Part shown: one piece after another, positions 1 through 60,818 of the stretch
Layout of the letters: the number at the start of each line of letters is the position of its first letter
Position numbering within the stretch: position 1 is the first letter of the stretch
Source of the DNA: a virus
Taxonomy: Duplodnaviria; Caudoviricetes
Length of the DNA stretch: 60,818 bases
Virus record (IMG/VR): IMGVR_UViG_3300026382_000017
Location: 1 to 60,818 of that record
Direction: 5' to 3' (one strand)
Made by a program: the position numbers and the translations under genes
Notes under the pieces: model-generated
Databases searched by the model: none
Told to the model about the DNA's origin: nothing
What the model saw: only the letters and a program-made list of their open reading frames with translations

Positions 1-138
1 TTCTTTACTCTCCTTTCATATCATAGTCTGTAACATAGCATATCTACAAAAACTCTACAAAACCCCGAAAAATAGGGGTTTATAGATTGAAACAAAGTGC
101 GGAAAACCATATCATATAGTTAGTTATCTATTTATTCT
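1..138. repeat. Repeat family A, full copy 1 (nearly identical to 828-969); contains hairpin AAACCCC-GAAAAATA-GGGGTTT and the 29-bp core AAAGTGCGGAAAACCATATCATATAGTTA (94-122)
   Basis: Direct comparison: same as 828-969 except for one extra TAGT unit there. Confidence 0.95.
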
Positions 139-431
139 ACTAAATCTCTTGATGAACATTTATATAAAATGTAATTATCATTTTCTTCTATCACTTCAAA
201 TATAATATTATCTTTATTCTTTAAATTAGATAACACTGCTTTTGCTAATTTACTTCTATCTCTTCTTAATGCTCTGCCATTATCTGTCAAAGCTAAATTC
301 CAAACTAACAATCGTAATTTTATTTTTCTTACGTCAAAACTTAAATAAATATTCTTCTCTTTATCTACCCATTCGTTTTCGTTTAATTGTTCCAAATTTA
401 TTTTGTATTTTTTGTTTATTTCTTTTATCAT
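132..431 (-). CDS. Hypothetical phage protein
   Basis: 99-aa ORF with AAGGA RBS, co-oriented with the early region. Confidence 0.75.
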   Translation of the reverse strand: MIKEINKKYKINLEQLNENEWVDKEKNIYLSFDVRKIKLRLLVWNLALTDNGRALRRDRSKLAKAVLSNLKNKDNIIFEVIEENDNYILYKCSSRDLVE

Positions 432-452
432 TTTAATCCTTTCGTATTATAG

Positions 453-570
453 TTTTTAAAACACGCTCATAGACCCCTCTGAGAGGCTCTCTATTGAACG
501 AACGCAAATTTTGAATACAAACATACTACAAGCACTTTAAAAACGCTCTAAAGGCTTTATTTTGAAATAT
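453..570. repeat. Repeat family B copy 1 (118 bp, two hairpins)
   Basis: Shares TTTTTAAAACACGCTC...CTCTCTATTGAACGAACG...GGCTTTATTTTGAAATAT with 1858-1975 and 3705-3822. Confidence 0.9.
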
Positions 571-737
571 GTTGCAGAAGGCTTTGGTTTTTGCCCTGTT
601 TTATCGAGATTAATTTCTTTTTTATTTATTGTTACAGATTTTCCTGTTTCTTCTGTAATTATTAAATTGTTAATAGAATTTCCAAATTTTTCCTCTAATA
701 ACTCTATTAATTCTTGATTTGTCATTGCAATTATCAT
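537..737 (-). CDS. Hypothetical protein (3' end runs into repeat B)
   Basis: 66-aa ORF with AAGGAG RBS. Confidence 0.65.
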   Translation of the reverse strand: MIIAMTNQELIELLEEKFGNSINNLIITEETGKSVTINKKEINLDKTGQKPKPSATYFKIKPLERF

Positions 738-827
738 TTTATTCTCCTTTTAGTTAGTTTTACTTAAAATTATTTTTGTTAATACAAAAATATCAATACC
801 ATCAAAAAACCATTTATTACCTCCATA

Positions 828-969
828 TTCTTTACTCTCCTTTCATATCATAGTCTGTAACATAGCATATCTACAAAAACTCTACAAAACCCCGAAAAAT
901 AGGGGTTTATAGATTGAAACAAAGTGCGGAAAACCATATCATATAGTTAGTTAGTTATCTATTTATTCT
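828..969. repeat. Repeat family A, full copy 2 (core at 921-949)
   Basis: Near-identical to 1-138. Confidence 0.95.
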
Positions 970-1230
970 TTAATCAAACACTGTTACATCTATTATATCC
1001 TTTTTATTCTTTTTTAATTCTTCTTCTATTTTTTCTATTCTATTTTGTAATGCTTTGGTGACTGCTAATACTTCAAGTAATTTCCCCCAAGTTTTTTCAA
1101 CTTGACGAATTTTACTTTCTAATATTTTAGCATTCAAATTATAAGAAACCTTTTCCTCTTGTTTTGAGGATAAAGAAACTATTAGTGCAACAACACTTAG
1201 TAATAGTGATAAAAAAACAAATATTTCCAT
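970..1230 (-). CDS. Membrane-anchored coiled-coil protein
   Basis: N-terminal hydrophobic helix, then heptad-rich segment; AGGAG RBS. Confidence 0.75.
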   Translation of the reverse strand: MEIFVFLSLLLSVVALIVSLSSKQEEKVSYNLNAKILESKIRQVEKTWGKLLEVLAVTKALQNRIEKIEEELKKNKKDIIDVTVFD

Positions 1231-1306
1231 TTTAGCTCCTTCTTTTTAACTCCTCGAAAAATAGGGGTTTGTGACTTTTTCCTCATTAAAAATAATTACC
1301 CACATT

Positions 1307-1576
1307 TTATTCTTCTTCAATTAATTTTTCTAATTCTTCTACTTGTTCTTCTGTCAAATAATCATAAGGATCTATAATAATATCCCCGTCATAAAGAGTT
1401 AAACTACCATCCATTAATACTCCTATTTCATTAGGGATTACATCTAATCCCCTTTTAATTTCCATAGCTAAAAAGTCAAAAACTTCATTACTATAACTTT
1501 CTTCTACGTCATATTCATATGTTGGATATTTTGCTCCCCAAAATTCATCATAATATTTATGTTCATTTACAATCAT
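1307..1576 (-). CDS. Acidic hypothetical protein
   Basis: 89-aa D/E-rich ORF, AGGAG RBS. Confidence 0.75.
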   Translation of the reverse strand: MIVNEHKYYDEFWGAKYPTYEYDVEESYSNEVFDFLAMEIKRGLDVIPNEIGVLMDGSLTLYDGDIIIDPYDYLTEEQVEELEKLIEEE

Positions 1577-1577
1577 T

Positions 1578-1838
1578 TTATACTCCTTTTATTTTTATAT
1601 ATAGTCCTATATCTTTCAAATATGTAATTAACTCCTCTATATTTGTGAATTTAATTTTTTTATTTTTAACTTCAATTCCATCCTTTATTAAATTACAAAG
1701 TATTTTCCCCCAATTGCTTTCATCATATAATGTACCTACACCTAATTTTCCATTAAATGTTTGAAGTATATATCCTTCATATTTTAATCTATTCAACATA
1801 TAAATTTGTATTTTTGTTCCAACTTTATAACAATTCAT
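1578..1838 (-). CDS. Hypothetical protein
   Basis: 86-aa ORF, AAGGAG RBS, abuts the next gene. Confidence 0.7.
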   Translation of the reverse strand: MNCYKVGTKIQIYMLNRLKYEGYILQTFNGKLGVGTLYDESNWGKILCNLIKDGIEVKNKKIKFTNIEELITYLKDIGLYIKIKGV

Positions 1839-1857
1839 CTTATTCTCCTTTTTGTAA

Positions 1858-1975
1858 TTTTTAAAACACGCTCATAGACCCCTCTATAAGCCTCTCTATT
1901 GAACGAACGCAAAGTTTAAGTATCTATATAACCCAGAGCAACAAAAGTTGCTCAGAGGGCTTTATTTTGAAATAT
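1858..1975. repeat. Repeat family B copy 2
   Basis: Hairpins CTCATAGA-CCCC-TCTATAAG and GAGCAAC-AAAA-GTTGCTC. Confidence 0.9.
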
Positions 1976-1991
1976 GATAAATTTTGTTATG

Positions 1992-2315
1992 CTATATTAA
2001 ATCTGCAACAAAATCTTCAACTTCCTCTTTTGTAATATCATCTCTATCTAAAAGTTTTAAAGTCATATCATAAATATTTTTGTAATAAGTGAAGTCATTA
2101 CTAATTTTAATGTATTCTTGTTCTTTTTCAAGCCAATTTTCATCATTTAATTTTAATGTAGCTATAACTTTTTCCATAGCTGTTCTATCTTTTGGATTTT
2201 CAACTTTCCAAGCATTATATTCAACAACTTCTTTTTGTGATAACCATAGCTTTAACTCTGTCATTTTTCTTCTATTATCATCAATTTTTTGGATTAAGAT
2301 TTCTAATACTCTCAT
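1992..2315 (-). CDS. Hypothetical helical protein
   Basis: 107-aa ORF, AGGAG RBS. Confidence 0.75.
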   Translation of the reverse strand: MRVLEILIQKIDDNRRKMTELKLWLSQKEVVEYNAWKVENPKDRTAMEKVIATLKLNDENWLEKEQEYIKISNDFTYYKNIYDMTLKLLDRDDITKEEVEDFVADLI

Positions 2316-2349
2316 TTTGCTCTCCTTTTACTAAATTTTGTAAAGTGAA

Positions 2350-2889
2350 TTAAAAATATAACATAATAGAAGTATTCCATTTATTCAATTCGCTTGTAAA
2401 TCCACATGAGTTAGCAGAAATCCTTAAAAAATGATTTGATACTTTTACTTTGTCAGAATCAAATATTCTTATAATATCAAAAAACTTACTATTAAATTTT
2501 GTTAATACTACATAATTAATTTTATTAGCACAACAATTATACGTTTTTGATTCAATAGAATAAGGTATAAATTCTTTTAACACTAAAATTTCAATCTCTT
2601 TTCTTACTCCCTCAAAAATATCTTTGTGAATAAATAAAGTAGCGTATTCATAATTACTAATTTCTAACGCCCCAAATTTTTCCTCAGAAAAATCAAAACC
2701 AATATAATTTTTATACATTTCTATTGGCTCTAAATAAACTTTTGTTTTTCCTAAATTATTCTCAACTTCTTTGGACGAAAGAAATATATATCCAATCTTT
2801 CCACCCTTCATCAAAGAAATATAATACCCTCCTTTTTCCTTTTCAATCTTTAAATTATATAAAATTTTATTTTTAATAAGAAATTCCAT
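2350..2889 (-). CDS. Hypothetical protein
   Basis: 179-aa ORF, AAGGAG RBS. Confidence 0.75.
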   Translation of the reverse strand: MEFLIKNKILYNLKIEKEKGGYYISLMKGGKIGYIFLSSKEVENNLGKTKVYLEPIEMYKNYIGFDFSEEKFGALEISNYEYATLFIHKDIFEGVRKEIEILVLKEFIPYSIESKTYNCCANKINYVVLTKFNSKFFDIIRIFDSDKVKVSNHFLRISANSCGFTSELNKWNTSIMLYF

Positions 2890-2931
2890 GTATGCTCCTT
2901 TAATATTTTTTAATAAGATTTAAATTTATGC

Positions 2932-3001
2932 AAACCCCGAAAAATAGGGGTTTGTGAATTTTATAAAAGTGCGGAAACCATATCATATAGTTAGTTAGCT
3001 A
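2932..3001. repeat. Repeat family A, partial copy (hairpin plus core at 2966-2993, one A shorter)
   Basis: AAACCCCGAAAAATAGGGGTTT...AAAGTGCGGAAACCATATCATATAGTTAGTTAGCTA. Confidence 0.9.
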
Positions 3002-3017
3002 TATGTTTTTATATTTT

Positions 3018-3266
3018 TTAATGTAATTTCCTTTTATATTCTACAAATCTTTTATAAGGGGATAATCCTTTTTCTCTTTTTAAGATTATATCTTTTTCTT
3101 TTGTGTATTTTACCTTTACACTACTACCATCTTTAAATACATAAGTGACTATAACTTCTCCTGCCGAAATTCTTTTTTGTTTTTCAAATTCAACCTCTTC
3201 CATCGGGATAGCAACTTCTCCATTTTCTTCTTTAATTCTATCTGAAATGTATATAATTTCTTTCAT
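3018..3266 (-). CDS. Hypothetical protein
   Basis: 82-aa ORF whose start overlaps the upstream gene's stop. Confidence 0.7.
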   Translation of the reverse strand: MKEIIYISDRIKEENGEVAIPMEEVEFEKQKRISAGEVIVTYVFKDGSSVKVKYTKEKDIILKREKGLSPYKRFVEYKRKLH

Positions 3267-3682
3267 TTTATCCTCCTTTCAAATCTGTTGCATCCGAATT
3301 TCCAATCTGGAACTTTCATCTTTTTATAGTTATCAAACTCAAAAACTTCATTTTCTTCATTTTCACAGTAGCTTCCTTCTTCTTTGTAATATTTGCAATT
3401 TCCGCAGATTCTGTTTTCAAAATCAACAAAATTTTTGCTGGTCAATTTATTGTTTTGTTTTTCTACTTTCAAAAATTTTTCTGAAAAATATTCTGTATAA
3501 GGCTCTTCATATAAAAAATGCCACAAATTTTCATATTTCAAACAAGCTACAATTTCACTTCCTTCTTTAATCACAATTTCAAATCCTTTGTGGATATTTT
3601 TAATACACCAAGTAAAAATATCATCAATTATCTCATCTAAATAATTTTTATTATAGTTTGTTTTTGTTAGTGTAAATTTCAT
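3263..3682 (-). CDS. Hypothetical protein with C-terminal Cys cluster (CxxCxxY...C...C)
   Basis: CGNCKYY...C...FGCNRFE motif typical of small phage Zn-binding proteins; GAGGAG RBS. Confidence 0.75.
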   Translation of the reverse strand: MKFTLTKTNYNKNYLDEIIDDIFTWCIKNIHKGFEIVIKEGSEIVACLKYENLWHFLYEEPYTEYFSEKFLKVEKQNNKLTSKNFVDFENRICGNCKYYKEEGSYCENEENEVFEFDNYKKMKVPDWKFGCNRFERRIK

Positions 3683-3704
3683 TTTATCCTCCTCTTTGTT
3701 ATAG

Positions 3705-3822
3705 TTTTTAAAACACGCTCGTAGAGGGGTCTACGAGGCTCTCTATTGAACGAACGTAAGTTTTGAATACCTACATAGCCCAGAGCAACAAAAGTCGCTC
3801 AAAAGGCTTTATTTTGAAATAT
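3705..3822. repeat. Repeat family B copy 3 (hairpin loop inverted, GGGG)
   Basis: Perfect stem CTCGTAGA-GGGG-TCTACGAG; rest matches copies 1 and 2. Confidence 0.9.
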
Positions 3823-4039
3823 AACAATTTTTAGCATAACCATTTGAAAATATCCAATAATCTTCTTCTTCGATATAACTGACAATTTTATTTTTTGGGA
3901 TTACCCGTTCTCCATCTGACATTTGGCAGATTAACTGCCAATTTTTGTGCTGTTTCAGTTGATAAACAGGGTCTGTTAATTTTAGTCCATAGTAAAGTGT
4001 TACAAAAAGTAACATTAAACCTATATATTTAAACCACAT
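3809..4039 (-). CDS. Small membrane-anchored hypothetical protein
   Basis: N-terminal TM helix, AAGGA RBS. Confidence 0.7.
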   Translation of the reverse strand: MWFKYIGLMLLFVTLYYGLKLTDPVYQLKQHKNWQLICQMSDGERVIPKNKIVSYIEEEDYWIFSNGYAKNCYISK

Positions 4040-4050
4040 TTTTTATCCTT

Positions 4051-4377
4051 TTAATTATTATTTCTAAAAGCTTTACAAACATAAGGCACTCCATTATGTC
4101 TTACGATGTTGTGTGGTGTTACAACATCAGGTCTTGTGTCTTTCAAGGCATTTCTAACAACTGCACTTACAATATAATATGTGTTTTCTTGGGGTTCAGG
4201 TAATCCTACAACTTCCCCATATTTTAAGGAAATTATAAGAATATCGTCAATTGTATCAATTGTAGGAGTGTCATATGATACTCTTGCTACTTTCCCTGAT
4301 GTTGGGATTGTAATAATTCCTTTTGGTGTTAGCACATTTATATCGTGACTTGTTAAATTTATAAACTTTTTATCCAT
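4051..4377 (-). CDS. Conserved small phage protein of the NLT(P/S)H type; candidate ring nuclease-like
   Basis: Motifs INLTSH, PTSGKVARV, GLPEP..YIVS, RPDVVTP; start moved to the ATG at 4377 behind AAGGAG. Confidence 0.7.
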   Translation of the reverse strand: MDKKFINLTSHDINVLTPKGIITIPTSGKVARVSYDTPTIDTIDDILIISLKYGEVVGLPEPQENTYYIVSAVVRNALKDTRPDVVTPHNIVRHNGVPYVCKAFRNNN

Positions 4378-4457
4378 TTTCGCTCCTTTAAATTTTTTTG
4401 TGTTTATAATCAATGTAACCAGCTACTAAAATTAATAAAAAGAATTCCCAAAACATT

Positions 4458-5456
4458 TTAACTCCTTCTAATCTCTATATTTTGTGGTAAAATTACTAAT
4501 CTTTCATATGTATATTCGTCATATTCATCATAATATTCATCGTTATAAAGATGTTCAATTCTGAACTTTTCAAAAATTTTATGATAACCACATAAATTTT
4601 TCCATAATTCACTTGGCAGATTTCTCAATTCATCATAAAGTTTCAAATCTTCCGTATTAACTTCAACTTCAATGTTATTATATGTTACAAAAAGTAACAC
4701 TGCTAACCATTTTAGCCCATCTTTTATAAATAAATCATCATAATCAAATAAACGAAACTCAATAGTATTTCTTCCTGTGTAAATAATAGGCTGATACCTA
4801 TTTTTTTGTTTGAATTGATACTCACTTGGTCTATAATTTCCCCAAATATGATGACTTGTTATAGCTCTATATGTAGGGGAAATTTCCAATTTTTTTGCCA
4901 CAATATGTGGCTCTAAATTTTTTATTTTTTTAAATCTACTTTTATTTTTATAAGGAAAACTTATGTGTAAATGCATTCCGTTAAACACTAAACCCTCACA
5001 AACATAAATAGGTTTTGATACAAAATCAGGGTATAAATCCTCTTGCTCAAAATTTTTTTTGAATTCAAGTAGTCTTGAATGAATATCTATCTGAATTTTT
5101 TTCAATTCCTTATAAATATTTTTTACACTATCTGTTTTATTTATAACATAAAAGAAATTATTTAATTCAAACATTCCTCTATAGTATTCTCTTTCTATAT
5201 GATATTTTTCCCATAAGTCATCAGGAATATAGTTTGAGTTCAGCATAAATTCAAACTCAAATCCTATTTTAATTTTATCCGGAATTTTATCATATACTTT
5301 TTCGATAATTTCTTCTGGAATGTTGTCAGTATTCTTCACGTATAGCTCCATATCAGGAGCACATTGTTCTAATAGCTTCTGATATTTTTCTATTGTTTCG
5401 CTTGGCAATTTTATAACTTCTCCCCAATTTAAATTTTTTAATTTTATGACAGGCAT
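4458..5456 (-). CDS. Putative amidoligase (glutamine synthetase-like COOH-NH2 ligase)
   Basis: IGFEFEF, GMFELN, GMHLHIS, TIEFRLF motifs; start moved to the ATG at 5456 behind AAGGAG. Confidence 0.75.
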   Translation of the reverse strand: MPVIKLKNLNWGEVIKLPSETIEKYQKLLEQCAPDMELYVKNTDNIPEEIIEKVYDKIPDKIKIGFEFEFMLNSNYIPDDLWEKYHIEREYYRGMFELNNFFYVINKTDSVKNIYKELKKIQIDIHSRLLEFKKNFEQEDLYPDFVSKPIYVCEGLVFNGMHLHISFPYKNKSRFKKIKNLEPHIVAKKLEISPTYRAITSHHIWGNYRPSEYQFKQKNRYQPIIYTGRNTIEFRLFDYDDLFIKDGLKWLAVLLFVTYNNIEVEVNTEDLKLYDELRNLPSELWKNLCGYHKIFEKFRIEHLYNDEYYDEYDEYTYERLVILPQNIEIRRS

Positions 5457-5485
5457 TTTTTCTCCTTTTAGTGTTTTAGAGACCT

Positions 5486-6838
5486 TTAAAGGTCCCCATT
5501 TATATAAAACGCATAGCAACTTGGACACAATTTGAAACCATCTATATGTTCTATTTCCTCCTCATTTACTTCTTCTCCACAAAACTCACAATGAGTTATA
5601 TCATAAATTTCATCCTTTGGTGAAATTATATCATCATAGTCATAACTTTCGCTTTTAGGAAAGCTATAACATTCCTCTTTTTTCCAATCAAGTCTTGGCT
5701 CTATTTTCCCGGTATAAATATACATCCAAGCCTCTACAATTTCTCCGTTTTCTTTGACAACCTCAATCAATTCTCTTTTATAGAGAGAAGGATGTCCTTC
5801 AAGTATATCTAATGGTTTAAAATCTTTGACTTTATAAAGTTCACCACAAATAGCACTTGAAAATTCTTTATCATCACTTTCAATAACATAAGGAATTCCA
5901 GCTCCCCCCATTATATAGAAATTATCAAGAGTCACTGCATTTCCTATAAATTTCCCTCCTGCCTCTTTCATTATTCTATAATTTCCATAACCTTTTTTTA
6001 ATGTTCCATAAACAAATACCAAATCAACTCCTTCCGTATCATCTTTCAAGTATTTATAAGTATCGTCTCTATAATAATAAGAAGTGTAATATTTTTTAGG
6101 TCTTCCGTGTGCTTTACAGACTACGCATTCATCCTCCTCTGTGTGTAGGTGTTTCACTCCACACTCATAGCAATATTCAGGAATTAAGTACTCCCCATTT
6201 TTAATTTCAACTTCATTTTTTGCAAATTTTAATTTTTTAATAAAATAACTCCAACTTTTAAATCCAAAATTATACTGACCTTGAATAAGTTGCCAGTTTC
6301 CGCTTAAAACAGGCTCACTTGAAATTAAATCGCCTGTTTCGTAAAGAAATAGACTTCTTTTATCGTCATGATGAAAAAATGCCCTCTCTTTATCAAAACC
6401 AAATACTACACCTACTCCGTCAAGCATCTCTCTAAATGCTTGATTTTTAAAAGACATAAGACTTGCTAAATGTGCGATAACTTCAGTATCGCTTTGTAAT
6501 TTGTTTTTATATAATTCGTGTAGTGCTTTTTTAGTTCCATTATGGATTATAGCTATATCTTTTTTTACAATAGGGTGTGCCAATCTTTTAGTCACTTTCC
6601 CTATTGAAGCCCATCTATGATGGACTATAACAAACTTGTAATTTGTTTTGGCAATTTTATCAAATTTTTGTAAAAATTTCTCTTTTTTCAACTCTTTAAT
6701 AGCTTTGAAAGGTTTATTACCTCCATAATAAAATACCGCACCATAAGAGTCAGTTCCTCTATGCTCTTGGATTTCGAGCATTTCTTCTAACATTACTTCA
6801 TAATTTTTGTTTTTAACAAATCCGATTATTCCACACAT
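5486..6838 (-). CDS. Class II glutamine amidotransferase fused to gamma-glutamylcyclotransferase (AIG2-like), with Zn-ribbon segments
   Basis: MCGIIG N-terminal nucleophile, HRGTDSYG, HHRWAS, AHP, HNG, SDTE; then VFVYGTLKKG, GELY, LDILEG, AWMYIY; CxxC pairs. Confidence 0.9.
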   Translation of the reverse strand: MCGIIGFVKNKNYEVMLEEMLEIQEHRGTDSYGAVFYYGGNKPFKAIKELKKEKFLQKFDKIAKTNYKFVIVHHRWASIGKVTKRLAHPIVKKDIAIIHNGTKKALHELYKNKLQSDTEVIAHLASLMSFKNQAFREMLDGVGVVFGFDKERAFFHHDDKRSLFLYETGDLISSEPVLSGNWQLIQGQYNFGFKSWSYFIKKLKFAKNEVEIKNGEYLIPEYCYECGVKHLHTEEDECVVCKAHGRPKKYYTSYYYRDDTYKYLKDDTEGVDLVFVYGTLKKGYGNYRIMKEAGGKFIGNAVTLDNFYIMGGAGIPYVIESDDKEFSSAICGELYKVKDFKPLDILEGHPSLYKRELIEVVKENGEIVEAWMYIYTGKIEPRLDWKKEECYSFPKSESYDYDDIISPKDEIYDITHCEFCGEEVNEEEIEHIDGFKLCPSCYAFYINGDL

Positions 6839-6867
6839 TTTTTTTCTCCTTTTTTAAAATTTTTAAA

Positions 6868-6930
6868 AAGTTACAAATTGTAACTTTTTTGAGTGTCAAG
6901 GCATACTTCACCTTCAGACACTCAAAAAAG
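6868..6930 (-). repeat. Repeat family C copy 1: long hairpin plus AAGTTACAA-A-TTGTAACTT palindrome ahead of the RBS
   Basis: 63 bp identical to 8236-8298 and 10507-10569. Confidence 0.95.
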
Positions 6931-6953
6931 ACACATAAGAGACTAAAAAGTCT

Positions 6954-8210
6954 CTATTCTTGTAAAGCCTCTTGTAATGAGTTTGCTCTTTGTTTAAAAA
7001 ATTCTCTTAAATGGGGGTATTTGGTTTTGAATTCCATTACCCATTTTACAAATTTTTTAGGATTTTCTACCCCGTATCCTTTTTTTATGTATCTTATAAG
7101 AGCATCAAGAAATTCTACATTTTTGTAGTTTCTTGATGCAATAATATTTGCGTTGAATACTCGCACTTCTACCGTATGTATATTTTCCAAATTTATAGCA
7201 CAATATCTGCCTGTGCCACTATTATAGTCTTGGTCTTTATTTTCAGCTAAATTTTTCCACTTTGTTCTACAAACTTTATACTTCGCCCATCTATCGCTCT
7301 CTCTTTGAGCTATAAAGGACGTAAATTTTTTGTGTTTGTTTATAAAATAGAAAAACTTTTTGAATTCTTTATCATTTTCGAAAGCACTTCTACTTATATG
7401 AATGTGCATTCCTCCTCTATTGAAGGCACGGGCTTTTCCTCTAAAAATCTCTTCGATTTTTTCATAAAGTTTAGAGTTATAAAGGTATTCTAATGTCAAT
7501 GGATGGGTGACAATTTCAAATCCATTGTCAAGACTTCCGTCTTCTTTTAAATAAACCAAGCCTTCGAATTCTTCCATTAACTGTTCAGCAAGTTCATATT
7601 TGCTTTCATTTATTTTACCAATTTCAAGTTCAATTCCATAATACCATTTACCTTCCCCCTTAAATACAGGGGTAGGTTTGTAGTAATAGCCTTTTATTAA
7701 AGCATTACAATGCTCTTCATAACAATCAGTACAAAGCCATTCTTCTCTTTCCTCACAATATTCTCCATCATCAGAATAGTAAGTACCCTCACAGCACGCA
7801 CAATACTGAGTGTGTTCATCATAGCAATATCTACAAAGAATATAATTATCTGTTGTAATATATGTATTATTACGATGGATATATTCGTCACAATGTTCAC
7901 AACTAACATAATAATTATCCGCACAATTTTCACATACTGCTCCATCTTGAGTATCTATAGCAACATCATTGTGATAGTATTCGGCACAACCATCACAATA
8001 AAAATAATTACAATCAAGGCAATCTTCACAAACTAAATAACCATCGCCTGTTTCTATAAGGTCTTCTTGTGGAAAATATTCACCACAATTATCACATTTT
8101 GTATAGTGTTCTTCTAAACACTCTTCGCAAACTAAAGAACCTCCTCCTGTTTCTATAAGGTCTTCCTCTAAAAAAAAGTTACCACAGCATTCACATTTTC
8201 TTTTTTCCAT
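6954..8210 (-). CDS. Putative amidoligase with N-terminal tandem CxxC zinc-finger repeats
   Basis: About 5 tandem ~33-aa CxxC...CxxC units, then YGIELEI, KEDGSL..GFEIVTHP, GGMHIHIS, GRY.AIN, TVEVRVF; start moved to the ATG at 8210. Confidence 0.85.
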   Translation of the reverse strand: MEKRKCECCGNFFLEEDLIETGGGSLVCEECLEEHYTKCDNCGEYFPQEDLIETGDGYLVCEDCLDCNYFYCDGCAEYYHNDVAIDTQDGAVCENCADNYYVSCEHCDEYIHRNNTYITTDNYILCRYCYDEHTQYCACCEGTYYSDDGEYCEEREEWLCTDCYEEHCNALIKGYYYKPTPVFKGEGKWYYGIELEIGKINESKYELAEQLMEEFEGLVYLKEDGSLDNGFEIVTHPLTLEYLYNSKLYEKIEEIFRGKARAFNRGGMHIHISRSAFENDKEFKKFFYFINKHKKFTSFIAQRESDRWAKYKVCRTKWKNLAENKDQDYNSGTGRYCAINLENIHTVEVRVFNANIIASRNYKNVEFLDALIRYIKKGYGVENPKKFVKWVMEFKTKYPHLREFFKQRANSLQEALQE

Positions 8211-8235
8211 CTTTTTTCCTTTTTTAATTTTTTTT

Positions 8236-8298
8236 AAGTTACAAATTGTAACTTTTTTGAGTGTCAAGGCATACTTCACCTTCAGACACTCAAAAAAG
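8236..8298 (-). repeat. Repeat family C copy 2
   Basis: Identical to 6868-6930. Confidence 0.95.
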
Positions 8299-8301
8299 CA
8301 A

Positions 8302-8351
8302 CAAAATTTAATAAAATAAATTTTCGTCCTAATTTATTTTATTAAATTTTG
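8302..8351. repeat. Perfect 21-bp inverted repeat
   Basis: CAAAATTTAATAAAATAAATT-8nt-AATTTATTTTATTAAATTTTG. Confidence 0.85.
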
Positions 8352-8556
8352 ATAATATAATTCAAATAAAATTAGTAATTTTGTTGTTAAAAACTTTGTT
8401 ATTGTTTTCATTTCTTTTCGTATTTAAGGGCTATTTTGTGATTATCACCCAAATTTATAGAAATTTGCTAAAATCTATAAATTTGGGCGGGAATAGAATA
8501 TGGATGTTCTATAATGTCCATATTCGATTTTTGTAAAATTTTTTTGAAAGGAGACT

Positions 8557-9066
8557 CTATAAGTCTTTTTTCAAAATTTTTAACGCTTCGTCTCCTTCTA
8601 TTAAGATTTTTATAAAACTTTTTCTTTTCTTGGTAACCTTTCCTTTTTCCAAAAATTTCTTTTTTATCTCCTTTCTAAAATCGGTAGGCAACAGGTAATA
8701 AATCTCTTTTTGTTTGCCTAATACGTAATTCAAAATTTTATTAAATTCATAGTAATTTTCTGCACCTATTAGAAGAGTCATTAGTATCTCTTCTTTTTCT
8801 TCTCCTAACTCTTCGTATAGCCAAGCAATAGGGCTTTTTTGGGGAAGGATAGTGTGATTAGTCACCCCCACATCAAAAGGAATTAAAAGCGGGTTTTTCT
8901 CCCACATTTTTATATTTTTTAGTTCTTTTTCAAGTAGAGGAATTTTGTCCCACTCTCCGTTGTATTGTGCCATATACAAATCACTTTCTAGGCACGACTT
9001 GTAGTCGTGCAAACTGAATTTAAAGTCGTTTTCCCAGATTTTCTTAATTCTTTCTTTTAGTTCCAT
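8557..9066 (-). CDS. Hypothetical early protein
   Basis: 169-aa ORF, AAGGAG RBS. Confidence 0.8.
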   Translation of the reverse strand: MELKERIKKIWENDFKFSLHDYKSCLESDLYMAQYNGEWDKIPLLEKELKNIKMWEKNPLLIPFDVGVTNHTILPQKSPIAWLYEELGEEKEEILMTLLIGAENYYEFNKILNYVLGKQKEIYYLLPTDFRKEIKKKFLEKGKVTKKRKSFIKILIEGDEALKILKKDL

Positions 9067-9139
9067 TTTTTCTCCTTTTTATTTTTCTCTACATTAAAAA
9101 ACTCCGTAAAGCCCTTTAATGTGGAGGAAAAAGGGGAGA

Positions 9140-9503
9140 TTAAACAAATAATACCTTCCCTAAGTGAGAGTGGAGCAATACTGGTTCTTCGCTCTCTCTT
9201 ATTAAAGTAACAAATTCATCAATTTGAGCTTCTAAATATTCTTCATTCTCCTCATCCTCAAAAACTGAGCTACAACTATTTATATAATAAGTAGCCCACG
9301 CCCCAGCAACTTTAACTTTTTTACCTCCTCTCCACGCAACTAAAAAGCCTGTAATCTCATAACTCCTGCGAGTCTGACAACAACCTGCATTATAATCATA
9401 CTCCACAATACCAGTGAGTGCTTGTCTTAAAAGCACTCTAATATAAAAAAGAATTTTTCTCCCATACGCTAAATTTTTTCCAAAAGTTTCTACTTTTTCT
9501 CAT
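9140..9503 (-). pseudogene. Early gene with an apparent 1-nt frameshift just after the start codon (or a sequencing error)
   Basis: The RBS-preceded ATG at 9503 stops after 21 codons; the shifted frame is open from ~9499 into the 9140-9436 ORF. Confidence 0.55.
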
Positions 9504-9529
9504 TTTTTTCTCCTTTTTTAAAATTTCAA

Positions 9530-9602
9530 AAGTTACAATTTGTAACTTTTCCAAAAAATCGGGCAGAGTCCTCCTTCAGACTTCGCCCGATTTTTTGGAA
9601 AA
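9530..9602 (-). repeat. Repeat family C variant (same palindrome, different hairpin stem)
   Basis: AAGTTACAA-T-TTGTAACTT plus TTTTCCAAAAAATCGGGC...GCCCGATTTTTTGGAAAA; shares CCTTCAGAC. Confidence 0.85.
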
Positions 9603-9643
9603 ATCGCAAAACTATATAGCAATCTTCCTATAATAAGGAAGAT

Positions 9644-9747
9644 AAGGTTGAGTTAAATCATTTATATCAAAGTGTTTGATATAAATGATTTAACTCAACC
9701 TTTATTTTAGTGTTTGGCACTCTTTAAACACTAAAATAAAGGTTGAG
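9644..9747. repeat. Two overlapping long perfect inverted repeats (28-bp and 22-bp stems)
   Basis: AAGGTTGAGTTAAATCATTTATATCAAA-GTG-reverse complement; CTCAACCTTTATTTTAGTGTTT-10nt-reverse complement. Confidence 0.85.
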
Positions 9748-9755
9748 TGAGAGGA

Positions 9756-10262
9756 CTAAAAGTCCCCCTCAAGTATTTTCTGAATTGTCTTCACTTCTTC
9801 TATAAGCAAATCAATCTGTTCTTTTGAGAGTTCTTTTTTTCCTATTTTGATATACTTTTTAATGATGCTTAATTCATCATCTTCTTTTTTATCTTCTTTA
9901 TTTTCTGCTATTATTGTTACTTCACCTTTTTTAACATTACGTCCCAAATTCTCAAGTTGTTGATTTGTTTCTATTTTATCCAATTCCTTTAACACTTCTT
10001 CTTTTTTTTCGGGGTGTTTACTCACCCCCTCATAATAAGCCATTAAAAAGCCACGCACACGCTTAATATATGATTCAGCCATTCCTCCACTGCGTAACTC
10101 TGTTGTAATTACATCACTTATGTTTTTTTTGCTAAAATTGACACTTGCTAACTCAACTATAATATAAGCAAGTTTTTTGCGGACGGCAATTACTCTGCCT
10201 TCCGCTTTAATTAAATTTTTTAATTCTTTTTTTAGTGTGCTTAATGTTACTTTTTTTTGCAT
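9756..10262 (-). CDS. Hypothetical early protein (helical, charged)
   Basis: 168-aa ORF, AAGGAG RBS. Confidence 0.8.
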   Translation of the reverse strand: MQKKVTLSTLKKELKNLIKAEGRVIAVRKKLAYIIVELASVNFSKKNISDVITTELRSGGMAESYIKRVRGFLMAYYEGVSKHPEKKEEVLKELDKIETNQQLENLGRNVKKGEVTIIAENKEDKKEDDELSIIKKYIKIGKKELSKEQIDLLIEEVKTIQKILEGDF

Positions 10263-10283
10263 CTTTTTCTCCTTTTTTCTTTT

Positions 10284-10481
10284 TCAGTTTTTAATAATTT
10301 CATAGTCATACCATAGAGGAGGATTATCAATATTTTCCTCCTCTATACAATTGCAAATACTATTGAATTGCTCAATAATATCTACATTGTTATCCAGAGT
10401 AACTATAACTTCCCCTTGTTTTTCCTCTTCTCCTTTTAAGGAAAGAGTACCAAAAGTAACTTTTATTTTTCTTTTTTCCAT
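10284..10481 (-). CDS. Hypothetical protein; first gene of the early operon
   Basis: 65-aa ORF, AAGGAG RBS, directly downstream of the tandem promoters. Confidence 0.75.
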   Translation of the reverse strand: MEKRKIKVTFGTLSLKGEEEKQGEVIVTLDNNVDIIEQFNSICNCIEEENIDNPPLWYDYEIIKN

Positions 10482-10506
10482 CTTTCTCTCCTTTTTAAAA
10501 TTTCAA

Positions 10507-10569
10507 AAGTTACAAATTGTAACTTTTTTGAGTGTCAAGGCATACTTCACCTTCAGACACTCAAAAAAG
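10507..10569 (-). repeat. Repeat family C copy 3
   Basis: Identical to 6868-6930. Confidence 0.95.
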
Positions 10570-10602
10570 TTACATTTCAGTGAGCTATTTTGTAGCTCAC
10601 AT

Positions 10603-10839
10603 GGAATTATAACATATAAACCTTAAAGTTTGCTTAAAGTTTATATGTTTTAGAAAAAATTTTAAAACATCTCGAAAGGTCATTGCTACAACCTTTCATA
10701 TAAGGAATTATAACATATAAACCTTAAAGTTTGCTTAAAGTTTATATGTTTTAGAAAAAATTTTAAAACATCTCGGAGGGTCACCAGTGCAACCCTCCAC
10801 ACCTGAAATTTTACACCCTGAACATTAAACGAACATTAA
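10603..10839 (-). promoter_or_regulatory. Three tandem early promoters (-10 at 10606-10611, 10707-10712, 10808-10813; 101-bp period); two lie in a perfect 72-bp direct repeat (10603-10674, 10704-10775)
   Basis: Minus strand TTAAG-N6-TTAAG-N10-TATAAT with TG extension, the Campylobacterota RpoD-type pattern; third is TTAATG-N5-TTAATG...TG-TAAAAT. Confidence 0.8.
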
Positions 10840-11192
10840 TTATTTAATAAATTTAGAAAAAATTTTCAAAAAAAGATTTTTGTATAAACATATTATATAA
10901 TATATAAGAAGTTGAATTAATAGTATCAAGTTTGTTTAGTTAAATTCTTTATATCAATTTTATTGATTTTAATTATTAAAATAAAGTTGTTTTCACTAAA
11001 TAATTAAAAATAAGTTTTTTGATATGAATTGTTTAGGTTAAATAAGTTTATACGGGGAGGCTAAAAGTTTATTTTTGGAGACAGGTGGCGGACACCACAC
11101 CTCACTCTACCAACCTATTTTTAATTATGCTATAAAATATTATGTCATAATATTTACAAATTATACTACCAAAATTACAACATACCATCTAT

Positions 11193-11217
11193 AAAAACAA
11201 ACGAGGCAAAAAGCCTC
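11193..11217 (-). terminator. Intrinsic terminator ending the long minus-strand operon
   Basis: Minus strand GAGGC-TTTTT-GCCTC-GTTTGTTTTT right after the stop at 11216. Confidence 0.65.
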
Positions 11218-11563
11218 AATAACCCTTAACAACTTGTTTATGTATTTGATTTTGTTCTTTTGAAAATATAGCATCAGAAGAATTCAATTCTTTTGTGTAG
11301 TCAAATTTTTCAACAATTTTAACAGGTTCTACTAATCTTTCCTGCATAACATTGTTTTCATTTATCATTTGATGACGCACCATTTCCTTTTCATCAGCAA
11401 AATTCATAGTCACTAAATACCCAACAATTCCAAAAGTAATCATCACAACAATCAACAACTTTCTTATATTTCCTTTAAACCTTACCACAATATAGTAAAA
11501 CAGACCAACATAAAGCAACACCAGCAACACTTTAACAACAGGAGTCAAATGAAAAACAATCAT
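11216..11563 (-). CDS. Two-TM membrane protein, likely SPFH partner
   Basis: Two hydrophobic helices; overlaps the SPFH gene stop. Confidence 0.75.
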   Translation of the reverse strand: MIVFHLTPVVKVLLVLLYVGLFYYIVVRFKGNIRKLLIVVMITFGIVGYLVTMNFADEKEMVRHQMINENNVMQERLVEPVKIVEKFDYTKELNSSDAIFSKEQNQIHKQVVKGY

Positions 11564-12462
11564 TTGACATCCTTTTTGTTAGGAATTTGAAACAACATAT
11601 TTCCTTTGTTCATCATATCATACGGCATATACACAACATTTGGATTGTTTTTAATTGCCTCAACCATTGCCTGTTGTACTTCAAGTCTTCTTAATTCTAA
11701 AAATTGAGGTGTCACTGATTTACCCAACATTCTGTTGTAATCTGCCTGTCTTTTTGCTTCCTGCATTGCAATATTATATTTTGCTTTTGCAATCCTTTCC
11801 TGTGCTTTTATTTTTTCAATTTGAATTGCCGCTTCAGCTTGTGCTTTTTTGATTTCAAGCTCTTTTTTCTTTGCTTCCAAAATTGCAGCATTGTAAATTT
11901 TAGGATAATTAAACCTTCCTATATTTATATCCATCAACATTATTGGCAATGTTGTAAAATCACGTTTAATTCTATTATAAATCTCTCCTGTAACTCTGCT
12001 ATAATTCAACCTAACATCATCAAGAGTGTATTTACTCAACACTTCTCTTATATCTCTCAATACAATCAATTTTCCATAAGTATTATATAGCTTTTTCAGT
12101 GTTATCACATTGTTTTCATCTGCTGGAATGTCATTAAAAACAGCATTCAACACTTTAGGATTTGTCGACGCTTTCACTCTCAATCTTATGTAATCAACTT
12201 TCAAATTCATATTGTCTTTCATCCTTATAGTTACATCTTCAACAAATTGTCCTTGTGACGTTTGAAGTAAAATCAATTTTTTTCTACAATTCAAATCAAA
12301 AGGACTACACACTGTGTACCAACCGGGTTGCAACACTTCCGGTTCAAATCCATGTTCTGTCAGAATTTTTCCCACATATCCTTGTGGCACTTCTCTTTTA
12401 GAACAACCTGTAAACATAAAAATACCAATAATAACTAAAATACTCATCAAAACTTTTCTCAT
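11560..12462 (-). CDS. SPFH/Band-7 (prohibitin-like) lipoprotein
   Basis: Lipobox FTGC, VPQGYVGKILT..G..PEVLQPG, C-terminal Ala/Glu/Lys coiled coil. Confidence 0.85.
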   Translation of the reverse strand: MRKVLMSILVIIGIFMFTGCSKREVPQGYVGKILTEHGFEPEVLQPGWYTVCSPFDLNCRKKLILLQTSQGQFVEDVTIRMKDNMNLKVDYIRLRVKASTNPKVLNAVFNDIPADENNVITLKKLYNTYGKLIVLRDIREVLSKYTLDDVRLNYSRVTGEIYNRIKRDFTTLPIMLMDINIGRFNYPKIYNAAILEAKKKELEIKKAQAEAAIQIEKIKAQERIAKAKYNIAMQEAKRQADYNRMLGKSVTPQFLELRRLEVQQAMVEAIKNNPNVVYMPYDMMNKGNMLFQIPNKKDVK

Positions 12463-12475
12463 TTTCTATCTCCTT

Positions 12476-13072
12476 TTATACATTTATTAAGTGATTATAT
12501 GATAACGCTCTATTCACCCAACCTTTTAAAAACACTTTGTTGTTACCTTTCAATCCAATTGACACATAAAATTTCACTCTTTGACTGACAAATTCCAAAA
12601 GCAATCGAGGTATAATTGGTATATTATTAACAGCACTTATTGTTCTGTTTCCTATAATACCATCAACAACTAAACTTTCCTCTGAAACAGCATTAACAGA
12701 GGATTGTAACAATTTAACTGCTCTATAAATCCCTGAATTGACTGCCGTATCAAATAAATAAGTACTCACAATACCATTCATTTCTTCACATCTCAAAGGT
12801 CTCCAAAAAAGTCTGTAATAAATTAATACAGCTTGTTCTAATGTCAAACTCTCTACAAATTCATCAATATCATCAACATCTAAAATACCACATTTTTTTA
12901 ACACTTTTTCATTTTCTTTCACAAATCTTTTTGAAATACCATATTTTGTTTTTCCTCCTTTGTCAAATTTATTATTTGAAAATCCTCCTTCTCTTTTTAT
13001 CACTTCTGTAACTGCATAAGGAAATTCACCTTCAAAATTATATTTTTCACATAATTTTAACATTTGTTCCAT
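12476..13072 (-). CDS. Endolysin, glycoside hydrolase family 108 with peptidoglycan-binding domain
   Basis: EGGFSN..DKGGKTKYGIS, FDTAVNSG, LVVDGIIGNRT, FLKGWVNR. Confidence 0.9.
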   Translation of the reverse strand: MEQMLKLCEKYNFEGEFPYAVTEVIKREGGFSNNKFDKGGKTKYGISKRFVKENEKVLKKCGILDVDDIDEFVESLTLEQAVLIYYRLFWRPLRCEEMNGIVSTYLFDTAVNSGIYRAVKLLQSSVNAVSEESLVVDGIIGNRTISAVNNIPIIPRLLLEFVSQRVKFYVSIGLKGNNKVFLKGWVNRALSYNHLINV

Positions 13073-13589
13073 TATCTCTCCTTTATTATTTTTTCAAAAA
13101 CAAGCTGTTTTGGTAACATATTCCAACAAAACCAACTTGTGTTGAACCAACAAGATTTCTTTTCTTTCATAAAATTCACTCTTTTATCCAAAACCAAAAC
13201 TTCAATTCCATATTTTCTGAACAAATCTCCTCTTTTCACGCCCTCTAACGCTGTTAAAGGTAATAGCATACAAAAAGGTTTTCCTAACTCATATGCCCTT
13301 TCTAAAAATTCATCTTTCAGGGAATATGGAGGATTTGTTATCAAAATATCCCAATTGTCTGGTTGATATTCAAAAAAGTTTTGATTTTTATTTATATGAC
13401 TTGTTACCACTTTAAAACCATTATCTTTCAAAACTTTTGTTATATTACTTTCTCCAAAATCAGTGCATTCCCAAAAACTTTGTTTTTAAACTTTTTTAAA
13501 TAAGGTAACAAGGGATAAACTGCATATTCTGGTGTGTACAATTCATCATTTTTAGGATTTTTGACGTAATTTATCATTGCTTGTTTCAT
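13072..13589 (-). pseudogene. N6-adenine DNA methyltransferase-like gene (NPPY), frameshifted in a T5 run at 13473-13477
   Basis: ATG 13589 gives MKQAMINY..NDELYTP; adding one T joins it to WECTD...ITNPPYS; paralog of 59833-60426. Confidence 0.75.
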
Positions 13590-13590
13590 T

Positions 13591-13776
13591 TCATACCTTT
13601 GTGTTTAAACATTCCATCGTTGATAAATAACTTAAATACAACTTAGCAAATCGTTTGGCATCTTTACCTCTAAGATTTAACTCACCCATTAATAACATTT
13701 TTAATTCCTGTATTGACATATCTTCTTTATATTTTTCTTTTAAAAAAGAAATAATTTCAATTGGTAATTCATTCAT
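13591..13776 (-). CDS. Hypothetical protein
   Basis: 61-aa ORF, coupled to neighbours. Confidence 0.6.
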   Translation of the reverse strand: MNELPIEIISFLKEKYKEDMSIQELKMLLMGELNLRGKDAKRFAKLYLSYLSTMECLNTKV

Positions 13777-14156
13777 TATTTATCCTTTGCCAGCTTTCCA
13801 ATTTCATAATCAAGCTTTTTATTCAACAAAATAACTGATTTTTTAACAGTCTCTGGTAATGTTTTTGTCAAGTTCATTTCTTTTCCTACTTTAATACCTA
13901 AATATGTATAAACTACTGTTTTACTTGGTGTTAAAATATATAAAATAACACTGATACTTAAAACAGCAATATTATATTTAAGTAGTTTTTCACTGACAGA
14001 TGTATCATCTCCAAATTCTTTATCAACATTTATTTTTACTACACTAAATAACAAAAAACATAAACTTACAATTATAACAAAAGTAATAACATTATAAAAT
14101 TTACCTAAAAAATCAACTATGTAAATAAATATCGGTAACATTTCAATACTATTCAT
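13776..14156 (-). CDS. Membrane protein
   Basis: Two TM helices followed by a PSK motif. Confidence 0.75.
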   Translation of the reverse strand: MNSIEMLPIFIYIVDFLGKFYNVITFVIIVSLCFLLFSVVKINVDKEFGDDTSVSEKLLKYNIAVLSISVILYILTPSKTVVYTYLGIKVGKEMNLTKTLPETVKKSVILLNKKLDYEIGKLAKDK

Positions 14157-14166
14157 TTTAAATCCT

Positions 14167-14919
14167 TTATCTTATAATTAAATTAGCAACTTTTTTAGCT
14201 TCTTTTTTTAAATCCTCTAAACTCCCGCTGTTATCCACTATGTAGTCAAAATTAAAATCATCAAGTGCTTTTTCACTGATATGTTCATCATTATTTTCAA
14301 CACCTCTATCAACCTTAATTGTAAACGCCCCTTTTATATACTCCTCAGGAAATCTAAAATCAGTCACAATATTAACACTATCTTTGTCAAATTGTTTTAT
14401 CACAATATCTCTCCACACTGTTTTTCCAAAAATTTCTTTCATTTTCCCTGAACCAAATCTTTGCAACAATTTTCTAAAATCTGTTATTTGACTATCAAAT
14501 ACAACACTTTCAGGTTTATTTTTATAATAATCAAGAGTGTTTCTACCAATATCAAACATATCGGCAACAATATCCTTCATAGCATCAGCAAAAGCAAATT
14601 TTCTTGTTTTCACCCCTCTGAATGCTAATTCTTCAATCAGCAACTGTGCAAAAGTATCTTTCCCTTGTCGTTTTTTGTAACCTATCAGAATAATAGGATA
14701 TTTTGCCTTTTTGTTTTTGTATAGTTTTCTTCTTAATAACAACCTTTGACTATAATATTTAGGAATAGCCTCTTCATCTAAATATGTTTTTAAATTTATC
14801 AAATTATTTATTGTTCTAAAATTTACTTTAAATTGTTTTGCAAGTTGTAATTGAGAAAGTCCAGAAAGGAACATTTCTCTAATATGTTTAACTGTCTGAT
14901 TATCAAATTTTCTCTGCAT
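14167..14919 (-). CDS. Deoxynucleoside monophosphate kinase with N-terminal HTH
   Basis: GYKKRQGKDT P-loop, AFADAMK, RKLLQRFG, TDFRFPEE, HISE; N-terminal SQLQLAKQFKV. Confidence 0.85.
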   Translation of the reverse strand: MQRKFDNQTVKHIREMFLSGLSQLQLAKQFKVNFRTINNLINLKTYLDEEAIPKYYSQRLLLRRKLYKNKKAKYPIILIGYKKRQGKDTFAQLLIEELAFRGVKTRKFAFADAMKDIVADMFDIGRNTLDYYKNKPESVVFDSQITDFRKLLQRFGSGKMKEIFGKTVWRDIVIKQFDKDSVNIVTDFRFPEEYIKGAFTIKVDRGVENNDEHISEKALDDFNFDYIVDNSGSLEDLKKEAKKVANLIIR

Positions 14920-15399
14920 TTACACCTTCCTTTGATTTAATAACTTCAACAAATCATTTACAGAAATTATACAATAATTTTCACCTAAAAGTAACACTTC
15001 AATCTCATTAACTTTTTTATATTTCCACTCAAGAAAAGCATTTACTTCTGCCTTCATATACTTTTCAATATCATATTTTTTATCTACATTAAAATTCTCA
15101 ACATAATATTTTAAGTTATAAACAAGTTTATCAATAAGATTATCCTTCATAACTTCTTCAATATCAATTTCAATCAAATCCCTACCATTTCTCAAACCAA
15201 ATAAATTATCTTCAAGCCAAACCACTTTAAAATGGTCAATTAGCCCTTCTGTCAACTCGTTGAGAGTAAAAAACCAAATTAATCCTCTTAATTTTTTAAA
15301 TTCTTCCTCAGACACATAGTTATCTACAGCTTTTGCTTTCTCTAAATCAAAATTTTGATTATAACATTCATTTAAATGTTTTAACACTTCATATATCAT
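14920..15399 (-). CDS. Hypothetical protein
   Basis: 159-aa ORF in the operon. Confidence 0.7.
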   Translation of the reverse strand: MIYEVLKHLNECYNQNFDLEKAKAVDNYVSEEEFKKLRGLIWFFTLNELTEGLIDHFKVVWLEDNLFGLRNGRDLIEIDIEEVMKDNLIDKLVYNLKYYVENFNVDKKYDIEKYMKAEVNAFLEWKYKKVNEIEVLLLGENYCIISVNDLLKLLNQRKV

Positions 15400-15665
15400 T
15401 TATATTTCCTCCTTAAAAATTTTTTAATCAATACACTTACTATTGCACCTAATGTGCCTCCTAAAACAAACATTAAAATTACAAAAATATCACCAGCAAT
15501 AATACCCTTACTAATACCTAAACCTACACTCATAATCCATAATAATTGAATAATAAAAGCAAAAATTCCTGTTTTCAGCACTGATTGCTCTACCACTACA
15601 TAAACACTATAAGTTCGAGCAATTTGAAACAAAAAGTTGAATAAAAATACTAAAATTCCAATCAT
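15396..15665 (-). CDS. Small multi-pass membrane protein
   Basis: Three hydrophobic helices. Confidence 0.7.
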   Translation of the reverse strand: MIGILVFLFNFLFQIARTYSVYVVVEQSVLKTGIFAFIIQLLWIMSVGLGISKGIIAGDIFVILMFVLGGTLGAIVSVLIKKFLRRKYK

Positions 15666-15868
15666 TTTTTACTTTCACAAATTTTATATAATTCAAAATA
15701 ATTTCTTGCTCTTAATTCATACCAAATCGATATTTCAGCTGTTATAGCATTATTACCTTCTTTCATCATTTTCATACCTCTTTTAAGATAAATAGAACAA
15801 TCATTAGCAAATAATACAACTATAAAACTCAAAGACATAAGTAATTTTTTCATTTTCAATCCTTTCAA
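15662..15868 (-). CDS. Small secreted protein
   Basis: MKKLL...LFA signal peptide, two Cys. Confidence 0.65.
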   Translation of the reverse strand: MKGLKMKKLLMSLSFIVVLFANDCSIYLKRGMKMMKEGNNAITAEISIWYELRARNYFELYKICESKK

Positions 15869-15870
15869 AA

Positions 15871-17118
15871 TTATCTCGTTATTGCTATTTCTTTTTTGAA
15901 ATCTGCTCTATTTTTATCAACCCTTATTTCTTTAAATCTTGGAAAATCAATAATCAATTTATCATCAAGATAATAAGCATCTGTATATTCTACTTCAACA
16001 ATTTTGCCAACCCAATGTTCATAATCTTTTTCTCTATCTTTATTTGATAAACCGCTACCAACTTTAATAGTTAATAAACTATCCTCTGTTTGACAAATTA
16101 ACTTTCCTATTTTTCCTTTATACTTTCCTTGTCCTTCCTCAATGTTTATAACTCGTAAAGACATTGAATTCACATCTTTAATTTTAACCCAATGTTTACT
16201 TCTTTTTCTTTCATAAGGTGAATACAAATCTTTTACCATAATTCCTTCTTCACCATTTTGTCTAACTTTATCAAAATATTCATAAATTTCTGACAAAGAA
16301 CTTGTTATAAAATGACCCGGAGGAACAATATTTGCTTTATTCTCTAAACACTCTCTTCTAATCAACCTTTCGCATAAAGGTGTTTTTTCTTTTCCTAAAA
16401 ACTCATTTTCTGTTAAAATGTCAAAACAAACAAACTTTAATTTATGAACATCCTCTAAATTTTCATTTATAACTTTATTTACAATTCCACTTGTTTCATG
16501 CCTTTCAGATGCTAATAATTCGCCATCATAAAACCCATCAGGTACTTTTAATATATCATAAAAAATATGTGGTAAATTTAACACTTTTCCATTAAAAGTA
16601 ACAGCATCAACACTCTTCCCTTGTTTTCTAATCAAACATCTGACACCATCAAATTTCTTTTCAACCAAATACTCCTTACCTTCTTCAAGATTTGTTTTTG
16701 AAATATCATAAGCTTTCATCAATTCCGTGTTTAAAATATACTCATAACCAAGAGCTTTATTTATTGTTTTAACAGAAACACCTATCTTCAAACTTTTAGT
16801 CAAAATTTTTGCATAGACTTCTGCTTCCTTACCACAAATATTCAAAAAAACTTTAACATCATCTATCAATTGTTGTGTTCTTGTTGAATATCTACATTTA
16901 TCAAGCAATCCAAAAAACTGCTCTAAAGTATCTTCATTATATTCTTTTTTATTACTTGAATAATGCAACGTTTTTATATGATATGAATACAAAGGATTAA
17001 AAGCATAATCCAACAATTTAAGAAATTTAGGATTAGACGAATACTGTCTAATTAACTCTTGTTTCTTTTTTGTTGAATTTTCTTTCCCCAGATTTAGTAA
17101 TTGTTCTATTGTTGTCAT
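15871..17118 (-). CDS. lig: ATP-dependent DNA ligase
   Basis: EKKFDGVR adenylation motif, YDGEL, FDIL, EGIMVK, WVKIK, VGSG, FPRF. Confidence 0.95.
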   Translation of the reverse strand: MTTIEQLLNLGKENSTKKKQELIRQYSSNPKFLKLLDYAFNPLYSYHIKTLHYSSNKKEYNEDTLEQFFGLLDKCRYSTRTQQLIDDVKVFLNICGKEAEVYAKILTKSLKIGVSVKTINKALGYEYILNTELMKAYDISKTNLEEGKEYLVEKKFDGVRCLIRKQGKSVDAVTFNGKVLNLPHIFYDILKVPDGFYDGELLASERHETSGIVNKVINENLEDVHKLKFVCFDILTENEFLGKEKTPLCERLIRRECLENKANIVPPGHFITSSLSEIYEYFDKVRQNGEEGIMVKDLYSPYERKRSKHWVKIKDVNSMSLRVINIEEGQGKYKGKIGKLICQTEDSLLTIKVGSGLSNKDREKDYEHWVGKIVEVEYTDAYYLDDKLIIDFPRFKEIRVDKNRADFKKEIAITR

Positions 17119-17758
17119 CTTTTTCCTTTATATTATTTTCATAGTAATTTTCAAGTGCTTTATATAAATTTTCAAAAAAATTATCAACTTCAATTTCTTT
17201 CGCTAACTTAAAAGCAACAACATTATCCTCATCACCATTCCAATTCTTAATGTAAGTTCCTTCTTTATAGCCATTTTTAGTTCTAAATAAATTCAAAACA
17301 TTTTTAGTCATATAAGTTCTAAACACATCCTCTATATTATCTAATCCATAAGCTTTCATAGCTTTTCCAAGTGAAAACATAGTTTGCGTTTTTCCTATAT
17401 CTTTTAACAATTTAGTTTTTCTTTCAACAGATTTTATTTTTTTACCAAAACCTGAAATAAAACCACTTATTTCTTGTTCAAAAACATATTTTGTTTGATA
17501 TGCTAACCAACTCAACTTAAAATGTAAAATATCAATTAGTTCAACTTTTATATTTTCTTCATCAATATCCTGTTTCTTCCACCATTTATACCCAGCACTT
17601 GAAAGTGCTTCAGCACTTTCTACCAAAATAGCTTCTTCCCAATTTTCCATATCCAACTTTTTACGCCATTCTGGAAAAATCTCGTCATTAACTTTACATT
17701 GTGCATCATACATTTGATATAACAAATCTTTAACTTTATCTGAAAATTCTTTTGTCAT
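17048..17758 (-). CDS. dut: Dimeric (all-alpha, Campylobacter-type) dUTPase
   Basis: ESAEAL, YKWWKK, VELIDILHF, KNVLNLFR..NGYKEGTYIKNWNG.EDN. Confidence 0.9.
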   Translation of the reverse strand: MTKEFSDKVKDLLYQMYDAQCKVNDEIFPEWRKKLDMENWEEAILVESAEALSSAGYKWWKKQDIDEENIKVELIDILHFKLSWLAYQTKYVFEQEISGFISGFGKKIKSVERKTKLLKDIGKTQTMFSLGKAMKAYGLDNIEDVFRTYMTKNVLNLFRTKNGYKEGTYIKNWNGDEDNVVAFKLAKEIEVDNFFENLYKALENYYENNIKEKDDNNRTITKSGERKFNKKETRVN

Positions 17759-17779
17759 TCAAACTCCTTTGTTTTTATA

Positions 17780-17808
17780 ATTATAACATAATAAAAAAGA
17801 AAAGTCAA
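17780..17808 (-). promoter_or_regulatory. Consensus sigma70-type promoter
   Basis: TTGACT-17-TATAAT upstream of dut. Confidence 0.75.
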
Positions 17809-17811
17809 GAA

Positions 17812-19899
17812 CTAAAATTTAAAAGTATCAAATTTATTTAAATCATTCTTGAGTGTTCCTTTTTGATAATTTGTGTTATCGGCTTCTTGTAAAGCAACTT
17901 GTGTTTTATTTAAATTTCTATAATCATTAAACCAATCAATAATATCAGATTTTTCCTCGTTAAAAATTGGATTTAACCCTATAACTTTTAATCTAAAATC
18001 TGTCCAATATTTTATAAAATGTTCACCAATCAACTTAGTATAACCCGGAATATTACCATCTTTCAAAAGATATTCATTCCATTCAAACTCTAACTCCACT
18101 GTTTCTTTTGCCATTTTATAAAGCATATCAATTATTTTATCTCGTAAATGATAAAAACCTTGATTTTTATCTGATAATAAAATTTTAATTAAATTTTGCC
18201 CTGTTGTAGTATGTACTGTCATCTCATCCCAAGCAATCAATTTTAATGCTTGACTAAATCCTTGAATACAATTTCCACAAGCTTTGTTAATAGTCCAAGT
18301 AACAAAAAAACTAAATGGAAATTTCACACCCTCTAAAAAATAAGTACGTAACAACAATTCTATTAAAGCTAATTTAGCCTCGTCATCTTCTCTATTTTGT
18401 TTTATTACTAAATCTATAAATTTATTAGCTGTTTCAATTTCTTTTTCTGTTCTTCTTTGTAAAATTTTATCTTCATAAACATAATCAAGCATTTCTGCAA
18501 CTTTTTCACCAAATACCTGAAATAAACCATTTGAGTAACTTAAACTATTTCCTGTTATTGCTATATATTTACCACTAAACCTTACTACAATAAAAGTAGA
18601 AGGGACTTCAACACCAACAATATTACCATTATAATCAATTAATTCTTTTTTCATTTCTCTACCTGTTTTATGTGTTTTAGGGATTAAATACAAACAATAA
18701 GATTTAGATTTTATCTTAGTCTTGCCATTATAATGATTATTCTTAATAGCTCTTTCCAACCCTTTATCATCAACACCAACTTGATAACCACCGATAGCCG
18801 CTAATGCCATTACTTTATCAATAGCTTTTTTATTTGAATTTATATATCTTACTGCTTGTTTATTAGCACATCCAGCCCCATCCCAATATCTTAATTCTTC
18901 TATAAACTCTTTTACCCAACTATCAGTAACATTATCTAAATCAACCCAATCAAAATTTTTATCAAATAACATATCAATCCATACATAAAAATTAACATAT
19001 CCTCTTTTTCCTCTCTTAATTGTGTAATCACAACCAATATTATCTAATATCCATTTTAATCTTTCTATTTTTCTTTGTTTTTTAAACCCAAACCTATAAG
19101 CATAACCTCTGTATGTTTTATGTGCACCTTTATATTTCCAAGCATTCATATAGCTTCCGTCTGCTTGAAAAGCAATTGCAAGTCTTTCTTTAAAAGATAA
19201 TTTATCTTTTTTACCTGTTCTCTTATACGCACTTACAGGAATACTCCAATTATAGATACTACAATTTAATGCTTCCTCTACTTTCCATTTTACATCTCCT
19301 TTGTAATCATTAAACGCAACAACTCTGTGTTTTGGTGTTACAACATATTCCATATTACTCATAGACCATTTTACTAATTTTCCAGAATAATATTGTTTTT
19401 CTATGCTTATAGGATTTTCAAAAGTAATAGTTCCAACCCTATCTTTTTCATCCAACCACCAATTAGCTACTTTATCTTCTAATGTTAAATCTTTTAATTT
19501 TTTCCATCCATTACTTGTCAAAATTTCATCTTCTTCTTTTAAGCAATGTATTTGTTCCTCCGTACCAATTCTACTATAAAGATAACTTAACCAAGTATCT
19601 GTTGCTATTTCACTTAAAGCACCAAAAGTATTAGGAACTAAACTATCCATATTGTTTTGATACAATAAATTTAAATGGAACATTCTAAACATTTTACTAT
19701 CTAAATTACTAATACCTTTTTTATCTTTACTATAATCAATTTCATTCATAAACCAAGTATTACCTTCACTATTTTCAGCTAATGTTTTAAAAATAGGGTA
19801 GGAAACCTTATCAATTCTCTGAAAGTTTCCATAATCCCCAAAAAATAATTTACCATATTCTTTCGGTTTCTTATTTAAGCATAATGTATTACAAATCAT
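17812..19899 (-). CDS. nrdB: Class Ia ribonucleotide reductase beta subunit containing an intein
   Basis: EEQIH|..|SLSY (ExxH plus radical Tyr), LEGVKFPFSF, DEMTVH, QVALQE; 362 aa after splicing. Confidence 0.93.
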   Translation of the reverse strand: MICNTLCLNKKPKEYGKLFFGDYGNFQRIDKVSYPIFKTLAENSEGNTWFMNEIDYSKDKKGISNLDSKMFRMFHLNLLYQNNMDSLVPNTFGALSEIATDTWLSYLYSRIGTEEQIHCLKEEDEILTSNGWKKLKDLTLEDKVANWWLDEKDRVGTITFENPISIEKQYYSGKLVKWSMSNMEYVVTPKHRVVAFNDYKGDVKWKVEEALNCSIYNWSIPVSAYKRTGKKDKLSFKERLAIAFQADGSYMNAWKYKGAHKTYRGYAYRFGFKKQRKIERLKWILDNIGCDYTIKRGKRGYVNFYVWIDMLFDKNFDWVDLDNVTDSWVKEFIEELRYWDGAGCANKQAVRYINSNKKAIDKVMALAAIGGYQVGVDDKGLERAIKNNHYNGKTKIKSKSYCLYLIPKTHKTGREMKKELIDYNGNIVGVEVPSTFIVVRFSGKYIAITGNSLSYSNGLFQVFGEKVAEMLDYVYEDKILQRRTEKEIETANKFIDLVIKQNREDDEAKLALIELLLRTYFLEGVKFPFSFFVTWTINKACGNCIQGFSQALKLIAWDEMTVHTTTGQNLIKILLSDKNQGFYHLRDKIIDMLYKMAKETVELEFEWNEYLLKDGNIPGYTKLIGEHFIKYWTDFRLKVIGLNPIFNEEKSDIIDWFNDYRNLNKTQVALQEADNTNYQKGTLKNDLNKFDTFKF
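18547..19545 (-). mobile_element. Intein with LAGLIDADG-type homing endonuclease in nrdB (333 aa)
   Basis: CLKEEDEILTSNGWK start, VTPKHRV block B, FQADG and YWDG endonuclease motifs, ITGN|S end. Confidence 0.92.
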
Positions 19900-19920
19900 A
19901 TATAACTCCTTTATTTATTT

Positions 19921-22900
19921 TTAAACTGCACAACCTTCACAAACTTCTTCTATATCACCCTTTTTTAAACTATTAAAATAGTATAAACTTTTTACACCTA
20001 ACTTTTCTGCATAAACAATATCATTAATTATATCAAACGCACTATCAGGATTAGTCTGATATAAATTCAAACTTTGACTTTGGTCTAAAAATTTTTGTCT
20101 TATAGCCGCCAATTCTAATATCTGTTTTGTTGGAATTTCCCAAGCTTTTTCATAATACATTCTATTTTTCTGTAAATTAGGCACAATAAATGGTAATGTG
20201 TAAGTACCCTCTTTTGTTATTTTCAATTCCCTAATAGGTTCTATTCCTTCTGTAAAATTTAATACTGCACTTGAAGTAGCACCGGGTGGAATACTCATAA
20301 GCAATTCAAATCTAACACCATATTTTACCATTTCTACTCGTAAACTATCCCAATTATGTTTTAAAGGATAATTTAAAGTTACTCCTAATTCTTTTTCAAT
20401 TTCTTTAAAATATTCCTCATATAGCTCCCAACCAAATTTGCCTTTACTCCATAAGCTACCATCATAATAGTAATACTTACCTCTTTCTTTGGATAATTCA
20501 ATAGAATTTTTTACAAGGTAAAAATAAATATCCTCCATAACATAATGCGTAACTTCTTTAGCCTTTTCGTCACTAAATTTTATTTGTTGACTTGCTAACC
20601 AATTATGGTAATTTGTAATACCTATTCCTATAGCTCTGTGTAATTTATTAAACCTTTCACCTGCTTTTACAGGGTAATCGGCATATTCAATCGCATTATC
20701 CATACCAAGCAATAAAGAATAAATAAATTTGTCTTTTTCTTCCTCATTCATTTTATTCCAAGCCAACAGATTTATAGAAGTTAAATTACAAATACCAATT
20801 TCTCCATCATAAGACCTAACTTCTTTAATTACGCCTGTTTCTACATCCTTTATAAACTTAATTTTATTTAATTTTAAAGGTTTTGTAGGTAATAAAACTT
20901 CTGAACAACACAAATTACCCTGATTTATAAAATCTTTTGTAACTCTAAATTTATTAGCATTATCTACACTAAACCAATATAAATTACCTGTTTCACTTCT
21001 TATTTTAGCAACTAAATATGCTAATTCTCTTGCTTTAATTTTCTTTTTTCTTATGCCCTGTTTTTCTGAATAATATTTATACCATTTTTTAAACTCTTCT
21101 CCATAAGTATCGAGCAATTCTGGTGTATCTTTTGGGTCAAATAAATATACATAATCATCATTAATAATAGCATCTGTAAAAACAGAATTCCATTTTATTG
21201 CATATTTTAATTTTCTTGCCCTCTCATCATCATTTCCTCCTGCATCTTTTAATAATGTAATCCTTTCACTATCTAAATGCCAAAAAGGATAGTACACTGC
21301 CGCCGCTCCTACTCTTGCTGAATTACCACTAATTACAACCTTACCGTTTCTTCTCACTACGAGAATTGTTGAAGGAACACTAACACTGTATATTTTCCCT
21401 GTATATGTAATTTTTTCTTTTCTAATACCTCTGTTTGAGTTTTCCTTGTTGCTAATACTACAACTGCCTATTTTATTTGTCTTTACAAAACTAATTTTAT
21501 ATTGTTGTTTCCATACTTTATTTTCAGGTGTAATAACTGAGATACTTGTTCTATAGTTACCTAACACGGCTAATGCTTGAATTTTATCAACATTTTCTTT
21601 TTTTATTGTTAAATAGGAGTAGTCTCTATTTTTTGAACTCCCATCCCATTGAGTAAGCTCAAAAATAAACTCATCAATCTCCTGCTCCGAATACTTTGTT
21701 ATATCCACCCAATCAAAATCTTTAGGTAAAACCCCATAATCAACAGATACTTTTACATCAAAAATAGTTACAGGTTTATGTTCACCATTTTTGTTTATTC
21801 TTACTTTATAGTTAATATCAAATCCTTCCCTAATCAAAGTATCTAATAAATTTTGTAATCTTTTAATCTTTCTTTTTTTAGTAAATCTAAAATAGTAACT
21901 ATAATAACCAGAAAACTTACCAGTTATTCTTTTATTTCTACCTCCATCTGCTTGATAAGCAATTAAAAATTTATCCCAATTAGATAAATGTTTATTTTTA
22001 TTAATATTACCTCCGCTAACTATCATCCAATTATCAGAACCATATTCTATATCTTTAGCATATTCAATACTTAATTTATTAGATGGGGTTATCAATTTTA
22101 CCATTCTATGGTTTTGAGAAACCAATAAATCAATATATCTACCGCTATTCATATAAAAATGATACATTGGTTGCTCTTTTAAATCATACTCAAAAAAATC
22201 AACATAATTAACAAATTCAATATGCCCATTACCTTCTCCATCATAAACATATTGAGCTACTTTTTCATTCTCCAATTCACTAAATAATTTCCAACCATTT
22301 TCTGTTAAAATTTCAGTGTCTTCTGAGTAGCACTTTTGATTCCAGCTCGAAACAATACTTTCAAATACTTTTATAAATGGTATTACCCCAGAACTAACAC
22401 CATCTTTTCCTATACTACTACCTAATGCTCGTATTCTACTTATATCTACTCCTAATCCTGATGCATTCTTACTATAAATAGCCATACTTCTTGCTGTTTC
22501 CATAATACTTTCGCTGTCATCATCTGTCTGAATAAGAACACAACTTGTGGCATTAAATATATCACTTAAAGAATTTAACATTATAGGCGTAGCTGGTGCT
22601 ATTTTATGTAAACTTAACATATCATATTTTTCTTTAATCCTCTTTAACCTATCCTTATCTTTATAGTGTAATTGAATTGCTACCCTCATATAAGTATGTT
22701 GAGGTAATTCCAGCATTTTATTTTTTGTGTATCTTTTAGCATATTTACTCATAAATAATTCTAATCCCCCAAAAGTAAATAAAAAATCTCTTTTTGGGTT
22801 AATATAGCTACCTAATTCCTTTAACTCTTCCTCTGAAAAAGTTTCTATAATTTCTTTTTTATAAATATTATATTTTAAAGCTTTTTTTATTACTTCCAAA

Positions 22901-23226
22901 TAATCAGGGTATTCATCTCTTTTTATCCCCCAAACTTCTTTGTAATATTTTTGAATAAGTAAATTTTTAGCTACTTCATCCCATATTGGATATAATAAGG
23001 AAATCTTATTAGCAACTGTATTTATAACTTCATCAAATAATTTAGTTATATGAATTTTATCATAAATTTTTATTTGAACATCATTTAAAATTTCATCTAC
23101 CATCCACTCTCTATCGTTACAAGCCCATTTTAAAACTTTTCTCATTTTCTCTTCATCATACTCTTCAATTCTACCATCTCTTTTAACAACTAAATGTTTT
23201 TTATTTTTTACTAATTCTATTGCCAT
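19921..23226 (-). CDS. nrdA: Class Ia ribonucleotide reductase alpha subunit (ATP cone) containing an intein
   Basis: VVKRDG ATP cone, PATP, TSCVL, NLC..E, ICNL, PGATSS, KSLYY, C-terminal CEGC; 764 aa after splicing. Confidence 0.95.
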   Translation of the reverse strand: MAIELVKNKKHLVVKRDGRIEEYDEEKMRKVLKWACNDREWMVDEILNDVQIKIYDKIHITKLFDEVINTVANKISLLYPIWDEVAKNLLIQKYYKEVWGIKRDEYPDYLEVIKKALKYNIYKKEIIETFSEEELKELGSYINPKRDFLFTFGGLELFMSKYAKRYTKNKMLELPQHTYMRVAIQLHYKDKDRLKRIKEKYDMLSLHKIAPATPIMLNSLSDIFNATSCVLIQTDDDSESIMETARSMAIYSKNASGLGVDISRIRALGSSIGKDGVSSGVIPFIKVFESIVSSWNQKCYSEDTEILTENGWKLFSELENEKVAQYVYDGEGNGHIEFVNYVDFFEYDLKEQPMYHFYMNSGRYIDLLVSQNHRMVKLITPSNKLSIEYAKDIEYGSDNWMIVSGGNINKNKHLSNWDKFLIAYQADGGRNKRITGKFSGYYSYYFRFTKKRKIKRLQNLLDTLIREGFDINYKVRINKNGEHKPVTIFDVKVSVDYGVLPKDFDWVDITKYSEQEIDEFIFELTQWDGSSKNRDYSYLTIKKENVDKIQALAVLGNYRTSISVITPENKVWKQQYKISFVKTNKIGSCSISNKENSNRGIRKEKITYTGKIYSVSVPSTILVVRRNGKVVISGNSARVGAAAVYYPFWHLDSERITLLKDAGGNDDERARKLKYAIKWNSVFTDAIINDDYVYLFDPKDTPELLDTYGEEFKKWYKYYSEKQGIRKKKIKARELAYLVAKIRSETGNLYWFSVDNANKFRVTKDFINQGNLCCSEVLLPTKPLKLNKIKFIKDVETGVIKEVRSYDGEIGICNLTSINLLAWNKMNEEEKDKFIYSLLLGMDNAIEYADYPVKAGERFNKLHRAIGIGITNYHNWLASQQIKFSDEKAKEVTHYVMEDIYFYLVKNSIELSKERGKYYYYDGSLWSKGKFGWELYEEYFKEIEKELGVTLNYPLKHNWDSLRVEMVKYGVRFELLMSIPPGATSSAVLNFTEGIEPIRELKITKEGTYTLPFIVPNLQKNRMYYEKAWEIPTKQILELAAIRQKFLDQSQSLNLYQTNPDSAFDIINDIVYAEKLGVKSLYYFNSLKKGDIEEVCEGCAV
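21322..22332 (-). mobile_element. Intein with LAGLIDADG-type homing endonuclease in nrdA (337 aa)
   Basis: CYSEDTEILTENGWK start, VSQNHRM block B, YQADG and QWDG, VISGN|S end; sits in the WNQK|SARVGA loop. Confidence 0.93.
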
Positions 23227-23236
23227 TTATTCTCCT

Positions 23237-23464
23237 TTAACTCCATCTTATTAGAGCAACTGTATTTATTATTAACCATATTAAATTCAACCAAAACAAA
23301 CTTTTTGATTTAACTTCAGTAGCAAATTTCATATATGCTAAATCACTTATGATATATGAAATAAAAGCATATATCATAAAATCATTACCTAAATTCAAAG
23401 CAATCAACAAACTCGCCAATATACCAAATATTGTTCCAACAAAGTCATATTTTAATTTCAACAT
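23237..23464 (-). CDS. Small membrane protein
   Basis: Three hydrophobic segments. Confidence 0.65.
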   Translation of the reverse strand: MLKLKYDFVGTIFGILASLLIALNLGNDFMIYAFISYIISDLAYMKFATEVKSKSLFWLNLIWLIINTVALIRWS

Positions 23465-23465
23465 A

Positions 23466-23494
23466 ATTATAACCTATTTTTCACTAAATGTCAA
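23466..23494 (-). promoter_or_regulatory. Consensus sigma70-type promoter, probably for nrdAB
   Basis: TTGACA-17-TATAAT. Confidence 0.7.
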
Positions 23495-23684
23495 GAACAA
23501 ATATTTTAATTGAATATTTTATAAACAAAAACATCACTAAAAATATCCACCCTACCCAATAAACTACAAAATTCACAATCTGCTGTTTCAAATCCCATTG
23601 TTTTACAGTTTTTTTATTAGCTATAAAATAAAATAATGTAACAAAATAACCATAAAAGAAATACAAAAATATAAATGCCCACAT
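23484..23684 (-). CDS. Small membrane protein
   Basis: Two aromatic-rich TM helices; GGAG RBS. Confidence 0.6.
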   Translation of the reverse strand: MWAFIFLYFFYGYFVTLFYFIANKKTVKQWDLKQQIVNFVVYWVGWIFLVMFLFIKYSIKIFVLDI

Positions 23685-23971
23685 TACTCCTCCTTATATT
23701 TTATCTTGTTTAAAACTTTTTCATCTATTTCAATAATATTACCATACTCAAATAAAACACCTAAATCAATAATTTTTAATGCTCTATCATCTTCAAAATA
23801 CCCCAAAATAAATGAAAAACTATCCTCATCATCAGTGTAAATAAACCAAAAATTCTTCCTTTTTAATAAAGCTAAATTATCACAAAAACATTCCCCATTT
23901 TCTGTTAAAATACTTTTACATTTATCACAAACAATTCCAAACTTTTTTTCAACCATTTTTTTCCTCTTCAT
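23684..23971 (-). CDS. Hypothetical Zn-binding protein
   Basis: CDKC...CFC motif. Confidence 0.65.
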   Translation of the reverse strand: MKRKKMVEKKFGIVCDKCKSILTENGECFCDNLALLKRKNFWFIYTDDEDSFSFILGYFEDDRALKIIDLGVLFEYGNIIEIDEKVLNKIKYKEE

Positions 23972-24185
23972 AATATTTTTTTGGTTTAATTATAAAAATA
24001 GGTAATTTTTCCTTTACTTCTTTGTTTTTTATACCATACATCTTTTTTATTAAATGTATAGTACGCCTATCTCTATCTAAAATTCTTCCAATATCAGCAT
24101 TAGAAAAATAAGGGGAAAGAACTTTTACTAACTCTAACAATTCTGGCGTACTTTTCCATCTTAATTTCTTTTTTCTTTTACTCAT
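23949..24185 (-). CDS. Small HTH DNA-binding protein
   Basis: SNADIGRILDRDRRTI. Confidence 0.7.
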   Translation of the reverse strand: MSKRKKKLRWKSTPELLELVKVLSPYFSNADIGRILDRDRRTIHLIKKMYGIKNKEVKEKLPIFIIKPKKYYEEEKNG

Positions 24186-24193
24186 TTTTACTC

Positions 24194-25549
24194 CTATATT
24201 ACAACAAATTCACCAACACCTTCTTGTTTATAATAAGAATACACTGCATAACGCAATGCCGCAATATAATCAAAATGATGCCCCTTTACTCTTTTAAAAG
24301 GGTCAGGACTTTTAACATTCGTATCTTTCCATTCAAGCACTTGAATTTGTTGTATTAACTCTTTCATATCTTTATTAATATATAGTTTTTCCTGCTCAAA
24401 TAATTGGTTTAACAAACCAACACTTTCTTTTATAGCATTCATTGCTGGATAAAAAATCAAATTATGGTCATTTGCCAACCCTATTCTTGTTAATTTAGCA
24501 GAAGGGTCAATAAAACGTAATGTCGGCTCAACACCCCATTTTTCTTCTATATTTTTTATCATTTCCGCTAACTTAGCTTCTGATACGTTATTAATTTCAA
24601 AACCATCAAGCACATAATATTTACCCCTTTCCACATAAACCAAAACATAACTTGAATTATCACTTGCACCAACATCTAAACCTGTCACAATAATATTATT
24701 TTTATCAATTAAAGATTTAAATATACTAACATCAGTAGTATTTTTATTATAATCAAAAGAATAGAACACTCCACTTTCTTGAAATAAAACAGGTTCATTC
24801 AAATATTGCATTCTAAATTCTTTTTCACCTATTCTTTCTCTTTCTTGTTGTAACATTTCAGGTGTGAATAAAGGATTCTCTGTTGCTTTATAATTAATAC
24901 TAATATAACCTTTCTCTTTTCTTTCGCCTCTTAGATAATATTCGTAAGCCACTTTGTTTTTCCTCAACGAGCCAAGCATTATTGTTTTTGCAAGACGCAT
25001 TCCGTTTGGGTGTGTTCCATATGTCAGCATTGCTGGGCTTAAAGAAGATAAAATTCTATCAATATCATTTATTAAAAATACTTCATCTATTATTAATAAA
25101 CTTAAAGATAAGCCCTCTAATTGTTCAACTGTTTTTTCTGAAACACCATAAAATGCTGACCCGTTTTCTAACTTAAAAGTCTTCTGTTGTGAATTTATTG
25201 AAATAGGTTTTATACCCATTTTTCTTAAAATTTTCAAGACTTCATTAAAAATAACATCCAACTGTTTATTAGTAGGACAAACTAAACCAACATTTGCTTG
25301 AGGAGTTAACAAATCTAACACTGCAATATGTGCTGTTGTTATTGATTTGCTTGATCTTCTTGATGCAAGAAGAAACAAAGTATGAAACTCCTCGTATTGT
25401 TTGTCAATAACATTTATAACTTTTTCCTGAAAAGGCAGAGGTTTCAATTCTGTAAGTTTAAACAAATTCTTTAGTTTAGGTCTTTGTTTTCCAAGTTTCA
25501 CTTTTCTATAAAAAGCAACATCTTTACTTACAACCTCACTCATCATCAT
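24194..25549 (-). CDS. terL: Terminase large subunit (T5-like)
   Basis: PFQ Q-motif, ASRRSSKS Walker A-like, LLIIDE Walker B, ENP..F.MQY, GLDVG RNase H nuclease, IDPSA, D..AALRYAVYS. Confidence 0.9.
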   Translation of the reverse strand: MMMSEVVSKDVAFYRKVKLGKQRPKLKNLFKLTELKPLPFQEKVINVIDKQYEEFHTLFLLASRRSSKSITTAHIAVLDLLTPQANVGLVCPTNKQLDVIFNEVLKILRKMGIKPISINSQQKTFKLENGSAFYGVSEKTVEQLEGLSLSLLIIDEVFLINDIDRILSSLSPAMLTYGTHPNGMRLAKTIMLGSLRKNKVAYEYYLRGERKEKGYISINYKATENPLFTPEMLQQERERIGEKEFRMQYLNEPVLFQESGVFYSFDYNKNTTDVSIFKSLIDKNNIIVTGLDVGASDNSSYVLVYVERGKYYVLDGFEINNVSEAKLAEMIKNIEEKWGVEPTLRFIDPSAKLTRIGLANDHNLIFYPAMNAIKESVGLLNQLFEQEKLYINKDMKELIQQIQVLEWKDTNVKSPDPFKRVKGHHFDYIAALRYAVYSYYKQEGVGEFVVI

Positions 25550-25949
25550 CTCTTGTTAATTGCTGTAAAATATTGACAAAAACATTTTGGTCAGATGTTC
25601 CAAGCCTTTTCTTTTCCTGTTCTTTATTTATTTTATCAGCTAATGCTATAACATCCAAAATATCTCTACCTTTCCCTATTAATTTTGTGACATCGCCGTC
25701 TGCTTTTTTAATCATTTCATCAGTCAATTCATCTAAAATTTTTGTATGTTTTTCTCTCAACAACAATTCTCTTGTTTCAACAATTTCCTCAATCTTTTTT
25801 TTAACATCAGGTTTTGAAAATACTCTATTAACAACTTTAATAGGAATATCAAGCTTGTGAGCAATTGCTTCTCTATCATATCCCTCTGTATATAAAGTAA
25901 GTATTTCTTCTTCAATTATATTATACTTTACAATATCACCCATAATCAC
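25536..25949 (-). CDS. terS: Terminase small subunit (putative)
   Basis: N-terminal HTH plus helical region, directly upstream of terL. Confidence 0.7.
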   Translation of the reverse strand: MIMGDIVKYNIIEEEILTLYTEGYDREAIAHKLDIPIKVVNRVFSKPDVKKKIEEIVETRELLLREKHTKILDELTDEMIKKADGDVTKLIGKGRDILDVIALADKINKEQEKKRLGTSDQNVFVNILQQLTRDDDE

Positions 25950-26149
25950 TCCTCACATAAATTATACAAAATTTTATTAAATTCATTTTCTATCGCTTTT
26001 TTATATTCTAAATTTTTTTCTAATTCTTTATTTTTTTCTCTACATTTTTTACATCTTAAAAACTCATCAAATTTTTCACTATAAAAAACTTCGCCACAAC
26101 TACATTTTATTTTTACTACATTATCTTCGTCAAATCTTCCAATTAACAT
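25946..26149 (-). CDS. Small Zn-ribbon protein
   Basis: CSCG...CKKC. Confidence 0.65.
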   Translation of the reverse strand: MLIGRFDEDNVVKIKCSCGEVFYSEKFDEFLRCKKCREKNKELEKNLEYKKAIENEFNKILYNLCEE

Positions 26150-27261
26150 CGTAATACTCCTACTTCTTTTACTTTCTCAATATCAACTAATTCCACTTGT
26201 AACAACGCTATTTCCTCTTTTATAATCTGTTCAATTTGTTCAAAAGAAATTTTCTTATTATGTATAAGAGCAATCAAATCTTTTTTTATTTTTTGTAAAT
26301 ATTTTTTAATAGTTTTATCACTTATTTTAGCTATTTTTGCTAACTTTCTAAAACTAACAAGTCCCCAGATTATTTTAAAAAAGGCAATCTTTCCTTCTTT
26401 TAAAGAGGCAACAATATTTTTAAATCCTTTTATATAAGTTTTTTTCGCTTTATACTTTGCAAGTAATCTATTATATTGAGCCTGATATTTATTTTTCTTA
26501 TAATTTTCATTATAATTTCTTTGTGCAAAACTATAAGCACTTGCTGTTGTTGCTTTTACTTCACTAAAATTTAATGGCTCAATCATCAAATCATTAACTC
26601 TAACCGCTTCTTTTAAAACCTGTTCAAAAGATAAATGAATATTTCTAAAAGTAAAAGTTCTTATATACTGAAACAATGTATTGTTTCTTTCTCCTACTTT
26701 AACTGCTGTAAAGTCAATAAATTTTTCTGTTTTTTTAATTGATTTTCTTTTCTTTGCAATTGTTTTCTTCATACTTTCCAAAGAAACAATATGTTCAAAA
26801 TCATTTAATGTATAATGTACATCCATAAAAACATAATCGTGAAATAACGGATTTCTAAAAATATAGCCTGCTGAATGTTTATCTCCCCCAAAATATTCAT
26901 TCAGTTTTCTAATTAATTTTTTTCTGTAACTTAGCAATAAACGATTATTTTTCCAAATAGGTGTATCTAAATACCAATGTAAATGCCAACCTTTACTTGT
27001 TTTAACAATTATTGTAGGAACAGGAATAACATTTTTATCACAGAAAGAATAAAAATGTTCAAATTCCTGAAATCTACTTCTATCATCAATGTCAATTGAC
27101 AACCATTGATATTTTTGTGGATGAGCAAATTGAATAAACTTAAATTTAGTTACACCTATTACTTTAGGTATATTTAAACGATACGCACCTTGTTTTTCAT
27201 TTGAGCATTGAATTTTAGAAGGCAATCCTGACAATAATAATTTAACTACTTCCTCATTCAC
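26143..27261 (-). CDS. rep: ColE2-type plasmid replicase (AEP primase + PriCT-1 + C-terminal HTH)
   Basis: FIQF..P...WLSIDID, PTIIV..SKGWHLHWYLDTPI, GGD..SAGYIFRNPL, GERNNTLFQYIR, EPLNFSEVKATTAS, SFRKLAKIAKISDKTI. Confidence 0.85.
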   Translation of the reverse strand: MNEEVVKLLLSGLPSKIQCSNEKQGAYRLNIPKVIGVTKFKFIQFAHPQKYQWLSIDIDDRSRFQEFEHFYSFCDKNVIPVPTIIVKTSKGWHLHWYLDTPIWKNNRLLLSYRKKLIRKLNEYFGGDKHSAGYIFRNPLFHDYVFMDVHYTLNDFEHIVSLESMKKTIAKKRKSIKKTEKFIDFTAVKVGERNNTLFQYIRTFTFRNIHLSFEQVLKEAVRVNDLMIEPLNFSEVKATTASAYSFAQRNYNENYKKNKYQAQYNRLLAKYKAKKTYIKGFKNIVASLKEGKIAFFKIIWGLVSFRKLAKIAKISDKTIKKYLQKIKKDLIALIHNKKISFEQIEQIIKEEIALLQVELVDIEKVKEVGVLRC

Positions 27262-27290
27262 ATATCTCTCCTTTTACAAAATCACAATAT

Positions 27291-27362
27291 ATTATACTAA
27301 AAAATAAAATAAATGTCAAGTCTTTTTATAGGAATTATATCAAATATTTATATAAATGTCAA
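27291..27362 (-). promoter_or_regulatory. Two tandem consensus promoters for the rep-terS-terL operon (27291-27319, 27334-27362)
   Basis: Both TTGACA-17-TATAAT. Confidence 0.8.
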
Positions 27363-27400
27363 AAGTATTAAAATATTATATAAGAATATTAAAATAATCT

Positions 27401-27509
27401 TAGCTAACTAACTATATGATATGGTTTTCCGCACTTTTTTGAAGGCTAAATTTTACTATTTTTCAACTCAAAAAAGTGCGGAAAACCATATCATATAGTT
27501 AGTTAGCTA
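27401..27509. repeat. Perfect 42-bp inverted repeat (25-nt spacer) built from the family A core; candidate replication origin
   Basis: 27401-27442 is the exact reverse complement of 27468-27509; next to rep, at a strand switch. Confidence 0.9.
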
Positions 27510-27782
27510 TATTTGCTAACATAAATTATAATAGATACATTTATTTTATATCTATTATGTTATAAAATATTATTTATAAAACTATTAGGAGTATCAATAT
27601 AGCACATGTCTAAAACCTCGAATTGATGGTATTTTCAAAAATGATACTATGTCATAATCACTATATAGCATAATAAATATTGTCTTTCAAAACCCCCGAT
27701 ATATCGAGGTTTTAGAACACTTAAAAAGTTACTTTTAAAAAAAAGCAATTTATATATAGAAGGGCAATAAAAGGAGTTACTA

Positions 27783-29132
27783 TTGTTTAATGTAACACAA
27801 TTATTTTCAAAGCGTTCGCCTAAAACTAATTCTCCCCCAGATGAAAGTTATAATAGGCAACCTATTGAAACAAAAGCAACAAAAGCAAACAAATTATTTA
27901 TGGAAAATGCTGAAATAACAACATCAACACAAGGATTTATAAATGCTTATAGCAATGCCGACCTGATATATTCCTGTGTTAGTTATGCGTCTGATATTAT
28001 TTCACAAATAAAAATAAATGCTTTTAAACAAGATAAACAAGGTGAATTAACTGAATACGGCAATGAGAAATTATTGAATTGGTTACGCCAACCTAATCCA
28101 TTTCAAAGTATGCCTGATATTCTTTATTTATACGCACAAAGTTATTTTTTAGCTGGTAATGCGTATTTAACCTTTGAAAAAGTCGGAAGTAATTATGAAG
28201 GGTGGATTTTAAACCCTGTTAAAACAAAAGTTGTTCCTGATACAAGACAATTTATAAAAGGCTATATTTATGATGATAAAGTAGCTTACAAATTAAATGA
28301 AATGATACCTTTTAAAAATAGTTTTTTAGGTAATGAATTTTATGGGCAAAGTTACTTAACAGCATTGGTTGACCCTTTATCAATTGAAGGTTTTGCTGTT
28401 GATGATTTGAAGTCGTTTTTTGCCAATTCCTTAGTTGCACAAGGGATTTTTACAAGTGAATTTCCTTTAACAAAAGCACAAATAGAGGCGTTGAGAGAGC
28501 AATTTAGAACGCTTTATGGTAGAGGAGGCGAAGAAAGATATGGTCATATTATTGCCCCTAATAGTTTAAAATATCAACCATTGAAATTAACACCAAAAGA
28601 CGGAATGCTTTTAGAAGCTCTTGGGGTTACAGAAGAAAGAATATATAAAGTATTTAGATTAAATCCTATATTATTAGGTATTGGTGTTAAAAATACGAGC
28701 AATTCAGGAACAAGTTTAAAAGAGCAAAAGAAAATTTATATAAATAATTTTATTCGACCAATAATAAATAGAATGCTAAAACAATGGGAAACAGCATTTA
28801 GAAGAATATTTAAAGACCCTGATTTAGTATTAATGCCTGATTACAGTGCTATACCAGAAGTCAATACAGCTCTTGAAGAAAAGATAGATAGTGTTAAAAC
28901 TGCTGTTAGTTTAGGTTTATTGAGTCAAAATGAGGGTAGAGCTGTATTAGGATATAGAAAACTTGAAGGTCAATTAATGGATAGTCATTTAGCACCAAGT
29001 TATTTGTATGGTACTGAACCTTTAGATTTAATGACAGGAGAGGTAGTTAATTTAGCACCTACTAATCAACAACCAAGTCCTAATGGTAGTACAAATTCAG
29101 AAGGAGGCAAACAAGATGGTGTTAGCCGGTAA
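27783..29132 (+). CDS. Portal protein (HK97 family)
   Basis: IYSCV..ISQI, PNPFQS, GNAY, GQSYL..L, FFAN, IYKVFRLNP.LLG, LSQNEGR..LG. Confidence 0.92.
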   Translation: MFNVTQLFSKRSPKTNSPPDESYNRQPIETKATKANKLFMENAEITTSTQGFINAYSNADLIYSCVSYASDIISQIKINAFKQDKQGELTEYGNEKLLNWLRQPNPFQSMPDILYLYAQSYFLAGNAYLTFEKVGSNYEGWILNPVKTKVVPDTRQFIKGYIYDDKVAYKLNEMIPFKNSFLGNEFYGQSYLTALVDPLSIEGFAVDDLKSFFANSLVAQGIFTSEFPLTKAQIEALREQFRTLYGRGGEERYGHIIAPNSLKYQPLKLTPKDGMLLEALGVTEERIYKVFRLNPILLGIGVKNTSNSGTSLKEQKKIYINNFIRPIINRMLKQWETAFRRIFKDPDLVLMPDYSAIPEVNTALEEKIDSVKTAVSLGLLSQNEGRAVLGYRKLEGQLMDSHLAPSYLYGTEPLDLMTGEVVNLAPTNQQPSPNGSTNSEGGKQDGVSR

Positions 29133-29153
29133 ATATATGTTTAAGGGGTAAAA

Positions 29154-30800
29154 ATGGAATTGAAAGAAAAAGTGAAAGGGTTTTTAGGTTGTGAAACAAA
29201 AACTCTTTCAGCAAATGATGAATACGTAGAAATAGAGGGTTATGCTAATTACCTATCAAAAGATAGAGATGGAGATATTGTAATACCGTCAGGAATTGAT
29301 TTGTCACATTATGAAAAAAATCCTATTGTTTTATATCAACATAATCAAAAAGAGCCTTGTGGTAAAGTTGTGAACATTGAATTGCGCCCTGATGGTCTTT
29401 ACGTTAAAGCAAGAATATATAAAGCCTTACATGAAAAAGCTTATAATGCTGTTAAATTAGGTGTTTTAAAAACTTTTTCTATTGGTTTTATGGGGCTTGA
29501 CGGTGAATATGATGATGAAACTGATACATTCTTTTTCAAGAAGACTGAATTATTTGAGATAAGTGTTGTTTCAGTTCCAAGCAACAGAGAAAGTGTATTT
29601 GAAGTTTTACAGTCTCCTTGTGGTGATGGTTTTTGTTTAGCTCAAAGGAATTTTTCAAAAACTTTAAAAAGTCAAGAAAAAATAAAAATTGACAATTCAA
29701 AAATTTCTGATAGAAAATGGTCTGATGTTGATAAAACAGCAATGGCACAAAAACTTGAAGAGGTTGGGAGTAAGAGAGCTATAAAAGAAGCTTATTTATA
29801 TATTGAAGATTATGATAAAAGAAGTACTTGGTGTTGTCCTCATCACGAATTAGAAGGTAATACTTTGGTTTTAAATAAAAATGGTGTTATTGCAGCATAT
29901 CAAGCTTTAGAGGGAGCACACGGTACTAAACCTAATATTCCTACTGAAGATTTAGATGAAGTTTATAAACATATTGCAAAACATTATAAACAATTATTTG
30001 AAGCTGGTTTAATAAATGATATACCAGAAAAATTAAAGGAACTGTTAGGTATGAAAAAAGAAGTAAAAGAACAGGGTACTGAATTAACAGTTGATAATAT
30101 TGTTAATGAAATATCAAAACAGTCAGGTGTTCCAGAAGAAGAAGTTATCAAAATGTTATTGTTTATGAATTTTTCAATCTTCAAAAAAGACGGAACGCTT
30201 ACAAAATTCGCTGAAAAATATAAGATTAGAAAAAATACTTGGTATGAGGATTTATATTCTGTTTTAAAACAAATGAAAGAAGAATATAAAGGTGATAGAG
30301 AAAGAAATGCTTTTACTGAAATAATGAAAAGTTTGGCATTATCAAGTATTTCAAGAGCGAGTGCTTGGATTTATGATACTTATGTTAAAACGGAAGAAGG
30401 AAATCAAGCTGAACAATTATTAACATCAAGAACTTTCGCAGAAGCTTGGTTTTTTAATACGATGGGTATAACGCTTGATAATTTACTAAAATTCAAGAGC
30501 GTTGTAAAACTAATGGATAAGTATTTTGATGTAGTTTCTTCTTTTGTGAATAGTAGGAAATACACAGAAGGAAAGGAATCAAAGAATATGAATGATAAGA
30601 AAATAAAAGAGCTTGAAGCAAGAATTGCTGAATTAGAAGCTCAATTGGAAAAACAAAAAACTTTATCGCTTGATGAAGTTAAAGAGTTTCTTTTAAAAGA
30701 AATTGAAAGTGGTGATGTTGGTGGTTTACTTACGTTTTATGATGAAGTTGGAAAACAACTAAACAATAAATTAACAAAAATCTTAGAAGGAGATGAATAA
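29154..30800 (+). CDS. Prohead maturation protease (HK97-type) with long C-terminal extension
   Basis: IEGYA, DRDGDIV, LYQHN, FSIGF, LFEISVVSVPSN. Confidence 0.9.
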   Translation: MELKEKVKGFLGCETKTLSANDEYVEIEGYANYLSKDRDGDIVIPSGIDLSHYEKNPIVLYQHNQKEPCGKVVNIELRPDGLYVKARIYKALHEKAYNAVKLGVLKTFSIGFMGLDGEYDDETDTFFFKKTELFEISVVSVPSNRESVFEVLQSPCGDGFCLAQRNFSKTLKSQEKIKIDNSKISDRKWSDVDKTAMAQKLEEVGSKRAIKEAYLYIEDYDKRSTWCCPHHELEGNTLVLNKNGVIAAYQALEGAHGTKPNIPTEDLDEVYKHIAKHYKQLFEAGLINDIPEKLKELLGMKKEVKEQGTELTVDNIVNEISKQSGVPEEEVIKMLLFMNFSIFKKDGTLTKFAEKYKIRKNTWYEDLYSVLKQMKEEYKGDRERNAFTEIMKSLALSSISRASAWIYDTYVKTEEGNQAEQLLTSRTFAEAWFFNTMGITLDNLLKFKSVVKLMDKYFDVVSSFVNSRKYTEGKESKNMNDKKIKELEARIAELEAQLEKQKTLSLDEVKEFLLKEIESGDVGGLLTFYDEVGKQLNNKLTKILEGDE

Positions 30801-32017
30801 TGAGTATTGAAGTTATTAAAAATATGAAAGCAGAAATTGAGGCATTAAAAAAAGACCTCGATAGTGCTAAATCTACAAGTGAAGCTATTAAAGCTATTGA
30901 GGCAAGAATTGATGAAATAGAGGCTCAAAGAAAGAAAACATTTGATGTTACAAGTGCGGATGAAGCTACTGTAAAAAAAGTTGCAAAAAAAGCGGCGGAT
31001 CTTGCATTGAAAGCTAAATTACTTGGTAGAGATTACAAATCGTTTGCTGAATTCAAAGAGGTTGCTCCTGTAATTGAAAAAGCAATTACACCAAGCTCAA
31101 TTGAAAATTGGATTGATGAACAATTTAGTAAACAAATTATAGACCTTATGGAATATGATTTGAAAATTGAGAAACTGTTTGGTAGTGTTGTTGTTCCTGA
31201 TGGTGTTGGTAGACTGTCATTCCCTCAAAAAACAGGTAGAAGTAAAGCGTATCTAATTCAACCAGCACAAGACGCAGTAGAAAGTGCTATTACAGGTGGC
31301 AAAGTAACATTTGACCCTGTTAAGCTTAAAACACTTGTTATTGTTTCCGAAGAAGCAAGAAACGAAGCTGTTGTTGGTGCATTGCTTGATGTTGTAAAAC
31401 AAGATATGGCATATTCTCTTGCAATGGGTATTGAAGATGCATTAATTAATGGTGATAAATCTGGTGATATAAATAATAACCCACCAGCTACTGATGTTAA
31501 AAATGCTTTTGACGCATTGAGAAAATATGGTCTTGCAAATACTGTTGATAATGGTGGTGGTTCAATTACTGTTGCTAATATTAGAAAAGCTGTTAAACAA
31601 ATGGGTGTTTATGGGGTGCAGCCAAGAGAATGCGTACTTATTGTAAATCCAAGAGTTTATGCACAAATTAAAGAAATTCCAGAGCTTCAAACAATTGACA
31701 AAATTGGTAATAGTGCTGTTTTAAGAACAGGTACTGTTGCAATGCTTGATGGTATGGAAATTATTGTTTCTGATTTTATTCCTAATAACTTAAATGCTGA
31801 AGGCAAAGTTGATGGTGAAGACACTTCAACAAAAACAGCAGCACTTGTTGTAAATACAAAAGCATTTAAAGTTGGTAAAAGAAATACTGTTGAGTTTGAA
31901 AGAGATAAAAGCATAATTAACGATACGCTAATCTTTACATCAAGAACATATAGAGACTTTAAGAAAATTGCTGTTGAGGATACTGCAATTGCTGAAATTG
32001 TAAATATTAGTGACTAA
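30800..32017 (+). CDS. Major capsid protein (HK97 fold, N-terminal coiled-coil delta domain)
   Basis: Position after the protease; coiled-coil N-terminus, IEDALINGD, LDGMEIIVSDFIP. Confidence 0.9.
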   Translation: MSIEVIKNMKAEIEALKKDLDSAKSTSEAIKAIEARIDEIEAQRKKTFDVTSADEATVKKVAKKAADLALKAKLLGRDYKSFAEFKEVAPVIEKAITPSSIENWIDEQFSKQIIDLMEYDLKIEKLFGSVVVPDGVGRLSFPQKTGRSKAYLIQPAQDAVESAITGGKVTFDPVKLKTLVIVSEEARNEAVVGALLDVVKQDMAYSLAMGIEDALINGDKSGDINNNPPATDVKNAFDALRKYGLANTVDNGGGSITVANIRKAVKQMGVYGVQPRECVLIVNPRVYAQIKEIPELQTIDKIGNSAVLRTGTVAMLDGMEIIVSDFIPNNLNAEGKVDGEDTSTKTAALVVNTKAFKVGKRNTVEFERDKSIINDTLIFTSRTYRDFKKIAVEDTAIAEIVNISD

Positions 32018-32021
32018 AATT

Positions 32022-32051
32022 AGTCAATAGGGCTTTGCCCTTGACTTTTTT
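32022..32051 (+). terminator. Intrinsic terminator after the capsid gene
   Basis: AGTCAATAGGGC-TTT-GCCCTTGACT followed by a T run. Confidence 0.7.
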
Positions 32052-32064
32052 AAATTTACTTTAG

Positions 32065-32140
32065 TGGGTAGTAGTTTAGTCGGTAGAACGAATGGCTGTT
32101 AACCATTAGGTCGTAGGTTCGAGTCCTACCTACCCAGCCA
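32065..32140 (+). tRNA. tRNA-Asn(GTT)
   Basis: Acceptor TGGGTAG/CTACCCA, anticodon arm AATGG-CTGTTAA-CCATT, GGTTCGAGTCC T-arm, encoded CCA. Confidence 0.95.
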
Positions 32141-32197
32141 AAATATTTTATTGTAAAAAATTAAAATTGTTACAATAAAATATTTTGAGGAGGTATT

Positions 32198-32434
32198 ATG
32201 TTTTATGTCATAAAAAAGACAAAAGGTCAGATGGAATCAAAAGGTAAAGTTTTTGTGTTTAAACAAAAAGTAAAAGTTTCAAAAGAGATGTATAAATATT
32301 TGAAAACTAATTTTAGTAATATGTTTGAATTTGAAGAAGAAAAAACTAAACCAACTACTTTGAAGAACGAAAAAGTTGTAGTAACAAAAGCGCCTACTAA
32401 AAGGACGAGAGGTAAAGCAGTAAAGGATAAATAA
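32198..32434 (+). CDS. Small basic virion-module protein
   Basis: 78-aa ORF, GAGGAGG RBS, typical post-capsid position. Confidence 0.7.
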   Translation: MFYVIKKTKGQMESKGKVFVFKQKVKVSKEMYKYLKTNFSNMFEFEEEKTKPTTLKNEKVVVTKAPTKRTRGKAVKDK

Positions 32435-32967
32435 TGAGCCATTATTTATTGGATGAATTTAAGATTTATAAAGATATAAATTTAGATGATACAGATAAAG
32501 ATGATAAAATATCATTGTTTTTGTCAGCAGTTGAAAAGTTTTTAAATAAAACTTATGGTATTTACTTAAAAAAAACTGATGAAATAACGGAAAAATTTTC
32601 AGTGTTAGGAAATACGATATTATTACCAAGTAACAATGTAGAAGTTACAAAAGTTGTTATAAATGATAAAGAGTGGGATTTAGACGATTTATATTTAAAA
32701 GGTAATGTGTTAAAAGCTATAAATAATCCTTTTCCTAATGGTGTTAAAAATGCGGAAGTAACATATAAATTAGGTTTTGATGAAATACCTTATGATTTAA
32801 AAATAGCAGTTTTTATTTTAACGTCGAGGTTACTTTCTTCTGCTGAAAATTCAGGAGAAGAAATGGAATATTTAGCAGACCCTGTTGGAGGTAAAATGAG
32901 GATGGTTAAAAACATACCTTCTGATTTTTTCCTCTTGATTGCTCCTTATAGAACAATGTTTGTGTGA
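32434..32967 (+). CDS. Head-tail connector/adaptor (gp6-like)
   Basis: LDEFKIY..D.DDKI, VTYKLGFDEIPYDLKIAV, LIAPYR. Confidence 0.8.
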   Translation: MSHYLLDEFKIYKDINLDDTDKDDKISLFLSAVEKFLNKTYGIYLKKTDEITEKFSVLGNTILLPSNNVEVTKVVINDKEWDLDDLYLKGNVLKAINNPFPNGVKNAEVTYKLGFDEIPYDLKIAVFILTSRLLSSAENSGEEMEYLADPVGGKMRMVKNIPSDFFLLIAPYRTMFV

Positions 32968-33493
32968 GGGAAAAATGTCTAAAAAAGTATATGTAGATTT
33001 TGTTCATAGTAGTGTTTTAGAAACAAAAAACACTATTGTTACAACAATAGAAGGAGCATTTTCTGAACGCTTTAAAAATATCATTGTTGCTTCTTTAAAA
33101 GAAGCATTGTTACAAGAACAAAAAGAATGGGCTGAAAAGGTTAAAGAGCGATTAAATGATGTTATTCCAAAACATATGTTACATAAAAAAAGGTATCCAC
33201 GAAATAGAGAATTTCCTTACTTAAATTCAGGAGAGTTACGAGATTCAACTTTTACTTTTTTACATCAGCAACTTGGTGATAAGAGTGTAACATTTAATTT
33301 ATGGTATAAATTTTTATCTAAACACGCTTTTTTTACAACAAATGCTATAAGAAGTGATGATACCCCCGGTTGGAAAGGATGGACTGATAGGGTTTTTGAA
33401 AAAGGAGGAAGCAATTTTGTTTCAGCTAAACAAATGGTTCGACGTTTGTTTGAAAAAGACAAATTGCAATTATTAATAAGGAAAAGTTTATGA
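32939..33493 (+). CDS. Neck/tail completion protein (putative; true start probably the ATG at 32975)
   Basis: Synteny; P..SGELRDS motif. Confidence 0.65.
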   Translation: MLLIEQCLCEGKMSKKVYVDFVHSSVLETKNTIVTTIEGAFSERFKNIIVASLKEALLQEQKEWAEKVKERLNDVIPKHMLHKKRYPRNREFPYLNSGELRDSTFTFLHQQLGDKSVTFNLWYKFLSKHAFFTTNAIRSDDTPGWKGWTDRVFEKGGSNFVSAKQMVRRLFEKDKLQLLIRKSL

Positions 33494-33897
33494 GAGAACA
33501 AATATTTGAAGCACTTGTGAAGGCAATAAAAAATAGTAATAAATTTAAGAAAGTTTATAGTGGTGTGTTACCTCCTATACCAAATGTTAAGTCTTTTCCT
33601 TCCGTTGCAATTGTTATTGATACAGAAAAAAGAGAGCGTGTCAACATAACAAGTTGTAATTTTCAAAGTATGTTACAAATAACAATTATGTTATATGGCA
33701 AAGCAAAGACAAATGCTTATACTGATGTTTTAAGCGAAAAAATAAAAGATTTAGAAGAAATTATACAAAAAGACGAAACTTTAAATGATTTAGTTTTAGA
33801 TGTATTTGTAAAAAGCATTCAGCAAGATGGTGGTATTTTATATCCCTACCAACTTGCTGAAATGACGATAGTTGCTTATTTTAGACAAAATATATAA
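33490..33897 (+). CDS. Tail terminator protein (putative)
   Basis: MREQI..AL, FPSVAI; directly before the tail tube gene. Confidence 0.7.
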   Translation: MREQIFEALVKAIKNSNKFKKVYSGVLPPIPNVKSFPSVAIVIDTEKRERVNITSCNFQSMLQITIMLYGKAKTNAYTDVLSEKIKDLEEIIQKDETLNDLVLDVFVKSIQQDGGILYPYQLAEMTIVAYFRQNI

Positions 33898-33906
33898 GGA
33901 GAATAA

Positions 33907-34932
33907 ATGGCAAGAAAAACAAGAGGAATTGTAACTCTAATAAAAGAAGAAGCTACTTACAATGTTGCACCTGCTTTTTCAGATAGTGATGTAGTATTGA
34001 CAGCAAAAGCAGATGTTGCGCCTAAAGTAGATACAGTTGAAAGAAAAGCTTTATCGTGTTCACTGATTACAGAAGCTGGTATTCCTGTTAGGTTTACAGC
34101 AAGTGGTTCAATCGATGTTGAAATGATGGCAGATACTGATGCTGATGGACATCCACAAATGTATGCAGATGTTTTATATGTTGCGGCTATGGGTGAAAAA
34201 AATGTTGCAACAGGTGCAAATGGGACAGGCGGATTTATAGGAAAAACTTCTGATGGGTCAACAGATGTAAATGAAATAAATGAAGCAGATGCCGACCACG
34301 CAGGAGACGCTACAATTTATAAAGTTAAAGATGGTGATAAAACTTCTATTGCTATCAAAAAATTTTATGATAGTGGTGACGCTGTGCTTGTGGCAACAGG
34401 TTTAGTTGTTAGCAAAATGGATTTGAATTTTACACAAGCAGATATTCTTTTAGCGTCTTTCTCACTTGAAGGTGCTGGGTATGAAACAGAAACAGGACAA
34501 ACTAAACCTGCGTGTGTTATTCCAAGTGGAACACCTTTTGTGGGGAAAAATGCTAAATTTACATATAAAAACAATACTGTAAATGCTCAAAATATAACTA
34601 TTAGTGTTGAAAATAAAGTTACTTCTGTTGAAAGTATTACTGCTGAGGGTTATATTGATAAAGTATTTATAGAAAAATCTATTACGGGACAATTTACAGT
34701 ATTATTTGAGGATTTTAGTTATCTCGAGGATTTAACAAACCAAACTATTGGTGAATTATTTCTTGATATACCAAAAGGAAGTCAACATATTGGTGCATAT
34801 TGTCCAAGAATTAAAGTAACAGATACACAAATTAATGATAATTCAAATGGTTTAATTGAAGTTACTGTTTCTTTCAAAGCAGAGAAAGACAGTAATAGAA
34901 ATGAAGTTCTTTATCTTGGAGTTAAAGCATAA
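33907..34932 (+). CDS. Major tail tube protein
   Basis: EATY...P N-terminus, beta-rich, ITGQFTV.FED; synteny. Confidence 0.8.
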   Translation: MARKTRGIVTLIKEEATYNVAPAFSDSDVVLTAKADVAPKVDTVERKALSCSLITEAGIPVRFTASGSIDVEMMADTDADGHPQMYADVLYVAAMGEKNVATGANGTGGFIGKTSDGSTDVNEINEADADHAGDATIYKVKDGDKTSIAIKKFYDSGDAVLVATGLVVSKMDLNFTQADILLASFSLEGAGYETETGQTKPACVIPSGTPFVGKNAKFTYKNNTVNAQNITISVENKVTSVESITAEGYIDKVFIEKSITGQFTVLFEDFSYLEDLTNQTIGELFLDIPKGSQHIGAYCPRIKVTDTQINDNSNGLIEVTVSFKAEKDSNRNEVLYLGVKA

Positions 34933-35015
34933 GTTTACCTCCAAGCCCTTTATGGGCTACAATAGATAATTATCGTTATTTATTGTAGCCTATAAATTTA
35001 AAAAAGGAGAGATAG

Positions 35016-35429
35016 ATGGCAATTAAGGTAGTTAAACAAGAAAAGAAAGAATTTACATATATTCCGGTAGAAGAGAGAGGTAGTGAAAATCCTGTTAAAG
35101 TTGTTTTTAAATCTTTAACTAAAGCGGAAAGAGCAGCTTTAGAAGATAAGTTGATTAGGCTTAATCCAGACCAAACAGTTACTGTAGCAAATGCAACTTA
35201 TATTTTAGAGGTATTTAAAACAGCTATTGTAGATATTCAAGGTTTAATTGATGAAGACGGCAATGAAGTAAAATTAAAAAAAGAACATGGAGTTTTGGCA
35301 CAAGAATTTATTGAAATGTTACCAGATGATTTTATTCAAGAAGTAGGTAATGTTATTATAGCAGTTTCAAAAGACCCTCAAAATGCTGATATTTATTTAG
35401 GAAATGTTGGGGAAGAAAATAAGGAATAG
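35016..35429 (+). CDS. Tail assembly chaperone
   Basis: Between tube and tape measure genes; AGGAG RBS. Confidence 0.7.
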   Translation: MAIKVVKQEKKEFTYIPVEERGSENPVKVVFKSLTKAERAALEDKLIRLNPDQTVTVANATYILEVFKTAIVDIQGLIDEDGNEVKLKKEHGVLAQEFIEMLPDDFIQEVGNVIIAVSKDPQNADIYLGNVGEENKE

Positions 35430-35432
35430 TAG

Positions 35433-36080
35433 GTGACTCCTATTTACAAAGAGAAATACCCTGTTGAAGTATATAAAGCTAAAAATGATTTAAGATATGA
35501 TGTAGCTTATTATAGGGTATTAACTAAAAGAGAGCTATTGGATTTAGCTTCTCTTTATTTAAAAGAAAATATAATTACACCTTTATATAAATTAAAAGTG
35601 GTTGAAACTGCTTTATCAGATAAAACTATTATAAATTATTTTTCTGATGATGATATTGATAATTTATTTAAAGAAATAATTGATAAATCAGTAGTTTCAG
35701 AAGATGAATTACAAAAAATTGAAGATTTATTTTGGCTTTTAAATGATAAAAATTTAAAATCTGATACTTGGAATTGTGAAAAATGTAAAGAGTTGGGTTT
35801 GCAGACAAGTAGAGGTTGTAAATTTTTACCAGAGGAAAAAAGGGAAGAAATACAAATTTATGCGGGTGGTAGGTTATGGAATTATTGCCCTATTTATGAA
35901 GTAGAAATGAATAAAAAATTATTAAATAATGCTTTTGAAGCGTATAGGTATTTTGATAAAGGAACATTGCCGGAAAGTGGGAGTGTTTATGACCAAACAT
36001 TAGGGTTTATTGAGTATAGTAATAAAGTGGCTTCTTTAATAAAAGAGTTGGAGGCACGAGAGTTAAAAAAGGATAAATAA
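35433..36080 (+). CDS. Second tail assembly chaperone-like protein (Cys cluster)
   Basis: CEKC...GC...CP and LPESGSVYDQ; directly precedes the tape measure gene. Confidence 0.65.
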   Translation: MTPIYKEKYPVEVYKAKNDLRYDVAYYRVLTKRELLDLASLYLKENIITPLYKLKVVETALSDKTIINYFSDDDIDNLFKEIIDKSVVSEDELQKIEDLFWLLNDKNLKSDTWNCEKCKELGLQTSRGCKFLPEEKREEIQIYAGGRLWNYCPIYEVEMNKKLLNNAFEAYRYFDKGTLPESGSVYDQTLGFIEYSNKVASLIKELEARELKKDK

Positions 36081-39000
36081 TGAGTGGTGCTAACACTGAA
36101 TTTGTAGATATTATAAAATTAAATTTTGAAAGTAATAGTGAACAATTAGAAAGAAGTTTAGCGGCGCTAAAAGGGTATGTGAGTACTCTAATTCCTCAAA
36201 TGGAACAATTAGCTATTTTATTTGCTTCAATAGGAGAAAAAGGAAAAGCTACTACTATAAAAAATTTTGCTGATGGTTTAATTAAAGCAGGGAATGCCGC
36301 TAAATTTAATAAAGATAATATTGATGAAAGTATAAAAAGTTTTCATAAATTAGCACAAGAAGTTGTTTATTCAGAAAGTGTTTTCAAATCTTTAAGAAAA
36401 GAATTAGATACAAGCAAAATAAAAGACTACTCAAAAGACTTATTAAAATTACAAGATAATTTTGAAAGTTTAAAATTTAGTCTTAAAAAATTAGTAGAAA
36501 CACAAGAAAGATGGACTTCAGGGAAACATGTAAGAAAAGCTAACGAGTTTATTTTGAATACATTAGAAAAAGAAGAAAAAGAAATTTTAAAATTGCAAGA
36601 GGCGTACAGAAGTCTTTTAAAAGATAAAGAAGCAGCTATTGCTGAAAATGATGTAAATGCGTTAAATAAGATTAATAGAGAATTAAAAGAACAAAATAAA
36701 TTAATTCAAGATAAAATAGATAATTTGAGAAGTATAAAAAAAGAATACCGAGAAGTAGCAACTAATTTGAAAGAAATAGATAGAATTTCTTGGGTAAAAG
36801 AAGTTGCTAAAAGAGCAATGGCTTATGCTTCTATCTACGCTTCTATTTATGGTATTATACAAGTAATGAAAGATGCTGTGAAATATATTTCAGAAGTTGA
36901 TTTAGCGACAAAAAGATTACAAGCAGTATTAGGCATTACAAGTTTTAAAGCAAAAAATCTTGAAGAATCTTTTAGGGCATTAGCTAAAACCTTTGGGGGA
37001 AGTCTTGAAGAAATAAATAAAGCCGCTTTGGAATTAGGAAGAGCAGGTATTGACCCATCACAAGTCAAAGAAGCTACAAAAGTTGTTGTTGAATTAGCAA
37101 TGATAACAGGTGATAGTTACGCCTCTGCCACAAATGCTTTAGTTACTTTTAAAGAAAATTATGAAGATATGATAAAAGTTATTTATAAAGGCATTGACCC
37201 TATAAAAATTTTAGGAAATAAAATTGCTTATATTGCTAACGCTTCAAGAATGAGTGTTGAAGATATATCTACTTTTGCAAACTATGCTTTAGCTACAGCT
37301 AAATCTATTGGTTTCACAGTCGATATGGTAGGTGCTTTAGCAATTGCTTTTAATAACGCAGGTAATAGTGCTTCCACTGTTGGTACAGAAATAAGAAGAT
37401 TATCTACAATATTAGTTTCAAAAAAAGAAAATATCAAGAATTTCTTTGATTCAATAGGCTTAAATCAAGAAATTTTAGTTGAGAAGTTTAGAAAAGGGGG
37501 TAAAGAAGCCGAAGAAGCATTTAAAATTTTTCTTACAAGATTAAAAGAAGTTAATGATACTGATTTCAATCATTTAATAGGTGGATTACAAGTTTTAGAT
37601 AGACAAGCTCTTACTATGGCAAGAAATACTGCTCCTGAAGTGTTAAATCAATTTTATAAAATGAAAAATGTTGCTACTGATGGTTTAAAAGAAGCAAGTG
37701 TCATAGCTGAAAGTTATGTTAATATTTGGGAAAGATTTAAAAACTTATTAGGTGACCTTGCTTTAAAATTTGATGAAGTTGTAGAAAGTGGAAGTAAAGC
37801 TTTAGAAAGTTTATTATATCTTTTTTCTGATGAACATACACAAAAATTGATGAAGCTTTCAAAAGAATATAAAGAATTAATAGATTTAAAAAAGTATTAT
37901 GAAAGTATCCACGATAACAAAAGAGTAGAAGCATTAAATAAAGAAATAGCTCTTTTAGAAAAGAAAATTCAATTAGAGAATAAATTAAAAGAGCAAGTTG
38001 AAAGTGTTAGTAAAGCATATAAAACTATTCAAGATATTCATAATATGCATTATAGAATAGCTGATTGGGTTGGAAGTATATTAGAGAAAGACCCTATAAA
38101 AGGTTTAAATCTTATTTTTTCAAAAAAAGGAGAAAGACCTTTTTATGGTGAGAAAAAAGAAGATTTAAAAATTATCAGAGAAGAATTATTAAAAATTATT
38201 GCTACTAACAAACAATTAGCTAAAAGTTTAATAGAAAATCCTATGTTAAATGCTAAAGTAAAAAGAGAACTTAAAAGTCTTATTAAAGATTTTGATGAGA
38301 TTAACAAAAAAACTGAAAAAACAAAAGGTAATTTTAGTGCAATAAAATTTGTTAGCGACGAACAAATAAACAATGCAAGTCATTTATTAGCATTAATTAA
38401 TAAACAATCAAAAGCTTTTAAATTAAATGAAACTTATGTTAAACACTTAAACAATGTTTTAGATACTTTTATAAAAAAACAAAAAAATGCGATTATAGAG
38501 TACTTAAGAACAATAAAAGAAGTTAATAATAGTTTAAAAGAAGTATTGTTTAAAGATATTATAAAAGGAAACTCTATTGAAATAGCTTTTAAATTACAAG
38601 AAGCTATAACTACAGGCAAATTAAACAATAAAAAATTAACAAATGAAGAATTAGCAATTATTAAAAAATTATATAGTTTTTATCAAAAAATTATTAAACT
38701 TGAAAAAATGAAAGCTCAACTAAAATCTATTGAAAATAGCGGAGAGCAAAAAATAATACATACAAAAATAAAGCTAATCGAACTTTTAAGAAAGCAGATA
38801 GAATATCTAAAAGAATATAATAAATTATTATCAAATAATCCAAAAACATTACCAAAAGCTATTTTAGCAACTAAGCAAATGTTTAAATCACAAGAACAAA
38901 AAGCATTAAATTACGCTCAAAGTAATGGTTTCAGACAAACTTTTACAATGTTAAAAGACAATAACATAAAAGGTGCTGCAGAGGTATTACTGAAAGATAT

Positions 39001-41878
39001 GCAAAATACTACTAATCAAAAAGAGCTTGAACGTTTACAACAAATGTATGAATATATAAGAAATCTTTTAACTTTAAAACAAGAATTACGTAGCTTAGAA
39101 AATAAGCAATATCAATATCAAGTGAATCAAGAAAATGCGTTACTTCAGTTATATAACAGAAAAATAAATTACTTAAGAACTTATTTACATTTAATGCAAC
39201 AAACGGGACATATTGATAATGCTTTAGCTAAAATAAATGCAACTAAATTAAATTTAGTAAATCAAGCCAACAAGTATAGCAAAAGTCATAGTTTAGGTGT
39301 TTTTGTAAATAGTAACAATATTGGGACAAATATCGCTACTATTCAACAAGCAATGGCTTCAACACAGGATGAAAAGAAATTACAAGCATTACAAAAAATG
39401 CTTCAATATTTACTCGATATTCAAAATCTTGAAAAAATGTCTGCTGATATTGAGGATAAAAGAGCTAAATTTACGAAACAATTAAATTTTGAATTACAAA
39501 AAACAAACAAAGAACTAAATGGTATAAATATTTGGTATCAAAAACAAATAAATAATGTTGATGCGTGGTATCAAAAGCAAAAAGAAGCACTAAAAAACCT
39601 TTATACAGAAGGAAGTGCTGAATACAATAAACATATTGCTAACTTGAATAAAATAAAAGATCAAAAAATTGCTTTGATTGATAAACAATTAGCTCAAAGC
39701 GTAACTTCTGCTTTACAATCTGGTAATTTAACACAAACATATCAAAAAATATTTGAAATGGCTGCTGCCAAATTGGAACAATCTGGAGATAAAATAGGAG
39801 CAAAAGTTACTTCTACTTTAGCAACACATTTAAATAGTTTAATAAATATTATAAATGTTACTTTAAAAACTATTTTTGAAGATGCTTATAATAAAATTAG
39901 GAATAAATATCAGCCTACTATTAATAATTATCAACAAAGTATTTATACAAAGTCATTACAAACGAATGCTTATAATGCTTTTGGGCAAGAAGGTTTTGCA
40001 AAAGGTGCACAATTACAAGCAAGTGTTGATAACGTATTAATGCTAAAAACACAAAATGATATGAATTATGAATTATCTAAAAAAGCTAAACATTACAAAC
40101 AAGTAACACAAACCACTTTAGAAGCATTATCTTTGGCTGCAGGTGCAGCAGCAGCTGTGTATTTTGATGGTGGTGCTATTTTGGACGGTATTAATATGGC
40201 TATTAAAGCTCAAAATTGGGCAGAACAATTAACAGGGTTTAAAAAATTTCAACAAGCATACATTAATGGAGTTGAAAACTTTAAGCAATCTTTAAGAGAT
40301 TTAGCTAATCAACTTATTCAATTAGCGGGGGATGTGTATAAAAATATTAGAACTTACCGTAGTATTTATGACAAGTTTAGTGGAGATAACACTTATAAAT
40401 TGCAAAAAGAGAAAGAAGCTTTAACAAAAGTAAAAGAAATTGTTGGTTCTTTAAATGTTAAAAGTATTAAAAATTACTTAACTAATTTACTTCAAGCAAG
40501 TAATAATTTTATTAGTAATGCTGTCAATAAATCTCAAGCATTAAAAGCATTAGCAAATGGAATTGATAATGTTACAAGTATTGTTAAAAATAGTGCTGGT
40601 AATTATTCAGATGTATTAAAAGCAATGAATAGTCAAATGAAAGAAGCTTTTAATTTAGTAGGAGATTTAGTAAATAATTTCCATCAAGGAATAAAACAAA
40701 TAAATAAGTATATTGATGAATTAAATGCTAAATACTTTGGCAATGTTAAAGATATAACACGGACTTCACAATCTGATGTGATTAGTTTAATTCAAAAATA
40801 CAAAAAAGGTAAAGTTTCTGCAAATGAAGTTTTAAATGTAGCAAAACAATTTGAACAATATGCAAGTTTTAAGCAAATTAGACAGTTAAAGAGTTCTTTA
40901 ACAAGTATTACGCAAATGAGTGACACTGATTATTTAAAAGGTATTTTAGAGAACCTACAAAATTTAAATGCAGTAGGATTACCAAAAGTTAATATAAAAC
41001 AATTAACTGCTCCTCAAGTAAGTGTAAAAGAAGCAATTGATGATACAAAAAATTTCTTAGTAAAGTTATTAAACTCTTTTAATGATGTATTTACAAATCC
41101 CGGAAGTTGGTTAAGGGATATTCTTAATAAAATATGGAATGCAATTTTAAATATTAGTAGTAGTATCTTTAGTATTACACAAACTTTAGTACCATTTATT
41201 ACTAATGCGTTAGGAAATTTTATTAATATTAGTGGTAAATTATTTTATTATGCTATTGCTAAAATAAGTAGTATCATAAGTGGTTTAGGCAATATTATAA
41301 GTTCAGTTGGTAATAATATTGTCAGAGGTTTAAAAGATATTATTAAAACTATCACTCAAGCAGCTGTAGGTATTATAAAAGGTTCATTATCTATACTTAC
41401 TAATGGATTAAAAAATATTGGAGGCACAGTATTTAGTATAACAAAAAATATAGTAAGTAGTGCGGGAGGTATTGTTCATTCAATAGGTAAATCTGCAAAA
41501 CATATTTTTCATTCTGTAAAACATACTTTTGGGTTTGCACAAGGTGGTTACACAGGTTTAGGCATTGGACAAAAAGACCAAACAGGAGAAGTTGTAGCAG
41601 GTGTGGTTCATGCAGGAGAATGGGTTGCTCCAAAATGGATGTTAAATAAATACCCAGATTTGTTTAAATGGTTAGAAGGAGGAAGAAGAACAGGACAACT
41701 AAAAATACCTCAAATTATTACAGCTCCTGTTATTTCTCCTCCTAATATAAATGTAGAAGTCCAATTAAAAGAATTAAAAGAAACAAATTCGATATTAGAT
41801 GACATTAGACGTTTGGAGGAAAAAATGGTTAGATTGCTCCAAAAATTTGACGATGAAGGTATTAAATGCGTTACTTAA
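36080..41878 (+). CDS. Tape measure protein
   Basis: 1932 aa, helical; TP901-like core (ELGRAG, AGNSASTVGTEIRR), amphipathic repeats, FAQGGYTG...GVVHAGEWV. Confidence 0.93.
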   Translation: MSGANTEFVDIIKLNFESNSEQLERSLAALKGYVSTLIPQMEQLAILFASIGEKGKATTIKNFADGLIKAGNAAKFNKDNIDESIKSFHKLAQEVVYSESVFKSLRKELDTSKIKDYSKDLLKLQDNFESLKFSLKKLVETQERWTSGKHVRKANEFILNTLEKEEKEILKLQEAYRSLLKDKEAAIAENDVNALNKINRELKEQNKLIQDKIDNLRSIKKEYREVATNLKEIDRISWVKEVAKRAMAYASIYASIYGIIQVMKDAVKYISEVDLATKRLQAVLGITSFKAKNLEESFRALAKTFGGSLEEINKAALELGRAGIDPSQVKEATKVVVELAMITGDSYASATNALVTFKENYEDMIKVIYKGIDPIKILGNKIAYIANASRMSVEDISTFANYALATAKSIGFTVDMVGALAIAFNNAGNSASTVGTEIRRLSTILVSKKENIKNFFDSIGLNQEILVEKFRKGGKEAEEAFKIFLTRLKEVNDTDFNHLIGGLQVLDRQALTMARNTAPEVLNQFYKMKNVATDGLKEASVIAESYVNIWERFKNLLGDLALKFDEVVESGSKALESLLYLFSDEHTQKLMKLSKEYKELIDLKKYYESIHDNKRVEALNKEIALLEKKIQLENKLKEQVESVSKAYKTIQDIHNMHYRIADWVGSILEKDPIKGLNLIFSKKGERPFYGEKKEDLKIIREELLKIIATNKQLAKSLIENPMLNAKVKRELKSLIKDFDEINKKTEKTKGNFSAIKFVSDEQINNASHLLALINKQSKAFKLNETYVKHLNNVLDTFIKKQKNAIIEYLRTIKEVNNSLKEVLFKDIIKGNSIEIAFKLQEAITTGKLNNKKLTNEELAIIKKLYSFYQKIIKLEKMKAQLKSIENSGEQKIIHTKIKLIELLRKQIEYLKEYNKLLSNNPKTLPKAILATKQMFKSQEQKALNYAQSNGFRQTFTMLKDNNIKGAAEVLLKDMQNTTNQKELERLQQMYEYIRNLLTLKQELRSLENKQYQYQVNQENALLQLYNRKINYLRTYLHLMQQTGHIDNALAKINATKLNLVNQANKYSKSHSLGVFVNSNNIGTNIATIQQAMASTQDEKKLQALQKMLQYLLDIQNLEKMSADIEDKRAKFTKQLNFELQKTNKELNGINIWYQKQINNVDAWYQKQKEALKNLYTEGSAEYNKHIANLNKIKDQKIALIDKQLAQSVTSALQSGNLTQTYQKIFEMAAAKLEQSGDKIGAKVTSTLATHLNSLINIINVTLKTIFEDAYNKIRNKYQPTINNYQQSIYTKSLQTNAYNAFGQEGFAKGAQLQASVDNVLMLKTQNDMNYELSKKAKHYKQVTQTTLEALSLAAGAAAAVYFDGGAILDGINMAIKAQNWAEQLTGFKKFQQAYINGVENFKQSLRDLANQLIQLAGDVYKNIRTYRSIYDKFSGDNTYKLQKEKEALTKVKEIVGSLNVKSIKNYLTNLLQASNNFISNAVNKSQALKALANGIDNVTSIVKNSAGNYSDVLKAMNSQMKEAFNLVGDLVNNFHQGIKQINKYIDELNAKYFGNVKDITRTSQSDVISLIQKYKKGKVSANEVLNVAKQFEQYASFKQIRQLKSSLTSITQMSDTDYLKGILENLQNLNAVGLPKVNIKQLTAPQVSVKEAIDDTKNFLVKLLNSFNDVFTNPGSWLRDILNKIWNAILNISSSIFSITQTLVPFITNALGNFINISGKLFYYAIAKISSIISGLGNIISSVGNNIVRGLKDIIKTITQAAVGIIKGSLSILTNGLKNIGGTVFSITKNIVSSAGGIVHSIGKSAKHIFHSVKHTFGFAQGGYTGLGIGQKDQTGEVVAGVVHAGEWVAPKWMLNKYPDLFKWLEGGRRTGQLKIPQIITAPVISPPNINVEVQLKELKETNSILDDIRRLEEKMVRLLQKFDDEGIKCVT

Positions 41879-42738
41879 AACAAAATAAAATAACTATACT
41901 TAATACGAATGCGCCATTAGAAGATTATCCTGAATGGGATAGTTCTTCTACTTATAACAAAAATGATAAAGTTATTTATAATAATCATATTTGGACTTCT
42001 TTAATTGATAATAATAATAGTGAACCGGGGACTGATTTGAATTGGTTTGATGAAGGAGTAACTAATCCTTATAGAATGTTAGACGAATACATAAATACAT
42101 ACACGAATGCGCCTGACGATAAAGATTTAACATTTACTTTTGAAACTACCAATTTAAACGCTATAGCTTTTTTTGGGATTTATGGACAAGCTATAAAAAT
42201 AGTTATTAAAGATAAAAATGATACAATTGTTTCTGATGAAACAATTGATTTAGTAAGTAATATTTCAAATTGGGAAGATTATTTTTTTGGGGAAATCTGT
42301 TATAGAGAAAAACTGTATTATCCAACTCCAAATTTATTTTATGCAAAAGTAGAAGTTACTATAATCAAAAAAGATGTAGCTAAATTAGGACTTATTAAAG
42401 TGGGTAAAACAACTTATTTAGGAATTACTGCTACTAATGTTAATGCTTCTATTACTGATTACTCAAAGAAAAAAATCAATGATAATGGAATTATTTATTT
42501 AGAAAAAGGAAATTATGCTGATAGAATTTCTTGTGAAACACAAATTATAGGAGCAGCACAATATAATATTGTAAAAAGTAGATTAGAAAATTTAAGAGCT
42601 ACACCTACTGTTTACATTATTGATGAAAGCGACACTTATTTTGAACTTTTAATTTATGGTTATTATGAAAACTTTTCAGGAAAATTAGAAAGTTGTAAAA
42701 CAAGTAAATTTACAATAGATATACAAGGTTTAATATAA
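41866..42738 (+). CDS. Distal tail/baseplate protein (putative)
   Basis: Follows TMP; EWDSSSTYNKNDKVIYN carbohydrate-binding-like repeat, ITDYS, LENLRATP. Confidence 0.7.
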   Translation: MRYLKQNKITILNTNAPLEDYPEWDSSSTYNKNDKVIYNNHIWTSLIDNNNSEPGTDLNWFDEGVTNPYRMLDEYINTYTNAPDDKDLTFTFETTNLNAIAFFGIYGQAIKIVIKDKNDTIVSDETIDLVSNISNWEDYFFGEICYREKLYYPTPNLFYAKVEVTIIKKDVAKLGLIKVGKTTYLGITATNVNASITDYSKKKINDNGIIYLEKGNYADRISCETQIIGAAQYNIVKSRLENLRATPTVYIIDESDTYFELLIYGYYENFSGKLESCKTSKFTIDIQGLI

Positions 42739-42747
42739 AGGATAAAA

Positions 42748-43503
42748 ATGGCTAAAATTACTCAAGCAATTTCAAGTTTACCTGTTGTTGAGGGAAGATA
42801 TGGAAGTGATTTTATACAACAAGCAGATGCTTTTTTAAATACACTTCCACATTGGTCTCCCCAATTAAATCAATTTGCTCATCAAGCAAACAATTTAAGA
42901 GATGAAGTAAATGACTTTAGAAATACTACATATGATTATATGACAACAACAAAAAATTATATGAACAGTACTTACGTTTATAAAGAAGATGCTATAAATG
43001 CTGCAAATTTTATAAAAAATTATGTTATTCCTCAAGAGGTAACTTATAGTAAAGATACGTTAGATAGCAATTATAATAGTTTACTAACAGCAATAACTGC
43101 TACACAAGTACAAATATCAACAATTACTAATTTTTTGCCGGAGTTAGCAGATTATAAATTAAGAAATGTTGATAGTAAATATATAAAAGATAAAGTAATT
43201 GAAAACTTAGTTTTAGAAAGAGAATATAATAATGGTATAGTTGAATTATTTGGAGGAATTAAACTCCAATTTGGTATTGTACATAGTACAACAGATGACA
43301 ATGGGTATATGGTATTAACATTTCCTTATTCTTTTTCTTTGCAGTGTTTTCAAGTTATTTGTATCGACGATGGTAAGGAAGCTGTCAATTATGGTGTTAT
43401 AGAAATAACAAAAAATACATTTAAAGTAATATGCAGAAATAGTGATGGTAATATAAGAGCTAATAGTTACACAGGATGTAGATTTATGGCAATAGGTGTT
43501 TAA
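42748..43503 (+). CDS. Tail fiber-related protein (gp53-like C-terminal domain)
   Basis: NGIVELFGGIKLQFG, TFPYSFS, FMAIG C-terminus. Confidence 0.75.
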   Translation: MAKITQAISSLPVVEGRYGSDFIQQADAFLNTLPHWSPQLNQFAHQANNLRDEVNDFRNTTYDYMTTTKNYMNSTYVYKEDAINAANFIKNYVIPQEVTYSKDTLDSNYNSLLTAITATQVQISTITNFLPELADYKLRNVDSKYIKDKVIENLVLEREYNNGIVELFGGIKLQFGIVHSTTDDNGYMVLTFPYSFSLQCFQVICIDDGKEAVNYGVIEITKNTFKVICRNSDGNIRANSYTGCRFMAIGV

Positions 43504-43533
43504 AAACAAATAAAAAAATAAAAGGAGAGATAA

Positions 43534-44496
43534 ATGGCTAATCCATTTGATATAGCAAATTTTAATTTAGTGAATTTTGCACAGGTTTTACCTGATGTTT
43601 TAGACAGCGACCCTAAAATAGTTGAATATATTTATAAAGATGCAGATGGAAATATAAAAACTAAAAATGTAGAAAATAGAGGATTATTTAAAAAACATAT
43701 TTGGGATGATGTAGGTGGAGCTTTAGGGCAATTTAACAAAACATTTTATGTTGATCAAGAAAATGGGGATGATAATAATGATGGTAGTAGTAGTCATCCT
43801 TTTAAAACGATAAAAAAGGCGGTTGTTTCTACACCAATTGGAGGGAATTGCACTATTTATATAAAAGGAAATTATGTGTTAGATACTAATATTAATATTG
43901 ATTTTAGAAATGTGAAAATCAATTTACTCGATGGTGCTAAGTTATATGGAAAATGGTATATTGTAGATGACAAAGCAAGACTTTACGATATAGATTTTAG
44001 CAATGGTTTTCTATATATATATATAAGACAAATGGAAGAAAATGGAGAACCCTCACAAATAATTATTCCTGAAAACGATACAGGAAAAGATATAGAAGTA
44101 GAATATCATCAATTATTTAGATATTCAGGAGGAAATGCATTTTCAACACTTAAAATTTTCTTTATGAACAAAGTAGATGGAGCAAATATTATAGAAGTAA
44201 ATGATGGGAAATTATTTAAAGTTCATGCTTGGTTAAGACAATATGGACATCCACAAGTTAAAATTCAAGGACATTATGGAGGCTCAAAAATAATGGTAAA
44301 TACCGATACTTTAGCTAATCATTTTATTGATTTTGCAGGAAGCCCAGCCACTTTTGCTTGGCAAGTTGAGAGTGCTGATTTAATTGACCAAAACGGAAAT
44401 AATATAGATATTAAAGATCACGTTGCTGGAATTATCAGAGATGCAGATTCAGGTAATCCAATCAACTTACTTTCAAACATTAATTTTAGTGATTAA
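43534..44496 (+). CDS. Tail fiber/receptor-binding protein (putative)
   Basis: FYVD..NGDDNNDG....PFKTIKKAV beta-helix leader motif. Confidence 0.7.
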   Translation: MANPFDIANFNLVNFAQVLPDVLDSDPKIVEYIYKDADGNIKTKNVENRGLFKKHIWDDVGGALGQFNKTFYVDQENGDDNNDGSSSHPFKTIKKAVVSTPIGGNCTIYIKGNYVLDTNINIDFRNVKINLLDGAKLYGKWYIVDDKARLYDIDFSNGFLYIYIRQMEENGEPSQIIIPENDTGKDIEVEYHQLFRYSGGNAFSTLKIFFMNKVDGANIIEVNDGKLFKVHAWLRQYGHPQVKIQGHYGGSKIMVNTDTLANHFIDFAGSPATFAWQVESADLIDQNGNNIDIKDHVAGIIRDADSGNPINLLSNINFSD

Positions 44497-44507
44497 GGAG
44501 AAACAAA

Positions 44508-44957
44508 ATGATTAAACAAATTAAACTAAAAAATCTAATTCATACAAACATAGAGCCTTATTTTATAGACGAAGAAGGAAATAAAGTTTGGAATATTCCT
44601 TCTGATTTGGAAGGATTAAAAGCAGCAACAATAGATACTTTTAATTGGCTAATAGGACAAGAAGTAAAGAAAACTGCTAAAAATTTCACAGGTTTATCTG
44701 CATCTAACTCAAAAGCGATAGCACTACTTATAAAAATTATAGACGCTCAAAGTCCTAATTTAGATAATTTGACAGCTTTAGAAAAGAGTGCTTATAAAAA
44801 GATGCTTAATTTAGCAAATGCAGGTTATAGTGATAGTGAATTGTTAAACAATGTTTTAGACGCTGTAACAAACAATATTGTAGCTTATTCAGAAAAAATA
44901 GATAAAGCACTTGAAGCACAAAGTGTAGATGAACTTATAGAATTATTAAGTGAGTAA
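44508..44957 (+). CDS. Tail fiber assembly-like protein
   Basis: Position; C-terminal A.SVDEL. Confidence 0.55.
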   Translation: MIKQIKLKNLIHTNIEPYFIDEEGNKVWNIPSDLEGLKAATIDTFNWLIGQEVKKTAKNFTGLSASNSKAIALLIKIIDAQSPNLDNLTALEKSAYKKMLNLANAGYSDSELLNNVLDAVTNNIVAYSEKIDKALEAQSVDELIELLSE

Positions 44958-44959
44958 AT

Positions 44960-45292
44960 ATGCTTAAATACTCAGATTTTTGGTTACAACCATTAAGAAA
45001 TCATAAATTTAAGCTTATAAAAGACGTTAAATATAAAGACTTAACTATTCCAAAAGGGTTTAGAACAGATGGGGCTACAATACCTCGAGTTTTCTGGAGT
45101 TTGTATCCACCAAATCGCACAGACTATTTACCTTGTGCGATTATTCACGATTACTTATGTGATAAAGGTGAATATAAAAAAGCAGATGAATTTTTTAGAG
45201 AGTGCCTTAAAGAAATAGGAGTTAGCAAAATTACAAGATGTTTGTTTTATTATGCAGTTAGGATATACCATAAAATTAGATACAAGGAGTAA
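44960..45292 (+). CDS. DUF1353-family protein
   Basis: IPKGFRTDGATIPR, AIIHDYLC, AD.FF.E.L, YAVR. Confidence 0.85.
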   Translation: MLKYSDFWLQPLRNHKFKLIKDVKYKDLTIPKGFRTDGATIPRVFWSLYPPNRTDYLPCAIIHDYLCDKGEYKKADEFFRECLKEIGVSKITRCLFYYAVRIYHKIRYKE

Positions 45293-45294
45293 AA

Positions 45295-45480
45295 ATGAAA
45301 AAAGTTATTTTTCTTTTAATAACAGGAATAGTATTAGTTGGGTGTAGTGATAAAGTTTTAACTATTACAAAATGCAAATCTTATAGAGATGGAATTTGTG
45401 TAGCAAAAGATGTAAAACAAGTTAAAGAATGTAAAAACCCAAGGAAAATAAATAATAAAATCTATTGTGAAAAGGATTGA
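45295..45480 (+). CDS. Small Cys-rich lipoprotein (possible outer-membrane spanin-like)
   Basis: Lipobox LVGC; in the lysis region. Confidence 0.6.
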   Translation: MKKVIFLLITGIVLVGCSDKVLTITKCKSYRDGICVAKDVKQVKECKNPRKINNKIYCEKD

Positions 45481-45986
45481 AGATGTTGCAGATTTTAGGA
45501 ATGTTAGCATCAGCAGGATTAGATTTAATTAAAGATTTTGTTGAAGCGGGAAAAGATAAAGCAGCAGAAGTTATTAAAGAAAAAACAGGAATTGATTTAG
45601 CAAAAACAAAAAAATTAACTCCACAAGACATTCAAAAATTAAAAGAATTTCAAGAAAAAAATAAAGAGTTTTTATTAAAACAATTAGAATTAATTACAAA
45701 AGACAAACAAAATGCAAGAGAAATGCGAGTAGAAACTCTAACAAATGATAAAACTCCATTATTTAGTAAAATATTTCCTGATATTTTAGCAGGAGTAACA
45801 GTAGTTGCTACGTTTATTTTATTTTATGTTTTTGCATCTGGTAAAATTTCAACAGAACAAAAAGATATTGTTCTTTATATTTTAGGTATGTTAAGCGGAA
45901 TTACTGCTACTATTTATGCGTTTTATTTTGGCTCAAGCAAAGGTTCCCAAGAAAAAACGCATTTATTAGGAAAGAAAAATGGCTAA
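45477..45986 (+). CDS. Holin-like membrane protein
   Basis: D.QNAREM, two C-terminal TMs ending FYFGSSKGS. Confidence 0.7.
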   Translation: MKMLQILGMLASAGLDLIKDFVEAGKDKAAEVIKEKTGIDLAKTKKLTPQDIQKLKEFQEKNKEFLLKQLELITKDKQNAREMRVETLTNDKTPLFSKIFPDILAGVTVVATFILFYVFASGKISTEQKDIVLYILGMLSGITATIYAFYFGSSKGSQEKTHLLGKKNG

Positions 45987-46647
45987 GTACATTAAAGAAA
46001 AACTAAAACAAAGATTGTTTTGGTTACTTCTTTTTGTCTTTGCTTTTTTTGGTATTATGCTCACTAACTATATTTTATATAAATCGGAGATAAACATAGC
46101 TAAATACCAAAATGAGTTGAATTTAAAACAAATTAAAACTTGTATAAATGATTTAAAAGATATAAATTTAACAATATTAGAAAAAATAAATATTTGTGCC
46201 GACAATAGTTTGACATTAGGGCAAACAGGAGATGCTTTTGTAGTCAATTTAAAGGATATGAAAGTTATATGGGATAATAGTATTGATTGCAAAATTTATG
46301 GCACAAACTACTTAACTAAAAATAGTATTTGTAAATATGCAAAAGACTTTGATAGTTGTATTAAATTATCTAAACGTATGAAACAAGGATATAATGGAAC
46401 TTATATTTGGAATTTTGATGGAAAACCCGAAATAACATCTTGGATTATTTTGCCAAACGAAACTACAAATTTTGATGGTAGTAAAAGATCTTTCGTAGGT
46501 ATTAAAGACCAAATTATTATAGCACAAGGTGCTCAATTAGATGAAGTAAAGCAACATTTTGAACTTATTAAAATATTTGTAAATCTTATTGGATTTGCTT
46601 TACTATTAGTTTTAGCTACGTTTGCTTATTATAATAAAAAGGAATAA
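45979..46647 (+). CDS. Two-TM protein with periplasmic Cache/PAS-like domain
   Basis: TM - GDAFVVN...MKQGYNGTYIWNFDGK...IIIAQG - TM, no cytoplasmic output domain. Confidence 0.6.
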   Translation: MAKYIKEKLKQRLFWLLLFVFAFFGIMLTNYILYKSEINIAKYQNELNLKQIKTCINDLKDINLTILEKINICADNSLTLGQTGDAFVVNLKDMKVIWDNSIDCKIYGTNYLTKNSICKYAKDFDSCIKLSKRMKQGYNGTYIWNFDGKPEITSWIILPNETTNFDGSKRSFVGIKDQIIIAQGAQLDEVKQHFELIKIFVNLIGFALLLVLATFAYYNKKE

Positions 46648-46997
46648 TGATGCCTCATAATACACCACCTGAACATATAAGTTCTTTTTTAGACTTTATA
46701 TTTTTTATAAAAGACACTCTATTAGGTTTAATAGGTGGTGCTATTGCGTACCTATTAAAATATTATAGAGAAAAACAATCTGGAAATGCTTTCGCTTTTG
46801 ATATTGGTATTTTTTTAATCAATATGGTTTTTGGAGGTTTTGTAGCTTATTTAGTAGGAACTTCCTTGCCTTTAGAAATACAATATAGAGATTTTATTAT
46901 TGGAGCAAGTGGTGTTGCTTCTTACCAAATTTTATCATTTATTGAAAGTGATTTAGCAAAAAGAATTATTGATTATATTACTAAAAAACCCTCATAA
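46647..46997 (+). CDS. Holin (putative)
   Basis: Three Gly-rich TM helices, basic C-terminus, last gene of the late operon. Confidence 0.7.
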   Translation: MMPHNTPPEHISSFLDFIFFIKDTLLGLIGGAIAYLLKYYREKQSGNAFAFDIGIFLINMVFGGFVAYLVGTSLPLEIQYRDFIIGASGVASYQILSFIESDLAKRIIDYITKKPS

Positions 46998-47005
46998 GAG
47001 GGTTG
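46985..47005. terminator. Hairpin between convergent operons (possible bidirectional terminator)
   Basis: AACCCTC-ATAA-GAGGGTT preceded by an A run. Confidence 0.55.
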
Positions 47006-47024
47006 TTACTCTTGGTATCTTTTA

Positions 47025-48278
47025 TTAGGTACCAAAATTAACTACCTTCTCTTTTTCTATCTCTCCTTTTTCATTAAGAAATAAAATTACCTGTGAAGGT
47101 ATGGCAGCTAACCAACCATTATTATAACTATATTGGTTAGTCCCCATCAAACTACCCACTCCTATTGCGAAGCCTCCATTTGGTAACATTGTTTTCATAT
47201 ATTTATGTAGATGTCCTGATAAAATTAAATAAGGCTCTATATTAAATACTTGTTTAGCTAATTGTATTGCCTTTAAAATTTCTGCTTCTTTCATAGGATT
47301 ATATTTTCTGTTCATATCTCCATGAAATGCAAAAGCCCATTTATTATTTGGTAATTTTATTTTATGATACCCTTTAAATGCGTAATTAACATTAGCTACA
47401 CCAATTAACTGTATTTTAACTAATTCAAAAAATATATGACTAAAATCATATGGTTTATGTATTACAACAGGGTCATCAAACAACCTTTCGTGATTACCAG
47501 AAATTATTTCGAGCGTTATATTTTTATACGTTTTACTTAGACTTTTTACCTTAGCTACTAAATAAGTTGAAAATTGAGCAATTGCTTTTGTAACGGGTAT
47601 TTCCGCAATTAATTGACTTCCGTGAATTATTCCATCAAATATATCACCTAAAATTGCAATTGTTAAGTTTTCACTTTGATAAGACATTTTTAATAATTTA
47701 TCAAAAACAATATCAATTCTTTTTATAGCTATTTCGTAATTAAACTCATTCATATCCCCTACATTTTCTTTTTCTACTTTTGCACCTATATGCAGGTCAC
47801 TTAACACAACCAAATTTAAACCATTAGGTATAAAATAAGGCGATTTATGTTCTATAATAACAGGTTCTATTTTAACTTCAGTTATCTTCTTTAATTCTTC
47901 TCTTATTTCTTCTAATACTTTTTCCTCTCTTGCACTTAATCTTACCTGCTTTCTTAAAAAATTATTTTCATCTCTGCATTTTATTAAACTTTTATGTAAT
48001 TTCAAAGCTTTTTCATTCATAAACTCTAAGTCATTTGTAAGTTGTATTACTAAATCCTCTTCATTTGTTAATCTTCTTTTTAGAATATCTAAATCTGTAT
48101 TTCTATGTTTTTTCTTTAACCTCAAACCTAAACTTGCCGCTATTTGTCTAACAGGCATAACTCCTATACCTAATTTTAGAGCAATATCTTCTCTACCATA
48201 ACCGAGTTCATACAATTCTAAAAAATCATCAACTTTTATATTATAATGTTCTTCTATTCTTTTAACAATTTCCTTCAT
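47025..48278 (-). CDS. Calcineurin-like metallophosphoesterase with N-terminal HTH/coiled coil
   Basis: SDLHIG, LGDIFDG, GNHER, FHGD, GHLH. Confidence 0.88.
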   Translation of the reverse strand: MKEIVKRIEEHYNIKVDDFLELYELGYGREDIALKLGIGVMPVRQIAASLGLRLKKKHRNTDLDILKRRLTNEEDLVIQLTNDLEFMNEKALKLHKSLIKCRDENNFLRKQVRLSAREEKVLEEIREELKKITEVKIEPVIIEHKSPYFIPNGLNLVVLSDLHIGAKVEKENVGDMNEFNYEIAIKRIDIVFDKLLKMSYQSENLTIAILGDIFDGIIHGSQLIAEIPVTKAIAQFSTYLVAKVKSLSKTYKNITLEIISGNHERLFDDPVVIHKPYDFSHIFFELVKIQLIGVANVNYAFKGYHKIKLPNNKWAFAFHGDMNRKYNPMKEAEILKAIQLAKQVFNIEPYLILSGHLHKYMKTMLPNGGFAIGVGSLMGTNQYSYNNGWLAAIPSQVILFLNEKGEIEKEKVVNFGT

Positions 48279-48766
48279 ATATTCTCCTTATAATTTTTTA
48301 ATGTTAATTTTGCAATTGCATAAGCATCTACTAAATCATCAATTTTTTTGCTATCAACTAATAAAAAATCCTCTATAACATCTTTTGGGGTATTTTTTAG
48401 CATATCTTCTTTTTTAGCTCTACCATTCCCACAATAAAATTTCTTTATACTGCTTGGTGTATAACTTTTTATGTTATAACCTTTATTTTTTAATGTATAA
48501 AAATAATAACCATTTTGCATTGCAAGTTGGGCTACTTTTCCTTTGCTAAAAAAACTAACACTTTCAATTCCTACTGCTTTTATTTTCTCACCTATACTAT
48601 CTGTTATAATAAATAATTCTTTTCCTATATCGATCACTCTTTCTTCAAAAGTCTTTTTTTTACTTTTAATTAAATAACTAAAAAGATAATTACCTTCTAA
48701 ATCAATAAAACAAACTCCTGTATTAGTTGAACTAATATCTAATCCTAATACTACATCACATTTCAT
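48275..48766 (-). CDS. RuvC-like Holliday junction resolvase
   Basis: LGLDISSTNTG, GIE, PSSIKK..GNGRAKKEDM, DDLVDAYAIA. Confidence 0.88.
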   Translation of the reverse strand: MKCDVVLGLDISSTNTGVCFIDLEGNYLFSYLIKSKKKTFEERVIDIGKELFIITDSIGEKIKAVGIESVSFFSKGKVAQLAMQNGYYFYTLKNKGYNIKSYTPSSIKKFYCGNGRAKKEDMLKNTPKDVIEDFLLVDSKKIDDLVDAYAIAKLTLKNYKENI

Positions 48767-48785
48767 TCTACTTCCTTTTTAATAA

Positions 48786-48814
48786 ATTATATCAAAAAAT
48801 AAAATAAATGTCAA
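48786..48814 (-). promoter_or_regulatory. Consensus sigma70-type promoter
   Basis: TTGACA-17-TATAAT. Confidence 0.8.
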
Positions 48815-48839
48815 GAGTAATTAGAAAGTTACATTAAAG

Positions 48840-48987
48840 ATAACTTTATCTAAATAACTATATGATATGGTTTTCCGCACTTTTATGAAAAAAATGAATT
48901 TTTATTAAAATCTCCGAAAAATGGGACTTTTGTGGATTTTTAAAAAGTGCGGAAAACCATATCATATAGTTATTTAGATAAAGTTAT
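48840..48987. repeat. Perfect 45-bp inverted repeat (58-nt spacer) built from the family A core; second candidate origin
   Basis: 48840-48884 is the exact reverse complement of 48943-48987; lies between divergent promoters. Confidence 0.9.
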
Positions 48988-49126
48988 TACTATAAATTGT
49001 GATATATGTATTATATATTTGTTTTATATTACAATTTCAAAACACACTTGTAAACAATTTAAAATTGTTTATGAATGAATTAGCTAATAAATAAAATATT
49101 ATATAGATAGATAATAAAATAAATTA

Positions 49127-49155
49127 TTGACATTTTTATAAAAATTTGTTATAAT
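49127..49155 (+). promoter_or_regulatory. Consensus sigma70-type promoter
   Basis: TTGACA-17-TATAAT. Confidence 0.8.
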
Positions 49156-49189
49156 AAGTTATATTAAAAATATTAAGTAAGGAGATATA

Positions 49190-49462
49190 ATGAAATTAGT
49201 GATTGAACATTTTTTAGCAAAAAAAGAAGTTGTCTCTTTATTAAGAGAGAAGAATATTTTATTTACTATTTATTCCCCATTAAATAGTAATGTAAAATTT
49301 TCTCTTTTAGAAATTGATAAAGATATTCTTTCTAAAAAAGAAATGCAAAGTTTATTAGACTACATTTCTTTTATTGATAGAGATGATTATCTTACTTTTT
49401 TACAAAATAGATTTCAAAATACTGATTATATTCATTTTGAAATTTTAGAGGAGTTAAAATGA
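49190..49462 (+). CDS. Hypothetical protein
   Basis: 90-aa ORF, AAGGAG RBS. Confidence 0.7.
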   Translation: MKLVIEHFLAKKEVVSLLREKNILFTIYSPLNSNVKFSLLEIDKDILSKKEMQSLLDYISFIDRDDYLTFLQNRFQNTDYIHFEILEELK

Positions 49463-50358
49463 AAGATTTACTTATTGTTGATACAAGACTATTAGCTTAT
49501 GAAACTTATCATAAACATTTACCTTTTATTTCTTTTATTCAATTTATTAGTGATTATGTTTCAAACTATGTTTTACCAAATAGAATTGTTTGGGCGTATG
49601 ATAGTAGAGAAGGAAGTAAACGGAGGAAACAACTTTATCCAGAATATAAAGCACATAGAAAAGAAAGAATAAAAACTGAAGCAGAAAAAAAGAGATTAGA
49701 AGTTTTTAATAATAACTATAATAAAGTTGAAAGTATATTACAAAATTTAGGAAATGTAATTCATTTAGCTGGCTATGAAGCTGATGATTTTGCAAACATT
49801 TTAACAGATGAGTTAAAAGATAAATATAATATATGGTTATTGAGTTCAGATAAAGATTGGCTTGTTAATTTGAAAAGCAATAACATTCAACAGTTACATT
49901 TAAAAAGAGGGTTGATTACTTTAAATAATGTTAAACAAGAATTTGGTGTTATGCCTGAAAATATAATAAAGGCACAGGCATTAGCTGGTGTAGCAAAAGA
50001 AAATGTAAAAGGTATTTATAGATTAAGCGAAAAAAGAGTTTATAAAATGTTGGATGAGGGCTTGACATTTGATGAAATTTTAGATATAATTACAAAGTGG
50101 ATTGAGCAAGGCAAGTATGGAATGAAATTACCTGATGGTTTTAATTCGGTTAGAGAAATGTATGATTTTAATTATGAAGTGTTACGCCCCCTAACACTGA
50201 ATGATTTAACAATGGATGAGCAAACTGAATTAAAACGTCAGATAAATTTTAGAAAAAAGAAATCTGTTGAACAAATTGAACGAGAAATTATTGAGAATTT
50301 TAATCAACCTTTGTTATTTAACGAACAAATGAAAAAATTTTATCACATTAAGGAATAG
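49459..50358 (+). CDS. 5'-3' exonuclease/flap endonuclease (T5 D15-like)
   Basis: LLIVD, RKQLYPEYKAHR, GYEADD, SSDKDW, ALAG..KENVKGI. Confidence 0.92.
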   Translation: MKDLLIVDTRLLAYETYHKHLPFISFIQFISDYVSNYVLPNRIVWAYDSREGSKRRKQLYPEYKAHRKERIKTEAEKKRLEVFNNNYNKVESILQNLGNVIHLAGYEADDFANILTDELKDKYNIWLLSSDKDWLVNLKSNNIQQLHLKRGLITLNNVKQEFGVMPENIIKAQALAGVAKENVKGIYRLSEKRVYKMLDEGLTFDEILDIITKWIEQGKYGMKLPDGFNSVREMYDFNYEVLRPLTLNDLTMDEQTELKRQINFRKKKSVEQIEREIIENFNQPLLFNEQMKKFYHIKE

Positions 50359-50359
50359 G

Positions 50360-50854
50360 ATGAAAAAATTTTTGATTATTGGATTATTAAGTATAGATTT
50401 GTTTGCTTTATCTCCCAAGCAAATATCTATACTTAATTGGGTTTATAATAAAGCTAAACCCTACAATCTACAAAATACAATGAGTGCAATTGCTTATGTA
50501 GAAAGTGATTTGGGTAGGTATAAAATTAATTTACAAGATGGTAAATATGGTAGTTTTGGTATTTTTCACAATTTGTTGGAAAGTGTTTGTAATAGACATA
50601 ATTGTTATACTTATTGGGATAAGTCAAGGTTAGCAGAAAGATTGGTTGAAGATAAAGATTTTAGTTTTAGTGAAGCAATGGCTGAATTTCAATATTGGTA
50701 TAATTATTGGTTAAGCAAAGGTTATTTTAAAACAATTGCTTGGAAAAGAGCAATCTGCTCTTACAATGCTGGATATAATTGGAAACAAGGGTTAAAATAT
50801 TATAGAAAGATAGTAAAAGCGATAAAATTTTTGAAAAAATATATAAAGGAATAA
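50360..50854 (+). CDS. Secreted lysozyme-like/lytic transglycosylase protein
   Basis: Signal peptide; AIAYVES, SFGIFH, AICSYNAG. Confidence 0.75.
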   Translation: MKKFLIIGLLSIDLFALSPKQISILNWVYNKAKPYNLQNTMSAIAYVESDLGRYKINLQDGKYGSFGIFHNLLESVCNRHNCYTYWDKSRLAERLVEDKDFSFSEAMAEFQYWYNYWLSKGYFKTIAWKRAICSYNAGYNWKQGLKYYRKIVKAIKFLKKYIKE

Positions 50855-50855
50855 A

Positions 50856-51884
50856 ATGACATATCGGGAGTTAAAACAATTAAAAAATCTACCATTAGAA
50901 GAAAAGATAAAATTATCTGAACAAATTATAAGAGAAGTTTATAAAGAAAATAAGGGAAATGTAAATGTGAGTTTTAGTGGTGGAAAAGATAGTACAGTAG
51001 TTTTACATTTAGTTAGAAGTTTATATCCTGAAGTAAAAGCAGTATTTTTTAATACTACAAATGAACATAAAGAAATAATAAGATTTGTAAAAGAAACAGA
51101 AAATGTAATTTGGTTAAAGCCAAGAAAAAGTTTTAGTCAAATTTTAAAAACAGAAGGCTATCCTCTTGTGAGTAAAGAGATAAGTGAGTTGCAAAAACTA
51201 ATAATGAAACAATTTAGAGACAATAAATATTTAAAAAGTATTTATTCTATGAGTTTTTTTGGAAAAAATAAATATAAATTCTCAAATAAGTGGTTATGGC
51301 TTTTAGATGAAGAAGTTGCAAAACACTATTTTAATTCACCAAAAGAAGTGGTAAAAAAAGAAAGTTGGTATAAAGTTTTAAAAGAAAAAGAACAGTATTA
51401 TTTTGATGTTATAACTAAAAAACGAAAAGAATTAGATTTAAAAACTAATGATAGAATTGTTTTAACTAATTATTGTTGTAATGTTTTAAAGAAAAATCCT
51501 TTTAAAATTTATCAAAATAAGACAAAAGAGGTTAGTTTTATAGGGTTAATGACAGAAGAAAGTAATTTAAGGTTGCAAAGTATTTTAAAAAATGGTTACA
51601 AACACGATTATAAAGTTTATCCTATTTACTTTTGGACAGAAAAAGATATTTGGGATTATATAAATAAGTATAATGTTAAAATCTCAAAAGCGTATGAGAC
51701 AGAAAAGAGGACAGGTTGTGTGGTTTGTGGCTTTGGCTTACAATATGATAAAATAAAAATCAAAAGAGCTTATAATTTACAACCAAAAAGGATAAGTAAT
51801 TTATTAAACATTAAAAATCAATATTCTACTTTAACTTTTGGTGAAGCTATTGAAAAAGTCTTACTAAGTTTAGAAAGGAGTTAA
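50856..51884 (+). CDS. PAPS reductase-family PP-loop protein
   Basis: VSFSGGKDSTV, CCNVLKKNP, PIYFWTEKDIWDY, RTGCVVC. Confidence 0.88.
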   Translation: MTYRELKQLKNLPLEEKIKLSEQIIREVYKENKGNVNVSFSGGKDSTVVLHLVRSLYPEVKAVFFNTTNEHKEIIRFVKETENVIWLKPRKSFSQILKTEGYPLVSKEISELQKLIMKQFRDNKYLKSIYSMSFFGKNKYKFSNKWLWLLDEEVAKHYFNSPKEVVKKESWYKVLKEKEQYYFDVITKKRKELDLKTNDRIVLTNYCCNVLKKNPFKIYQNKTKEVSFIGLMTEESNLRLQSILKNGYKHDYKVYPIYFWTEKDIWDYINKYNVKISKAYETEKRTGCVVCGFGLQYDKIKIKRAYNLQPKRISNLLNIKNQYSTLTFGEAIEKVLLSLERS

Positions 51885-51885
51885 A

Positions 51886-52236
51886 ATGTCTTTTGAAAAA
51901 GTAAAAATAGTAGTAGAAAAAGATAGCAAAGATTATTATTTTGAGTGTGGTTTGGGTTGTATGTTTGCAACCTACTCTTTATTTAAACCCTCTGTAAATG
52001 ACGAAGTAAAATTGTTTGATAGAGTTTTTCACCCATATAAATATTATATTTATAAAAAATTGTTTGGATTTATTAAAATATATAAAATTTGTTGGGTATC
52101 TCCTCAAATAGATTCTTATGAAGAACTTGCGGAATTTTATTATAATAATATGTTAAAACAATTACCAAACGGAGTTAAATTAGATTGTTTAAAAAACTGT
52201 ATTACACAAAATATTAAGGATATGGAAAATGACTAA
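51886..52236 (+). CDS. Hypothetical protein
   Basis: 116-aa ORF, AAGGAG RBS. Confidence 0.7.
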   Translation: MSFEKVKIVVEKDSKDYYFECGLGCMFATYSLFKPSVNDEVKLFDRVFHPYKYYIYKKLFGFIKIYKICWVSPQIDSYEELAEFYYNNMLKQLPNGVKLDCLKNCITQNIKDMEND

Positions 52237-52918
52237 ATGGGATTTACCTATGATGAAGACTGCTTTTGTTTGGGCAGAACAAAGTAAATGTACCAGAGCA
52301 AAAGTTGGAGCAGTTATAGCAAAAGAAAATAGAATTATAGCAATAGGATATAATGGTACTCCTTCAGGATATAAAAGAAAAATCAAAGAAATTTGTAATT
52401 GTTGTAATGGTAGTGGAAGTGTATTAAATTATTCTTGTTCCTGTTGTAATGGTGAAGGTTTTATTTATGTTCCTCATAAATATGATTGTGAAGAGGAACA
52501 GTTAATAACAGTTAGTAAATGTTGTAATGCAGAAATTAAAGAAAATAAAAAAGAAGGGAAAGTATTTTGTTTAAAATGCGGAAAGCAAATTGGATTTATT
52601 GATTTTATGAATGGTTCAGACAATTATAGACTTGTTGGTGATTTTGAAGTGAAAAAAGAATTGAAGACTAATCATTCAATTGTTATTCATGCTGAAATAA
52701 ACGCTATATCATTTGCGGCTCGTTATGGAATACCTCTTAAAGGAACAACTATGTATATTACAATGAGTCCTTGTTCTGAATGTGCGAAAGCAATTATTCA
52801 AGTAGGTATTAAAGAGGTTGTGTATTATACTGAATATAGAGATACTAAAGGTATTTCATTTTTAAAAGAAAATGGTGTGAAAGTTAGACAATATCAAGGA
52901 GTAATAAATGTCTTTTAA
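52229..52918 (+). CDS. dCMP deaminase with Cys-rich insertion
   Basis: SKCTRAKVGAVI, GYNGTPSG, HAEINAI, PCSEC. Confidence 0.92.
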   Translation: MTKWDLPMMKTAFVWAEQSKCTRAKVGAVIAKENRIIAIGYNGTPSGYKRKIKEICNCCNGSGSVLNYSCSCCNGEGFIYVPHKYDCEEEQLITVSKCCNAEIKENKKEGKVFCLKCGKQIGFIDFMNGSDNYRLVGDFEVKKELKTNHSIVIHAEINAISFAARYGIPLKGTTMYITMSPCSECAKAIIQVGIKEVVYYTEYRDTKGISFLKENGVKVRQYQGVINVF

Positions 52919-53123
52919 AAATTTGTTTGGTATTATTATAGCAGTTTTTGTTGTTATTTTTGTTTTTTGTGTTGTTATAACTTTAAGTTATTTGTTTGGT
53001 TACATTATTGGGTGGCTAATAATGAAAATATCAGGAGTAACAATTTTGGGAGGAGTATATTTACCTAAGCTATTAGGGATTTTAAATGTAATTTTAGTAT
53101 TGCTTTTTGGTAGTAGGAGGTAA
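52908..53123 (+). CDS. Small membrane protein
   Basis: Hydrophobic throughout. Confidence 0.65.
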   Translation: MSFKNLFGIIIAVFVVIFVFCVVITLSYLFGYIIGWLIMKISGVTILGGVYLPKLLGILNVILVLLFGSRR

Positions 53124-53125
53124 TT

Positions 53126-53350
53126 ATGCTTTATGAAGATAAAATAAATAAAATTAGTGTTGTTATTACAGATAAGGAAATGTTATTATACTCTCTTATT
53201 ATTCCTGAAAATCTTGTAAAAGATTTTAAAACAAATAAAGAAAGTGTGCTTTTATATCACACTGAACCAAAAAAGAAAGTTAAAATAAGAAAGCAACCCG
53301 ATAGAAAGAGAATAGAAAAAGAAATAAAAAAATTATTAAAGGAGAGATAG
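53126..53350 (+). CDS. Hypothetical protein
   Basis: 74-aa ORF, GGAGG RBS. Confidence 0.65.
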   Translation: MLYEDKINKISVVITDKEMLLYSLIIPENLVKDFKTNKESVLLYHTEPKKKVKIRKQPDRKRIEKEIKKLLKER

Positions 53351-54288
53351 TGAAATTGGAAAAAAGAAGTGAGTTATTTTCTGCTGGGTATTATAATACA
53401 GGAAATACAGGGTTTTTGGAATTATGGGATTTTAGTGATGCAAATTTATCTATGGAAAATAGAGTAAAAGCTGTTTCACAAGTAGCGTCAGTTTGTTTTG
53501 GAAATAATGGTTTAAAACCTAATTTTAAACTTTACGATAAACTTTCAAGGGAAAGTATAGGATTGCCTTCAAGCAGTTTTGAATTTATACCTGTTATTTT
53601 AAATGAACATAAGATAAATCTGCTTGATAGTCATTTTAGAGTTGTTATGCAAAATTTTTATGGTTTGTTAAAAACAGGAAGTGAATGGAATTATAAAGAT
53701 TTTGTTCCTAATGTAGTAAGATATGGTTATGTTTTTGTGGATAAAGGAAAACAATATATTTTAACTAATTTAAGAGCATTAATGTATGATTTAGAGTTTA
53801 TTCAAAAAAATATTACATCAAAACATTTACCAAGTGTTGATGACAAGTATTGGTTAAATACAAAAGAAGAAGTTGAAACTTATATTAAAAAATTATTTGT
53901 TGTTTTTAGAGTGAAAGCTACAATAAGGGATTTTAGACAATTATTCCGCCATAGAAGAGCTTTTCAACAAGAATTGTCTCGTAGATATACATCAGGTGAA
54001 AAAGTACCTTTTGAATTTAGATATAATTTAGAAATGGCAAAATATTTTGCAGATAGACTTATAAAAAGAGATGAAGAAGCTGTTGATATGTATTTTGAAG
54101 CTGTTGAAAATGGTTTTAAAAAAGAAGATGCAAGAGACTTGTTGCCTGTTTCTTTATATTCTATTGCGTGGATAGGATTTTATCCTGATGGATATGCTAA
54201 TTTTTTAAATTTAAGAACGAAAAGTTCTGCACAGAAAGCAATTAGGGAAATTGCAGAAAAAATGAGAGATTTTAAACAAATTTATTAA
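53350..54288 (+). CDS. thyX: FAD-dependent thymidylate synthase
   Basis: RQLFRHR..FQQELSRRY, KEDARDLLP, FLNLR..SSAQKAIR. Confidence 0.9.
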   Translation: MKLEKRSELFSAGYYNTGNTGFLELWDFSDANLSMENRVKAVSQVASVCFGNNGLKPNFKLYDKLSRESIGLPSSSFEFIPVILNEHKINLLDSHFRVVMQNFYGLLKTGSEWNYKDFVPNVVRYGYVFVDKGKQYILTNLRALMYDLEFIQKNITSKHLPSVDDKYWLNTKEEVETYIKKLFVVFRVKATIRDFRQLFRHRRAFQQELSRRYTSGEKVPFEFRYNLEMAKYFADRLIKRDEEAVDMYFEAVENGFKKEDARDLLPVSLYSIAWIGFYPDGYANFLNLRTKSSAQKAIREIAEKMRDFKQIY

Positions 54289-54295
54289 AAATCTC

Positions 54296-54324
54296 TTGAC
54301 ATTCTTTTTGTTTTGTGTTATAAT
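54296..54324 (+). promoter_or_regulatory. Consensus promoter for the coiled-coil gene + ncRNA unit
   Basis: TTGACA-17-TATAAT. Confidence 0.8.
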
Positions 54325-54350
54325 TTTGAAAAAGTTAAAAAGGAGTATTT

Positions 54351-54962
54351 ATGAAACTAACAATAACAGAAGCAATAGCAAAAATAAAAGTTTTAGAAAA
54401 AAGAATTAAAAAAGAAAAAACAAGATTAGAAGTTGGAAAGATAGTAAAAGCAATTGATGTAGATAGTCAGGAAAATAGAAATTATTTAAAAGAGTTAGAG
54501 GCTCAATTTCAATCGATTAATGATTTGACTAATAATTATATGAAAATAAAAGCTAAAATTGCTGAAAGTAATGCTTCTACAAAGATTAAAATAGGTGATT
54601 TGGAAATGACTATTGTAGAGGCGTTAGAGAGAAAGAATAAATTAGATGATGAAATTTCTTTTTGGGAAAGATTGTTATCTGATTACAATGAATTAGCAAA
54701 TAGAGTTGAGTATAACAATGAACAAGTGATGGAAACAATAAATAAAATGCTTGAAACAAAGTTTTCAGGGGAAAGCAAAACATCAGCAAAAGATGCAATT
54801 GAGTTAAAAGAACAACTTTATAATGCTGATAAATATACTTTGTTGACATCTGATAAAGTTGTAAAAGGTATAAAAAATAAAGTTGAAGAGTTGACTGAAT
54901 TTGCAGAGCAGATTGACACTAAATTATCTATTGTAAATGCAACTACATATATAGAAATTTAG
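54351..54962 (+). CDS. Conserved coiled-coil protein with two internal T(I/V)xEA...(S/V)NA.T.I repeats; putative RNA-binding oligomer
   Basis: MKLTITEAI..IK.LEKRI ... IAESNASTKIKI ... MTIVEALE ... LSIVNATTYIEI; own promoter and RBS. Confidence 0.85.
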   Translation: MKLTITEAIAKIKVLEKRIKKEKTRLEVGKIVKAIDVDSQENRNYLKELEAQFQSINDLTNNYMKIKAKIAESNASTKIKIGDLEMTIVEALERKNKLDDEISFWERLLSDYNELANRVEYNNEQVMETINKMLETKFSGESKTSAKDAIELKEQLYNADKYTLLTSDKVVKGIKNKVEELTEFAEQIDTKLSIVNATTYIEI

Positions 54963-54967
54963 TTGAT

Positions 54968-55243
54968 AGACTGCCATACCGAAAACCAAAAACACAGGGC
55001 TTTGACAATTGAGCCTGTCAATTGTTAATTAAATTATATAATACTGAAAACAGAAGAGGCTGATAACCTTAATACAGTTATTTTATGTTAAAAGAGTAAC
55101 GCTTAAAGTTTAAAGAATAAATAATAACGATTAACTACTAACTTCTAATTATTAAAGGGTAACGAGTAAAAAGTATAAAATCCCGGAGTTAGTTTAGTCG
55201 TTTCTGTGTTACGCAGGTTTGTACCGGGCTGGTGTGGCAGTCT
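54968..55243 (+). ncRNA. Putative structured ncRNA (13-bp closing stem, pseudoknot, 11 x UAA-N4 heptamer tract)
   Basis: AGACTGCCATACC (54968-80) pairs with GGTGTGGCAGTCT (55231-43); AAACC/GGTTT, AACACAG/CTGTGTT, crossing CCCGG/CCGGG; GC-enriched stems in an AT-rich genome; no ORF. Confidence 0.8.
55097..55173 (+). repeat. Eleven in-phase 7-nt units, each starting TAA
   Basis: TAACGCT TAAAGTT TAAAGAA TAAATAA TAACGAT TAACTAC TAACTTC TAATTAT TAAAGGG TAACGAG TAAAAAG. Confidence 0.95.
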
Positions 55244-55256
55244 TTTATAAAAAGAC

Positions 55257-55285
55257 TTGACATTAGTTTTGTTTTATTGTATAAT
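55257..55285 (+). promoter_or_regulatory. Consensus sigma70-type promoter
   Basis: TTGACA-17-TATAAT. Confidence 0.8.
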
Positions 55286-55353
55286 TATAATGAAACTAAT
55301 GATAAAAAATTAGTAAAACAACTTTAAAAAAATATTAAAAACAAGGAGTAAAA

Positions 55354-56136
55354 ATGGATTTATCAAACTTAACAAGAGAACAGCTACAGGCTATGGGCTT
55401 GAGTGAAGAACAAATTGCGGCAATTTTGAATACAGTTGAGGAAAATAAAGGTGGACAGGGTGTACCATTTCCTTTATTAAAAATAAACTATGATATGGAT
55501 TTTGGTAAAGTAGGAGCGTATGGTTATAATCCACAAAAAGATGAAAATGGTAATTTATCTGGTTATGAATTTGTATCAGATAAAGTGACAATTAGACCTA
55601 TTAAATCAGTTTATCAGTATAGTAAATTTGATGTAGAGCAAAATAAACCGACAGTTACATCAAATATTTTTCCATTAAGAGAAGCAAAAAAAGCATATGA
55701 TTTGAAATCAGGAACACCTATTTCAGTGTTAAAAGCGTCTGATAATGATATAACATTCCAAAGAATTCTTTTAGGTGTTATTGACATTGATGGAGAAGAA
55801 AAACCATTTATTATGTATGCAAAAGGAAGTTTTTTATATGAGTTGAATAATATTTTAAATCAGTATAAAAATGATGGACATATGACTCATAAATTTACGC
55901 TTGGTACTGAAAAGAGAAAAAAAGGAACAGTTGTATGGTTTGTTCCTACATTAGAAGATGTAAATGAATTGGCACAAGACGAATTTATTAAAAACATAAA
56001 AACTGATGCAGAATTGATTAGACAGTTTGATGAATGGATTGCAAGTGTAAATGCTGGAGGTAATGATACGCCATCTACTGTTTCTACAAAAGCTACATCT
56101 GATGTAGAAGTAGATGAGAGTGAAATAAACTTTTAA
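55354..56136 (+). CDS. Putative single-stranded DNA-binding protein
   Basis: P.LKIN N-terminal motif, beta-rich core, acidic tail ending DESEINF; upstream of SbcCD. Confidence 0.6.
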   Translation: MDLSNLTREQLQAMGLSEEQIAAILNTVEENKGGQGVPFPLLKINYDMDFGKVGAYGYNPQKDENGNLSGYEFVSDKVTIRPIKSVYQYSKFDVEQNKPTVTSNIFPLREAKKAYDLKSGTPISVLKASDNDITFQRILLGVIDIDGEEKPFIMYAKGSFLYELNNILNQYKNDGHMTHKFTLGTEKRKKGTVVWFVPTLEDVNELAQDEFIKNIKTDAELIRQFDEWIASVNAGGNDTPSTVSTKATSDVEVDESEINF

Positions 56137-56145
56137 GGTAGAAAA

Positions 56146-56340
56146 ATGTTTAAAAATAAGAAAACATTAAAAGATTTACTCTCTTCTTTTGAGAGTTTAC
56201 TTTCTGATTTGAAAACTTTTGTTAGTGATAAATATAAAGAAATTGCAGAGTTAGAAAGTAGATTAGAAGTTGTTACATCAGAAAAAGTACAAGCAGAACA
56301 AATAATTAGAAATTTGGAGCAGTTTTTAGCTAAGGATTAA
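56146..56340 (+). CDS. Small coiled-coil protein
   Basis: 64-aa heptad pattern. Confidence 0.65.
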   Translation: MFKNKKTLKDLLSSFESLLSDLKTFVSDKYKEIAELESRLEVVTSEKVQAEQIIRNLEQFLAKD

Positions 56341-56396
56341 TTGTGTGTTTATAAAGGTTTTAAATATTTAGTGGGTTTAATCCCACTTTTTATTAT

Positions 56397-56487
56397 GGAG
56401 GGATGGTCGAGTGGTTTAAGACAACTGACTGCTAATCAGTAGGTGTTAATATACGCCTTGTGGGTTCAAATCCCACTCCCTCCGCCA
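56397..56487 (+). tRNA. tRNA-Ser(GCT)
   Basis: Acceptor GGAGGGA/TCCCTCC, ACTGA-CTGCTAA-TCAGT, long variable arm, GGGTTCAAATCCC, CCA. Confidence 0.95.
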
Positions 56488-56506
56488 TATTATAAAAAGG
56501 ATAAAA

Positions 56507-56989
56507 ATGGAAAGTCTGAAATTAATGTATTTTGGTATGCCTCGTAGTTGGTATAAAGAGAATAGAGAAGAATATAATATAAGTGAAGAAAGATTTAACA
56601 CTCTTTTACAAAAATTGAAAAATTTACCTGAAAAACCTATATCTATTTACATACAAAATGTTTGTAGTATTTTTGTAAAAGAGTTGTTAGATACATATAA
56701 GGTAAGAGGAATTGATTTTGCTGAATATTTTAAGGCAGTGTTTGAAAATGAGAAATATGAAATTCCACAAGCTGATATTATTGTTGTGTATAATGTAGGA
56801 ATTGAGAGAGCATTAAATACAGATTTTTCGTCAAGATTACTTTATGGATTAATAGAACAAATAAAACAACAAGATAGTCATCTTTTTTTATGTAGTTATT
56901 TACCATATAATGATTTTTATAAAAAGTATAATATTGAATTTGTTAATAAGATAAGTGTAGGCAGAAAGAAAGAGGAGAAGTTTCTATGA
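56507..56989 (+). CDS. Hypothetical protein (possibly degenerate DnaC/IstB-like fold)
   Basis: 160-aa ORF; ADIIVVYNVGIE resembles a decayed Walker B segment. Confidence 0.6.
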   Translation: MESLKLMYFGMPRSWYKENREEYNISEERFNTLLQKLKNLPEKPISIYIQNVCSIFVKELLDTYKVRGIDFAEYFKAVFENEKYEIPQADIIVVYNVGIERALNTDFSSRLLYGLIEQIKQQDSHLFLCSYLPYNDFYKKYNIEFVNKISVGRKKEEKFL

Positions 56990-57954
56990 AAAAAATATTA
57001 TTTGTTTCTGATATTCATTTGAATTTAAGAAAAAATAAAGAGTGGGAATATAATAGATTTATGTTGCTTGGAGATTTGTTGTTAGAACAAGATGGAGAGA
57101 TACTTGTTTTAGGAGGAGATATTTTTGATAAAGCAAATCCTACGCTTGATGAATTGGCGGCATTTTATGAATTTATCGCTAAATTAAAGGATAAATTCAC
57201 TATTTATATTATTTCAGGTAATCACGAGGATTTATCAAGGAGAGAAACAACCTTTCATAAATTGCCTGAATTGAATTACACTTATTTTGAGTTTACAGAA
57301 AAACCTATAAGAATTGAAAATTGGTATTTTTATTTTGTTTCACATCATAGAATAAATGAAATAAAAAAAATATATCCAAAAGAGAGGAGTGTTCTTTTTT
57401 CACATATAAGAGCGTCTATTGGAATTGTGAAAGAGGAAATCCCTTTAAGAAAATATACAAAAGATTTTGATTATGTGTTTTTAGGGGATATTCATATTCC
57501 TTATCAATTTAAAAATATTTGTTATTGTGGAAGTCCTTATACAATTGTTTATGAGCCTAAAAGAAGCACAAAAATTTTATCAATAACAATAAATAAAAAA
57601 GAGCTAAATTGGGAGTATATTGATACTTCATATTTGCCACAGAAAGTGTTGTTACAAACAGATGTAAAAAATTATAATAAATTGTTACAAACTTTATCTC
57701 CTATAAATTTATATAAGATAAGAGTTAATACTAATACACAGAGTGTTTTAGATTTAGAAAATAGAAAAAATGTTCAATTAGAGATATTACAAAATATAGA
57801 TGAAGATGTTTTGCAAGAGCAAAAAGAATTGTTACAGAAAGAAGGACAGATTGACGTTTATAATACTTTGTTTGAGTTGTTGAAAACAAATGATTTAAGC
57901 GAAGAACATTATGATAGAGCATATCAATTATTACTTGAAATTCAAAAAAAATAA
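56986..57954 (+). CDS. SbcD/Mre11-like recombination nuclease (T5 D12-like)
   Basis: SDIH, GGDIFD, GNHE, FSH, LGDIH, YCGSP. Confidence 0.92.
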   Translation: MKKILFVSDIHLNLRKNKEWEYNRFMLLGDLLLEQDGEILVLGGDIFDKANPTLDELAAFYEFIAKLKDKFTIYIISGNHEDLSRRETTFHKLPELNYTYFEFTEKPIRIENWYFYFVSHHRINEIKKIYPKERSVLFSHIRASIGIVKEEIPLRKYTKDFDYVFLGDIHIPYQFKNICYCGSPYTIVYEPKRSTKILSITINKKELNWEYIDTSYLPQKVLLQTDVKNYNKLLQTLSPINLYKIRVNTNTQSVLDLENRKNVQLEILQNIDEDVLQEQKELLQKEGQIDVYNTLFELLKTNDLSEEHYDRAYQLLLEIQKK

Positions 57955-57957
57955 GGA

Positions 57958-58176
57958 GTGGTTATGGTAGTTTATCCTATTACAAATGAAAAAGGCCAGA
58001 CAATTAGACTTGTAAATTTATCAGGTTGTTTAGATATTAGTATTGGAAATAAAGTTGTTGGTGAATTTCCTATTAGAGCTATATTAGCGAACGGTGAAAC
58101 TGTTGTGTTGGAAACTTTTAAAACTGTTGAAGAGGCGTCAAAATTTTTAAATGATTTGTATAAAAGATTTATGTAA
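57958..58176 (+). CDS. Hypothetical protein
   Basis: 72-aa ORF, AAGGAG RBS. Confidence 0.65.
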   Translation: MVMVVYPITNEKGQTIRLVNLSGCLDISIGNKVVGEFPIRAILANGETVVLETFKTVEEASKFLNDLYKRFM

Positions 58177-58185
58177 AGTGTTGCT

Positions 58186-59823
58186 ATGTTAAAATTTGAA
58201 AAAATAATAATTGAGGATTTTATGTCTATCGATAGACAAGAATTTGAATTTGAAAATGGTATTCACGCTGTTGTAGGACATAATGGAGCAGGAAAGACTC
58301 AAACTTTACTTGCTCTTTCTCAAGCCCTGTTTAATAAAAATCCTAAAAGTGGAAATGATAAATTAGAAGAAACATACAACAAAATAACTCAAAAACCTTA
58401 TACAATTGTAGTGGAATTTTTAAAAGATGAAGATAAATATACTATAATAAATGATAGAAAAAGAAATGCTATTTTTATTTATAAAAATGATATTGATATT
58501 TCTGTTAAAGGAATAAAACAACAATTACAAAAAATTGAAGAAATTATAGGAATGAATTACAATATGTTTATTTCTTTTTATTATTTATCGACTACAACAA
58601 TTAAAAATATATTTGATGTTTCTAATGAAGAAAATTTAATTTATAAATTTTTTGATATTGAAACAATAAAGTATATAGATAAAGAATTAAGAGGGCGATT
58701 AAGGTTAAATAAAAATGAATTGAAGTTATTGTTGCATACTAAGTATAATTATGAAAAACAATTGTCTTTACTAAAAGAATTTACAGAAATTGATGTTGTA
58801 GGGCTAACAAATAAAAAGTATCTATTGAAAGATGCTTTAATAGAACTTGAAAAAAGTGCTGAAAACAAACAAATCGTTTTTTTAAAAAATAAATTACAAG
58901 AGATTTTAAATAAAATTAATGATTTAAGAACAGAGTTCTTAAAGTATGAAAACACAAAAAGTTATATCAAAAAACAAATTGAAAAATTAGAAAGTGGAGT
59001 GTGTCCTGTTTGCGGACAGCCTGTTACAGAACAATTAGGAAATTTGGAAAAAGAATATGAAGAGCTTGTTGATAAACAAAAGCAATTAAAAAAAGAGAAA
59101 GAAAAGATAGTAAAAGAACAAGAAAAGGTTAATGAAAAATTAGAAATATTACAAAATAAAGTAGATACTAAAAAGAAGAAAATTGAAAGCGAATTAAAAA
59201 ACATTGAGGATAAGTTAACATTTTATGAACAAGATAAAGAAAAGTATGATAAATTAAAAGAACAAGAAAATGAAGTTGAAAGTAATTTGGAAAGTATAAA
59301 AGAACGAATTAGAAATATTGAAATAGAAAATGAAACAATAGATGTAATGCTTTCTTTAATAAAAAGCAATGCAATAACACAAAAATATTTGGTGTCTTTT
59401 ATTCTATTGTTAAATTCTAAAATTTCGCAAATTCGTCAAATGACAGGTTTGGATATAGAGATTATTGCTTATGAGGTTAAAGGAAAAATTTCTTTTAGGT
59501 TTAAAGACAATGGTATAGAAAAGACTTTGAATAGCCTATCAAGTGGAGAAAAAACAAGAGTGGCATTAGTTGTGTTATTTGCTATTTTTGAAACTTTACA
59601 ATTATTTACACAAAATAAATTGAATATTCTTGTTTTAGATGAATTGTTGGGTGTTTTAGATGAAAAAGGCATTGAAATGTTAAAAGTGTTGTTAGAACAA
59701 TATAGAAAACAAATGGCTGTATTTGTTGTATTACATCACAATGAAATCGAAAAAGAATTTTTTGATACTTATATAAAAGTTAAAAAAAGAAATAATTTGA
59801 CAGATATTATTATAGAAAAGTAA
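58186..59823 (+). CDS. SbcC/Rad50-like ATPase (T5 D13-like)
   Basis: GHNGAGKT, coiled coils, CPVCGQ zinc hook, LSSGE, LVLDE. Confidence 0.95.
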   Translation: MLKFEKIIIEDFMSIDRQEFEFENGIHAVVGHNGAGKTQTLLALSQALFNKNPKSGNDKLEETYNKITQKPYTIVVEFLKDEDKYTIINDRKRNAIFIYKNDIDISVKGIKQQLQKIEEIIGMNYNMFISFYYLSTTTIKNIFDVSNEENLIYKFFDIETIKYIDKELRGRLRLNKNELKLLLHTKYNYEKQLSLLKEFTEIDVVGLTNKKYLLKDALIELEKSAENKQIVFLKNKLQEILNKINDLRTEFLKYENTKSYIKKQIEKLESGVCPVCGQPVTEQLGNLEKEYEELVDKQKQLKKEKEKIVKEQEKVNEKLEILQNKVDTKKKKIESELKNIEDKLTFYEQDKEKYDKLKEQENEVESNLESIKERIRNIEIENETIDVMLSLIKSNAITQKYLVSFILLLNSKISQIRQMTGLDIEIIAYEVKGKISFRFKDNGIEKTLNSLSSGEKTRVALVVLFAIFETLQLFTQNKLNILVLDELLGVLDEKGIEMLKVLLEQYRKQMAVFVVLHHNEIEKEFFDTYIKVKKRNNLTDIIIEK

Positions 59824-59832
59824 AGGAAAATA

Positions 59833-60426
59833 ATGAATGTTAATCAATATAAATTTACAGGAAATGATGAGAGTTATACATATCCATCTTTAATTTTCCC
59901 TCTTATTTCTTATATTGAAGAGTTTAGAAAAGCAAATGGAATAAAAAGTAGGAAAAAATTGACAATATGGTGTCCTTTTGATTTAAAAGAGGACATAGTG
60001 TTTAATGGAATTAAGATGTTTAGAAGTAATTATGTAGATATTTTTGAAAAAGAAGGATATAATGTGATTGCTTCTCATATAGCGGTAGGACAAGATTTCT
60101 TTGAATATGAGCCAAAAGAAAATTGGGATATTATTATAAGTAATCCACCATTTAAAAACAAAAAATTGTTTTTTGAAAGAGCTTTAAGCTTTAATAAACC
60201 TTTTGCTTTGGTATCTATGGCAAGTTGGTTAAATGATGTAAATGTATTCAATCTTTTTAAAGATAAAAAGTTACAACTTTTAATACCTGATAGAAGAGCA
60301 AAATTTTTTAATGAGAATGGTTGTATAGGGAAGCAGCCAAGTTTTAAGGCTATATATTACTGTGTAGATTTTTTACAAGATAACGATATTCAATGGTTTG
60401 AATTAGATAGAAATTTGGAAAGGTAG
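59833..60426 (+). CDS. N6-adenine DNA methyltransferase-like protein (NPPF)
   Basis: NDESYT, IWCPFD, GQDFF, IISNPPF, KPFAL. Confidence 0.85.
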   Translation: MNVNQYKFTGNDESYTYPSLIFPLISYIEEFRKANGIKSRKKLTIWCPFDLKEDIVFNGIKMFRSNYVDIFEKEGYNVIASHIAVGQDFFEYEPKENWDIIISNPPFKNKKLFFERALSFNKPFALVSMASWLNDVNVFNLFKDKKLQLLIPDRRAKFFNENGCIGKQPSFKAIYYCVDFLQDNDIQWFELDRNLER

Positions 60427-60430
60427 TTAA

Positions 60431-60818
60431 ATGAGTTGGAAAGATAACTTCCCAAAAGAAAACAGATACTTTGAAACTAAAAATGGTATTTTGTATAAAG
60501 GGGATTGTTTAAATATTATGAAAGATTTTTTAAAAGAAAGTATTGATTTAATAGTAACTGATCCTCCATATTTAATTAATTATAAAACAAATCGTAGAAA
60601 AAATAAAAATCATCAGTTTTGCAAACCAATAAAAAATGATGATAATTATAAATTGATTACGGAGTTTATAAAGTATAGTTATGTTATATTAAAAAAACAA
60701 TAAAGCATTTTATTGTTTTACTTCTTGGAAAACTATTGATTTTTTTAAACAAGAAATTGAAAAATATTATAAACTAAAAAATCAAATAATTTGGGTTAAA
60801 AATAATTGGACTGCTGGG
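60431..60818 (+). pseudogene. N4/N6 DNA methyltransferase (DPPY), frameshifted at an A7 run (60691-60697); runs off the window end
   Basis: GDCL..M, SIDLIVTDPPY; removing one A continues LKNNKAFYCFTSWK...NQIIWVKNNWTAG, typical of this family. Confidence 0.8.

Follow-up and report, generated by a model that had tools for sequence, protein, structure and literature searches.

The gene at 26143..27261 of this hydrothermal vent phage encodes a ColE2-class initiator-primase, Rep, and the 29-nt core that lies upstream of it in an inverted pair is not specific to rep; it belongs to a dispersed family of intergenic boxes, which the earlier note had overlooked. On the sequence data, we tentatively favor the reading in which the core is the duplex site that Rep would recognize and at which it would prime, giving several initiation sites, and we lend that reading slightly less than even credence. 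The inverted repeat beside rep is a plausible replication origin, and the main rival to a Rep site is a transcription-control box.

The sequence analyzed, referred to here as the window, is a single 60.8-kb contig that is rated by IMG/VR and CheckV as approximately 32% complete; the earlier description of this phage as large rests on that rating. The genome size is estimated at ~190 kb, of which the window covers about one-third. No integrase or lysogeny genes were found among the 40 window ORFs scanned, and the gene set of the lineage includes a family A polymerase, SF2 helicases, a flap endonuclease, a ligase, and RNR. Neither positions 24001-32000, at the nucleotide level, nor the Rep protein had a match in 50,697 phage records. 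An Rfam scan of the window returned only two tRNAs at gathering thresholds, and a scan of positions 1-4500 at E values up to 1 returned nothing. No T7-type RNA polymerase was detected in the window; however, the same search was silent in all 14 control genomes and is uninformative.

Rep and the terminase operon

The genes and promoters around rep are as follows.

26143..27261, minus strand: rep, 372 aa with a GTG start; AEP primase with putative PriCT-1 and C-terminal helix-turn-helix regions (ColE2 Rep class)
25946..26149, minus strand: 67-aa ORF overlapping rep by 7 nt; family search empty
25536..25949, minus strand: terS, small terminase subunit (phrog_3802, E value 1.7e-6)
24194..25549, minus strand: terL, large terminase subunit; nearest named relatives are T5-like phages, at 24-26% identity
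27291..27362, minus strand: two tandem sigma-70-type promoters directed at rep, with 12/12 matches each
27783..29132, plus strand: portal protein gene, opening the structural operon to the right of inverted pair 1

The proposal that this ORF is a ColE2-type Rep primase was upheld by a Pfam match, by direct homology, and by fold. The ORF matched Pfam Replicase (PF03090) with an E value of 6.3e-8 and 33.2 bits, above the cutoff of 26; the match to PriCT_1 (PF08708) fell just short (20.6 bits against a cutoff of 21.1), and that to HTH_11 was below its cutoff (17.3 against 25 bits). BLASTP aligned Rep with pColE2-P9 Rep over 254 residues (E value, 2e-15; 62 bits), bringing the DxD, HxH, and GxD..NP motifs into register, and tblastn gave an E value of 5e-5. 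The tblastn search of plasmids gave 159 matching records, and annotated plasmid replication initiation proteins were among the matches listed. The AEP motifs are defined as hhhDhD (motif I), sxH (motif II), and hD (motif III) (PMC5862659); all three are present and conserved in Rep, where SIDIDD, GWHLHW, and GGD align with FDVD, GHAH, and GAD of ColE2-P9 Rep. Residues D57 and D59 (SIDIDD), H93 and H95 (GWHLHW), and D127 (GGD) are invariant in seven homologues, and D57, D59, and D127 are also invariant across 60. The Rep designated P0007, at 45% identity, is encoded on a 33-kb contig.

The AF2 model of Rep (pLDDT, 89.7) had RepB' (3h20) as its top Foldseek match, with an E value of 8e-4; 3h25_A (E value, 2e-3) and 6zp9 were also among the best matches. 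Against the DNA-binding domain of ColE2 Rep (3vw4), the Foldseek probability was 1.00, with an rmsd of 3.3 over 72 columns, and a profile built from the seven homologues matched the same domain with an E value of 0.0023 over Rep residues 194-257. That profile also matched the VraR DNA-binding domain (E values, 0.009-0.04) over residues 278-331, and the model has short helices at 294-334.

The rep, 67-aa ORF, terS, and terL genes overlap successively by 7, 4, and 14 nt, an order that is kept in this lineage, and rep does stand at the head of a terS-terL operon as had been described. The two promoters between the inverted repeat and rep are perfect TTGACA-17-TATAAT sequences (27362->27334 and 27319->27291). 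The further suggestion, that the arrangement hints at coupling of replication to packaging, fared less well: the rep-terS-terL linkage is missing in distant Rep phages, where RuvC or PhoH follows rep, so that what backs the coupling is gene order.

The 29-nt core and its two inverted pairs

The positions of the core in the window, together with the features next to the inverted pairs, are listed below.

27401..27442: left arm of inverted pair 1, 42 nt; core reads on the minus strand
27443..27467: spacer of inverted pair 1, 25 nt, A+T-rich
27468..27509: right arm of inverted pair 1, 42 nt; core reads on the plus strand
48840..48884: left arm of inverted pair 2, 45 nt; core reads on the minus strand (48855-)
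48943..48987: right arm of inverted pair 2, 45 nt; core reads on the plus strand (48944+)
48275..48766, minus strand: RuvC-like resolvase gene, left neighbor of inverted pair 2
49459..50358, plus strand: 5'-3' exonuclease (flap endonuclease) gene, second gene to the right of inverted pair 2
49079..49178: 100-bp duplex segment with the lowest stability in the window, near pair 2; carries a sigma-70-type promoter
27288-27387: second least stable 100-bp segment, on one side of pair 1
27488..27587: third least stable 100-bp segment, on the other side of pair 1
94..122, plus strand: single core, antisense to the minus-strand gene 132..431; 18 nt after the hairpin at 63-78
921..949, plus strand: single core, antisense to the flanking minus-strand genes; after the hairpin at 890-905
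2966..2993, plus strand: single core with a one-base deletion in its A run; after the hairpin at 2935-2950

The perfect 42-bp inverted repeat reported upstream of rep was recovered with fully complementary (100%) arms and with the 29-nt core as written; its left edge lies 139 nt from the rep start codon. A second pair, with perfect 45-nt arms and a 58-nt spacer, lies 21.5 kb from rep. Rep is encoded at pair 1, and RuvC and the operon of the flap endonuclease flank pair 2. Both pairs sit at strand switches of coding and of GC skew, and the three least stable 100-bp segments of the whole window all flank them. In folding calculations, the entire pairs reached -44.4 and -50.7 kcal/mol (z about -16), and single arms gave -0.2 and -0.7 kcal/mol (z of 0.8 and 0.2), no better than shuffled sequence. 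Since a single arm has no single-strand structure, the box would be read as a duplex, like the ColE2 origin.

An assembly artifact as the source of the perfect palindromes was ruled out: pair 1 recurs in contig L007 and pair 2 in contig L032, both from other samples and each with its own sequence differences. Logan contigs over 25000-30000 are pieces of a few hundred bases that break inside the repeat, and none of those listed spans pair 1. Their raised summed depth over 27338-27504 fits a multicopy repeat and no more, and one joint, at 27320/27400, bears the flank of pair 2, which reflects cross-mapping between the pairs.

The core occurs in the window as six exact copies and one copy with a one-base deletion, at five places; exact matches were expected 0.00 times (100 dinucleotide-preserving shuffles). 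Three copies fall within the first 3 kb, and the spans 3.0-27.4, 27.5-48.8, and 49.0-60.8 kb are free of it. With related vent-phage contigs included, the total rises to 30 copies. The invariant box, AAAGTGCGGAAAACCATATCATATA(TA)GTTA, is asymmetric, and approximately 25-29 bp of it is unchanged in all 29 copies compared; the coding DNA of the source contigs is 67-93% identical to that of the window. In any one phage variant, all copies have an identical 2-nt insertion and flank, which points to homogenization by recombination rather than to independent selection. The center of the box is near-palindromic (ACCATAT-C-ATATAGT). It agrees with the center of the ColE2-P9 origin region at 12 of 15 positions, a weak resemblance that 107 of 2,000 shuffles equaled.

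All 13 single copies that lie among tandem genes run antisense to those genes; ~9-10 of them are independent, some being one locus in different relatives. A terminator-like hairpin stands 18-20 nt from most single copies; these copies immediately follow a stop codon and precede the next promoter, at a box-to-promoter distance that varies from 20 to 81 nt. The cassettes formed in this way at 1-3 kb flank one or two small ORFs, and a 136-nt duplication is found there. A different intergenic palindrome marks another gene block of the window.

Several other readings of the core were rejected. The GG-N6-GC spacing is wrong for a sigma-54 promoter, the resemblance to the end of a T7-type promoter is superficial, and an activator site at a fixed distance is ruled out by the variable distance to the promoter. 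Two viral contigs with shorter core patterns (L011 and L012) proved to carry chance matches inside unrelated genes.

Among the relatives, cores also adjoin helicase and polymerase genes, and one contig with cores (L024) has a gene for a family A polymerase that includes a 3'-5' exonuclease domain. L028 and L033 show a single core at the rep junction, with no partner in the 89-150 nt beyond, and the RuvC/flap endonuclease junction of L030 has two cores in direct, not inverted, order. The outer arms of the inverted pairs differ between loci and between phages (the window and L032), and a mini inverted repeat of the box center is present in some of the single copies of L025. Five contigs (L007, L023, L028, L032, and L033) end at or near cores. 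In L026, the portal side is joined to a left-hand gene set unlike that of the window. A 23.9-kb fragment, G001, has the core without rep, at a CheckV completeness of only 27%; it is exactly the module between the two inverted pairs, closed on itself.

A search of viral contigs for further loci with the single Rep protein found nothing. The 60-sequence Rep alignment had no stretch conserved enough to serve as a query, and the seven-sequence alignment found three loci, in distant phages whose Rep proteins are 28-32% identical to that of the window. In all three, rep faces the flap endonuclease gene across an intergenic region; two of the three have a 25-26-nt inverted repeat in that region (flap endonuclease-inverted repeat-Rep, with or without RuvC), and RuvC follows rep in two of the three. 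On their contigs (82 and 9.6 kb) the repeat is confined to that region, save for one match with three mismatches in the 82-kb contig.

A possible Rep priming site and its rivals

In the Rep-site reading, rep would be expressed early from its two consensus host-type promoters, and Rep would recognize the duplex box, open the helix there, and synthesize a short primer. The phage family A DNA polymerase would extend this primer, aided by the separate flap endonuclease, the two acting as a split Pol I, which ColE2 obtains from its host. We infer that Rep may bind the candidate box and prime there, and that synthesis may run as follows: there would be several Rep-dependent start sites rather than a single origin, with the inverted pairs, at two divergent gene junctions, firing outward in both directions, co-oriented with transcription, and the single copies, which face against the flanking genes, priming the opposite (lagging or displaced) strand.

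The view that the inverted cores beside rep form a bidirectional origin stands in part. In its favor are the duplex instability at the pairs, the inverted repeats of the distant phages, and the size of the core, its 25-29 invariant bp being that of the ColE2 origin; the dispersed copies count against it. A model with one origin is further opposed by the second perfect pair, by the strict polarity of the single copies and the terminator-like hairpins beside most of them, by the lone core at the rep junction of L028 and L033, and by the direct order in L030. The Rep-site reading has its own difficulties. Seven copies in 60.8 kb are more than would suit classical origins, and general lagging-strand priming would call for a box that is commoner and less clustered. 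Its placement between stop codon, hairpin, and promoter is typical of transcription signals, its gene-relative polarity would be equally expected of a transcription element, and the separate palindrome of another gene block is what class-specific regulation would produce. Also weighing against it are the multiple sites upstream of rep, where ColE2 has one downstream origin; the lone cores of L028 and L033 and the direct-order cores of L030; the homogenized copies within a variant; and the rep-less fragment G001, incomplete as that is.

A bolder form of the Rep-site reading, which we regard as unlikely, is that a one-site plasmid initiator has been turned into a genome-wide, sequence-programmed priming system in which the inverted pairs act as snap-back origins. 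It can be envisioned that Rep primes only at polar boxes and that a strand-displacing family A polymerase of the T5-like type extends the primers; boxes that face against transcription would start synthesis on the displaced strand. A displaced pair would refold into a 42-45-bp hairpin, rebuilding the duplex box, and Rep would then prime the complementary strand. Such a cycle would explain why the pairs are perfectly complementary beyond the core despite outer arms that vary between loci and phages, and it would also explain the mini inverted repeats in some of the L025 single copies.

The main rival, that the box is a polar transcription-control element unrelated to Rep, is a genuine possibility, although we hold it for somewhat doubtful. 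It may take either of two forms. In one, host RNA polymerase, redirected by a phage factor, would use the box as a promoter and transcribe outward from the pairs into the portal, rep-terminase, RuvC, and nucleotide-metabolism operons, as well as antisense across the small early genes. In the other, the box would act as a stoperator-like roadblock for a phage DNA-binding protein that helps to end transcription at gene boundaries, for which mycobacteriophage stoperators offer a precedent (PMC9283540). The strict orientation of the 13 single copies relative to genes, their position ahead of the next promoter, between a stop codon and a T-run hairpin, and the outward facing of the cores of both pairs at operons would all be accounted for. 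The near-palindromic center is of a type that is bound by dimeric regulators, the second gene block with its own intergenic palindrome fits as well, and some copies hold TTGAAA or TTCAAA followed after 16-17 nt by TATCAT (for example, 27443->27416).

However, an invariance of 25-29 bases is more than sigma-type promoters need, and the -35-like hexamer differs among copies in both sequence and spacing (14-17 nt). Read as promoters, the single copies would be antisense to every flanking gene; as a roadblock, the pairs would have nothing to stop, because they sit in untranscribed divergent regions upstream of promoters. The 20-81-nt range between box and promoter is a poor fit to a phased activator, the portal gene has a separate T4-like late-promoter candidate closer by, and no cognate regulator was found among the 14 small ORFs scanned.

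We consider it quite unlikely that the box, hairpin, and promoter constitute a PeSL-like cassette, that is, a portable recombination point that shuffles small genes and whole modules, with the perfect inverted pairs as by-products of exchange that have no dedicated binding protein. In T4-like phages, modules are shuffled by way of PeSLs, small composite motifs that combine a terminator with a promoter (PMC4122927). The cassettes around one or two small ORFs and the nearby duplication, the breaks of the relatives' contigs at or near cores, the differing left-hand gene set of L026, the closed interpair module of G001, and the recurrence of one indel and flank in all copies of a variant are in keeping with such a role. 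Recombination alone, however, leaves unexplained both the invariance of the box amid diverged flanks and its strict polarity, and breaks and odd joins at repeats are typical of assemblers, so that the rearrangements may be artifacts. A box can have a function as well as a role in shuffling, and this reading is therefore compatible with either a Rep site or a transcription-control element. Finally, packaging sites are often near terS, and the operon of rep places terS and terL 1.5-3 kb downstream, but it is highly improbable that inverted pair 1 is a pac- or cos-like signal recognized by the small terminase, since seven copies in 60.8 kb would mean many cut sites, the second perfect pair lies by the RuvC and flap endonuclease genes, far from the terminase genes, and the cores of relatives lie beside helicase and polymerase genes.

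Relation to known systems

ColE2 Rep makes a short primer at an origin of ~30 bp. It is initiator and primase in one and needs Pol I (PMC4538821, PMC4980987), and it unwinds DNA through its PriCT-1 and HTH domains (PMC5862659). The phage protein is homologous to ColE2-P9 Rep over the AEP and probable PriCT-1 regions and likewise has no helicase domain; the candidate site is similarly a duplex of ~30 bp without hairpin potential, and a family A polymerase is at hand for primer extension. Unlike the ColE2 origin, which is described as single, directly downstream of rep, and unidirectional, the phage box has seven copies at five places, lies upstream of rep, and comes in inverted pairs and polar singles. 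In addition, the phage brings its own polymerase, and its Rep is 75 residues longer at the C terminus.

RSF1010 RepB', an AEP fold with a helical C-terminal domain, is the best fold match and joins AEP to PriCT-1, as the phage Rep probably does. The ssi sites of RSF1010 are recognized as folded single strands, whereas the single phage core shows no fold and folding is limited to the whole inverted pair; a separate RepC initiator and a RepA helicase are required in RSF1010 as well. [quoted passage not shown] As ssiA and ssiB already prime both strands from two opposed sites, that principle is not new.

The stoperators of mycobacteriophages (L5 type) are asymmetric, number more than 20 per genome, occupy short intergenic gaps, and have an orientation tied to transcription (PMC9283540), all of which recalls the asymmetric, multicopy, intergenic, and transcription-oriented phage box. 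Stoperators, however, are 13-bp sites of temperate phages with an immunity repressor, whereas the phage box spans 25-29 bp, its inverted pairs stand outside transcribed DNA, upstream of divergent promoters, and the ORFs scanned contained neither lysogeny genes nor, among the 14 small ones, a repressor. The hairpin/promoter modules of the phage resemble PeSLs of T4-like phages in bracketing small early ORFs and in coinciding with differences in gene content (PMC4122927); the conserved part of a PeSL is an early promoter plus a stem-loop, and here there is an additional 29-nt box that is neither. The phage terL is nearest to those of T5-like phages, but at only the low identity given above. Multiple internal bidirectional origins have been reported for T5, in which the D2 helicase, not an AEP Rep, has been proposed as the initiation protein (PMC3632103).

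Phage AEP primases that combine PriCT-1 and HTH domains without a helicase are common, and the question of how they find their start sites has been raised for the related RepE/RepS and PrimHYQ families (PMC5862659). Here, a protein of the ColE2 class is paired with an unusually clear candidate site, an invariant and polar box of 25-29 bp with two perfect palindromic pairs. If Rep does not bind it, the box would be a clear-cut polar regulatory site of an uncultured vent phage. If Rep does bind the box, the system would offer a tractable model for the adaptation of a unidirectional plasmid initiator to a large linear phage genome; it would also inform the study of multiorigin replication in T5-like phages and raise the question of whether sequence can program the priming of lagging or displaced strands.

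Gene layout and the Rep protein

IMG/VR holds the window as one linear virus contig, 60,818 bases long, with a G+C content of 24 to 31%; its completeness of 32% (CheckV) suggests a whole genome size near 190 kb. The large terminase is closest to those of T5-like phages (24 to 26% identity), and the sequencing runs containing this stretch are labelled hydrothermal vent metagenomes. The genes are arranged as follows:

27,261 down to 1, minus strand: rep, terminase, ribonucleotide reductase, ligase, endolysin and many small ORFs
27,783 to 46,997, plus strand: portal, protease, capsid and tail
47,025-48,766, minus strand: Mre11-like exonuclease and RuvC
from 49,190, plus strand: flap endonuclease, PAPS-reductase-like protein, dCMP deaminase and ThyX
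32065-32140 and 56397-56487: tRNA Asn-GTT and tRNA Ser-GCT

The large (1101 aa; 19921-23226) and small (695 aa; 17812-19899) subunits of ribonucleotide reductase, dCMP deaminase (52229-52918) and ThyX (53350-54288) are oversized, or have a family match split in two pieces with foreign matches between; the extra sequence probably represents inteins or inserted domains.

The earlier note described the ORF at 26143..27261 (minus strand, 372 aa) as a ColE2-type replicase with AEP primase, PriCT-1 and HTH motifs. The ORF and its class were borne out, and Pfam Replicase scored above its cut-off; however, PriCT_1 fell 0.5 bit below its own, and HTH_11 was weak. Rep matched eight proteins, its own among them, in a set of 5.8 billion, and a profile built from seven of these eight recovered 891 cluster representatives at E <= 0.001 and 45 at E <= 1e-30. 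Residues D57, D59, H93, H95, D127, R136, N137, P138 and H141 are invariant across 7 homologues; D57, D59, D127, R136 and R192 are invariant across 60. The profile matched the DNA-binding domain of ColE2-P9 Rep on its origin (PDB 3vw4; E 0.0023), as did the AF2 model of Rep (pLDDT 89.7; match probability 1.00), whose closest folds are RepB' of RSF1010 and the AEP domain of S-2L PrimPol. Thirty-eight predicted viral structures, many named primase, resembled Rep at E <= 0.001. A tblastn search matched 159 plasmid records; among the 45 matches listed, nearly all overlie annotated replication initiation proteins, including that of pColE2-P9, with which BLASTP aligned the catalytic motifs (E 2e-15). 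On the strength of these Pfam, profile, structure, tblastn and BLASTP matches, Rep is a ColE2-class initiator-primase. Phage AEPs built in this way are already known, according to one study (PMC5862659), and Rep is a further member of that kind.

A dispersed, oriented box

Rep, a 67-aa ORF, terS and terL overlap one another and therefore form one operon headed by rep, as previously proposed. The perfect inverted repeat reported upstream was also recovered, its edge lying 139 nt from the rep start codon (about 140 bp had been claimed). Inverted cores, the conserved 29-nt intergenic sequences, are present there, but the core is not confined to rep: the window holds six exact copies, against 0.00 expected, and one more with a single-base deletion.

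27401-27442 and 27468-27509: pair 1, 42-bp arms, 25-nt spacer, beside rep
48840-48884 and 48943-48987: pair 2, perfect inverted repeat, 45-nt arms, 58-nt spacer, between RuvC and the flap-endonuclease operon
94, 921 and about 2966: single cores

Two perfect sigma-70-type promoters lie between pair 1 and rep. Duplex stability in the window is lowest in three 100-bp stretches (49079-49178, 27288-27387 and 27488-27587), which flank the two pairs and hold promoters too. An arm on its own adopts no structure as a single strand; the folding energies of the complete pairs are -44 and -51 kcal/mol. The portal gene is preceded, at a distance of about 100 nt, by a conserved ATAGCATAA / TATAAATA-like box, distinct from the core and a candidate T4-style late promoter (window 27664-27680; relatives L007, about 450-470, and L026, about 4180-4215).

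Exact-pattern scans found the core in two more related viral contigs and 12 metagenome-contig stretches; matches in two other viral contigs were dropped as chance. The copies number 29 in one listing and 30 in another, which adds a degenerate copy, and they are not all independent, since several loci are one place in different samples. All share AAAGTGCGGAAAACCATATCATATA, an optional TA and then GTTA; the flanks vary, and the coding DNA of core-bearing contigs is 67 to 93% identical to that of the window.

In 13 of 13 tandem-gene contexts (approximately 9 to 10 independent places) the core points against the flanking genes, and its GTTA end lies 8 to 47 nt from the preceding stop codon wherever that gene is inside the contig. 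Around window 2969 the ORFs are on the minus strand. At 18 to 20 nt from most single cores stands a short G+C hairpin that has T runs on each strand, after which come a weak promoter and then the next ribosome-binding site. In L025, single cores precede a short stretch that repeats the box centre in inverted orientation (AAAACCATATC ... GATATGGTTTT, 13 to 15 nt apart; 84-140, 1152-1200 and 2057-2110), giving a mini-palindrome at each box.

The inverted arrangement is not constant across relatives. L007 (90% identical) carries the pair ahead of portal, together with a third copy in direct orientation, and the arms differ outside the core; in L032 the arms of pair 2 are identical up to the end of the contig (>50 nt), and the outer arm sequence differs from that of the window. 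At the rep junctions of L033 (85% identical DNA) and L028 (76%), a single core is visible, AAAG side toward rep, with no partner in the 89 to 150 nt of sequence available beyond it. At the RuvC/flap-endonuclease junction of L030, two cores lie in direct order, and approximately 120 nt of A+T-rich iteron-like repeats follow each of them. One group of relatives (L030 7320-7440 and 7655-7745; L027 1-240; L033 1-150) has such repeats, again about 120 nt, on the GTTA side of each core and, on the AAAG side, a strong Shine-Dalgarno sequence with an 8-codon mini-ORF (MLEVQKKK).

G001 (L021, L022), a 23,886-base contig flagged for direct terminal repeats, comprises precisely the module that the two inverted pairs delimit in the window (portal to tail, Mre11-like, RuvC). 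It closes on itself via repeat sequence, and the junction contains one core; either excision of a circle or an artefact of assembly may account for it.

Other repeats were also found:

about 6860, 8230, 9528 and 10500: second family of intergenic repeats, built around the palindrome AAAAGTTACAAATTGTAACTTTT and directly preceding the ribosome-binding sites of genes on the minus strand; a probable operator or terminator serving a different gene class
440-580, 1845-1985 and 3692-3832 (relatives: L026 3990-4130, L030 7430-7575, L027 3125-3250): 141-nt element conserved beside cores in relatives, with an invariant TCTATTGAA block
10603-10804: tandem duplication, 101 nt, 87% identity
9644-9702: perfect 28-nt palindrome, 3-nt centre

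The 141-nt element contains a stem whose sides change together between copies and had no Rfam match; it may represent a leader or small RNA.

Possible roles of the box

Three distant viral contigs encode Rep relatives at 28 to 32% identity. Each of the three has a flap endonuclease gene facing rep, and two have RuvC after rep; the window splits these genes, placing Rep at pair 1 and the other two at pair 2. Two of the three intergenic regions contain a 25- to 26-nt inverted repeat 60 to 150 nt upstream of rep, which is confined to that region within contigs of 82 kb and 9.6 kb, except for one 3-mismatch match elsewhere in the former. All three regions also carry a conserved G+C-rich block (GGTGTCC..CCTATTATTGTATT..CCC-like; L008 5700-5800, L009 2340-2400, L010 3990-4060).

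We predict, with some hesitation, that the boxes are Rep sites. Binding by Rep is the most economical reading because Rep is the sole sequence-specific DNA-binding replication protein in view, because its family acts at duplex sites of about 30 bp adjoining rep, and because the distant relatives keep a private repeat at the same place. The box centre and that of the ColE2-P9 origin region are alike at 12 of 15 positions; 107 of 2000 shuffles were as good, and therefore little weight is placed on this likeness. Genes for a family A polymerase and an SF2 helicase lie on the core-bearing contig of one relative; Pol I is described as required by ColE2 Rep for primer extension (PMC4538821, PMC4980987), and T5 is reported to have multiple internal bidirectional origins (PMC3632103). 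An SF2 helicase of a relative (L027 629-2977) contains LAGLIDADG homing-endonuclease domains.

A stoperator-like or promoter-like transcription element is a strong rival, since the boxes are many and clustered and are set intimately among terminators and promoters, all of which counts against Rep sites, and since the polarity is equally expected of such an element; we consider this role possible but rather doubtful. It is unlikely that the boxes are solely a PeSL-like shuffling cassette, although module shuffling may be superimposed on either a Rep-site or a transcription role. A packaging site is highly improbable.

Keyword searches of open-access text found no account of a large phage in which a ColE2-class Rep occurs together with dispersed, polar candidate-origin boxes. 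The multicopy, polar, partly palindromic layout of the protein's candidate site would be a new arrangement.

What the first reader, a model, noticed from the sequence alone, without database searches (positions are those of the whole stretch)
54296..55243. Self-contained protein + ncRNA unit: coiled-coil gene followed by a pseudoknotted RNA carrying 11 phased UAA heptamers
Seen: a perfect TTGACA-17-TATAAT promoter drives a 203-aa coiled-coil ORF with two internal repeats. Five nt after its stop begins a 276-nt non-coding element whose ends pair (13 bp with one G-U; 54968-80 with 55231-43). It has nested helices AAACC/GGTTT and AACACAG/CTGTGTT, a crossing helix CCCGG (55182-86)/CCGGG (55224-28) that makes a pseudoknot, and an 11-bp hairpin at 55002-55028. 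Inside is an apparently unpaired tract of eleven exact-phase TAA-N4 units. The next gene has its own promoter, so this is not simply its leader. Inference: a ribonucleoprotein in which each UAA is a docking site for one subunit of a ring or filament formed by the upstream protein, so the RNA acts as a scaffold or ruler for oligomer size, or as a neutralising antitoxin/sponge. The analogy is TRAP, an 11-mer ring binding 11 spaced (G/U)AG triplets. I cannot assign it to any RNA class I recognise.
Basis: partly seen in the sequence, partly recalled or inferred. Interest (0 to 1): 0.92.

Follow-up and report, generated by a model that had tools for sequence, protein, structure and literature searches.

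The report
Conserved phage protein plus structured RNA
A gene for a small helical protein of unknown function is followed, in this phage and in dozens of unrelated large phages including T5, by one and the same intricately folded non-coding RNA that carries a tract of short 7-base repeats, which looks like an undescribed RNA-protein particle sitting among phage tRNA genes.

Summary

The element recurs. It lies downstream of homologs of the 203-aa protein in 27 of 27 loci I fetched, from T5-like, V5-like, Bacillus, Lactococcus, Clostridium, Pseudomonas and jumbo phages.

The link also holds from the RNA side. A scan of viral contigs with an RNA motif gave 42 true elements with enough upstream sequence, and 41 had the protein gene just upstream.

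Four long-range helices (P1, Pa, Pb, and the crossing Pk) keep pairing while their sequences change. G·U pairs and a control on the reverse strand place the RNA on the + strand.

The repeat tract is a family feature with a period of 7, sometimes 8, nt and a consensus unit YAAAGNU. The window's UAA-N4 ×11 is its most regular version.

No Rfam family matches, and no solved structure of known function or paper turned up.

The module sits in tRNA operons.

Most likely it is a stable ribonucleoprotein whose protein dimers bind the periodic tract. Binding itself is untested.

The parts
54296..54324 (+). Promoter of the module (TTGACA-17-TATAAT, TG-extended -10)
   Evidence: 12 of 12 consensus matches. 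It is one of 8 perfect promoters in the window against 0.04 expected.
54351..54962 (+). Gene for a 203-aa helical protein (phrog_1491; distant DUF6847 / DIP1984-like), function unknown
   Evidence: ORF. phrog_1491 E 1e-39. 1644 representative clusters at E <= 1e-3. AlphaFold2 pLDDT 96.8. Homodimer predicted with ipSAE 0.64 against best control 0.00.
54968..55243 (+). Whole structured non-coding RNA, 276 nt
   Evidence: Ends pair. Fold z = -4.75 on the + strand only. Homologous elements in 27 of 27 loci. Model R1 gives a single hit in the window, 55169-55244, E 1e-10.
54968..54981 (+). P1, 5' strand of the closing helix; the inner pair is G·U, followed by A-rich J1
   Evidence: Pairs with 55230-55243. 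Across 23 loci 90% of cells are canonical against 56% with swapped partners. The 92%-identical relative L012 and metagenome variants keep the pairing through changes.
54983..54987 (+). Pa, 5' strand (AAACC)
   Evidence: Pairs with 55216-55220. Across 54 elements the native helix score is 12.35 against 8.12 swapped, p 6e-22. Three Vibrio phages show compensatory changes.
54991..54999 (+). Pb, 5' strand
   Evidence: Pairs with 55202-55210. Across 54 elements native 15.3 against swapped 12.3, p 1e-15, with 7-8 bp helices of unrelated sequence at the same position.
55002..55028 (+). 11-bp hairpin, at the place where many relatives have an H-type pseudoknot
   Evidence: RNAfold. Pseudoknot S1/S2 with an A-rich third loop is found in relatives. 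Variants 55008 A>G and 55026 T>C keep or improve pairing.
55044..55070 (+). Two small variable hairpins
   Evidence: RNAfold. Deleted in L012 and replaced in a related contig (table 5), so they are dispensable.
55097..55173 (+). Repeat tract: 11 exact-phase UAA-N4 heptamers, then a degenerate 12th unit and AAAAU up to 55181
   Evidence: Pattern search gives 7 matches against 0.06 expected. Lag-7 identity is 0.69. In L012, 7 of 7 substitutions fall in the spacers. In related contigs, 11 of 11 listed variant sites fall in the spacers (that table is truncated).
55182..55186 (+). Pk, 5' strand of the crossing helix (CCCGG)
   Evidence: Pairs with 55224-55228. In alignment A4, 125 of 125 cells pair, 4 of 5 pairs change on both sides, and the covariation score is 0.732 against 0.192 in shuffles, 0 of 500 reaching it. 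RNAalifold predicts the same helix.
55202..55210 (+). Pb, 3' strand, inside the Pk loop
   Evidence: Variant 55203 T>C turns a G·U pair into G-C.
55216..55220 (+). Pa, 3' strand (GGTTT), inside the Pk loop
55224..55228 (+). Pk, 3' strand (CCGGG), followed by an invariant C and then P1
55230..55243 (+). P1, 3' strand, followed by a U-run
55257..55285 (+). Promoter of the next gene; marks the 3' boundary of the module
   Evidence: 12 of 12 consensus matches.

Best explanation
The region is a two-part phage module transcribed from one promoter. It holds a gene for a small dimeric helical protein (phrog_1491, DUF6847/DIP1984-like) and, directly after it, a 260-460-nt structured non-coding RNA of an undescribed class.

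Shown: the RNA core is built from a long closing helix (P1), two further long-range helices (Pa, Pb) and a 5-bp helix (Pk) that crosses them. The core encloses a 5' hairpin or H-type pseudoknot, variable hairpins, and an A-rich tract of roughly 8-13 short repeats with a 7-nt period. The family unit is YAAAGNU. In this window it is UAA-N4, eleven times.

Inferred: the RNA is cut out of the transcript, often by the tRNA-processing machinery because the module sits in tRNA operons. It then accumulates as a stable ribonucleoprotein. Copies of the upstream protein bind the periodic tract side by side, one binding site per repeat. The folded core acts as a nucleation point and end cap.

The biological role is unknown. 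Its position among tRNA genes of large virulent phages suggests a role in translation, tRNA handling or host takeover.
For: Shown.

- Protein-first co-occurrence. The element is downstream of the homolog in 27 of 27 loci: 25 by a fixed script, and L026 and L028 by eye, both of which align in A4.
- Specificity of the script. It finds 23 of 25 native regions, 0 of 25 reverse complements, and 0 of 100 resampled regions at dG <= -17.
- RNA-first co-occurrence. 80 pattern matches in viral contigs were analysed.
  - 41 have the protein gene upstream. All 41 are among the 58 matches with a complementary Pk, and none is among the 22 without.
  - 38 matches passing both Pk and P1 have enough upstream sequence, and 35 of them have the protein.
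  - Of the other 3, two are coding false positives and one (L097) is a true RNA behind a different gene.
- Covariation.
  - Pk: 125 of 125 cells paired, 4 of 5 pairs changed on both sides.
  - P1: 90% canonical against 56% swapped.
  - Pa and Pb: native against swapped partners, p 6e-22 and 1e-15 over 54 non-redundant elements.
- Strand. G·U pairs, fold z = -4.75 against -1.54, and 0 of 25 detections on the reverse strand.
- Periodicity.
  - Mean lag-7 identity is 0.465 in 25 loci and 0.447 in 31 new ones, against about 0.23-0.27 at lags 3-5.
  - Spacing between successive AAAG motifs is 7 in 52 of 186 cases, 8 in 17 and 14 in 25. Shuffles give 3.4% at 7.
- Selection on the repeat core in close relatives. 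7 of 7 substitutions and 11 of 11 listed variant sites fall in the N4 spacers and none in UAA.
- Transcription unit.
  - Perfect promoters lie before the gene and after the RNA.
  - A terminator-like hairpin lies within 90 nt after the RNA in 14 of 54 elements, against 1 of 54 control windows.
  - A tRNA starts within 10 nt after the RNA in 5 elements.
- Protein. The model is confident (pLDDT 96.8). Conserved basic residues are K13, R18, K67, R94 and K95.
- Dimer. Symmetric homodimer with ipSAE 0.64, best of 3 controls 0.00. The three runs share 100% of their contacts and the partner's pLDDT is at least 87. In the tool's calibration the mark was reached by 20 of 30 proteins solved as pairs of one chain and 1 of 23 solved as single chains.

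Inferred: that the protein binds the RNA, and that it binds the tract.
Against: - No binding, expression or processing data exist.
- The protein family is mildly acidic overall (median pI 5.8, window 5.4), which is unusual for a protein that coats RNA.
- The conserved SNA motif around N74 lies in the predicted dimer interface, so its conservation may serve dimerisation rather than RNA contact.
- Thermodynamic folding gives the tract a mean unpaired probability of only 0.45 across 54 elements, against 0.37 for the rest, and 0.58 in the window.
- The period is not strict in all phages. In L006, L010 and L027 the lag-7 identity (0.25-0.27) is no higher than at the other lags, and their strongest period is 8-8.5 nt.
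- One true RNA (L097) has no family protein within 1.6 kb upstream.
Confidence: 0.45

Rival explanations
1. The RNA works on its own or with a host factor. It could be a sponge or decoy for a host RNA-binding protein or ribonuclease, or an RNA-only assembly like other phage RNAs found beside tRNA genes. The upstream protein is then linked only by co-transcription or by a separate step such as folding or protection.
For: - The core is far more elaborate than a protein landing pad needs.
- L097 carries the RNA without the protein upstream.
- The protein is acidic overall.
- Many units contain self-complementary AGCU or AAGCUU, which could pair between molecules.
- ROOL and GOLLD are also phage-borne and form RNA-only complexes (abstract of PMC12286853 as shown). 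That they lie beside tRNA genes is recalled.
Against: - Gene order and orientation are kept in 41 of 42 RNA-first loci and 27 of 27 protein-first loci across very distant phages. Co-transcription alone rarely keeps that.
- The hosts range from Proteobacteria to Firmicutes, so a single host partner would have to be universal.
Confidence: 0.25
2. The element is a cis-acting 3' untranslated region of the protein's own mRNA. It would be a stabiliser against 3' exonucleases and/or an operator through which the protein autoregulates. In this reading it resembles the pseudoknot followed by an unstructured repeat tract in the leader of T4 gene 32 (recalled).
For: - The RNA starts 5 nt after the stop codon here and within about 60 nt in most loci.
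- Gene and RNA share a promoter.
- In relatives a pseudoknot is followed by an A-rich repeat tract.
Against: - The tract overlaps no ribosome-binding site.
- In several loci the gap is large: the RNA lies 134-458 nt from the gene.
- In three loci a tRNA follows within 3-7 nt, so the RNA would be cut free.
- Four covarying long-range helices are more than an mRNA end-protector needs.
Confidence: 0.15
3. A type III-like toxin-antitoxin or inhibitor pair, in which the repeat RNA neutralises a harmful protein.
For: A repeat RNA lies next to a small protein gene.
Against: - The units are 7 nt long, not roughly 36-nt pseudoknot units.
- The RNA lies downstream of the gene, not upstream.
- The protein is a helical bundle with no nuclease family hit in Pfam, PHROGs, NCBIfam or PADLOC.
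- The module lies in virulent phages' tRNA operons.
Confidence: 0.05
4. A DNA-level element, such as iterons of a replication origin or a packaging or recombination site, bound by the upstream protein.
For: Short AT-rich direct repeats lie next to a gene for a dimeric protein.
Against: - Helices keep G·U pairs that would be mismatches on the other strand.
- The detection pipeline finds 0 of 25 on the reverse complement.
- The fold z-score is significant only on the + strand.
- The tract is enclosed by covarying RNA helices.
- A 7-bp period does not fit the DNA helical repeat (general knowledge).
Confidence: 0.03

Closest known systems
TRAP with the trp leader, and HutP with hut mRNA
   Same: A single-stranded RNA tract carries a short motif repeated in register, read by identical subunits of an oligomer. 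HutP sites are recalled to have four-nucleotide spacers, which also gives a 7-nt period.
   Different: Those motifs are NAG triplets in 5' leaders that control termination. Here the unit is YAAAGNU, the tract lies inside a pseudoknotted RNA at the 3' end of the unit, and the protein is a helical bundle with no match to either family.
Translational operator of T4 gene 32 with gp32
   Same: A pseudoknot is followed by an unstructured A/U-rich repeat tract on which a protein binds cooperatively, with a site size of about 7 nt.
   Different: That operator is a 5' leader overlapping the start of the regulated gene, and gp32 is a DNA-binding protein of a different fold. Here the tract follows the gene and is enclosed by four long-range helices.
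tmRNA with SmpB
   Same: The 5' and 3' ends pair, a pseudoknot precedes a single-stranded tract, there is a dedicated small protein partner, and the biology is tRNA-linked.
   Different: There is no tRNA-like domain and no tag reading frame. ARAGORN and Rfam find no tmRNA. The window's tract has stop codons in all three frames.
ROOL and GOLLD RNAs
   Same: They are large structured RNAs of unknown function carried by phages, near tRNA genes as I recall. I saw the listing and the start of the abstract for PMC5737381 and PMC12286853.
   Different: No Rfam match to either here or in 9 other loci. This RNA is smaller (259-458 nt). It has a conserved protein gene partner, whereas those are reported as RNA-only complexes.
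Type III toxin-antitoxin RNAs such as ToxI (recalled)
   Same: A tandem-repeat RNA is genetically paired with one protein.
   Different: Unit length, gene order and protein fold all differ.
Stable RNAs of unknown function annotated in phage T5 (RNAI, RNAIII, RNA1, RNA2, RNA2H, RNA3, RNAIV, RNAX)
   Same: They lie in the same genome region and on the same strand as the T5 copy of this element.
   Different: None of the 8 annotated RNAs covers the element. It lies in the unannotated gap between T5.085 and T5.084.

Membership tests
Any Rfam 15 family | Match to a curated covariance model | tested here: not met
   No hit at E <= 10 in window 54000-56000. Only two tRNAs reach gathering score in the whole window. 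In 9 other loci at E <= 0.1 the hits are tRNAs, one drum RNA elsewhere in L004 and weak antisense-tRNA matches, and none falls on the element.
tmRNA | tRNA-like domain with acceptor end and T-arm, plus a tag reading frame | tested here: not met
   ARAGORN reports only tRNA-Asn and tRNA-Ser in the window. No Rfam tmRNA hit. UAA every 7 nt closes all three frames.
TRAP-binding or HutP-binding RNA | Phased NAG triplets in a 5' leader, with a TRAP or HutP protein | tested here: not met
   The repeat unit is YAAAGNU, or UAA-N4 in the window. The partner protein has no TRAP or HutP Pfam hit and a helical fold.
Type III toxin-antitoxin (ToxIN-like) | Tandem repeats of about 34-36 nt upstream of an endoribonuclease toxin gene | tested here: not met
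   The units are 7 nt and lie downstream of the gene. There is no nuclease or defence family hit.
Retron msr-msd RNA | Adjacent reverse transcriptase gene; the terminal inverted repeats pair | tested here: not met
   The ends do pair, but the neighbouring genes show no reverse transcriptase. They are ThyX-like, the helical protein, a protein of unknown function and an SbcD-like nuclease.
DUF6847 / DIP1984 protein family (for the protein) | Score above the curated cut-off of PF20935 or NF038048 | tested here: not met
   PF20935 gives 19.1 bits against a cut-off of 27. NF038048 gives 21.5 bits against a cut-off of 70. The relationship is distant. The best structural match is 3kdq, of unknown function, at E 3e-3. 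An 85%-identical relative does carry a precomputed PF20935 hit.
phrog_1491 ('tail fiber protein') | Profile match; a tail-fibre role | tested here: inconclusive
   The profile match is strong, E 1e-39 over the full length. Nothing supports the label: the gene lies among early, nucleotide-metabolism and tRNA genes, and many records call it hypothetical.
New RNA class proposed here | P1 with an inner G·U pair then A; Pa; Pb; AAAU followed by a 5-bp Pk, then C and P1; a 7-nt repeat tract; the phrog_1491 gene upstream | tested here: met
   The window meets every feature. The features recur in 27 of 27 and 41 of 42 loci.

The most novel reading that the evidence does not exclude
This is a widespread, undescribed phage ribonucleoprotein in which the repeat tract works as a codon-like array for tRNA anticodon loops rather than merely as a protein landing pad.

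The family unit, read across unit borders, is complementary to six of the seven anticodon-loop bases of tRNA-Lys(UUU) if one G·U is allowed. I checked this against the phage tRNA-Lys in L027. In this window five of the eleven units read UAAC. That is complementary to the core of the anticodon loop of the tRNA-Asn(GUU) that this same phage encodes.

The particle would hold or shield these tRNAs, which are recalled to be favourite targets of bacterial anticodon nucleases. The protein would clamp the short pairings. This would be a new way for phages to protect translation.
Probability: 0.1. Interest if true: 0.95.

Novelty: categorically new. Interest (0 to 1): 0.86.

Why it matters
Few bacterial or phage non-coding RNAs of this size and intricacy remain undescribed. 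Fewer still come with a dedicated, equally uncharacterised protein partner that is present in model phages such as T5.

The protein family has 1644 representative clusters and hits in 707 phage records. These are routinely mislabelled 'tail fiber protein'.

The module lies inside the tRNA operons of large virulent phages that infect both Gram-negative and Gram-positive hosts. It therefore probably serves a general step of phage takeover of translation or RNA metabolism.

It is directly testable in T5 and E. coli K-12. It gives structural biology a compact new pseudoknotted fold with a periodic single-stranded tract.

It would also correct a widespread annotation error and fill an unannotated gap in many phage genomes.

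Tried and rejected
**Known RNA class.** Rejected: there are no Rfam or ARAGORN matches on the element. I considered a resemblance of the Pk region to the P4 region of RNase P RNA from memory and dropped it. The two strands lie about 40 nt apart here, not at opposite ends of the RNA, and Rfam's RNase P models do not match.

**Leader of the next gene.** Rejected. The next gene has its own promoter. Downstream genes differ between phages. Terminators or tRNAs intervene.

**Protein function.**
- PDB by sequence gave nothing below E 0.004.
- Foldseek against PDB gave only 3kdq, of unknown function.
- The viral structure library gave only uncharacterised phage proteins.
- The ESM Atlas gave only 'hypothetical protein' clusters.
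- PADLOC gave nothing meaningful.

**Expression.** No RNA holder was listed for the window, so no statement on expression is possible. The contigs laid are DNA only.

**Close relatives in viral contigs by protein.** None for the window protein, and only 3 for P0004.

**Full-length covariance model.** Not attempted. The element (259-458 nt) exceeds what the model builder calibrates, and the MAFFT full-length alignment A3 (514 columns) does not align the P1, Pa and Pb strands column by column. I therefore counted those helices with anchored scripts and used the tool only for Pk.

A rigid anchor for Pa worked in the first set (79% canonical against 43% swapped). It failed in the second set (59% against 52%) because the register shifts by 1-2 nt.

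**Circularity.** Pk complementarity and a stable P1 were detection criteria. Their percentage paired is therefore partly by construction. The informative figures are the swapped, slid, reverse-strand and resampled controls. Pa and Pb were not used for detection.

**H-type pseudoknot.** It is clear in about 15 of 25 loci and unclear in the Otagovirus group, L025 and the window itself. In the window its first stem would compete with Pb.

**Literature.** These searches found nothing on this RNA or protein:
- bacteriophage + noncoding RNA + heptamer repeats
- ROOL, GOLLD, tRNA, phage
- phage-encoded, structured RNA, tRNA cluster, ribonucleoprotein
- bacteriophage T5, RNA-seq, non-coding RNA
- DUF6847, PF20935, phrog_1491, 3KDQ
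- phage, ncRNA, pseudoknot, Tequintavirus
- T5.085 and related tags
- phage T5 transcriptome

From preprint 10.64898/2026.09.22.753630 I read passages only. It concerns other systems. For all other papers I saw only the search listing and the start of the abstract.

Full report
**What is in the window**

The window is a fragment of a low-GC phage genome, estimated 32% complete. It carries nucleotide-metabolism genes, an SbcD-like nuclease and two tRNAs.

At 54296-54324 there is a perfect sigma-70-type promoter, one of eight in the window against 0.04 expected. It is followed by a 203-aa ORF at 54351-54962.

Five nucleotides after the stop codon a 276-nt non-coding stretch begins, 54968-55243. 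Its ends form a 14-bp helix. The next perfect promoter is at 55257-55285.

The eleven exact-phase UAA-N4 units at 55097-55173 are far beyond chance: 7 overlapping 5-unit matches against 0.06 expected.

The + strand folds much better than shuffles (z = -4.75). The - strand does not (z = -1.54). Rfam 15 and ARAGORN assign nothing to the element.

**The protein**

The protein matches phrog_1491 at E 1e-39. Pfam DUF6847 and NCBIfam DIP1984 match only weakly, below their cut-offs.

An exhaustive HMMER search found 1644 representative clusters at E <= 1e-3, nearly all 200-215 aa long. tblastn found the protein in 707 phage records. These include T5-like, V5-like, Otagovirus, Bacillus, Lactococcus, Clostridium and jumbo phages.

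AlphaFold2 with an 84-row alignment gives a confident model, pLDDT 96.8. It is a helical bundle capped by a small beta-sheet built from two copies of an SNAxTxI motif.

The only solved relative is 3kdq, of unknown function. The viral structure library returns only uncharacterised phage proteins.

A symmetric homodimer is predicted with ipSAE 0.64, best of 3 controls 0.00. The three runs share 100% of their contacts and the partner's pLDDT is at least 87. In the tool's calibration the mark was reached by 20 of 30 proteins solved as pairs of one chain and by 1 of 23 solved as single chains. This supports pairing but does not show it.

The family is mildly acidic, median pI 5.8, with a few conserved basic residues. 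The 'tail fiber' label has no support from context.

**The RNA recurs wherever the protein does**

I fetched the gene with its flanks from 26 other places:
- 22 named phage records;
- one metagenome contig, L012, whose protein is 92% identical;
- three viral contigs.

L011 was dropped because only 43 nt follow the gene.

In all 27 loci, counting the window, the gene is followed by the same kind of element. A fixed script found 25. L026 and L028 were found by eye and align with the rest.

The same script finds 23 of 25 native regions, 0 of 25 reverse complements, and 0 of 100 first-order resampled regions at dG <= -17. L014 and L015, near-duplicates of L013, were left out of that control.

None of 9 other loci has an Rfam hit on the element. 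In T5 the element lies in an unannotated gap between T5.085 and T5.084. None of the eight annotated T5 'stable RNAs of unknown function' covers it.

**The reverse test**

I scanned the viral-contig collection with a pattern taken from the RNA's 3' domain only. It returned 82 stretches, of which 80 were listed as loci and analysed.

- 58 of the 80 have a complementary Pk helix and 22 do not. About 28% complementarity is expected for chance matches, given the pattern.
- A profile of the protein family finds the gene upstream in 41 of the 80. All 41 are among the 58, and none is among the 22.
- 40 matches also pass the P1 test. Of these, 35 have the protein, 2 have too little upstream sequence, and 3 lack it.
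- Of those 3, L094 and L106 are GC-rich coding sequence, so false positives. L097 is a true element that follows a lysozyme-like ORF.
- Six further loci have the protein but a P1 below my threshold.

So 41 of 42 true elements with enough sequence have the protein gene just upstream, usually 4-56 nt away.

A covariance model of the 3' domain finds one strong hit in the window and one in each of five complete phage genomes, all of which were training members.

**Architecture and covariation**

The order along the RNA is as follows.
1. P1 5' strand, 13-21 bp. Its innermost pair is always G·U, followed by an A.
2. Pa 5' strand.
3. Pb 5' strand.
4. A hairpin or H-type pseudoknot with an A-rich third loop.
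5. Variable hairpins.
6. The repeat tract.
7. AAAU.
8. Pk 5' strand, 5 bp.
9. Pb 3' strand.
10. Pa 3' strand.
11. About 3 nt.
12. Pk 3' strand.
13. An invariant C.
14. P1 3' strand.

Pk, on the MAFFT alignment A4 of 25 sequences:
- 125 of 125 cells pair, and 4 of 5 pairs change on both sides.
- The covariation score is 0.732 against 0.192 in shuffles, with 0 of 500 reaching it.
- Slid partners pair in 24-56% of cells.
- RNAalifold predicts exactly this helix.

P1, over 12 positions in 23 loci: 90% canonical against 56% with partners swapped between loci and 32-52% slid.

Pa, which was not used for detection: 79% against 43% swapped in the first set.

Over 54 non-redundant elements (23 old plus 31 new after removing near-duplicates), a register-free test gives:
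- Pa: native score 12.35 against 8.12 swapped, p 6e-22;
- Pb: native score 15.3 against 12.3 swapped, p 1e-15.

The Pb helices are 7-8 bp of unrelated sequence at the same position.

Close relatives tell the same story.
- L012 changes P1 by compensatory and wobble-preserving substitutions.
- L012 lacks the two small hairpins.
- Variants in related metagenome contigs keep or improve P1, Pb and the hairpin.

The H-type pseudoknot beats all shuffles in 10 of the 25 loci scored (L014 and L015 duplicate L013) and is unclear in the window, where its first stem would compete with Pb.

**The repeat tract**

- Base identity at lag 7 averages 0.465 in the first 25 loci and 0.447 in the 31 new ones. At lag 14 it is 0.40, against about 0.23-0.27 at lags 3-5.
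- Lag 7 is the best of lags 2-13 in 21 of 31 new elements.
- The same test inside the upstream gene shows nothing.
- The most enriched word is AAAG: 62 observed against 15.5 expected, present in 16 of 17 lineages.
- Successive AAAG motifs are 7 nt apart in 52 of 186 cases, 8 in 17 and 14 in 25. Shuffles give 3.4% at 7.
- Anchored on AAAG, the unit is Y-AAAG-N-U, with U at the last place in 83%.

The window and its close relative L012 have the longest exact-phase chains, 12, of all 54 elements. Their motif is reduced to UAA.

In that lineage selection acts on the triplet. All 7 substitutions against L012 fall in the N4 spacers. So do all 11 variant sites listed for related contigs. By chance that would happen with probability about 0.002, but that table omits 11 less-supported sites.

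Thermodynamic folding leaves the tract only moderately open, with unpaired probability 0.45 against 0.37 for the rest. It is more open than the rest in 50 of 54 elements.

**Context**

- 33 of 54 elements have at least one tRNA gene within -2.5/+1.5 kb. All 108 tRNAs are on the same strand as the module.
- In 12 elements a tRNA ends just before the protein gene. In 5 a tRNA begins within 10 nt after P1 (examples).
- A terminator-like hairpin follows within 90 nt in 14 of 54, against 1 of 54 control windows.

The module is thus a unit of promoter or tRNA, then gene, then RNA, then terminator or tRNA. The RNA's ends are probably made by the enzymes that mature tRNAs; that step is inferred.

**Interpretation**

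Shown: a new, widespread, strand-specific, pseudoknotted RNA class, tightly and directionally linked to one protein family, with a conserved periodic tract.

Inferred: the two form a ribonucleoprotein in which protein dimers read the repeats. I give this 0.45.

It fits the strict synteny, the selection on the repeat core, the dimer prediction and the precedents of phased-motif recognition. Those precedents are TRAP, and HutP and the T4 gene 32 operator, the last two recalled from memory.

Against it stand the acidic protein, the lack of any binding or expression data, the partly paired prediction for the tract, and one RNA without the gene.

The rivals are:
- an RNA that works alone or with a host factor (0.25);
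- a cis-acting 3' region of the mRNA (0.15);
- a toxin-antitoxin-like pair (0.05);
- a DNA-level element (0.03).

A bolder reading, at about 0.1, is that the units are codon-like docking sites for tRNA anticodon loops. The family unit is complementary to six of the seven loop bases of tRNA-Lys(UUU) if a G·U is allowed. The window's UAAC units match the loop of the phage's own tRNA-Asn(GUU). The preference for G over A after AAA argues against simple pairing.

**Novelty**

No Rfam family, solved structure of known function, or paper found in eight full-text searches describes the RNA or the protein. I could not see supplementary files, and subscription journals are not in the library, so an earlier mention cannot be excluded.

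On the evidence at hand this is a new RNA class and a new protein-RNA pairing, present in the model phage T5 and therefore directly testable.

Noticed in passing
window 55354-56136: The gene after the module encodes a 260-aa protein with no Pfam hit above cut-off and no PHROG, NCBIfam or PADLOC family hit. It ends in an acidic tail with a terminal aromatic residue. That recalls phage single-stranded-DNA-binding proteins (recalled resemblance only).
   Followed up: no
window 23466-55285 (eight sites): There are eight perfect TTGACA-17-TATAAT promoters, most starting TTGACATT, against 0.04 expected. In related metagenome contigs the 55244-55286 promoter stretch is shared by many otherwise unrelated contigs at high depth. 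It looks like a reused promoter cassette.
   Followed up: partly
L004 5398-5505 (Clostridium phage D-1873): A drum RNA (RF02958, 47.7 bits, above its gathering score) lies about 430 nt downstream of this phage's copy of the element, in a 1.2-kb gap without annotated genes.
   Followed up: no
L097 (viral contig), element at 7757-8190 of the reversed locus: This is the one true copy of the RNA found without the family protein within 1.6 kb upstream. A lysozyme-like ORF ends 6 nt before it.
   Followed up: partly
L025 1840-2297 (Aeromonas phage 4_4572): About 458 nt with no annotated gene separate the protein gene from the RNA. Several viral contigs have gaps of 134-246 nt.
   Followed up: no
L111 (phage T5, record 28000-44500): The T5 record annotates eight 'stable RNAs with unknown functions', including a 719-nt RNAX, in the tRNA region next to the module. 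They remain unexplained, and Rfam matched only a tRNA inside RNAX.
   Followed up: no
window 52229-52918: The dCMP deaminase carries a long insertion rich in CxxC pairs between the two halves of the deaminase domain.
   Followed up: no
window 10603-10794 and 7978-8165: Two long tandem duplications: a 101-nt unit x1.9 at 92% identity and a 99-nt unit x1.9 at 74% identity.
   Followed up: no
window 55240-55256: A small AU-rich inverted repeat overlaps the last bases of P1 and the U-run, between the RNA and the next promoter. It may be a weak terminator. The terminator scan did not flag it.
   Followed up: no
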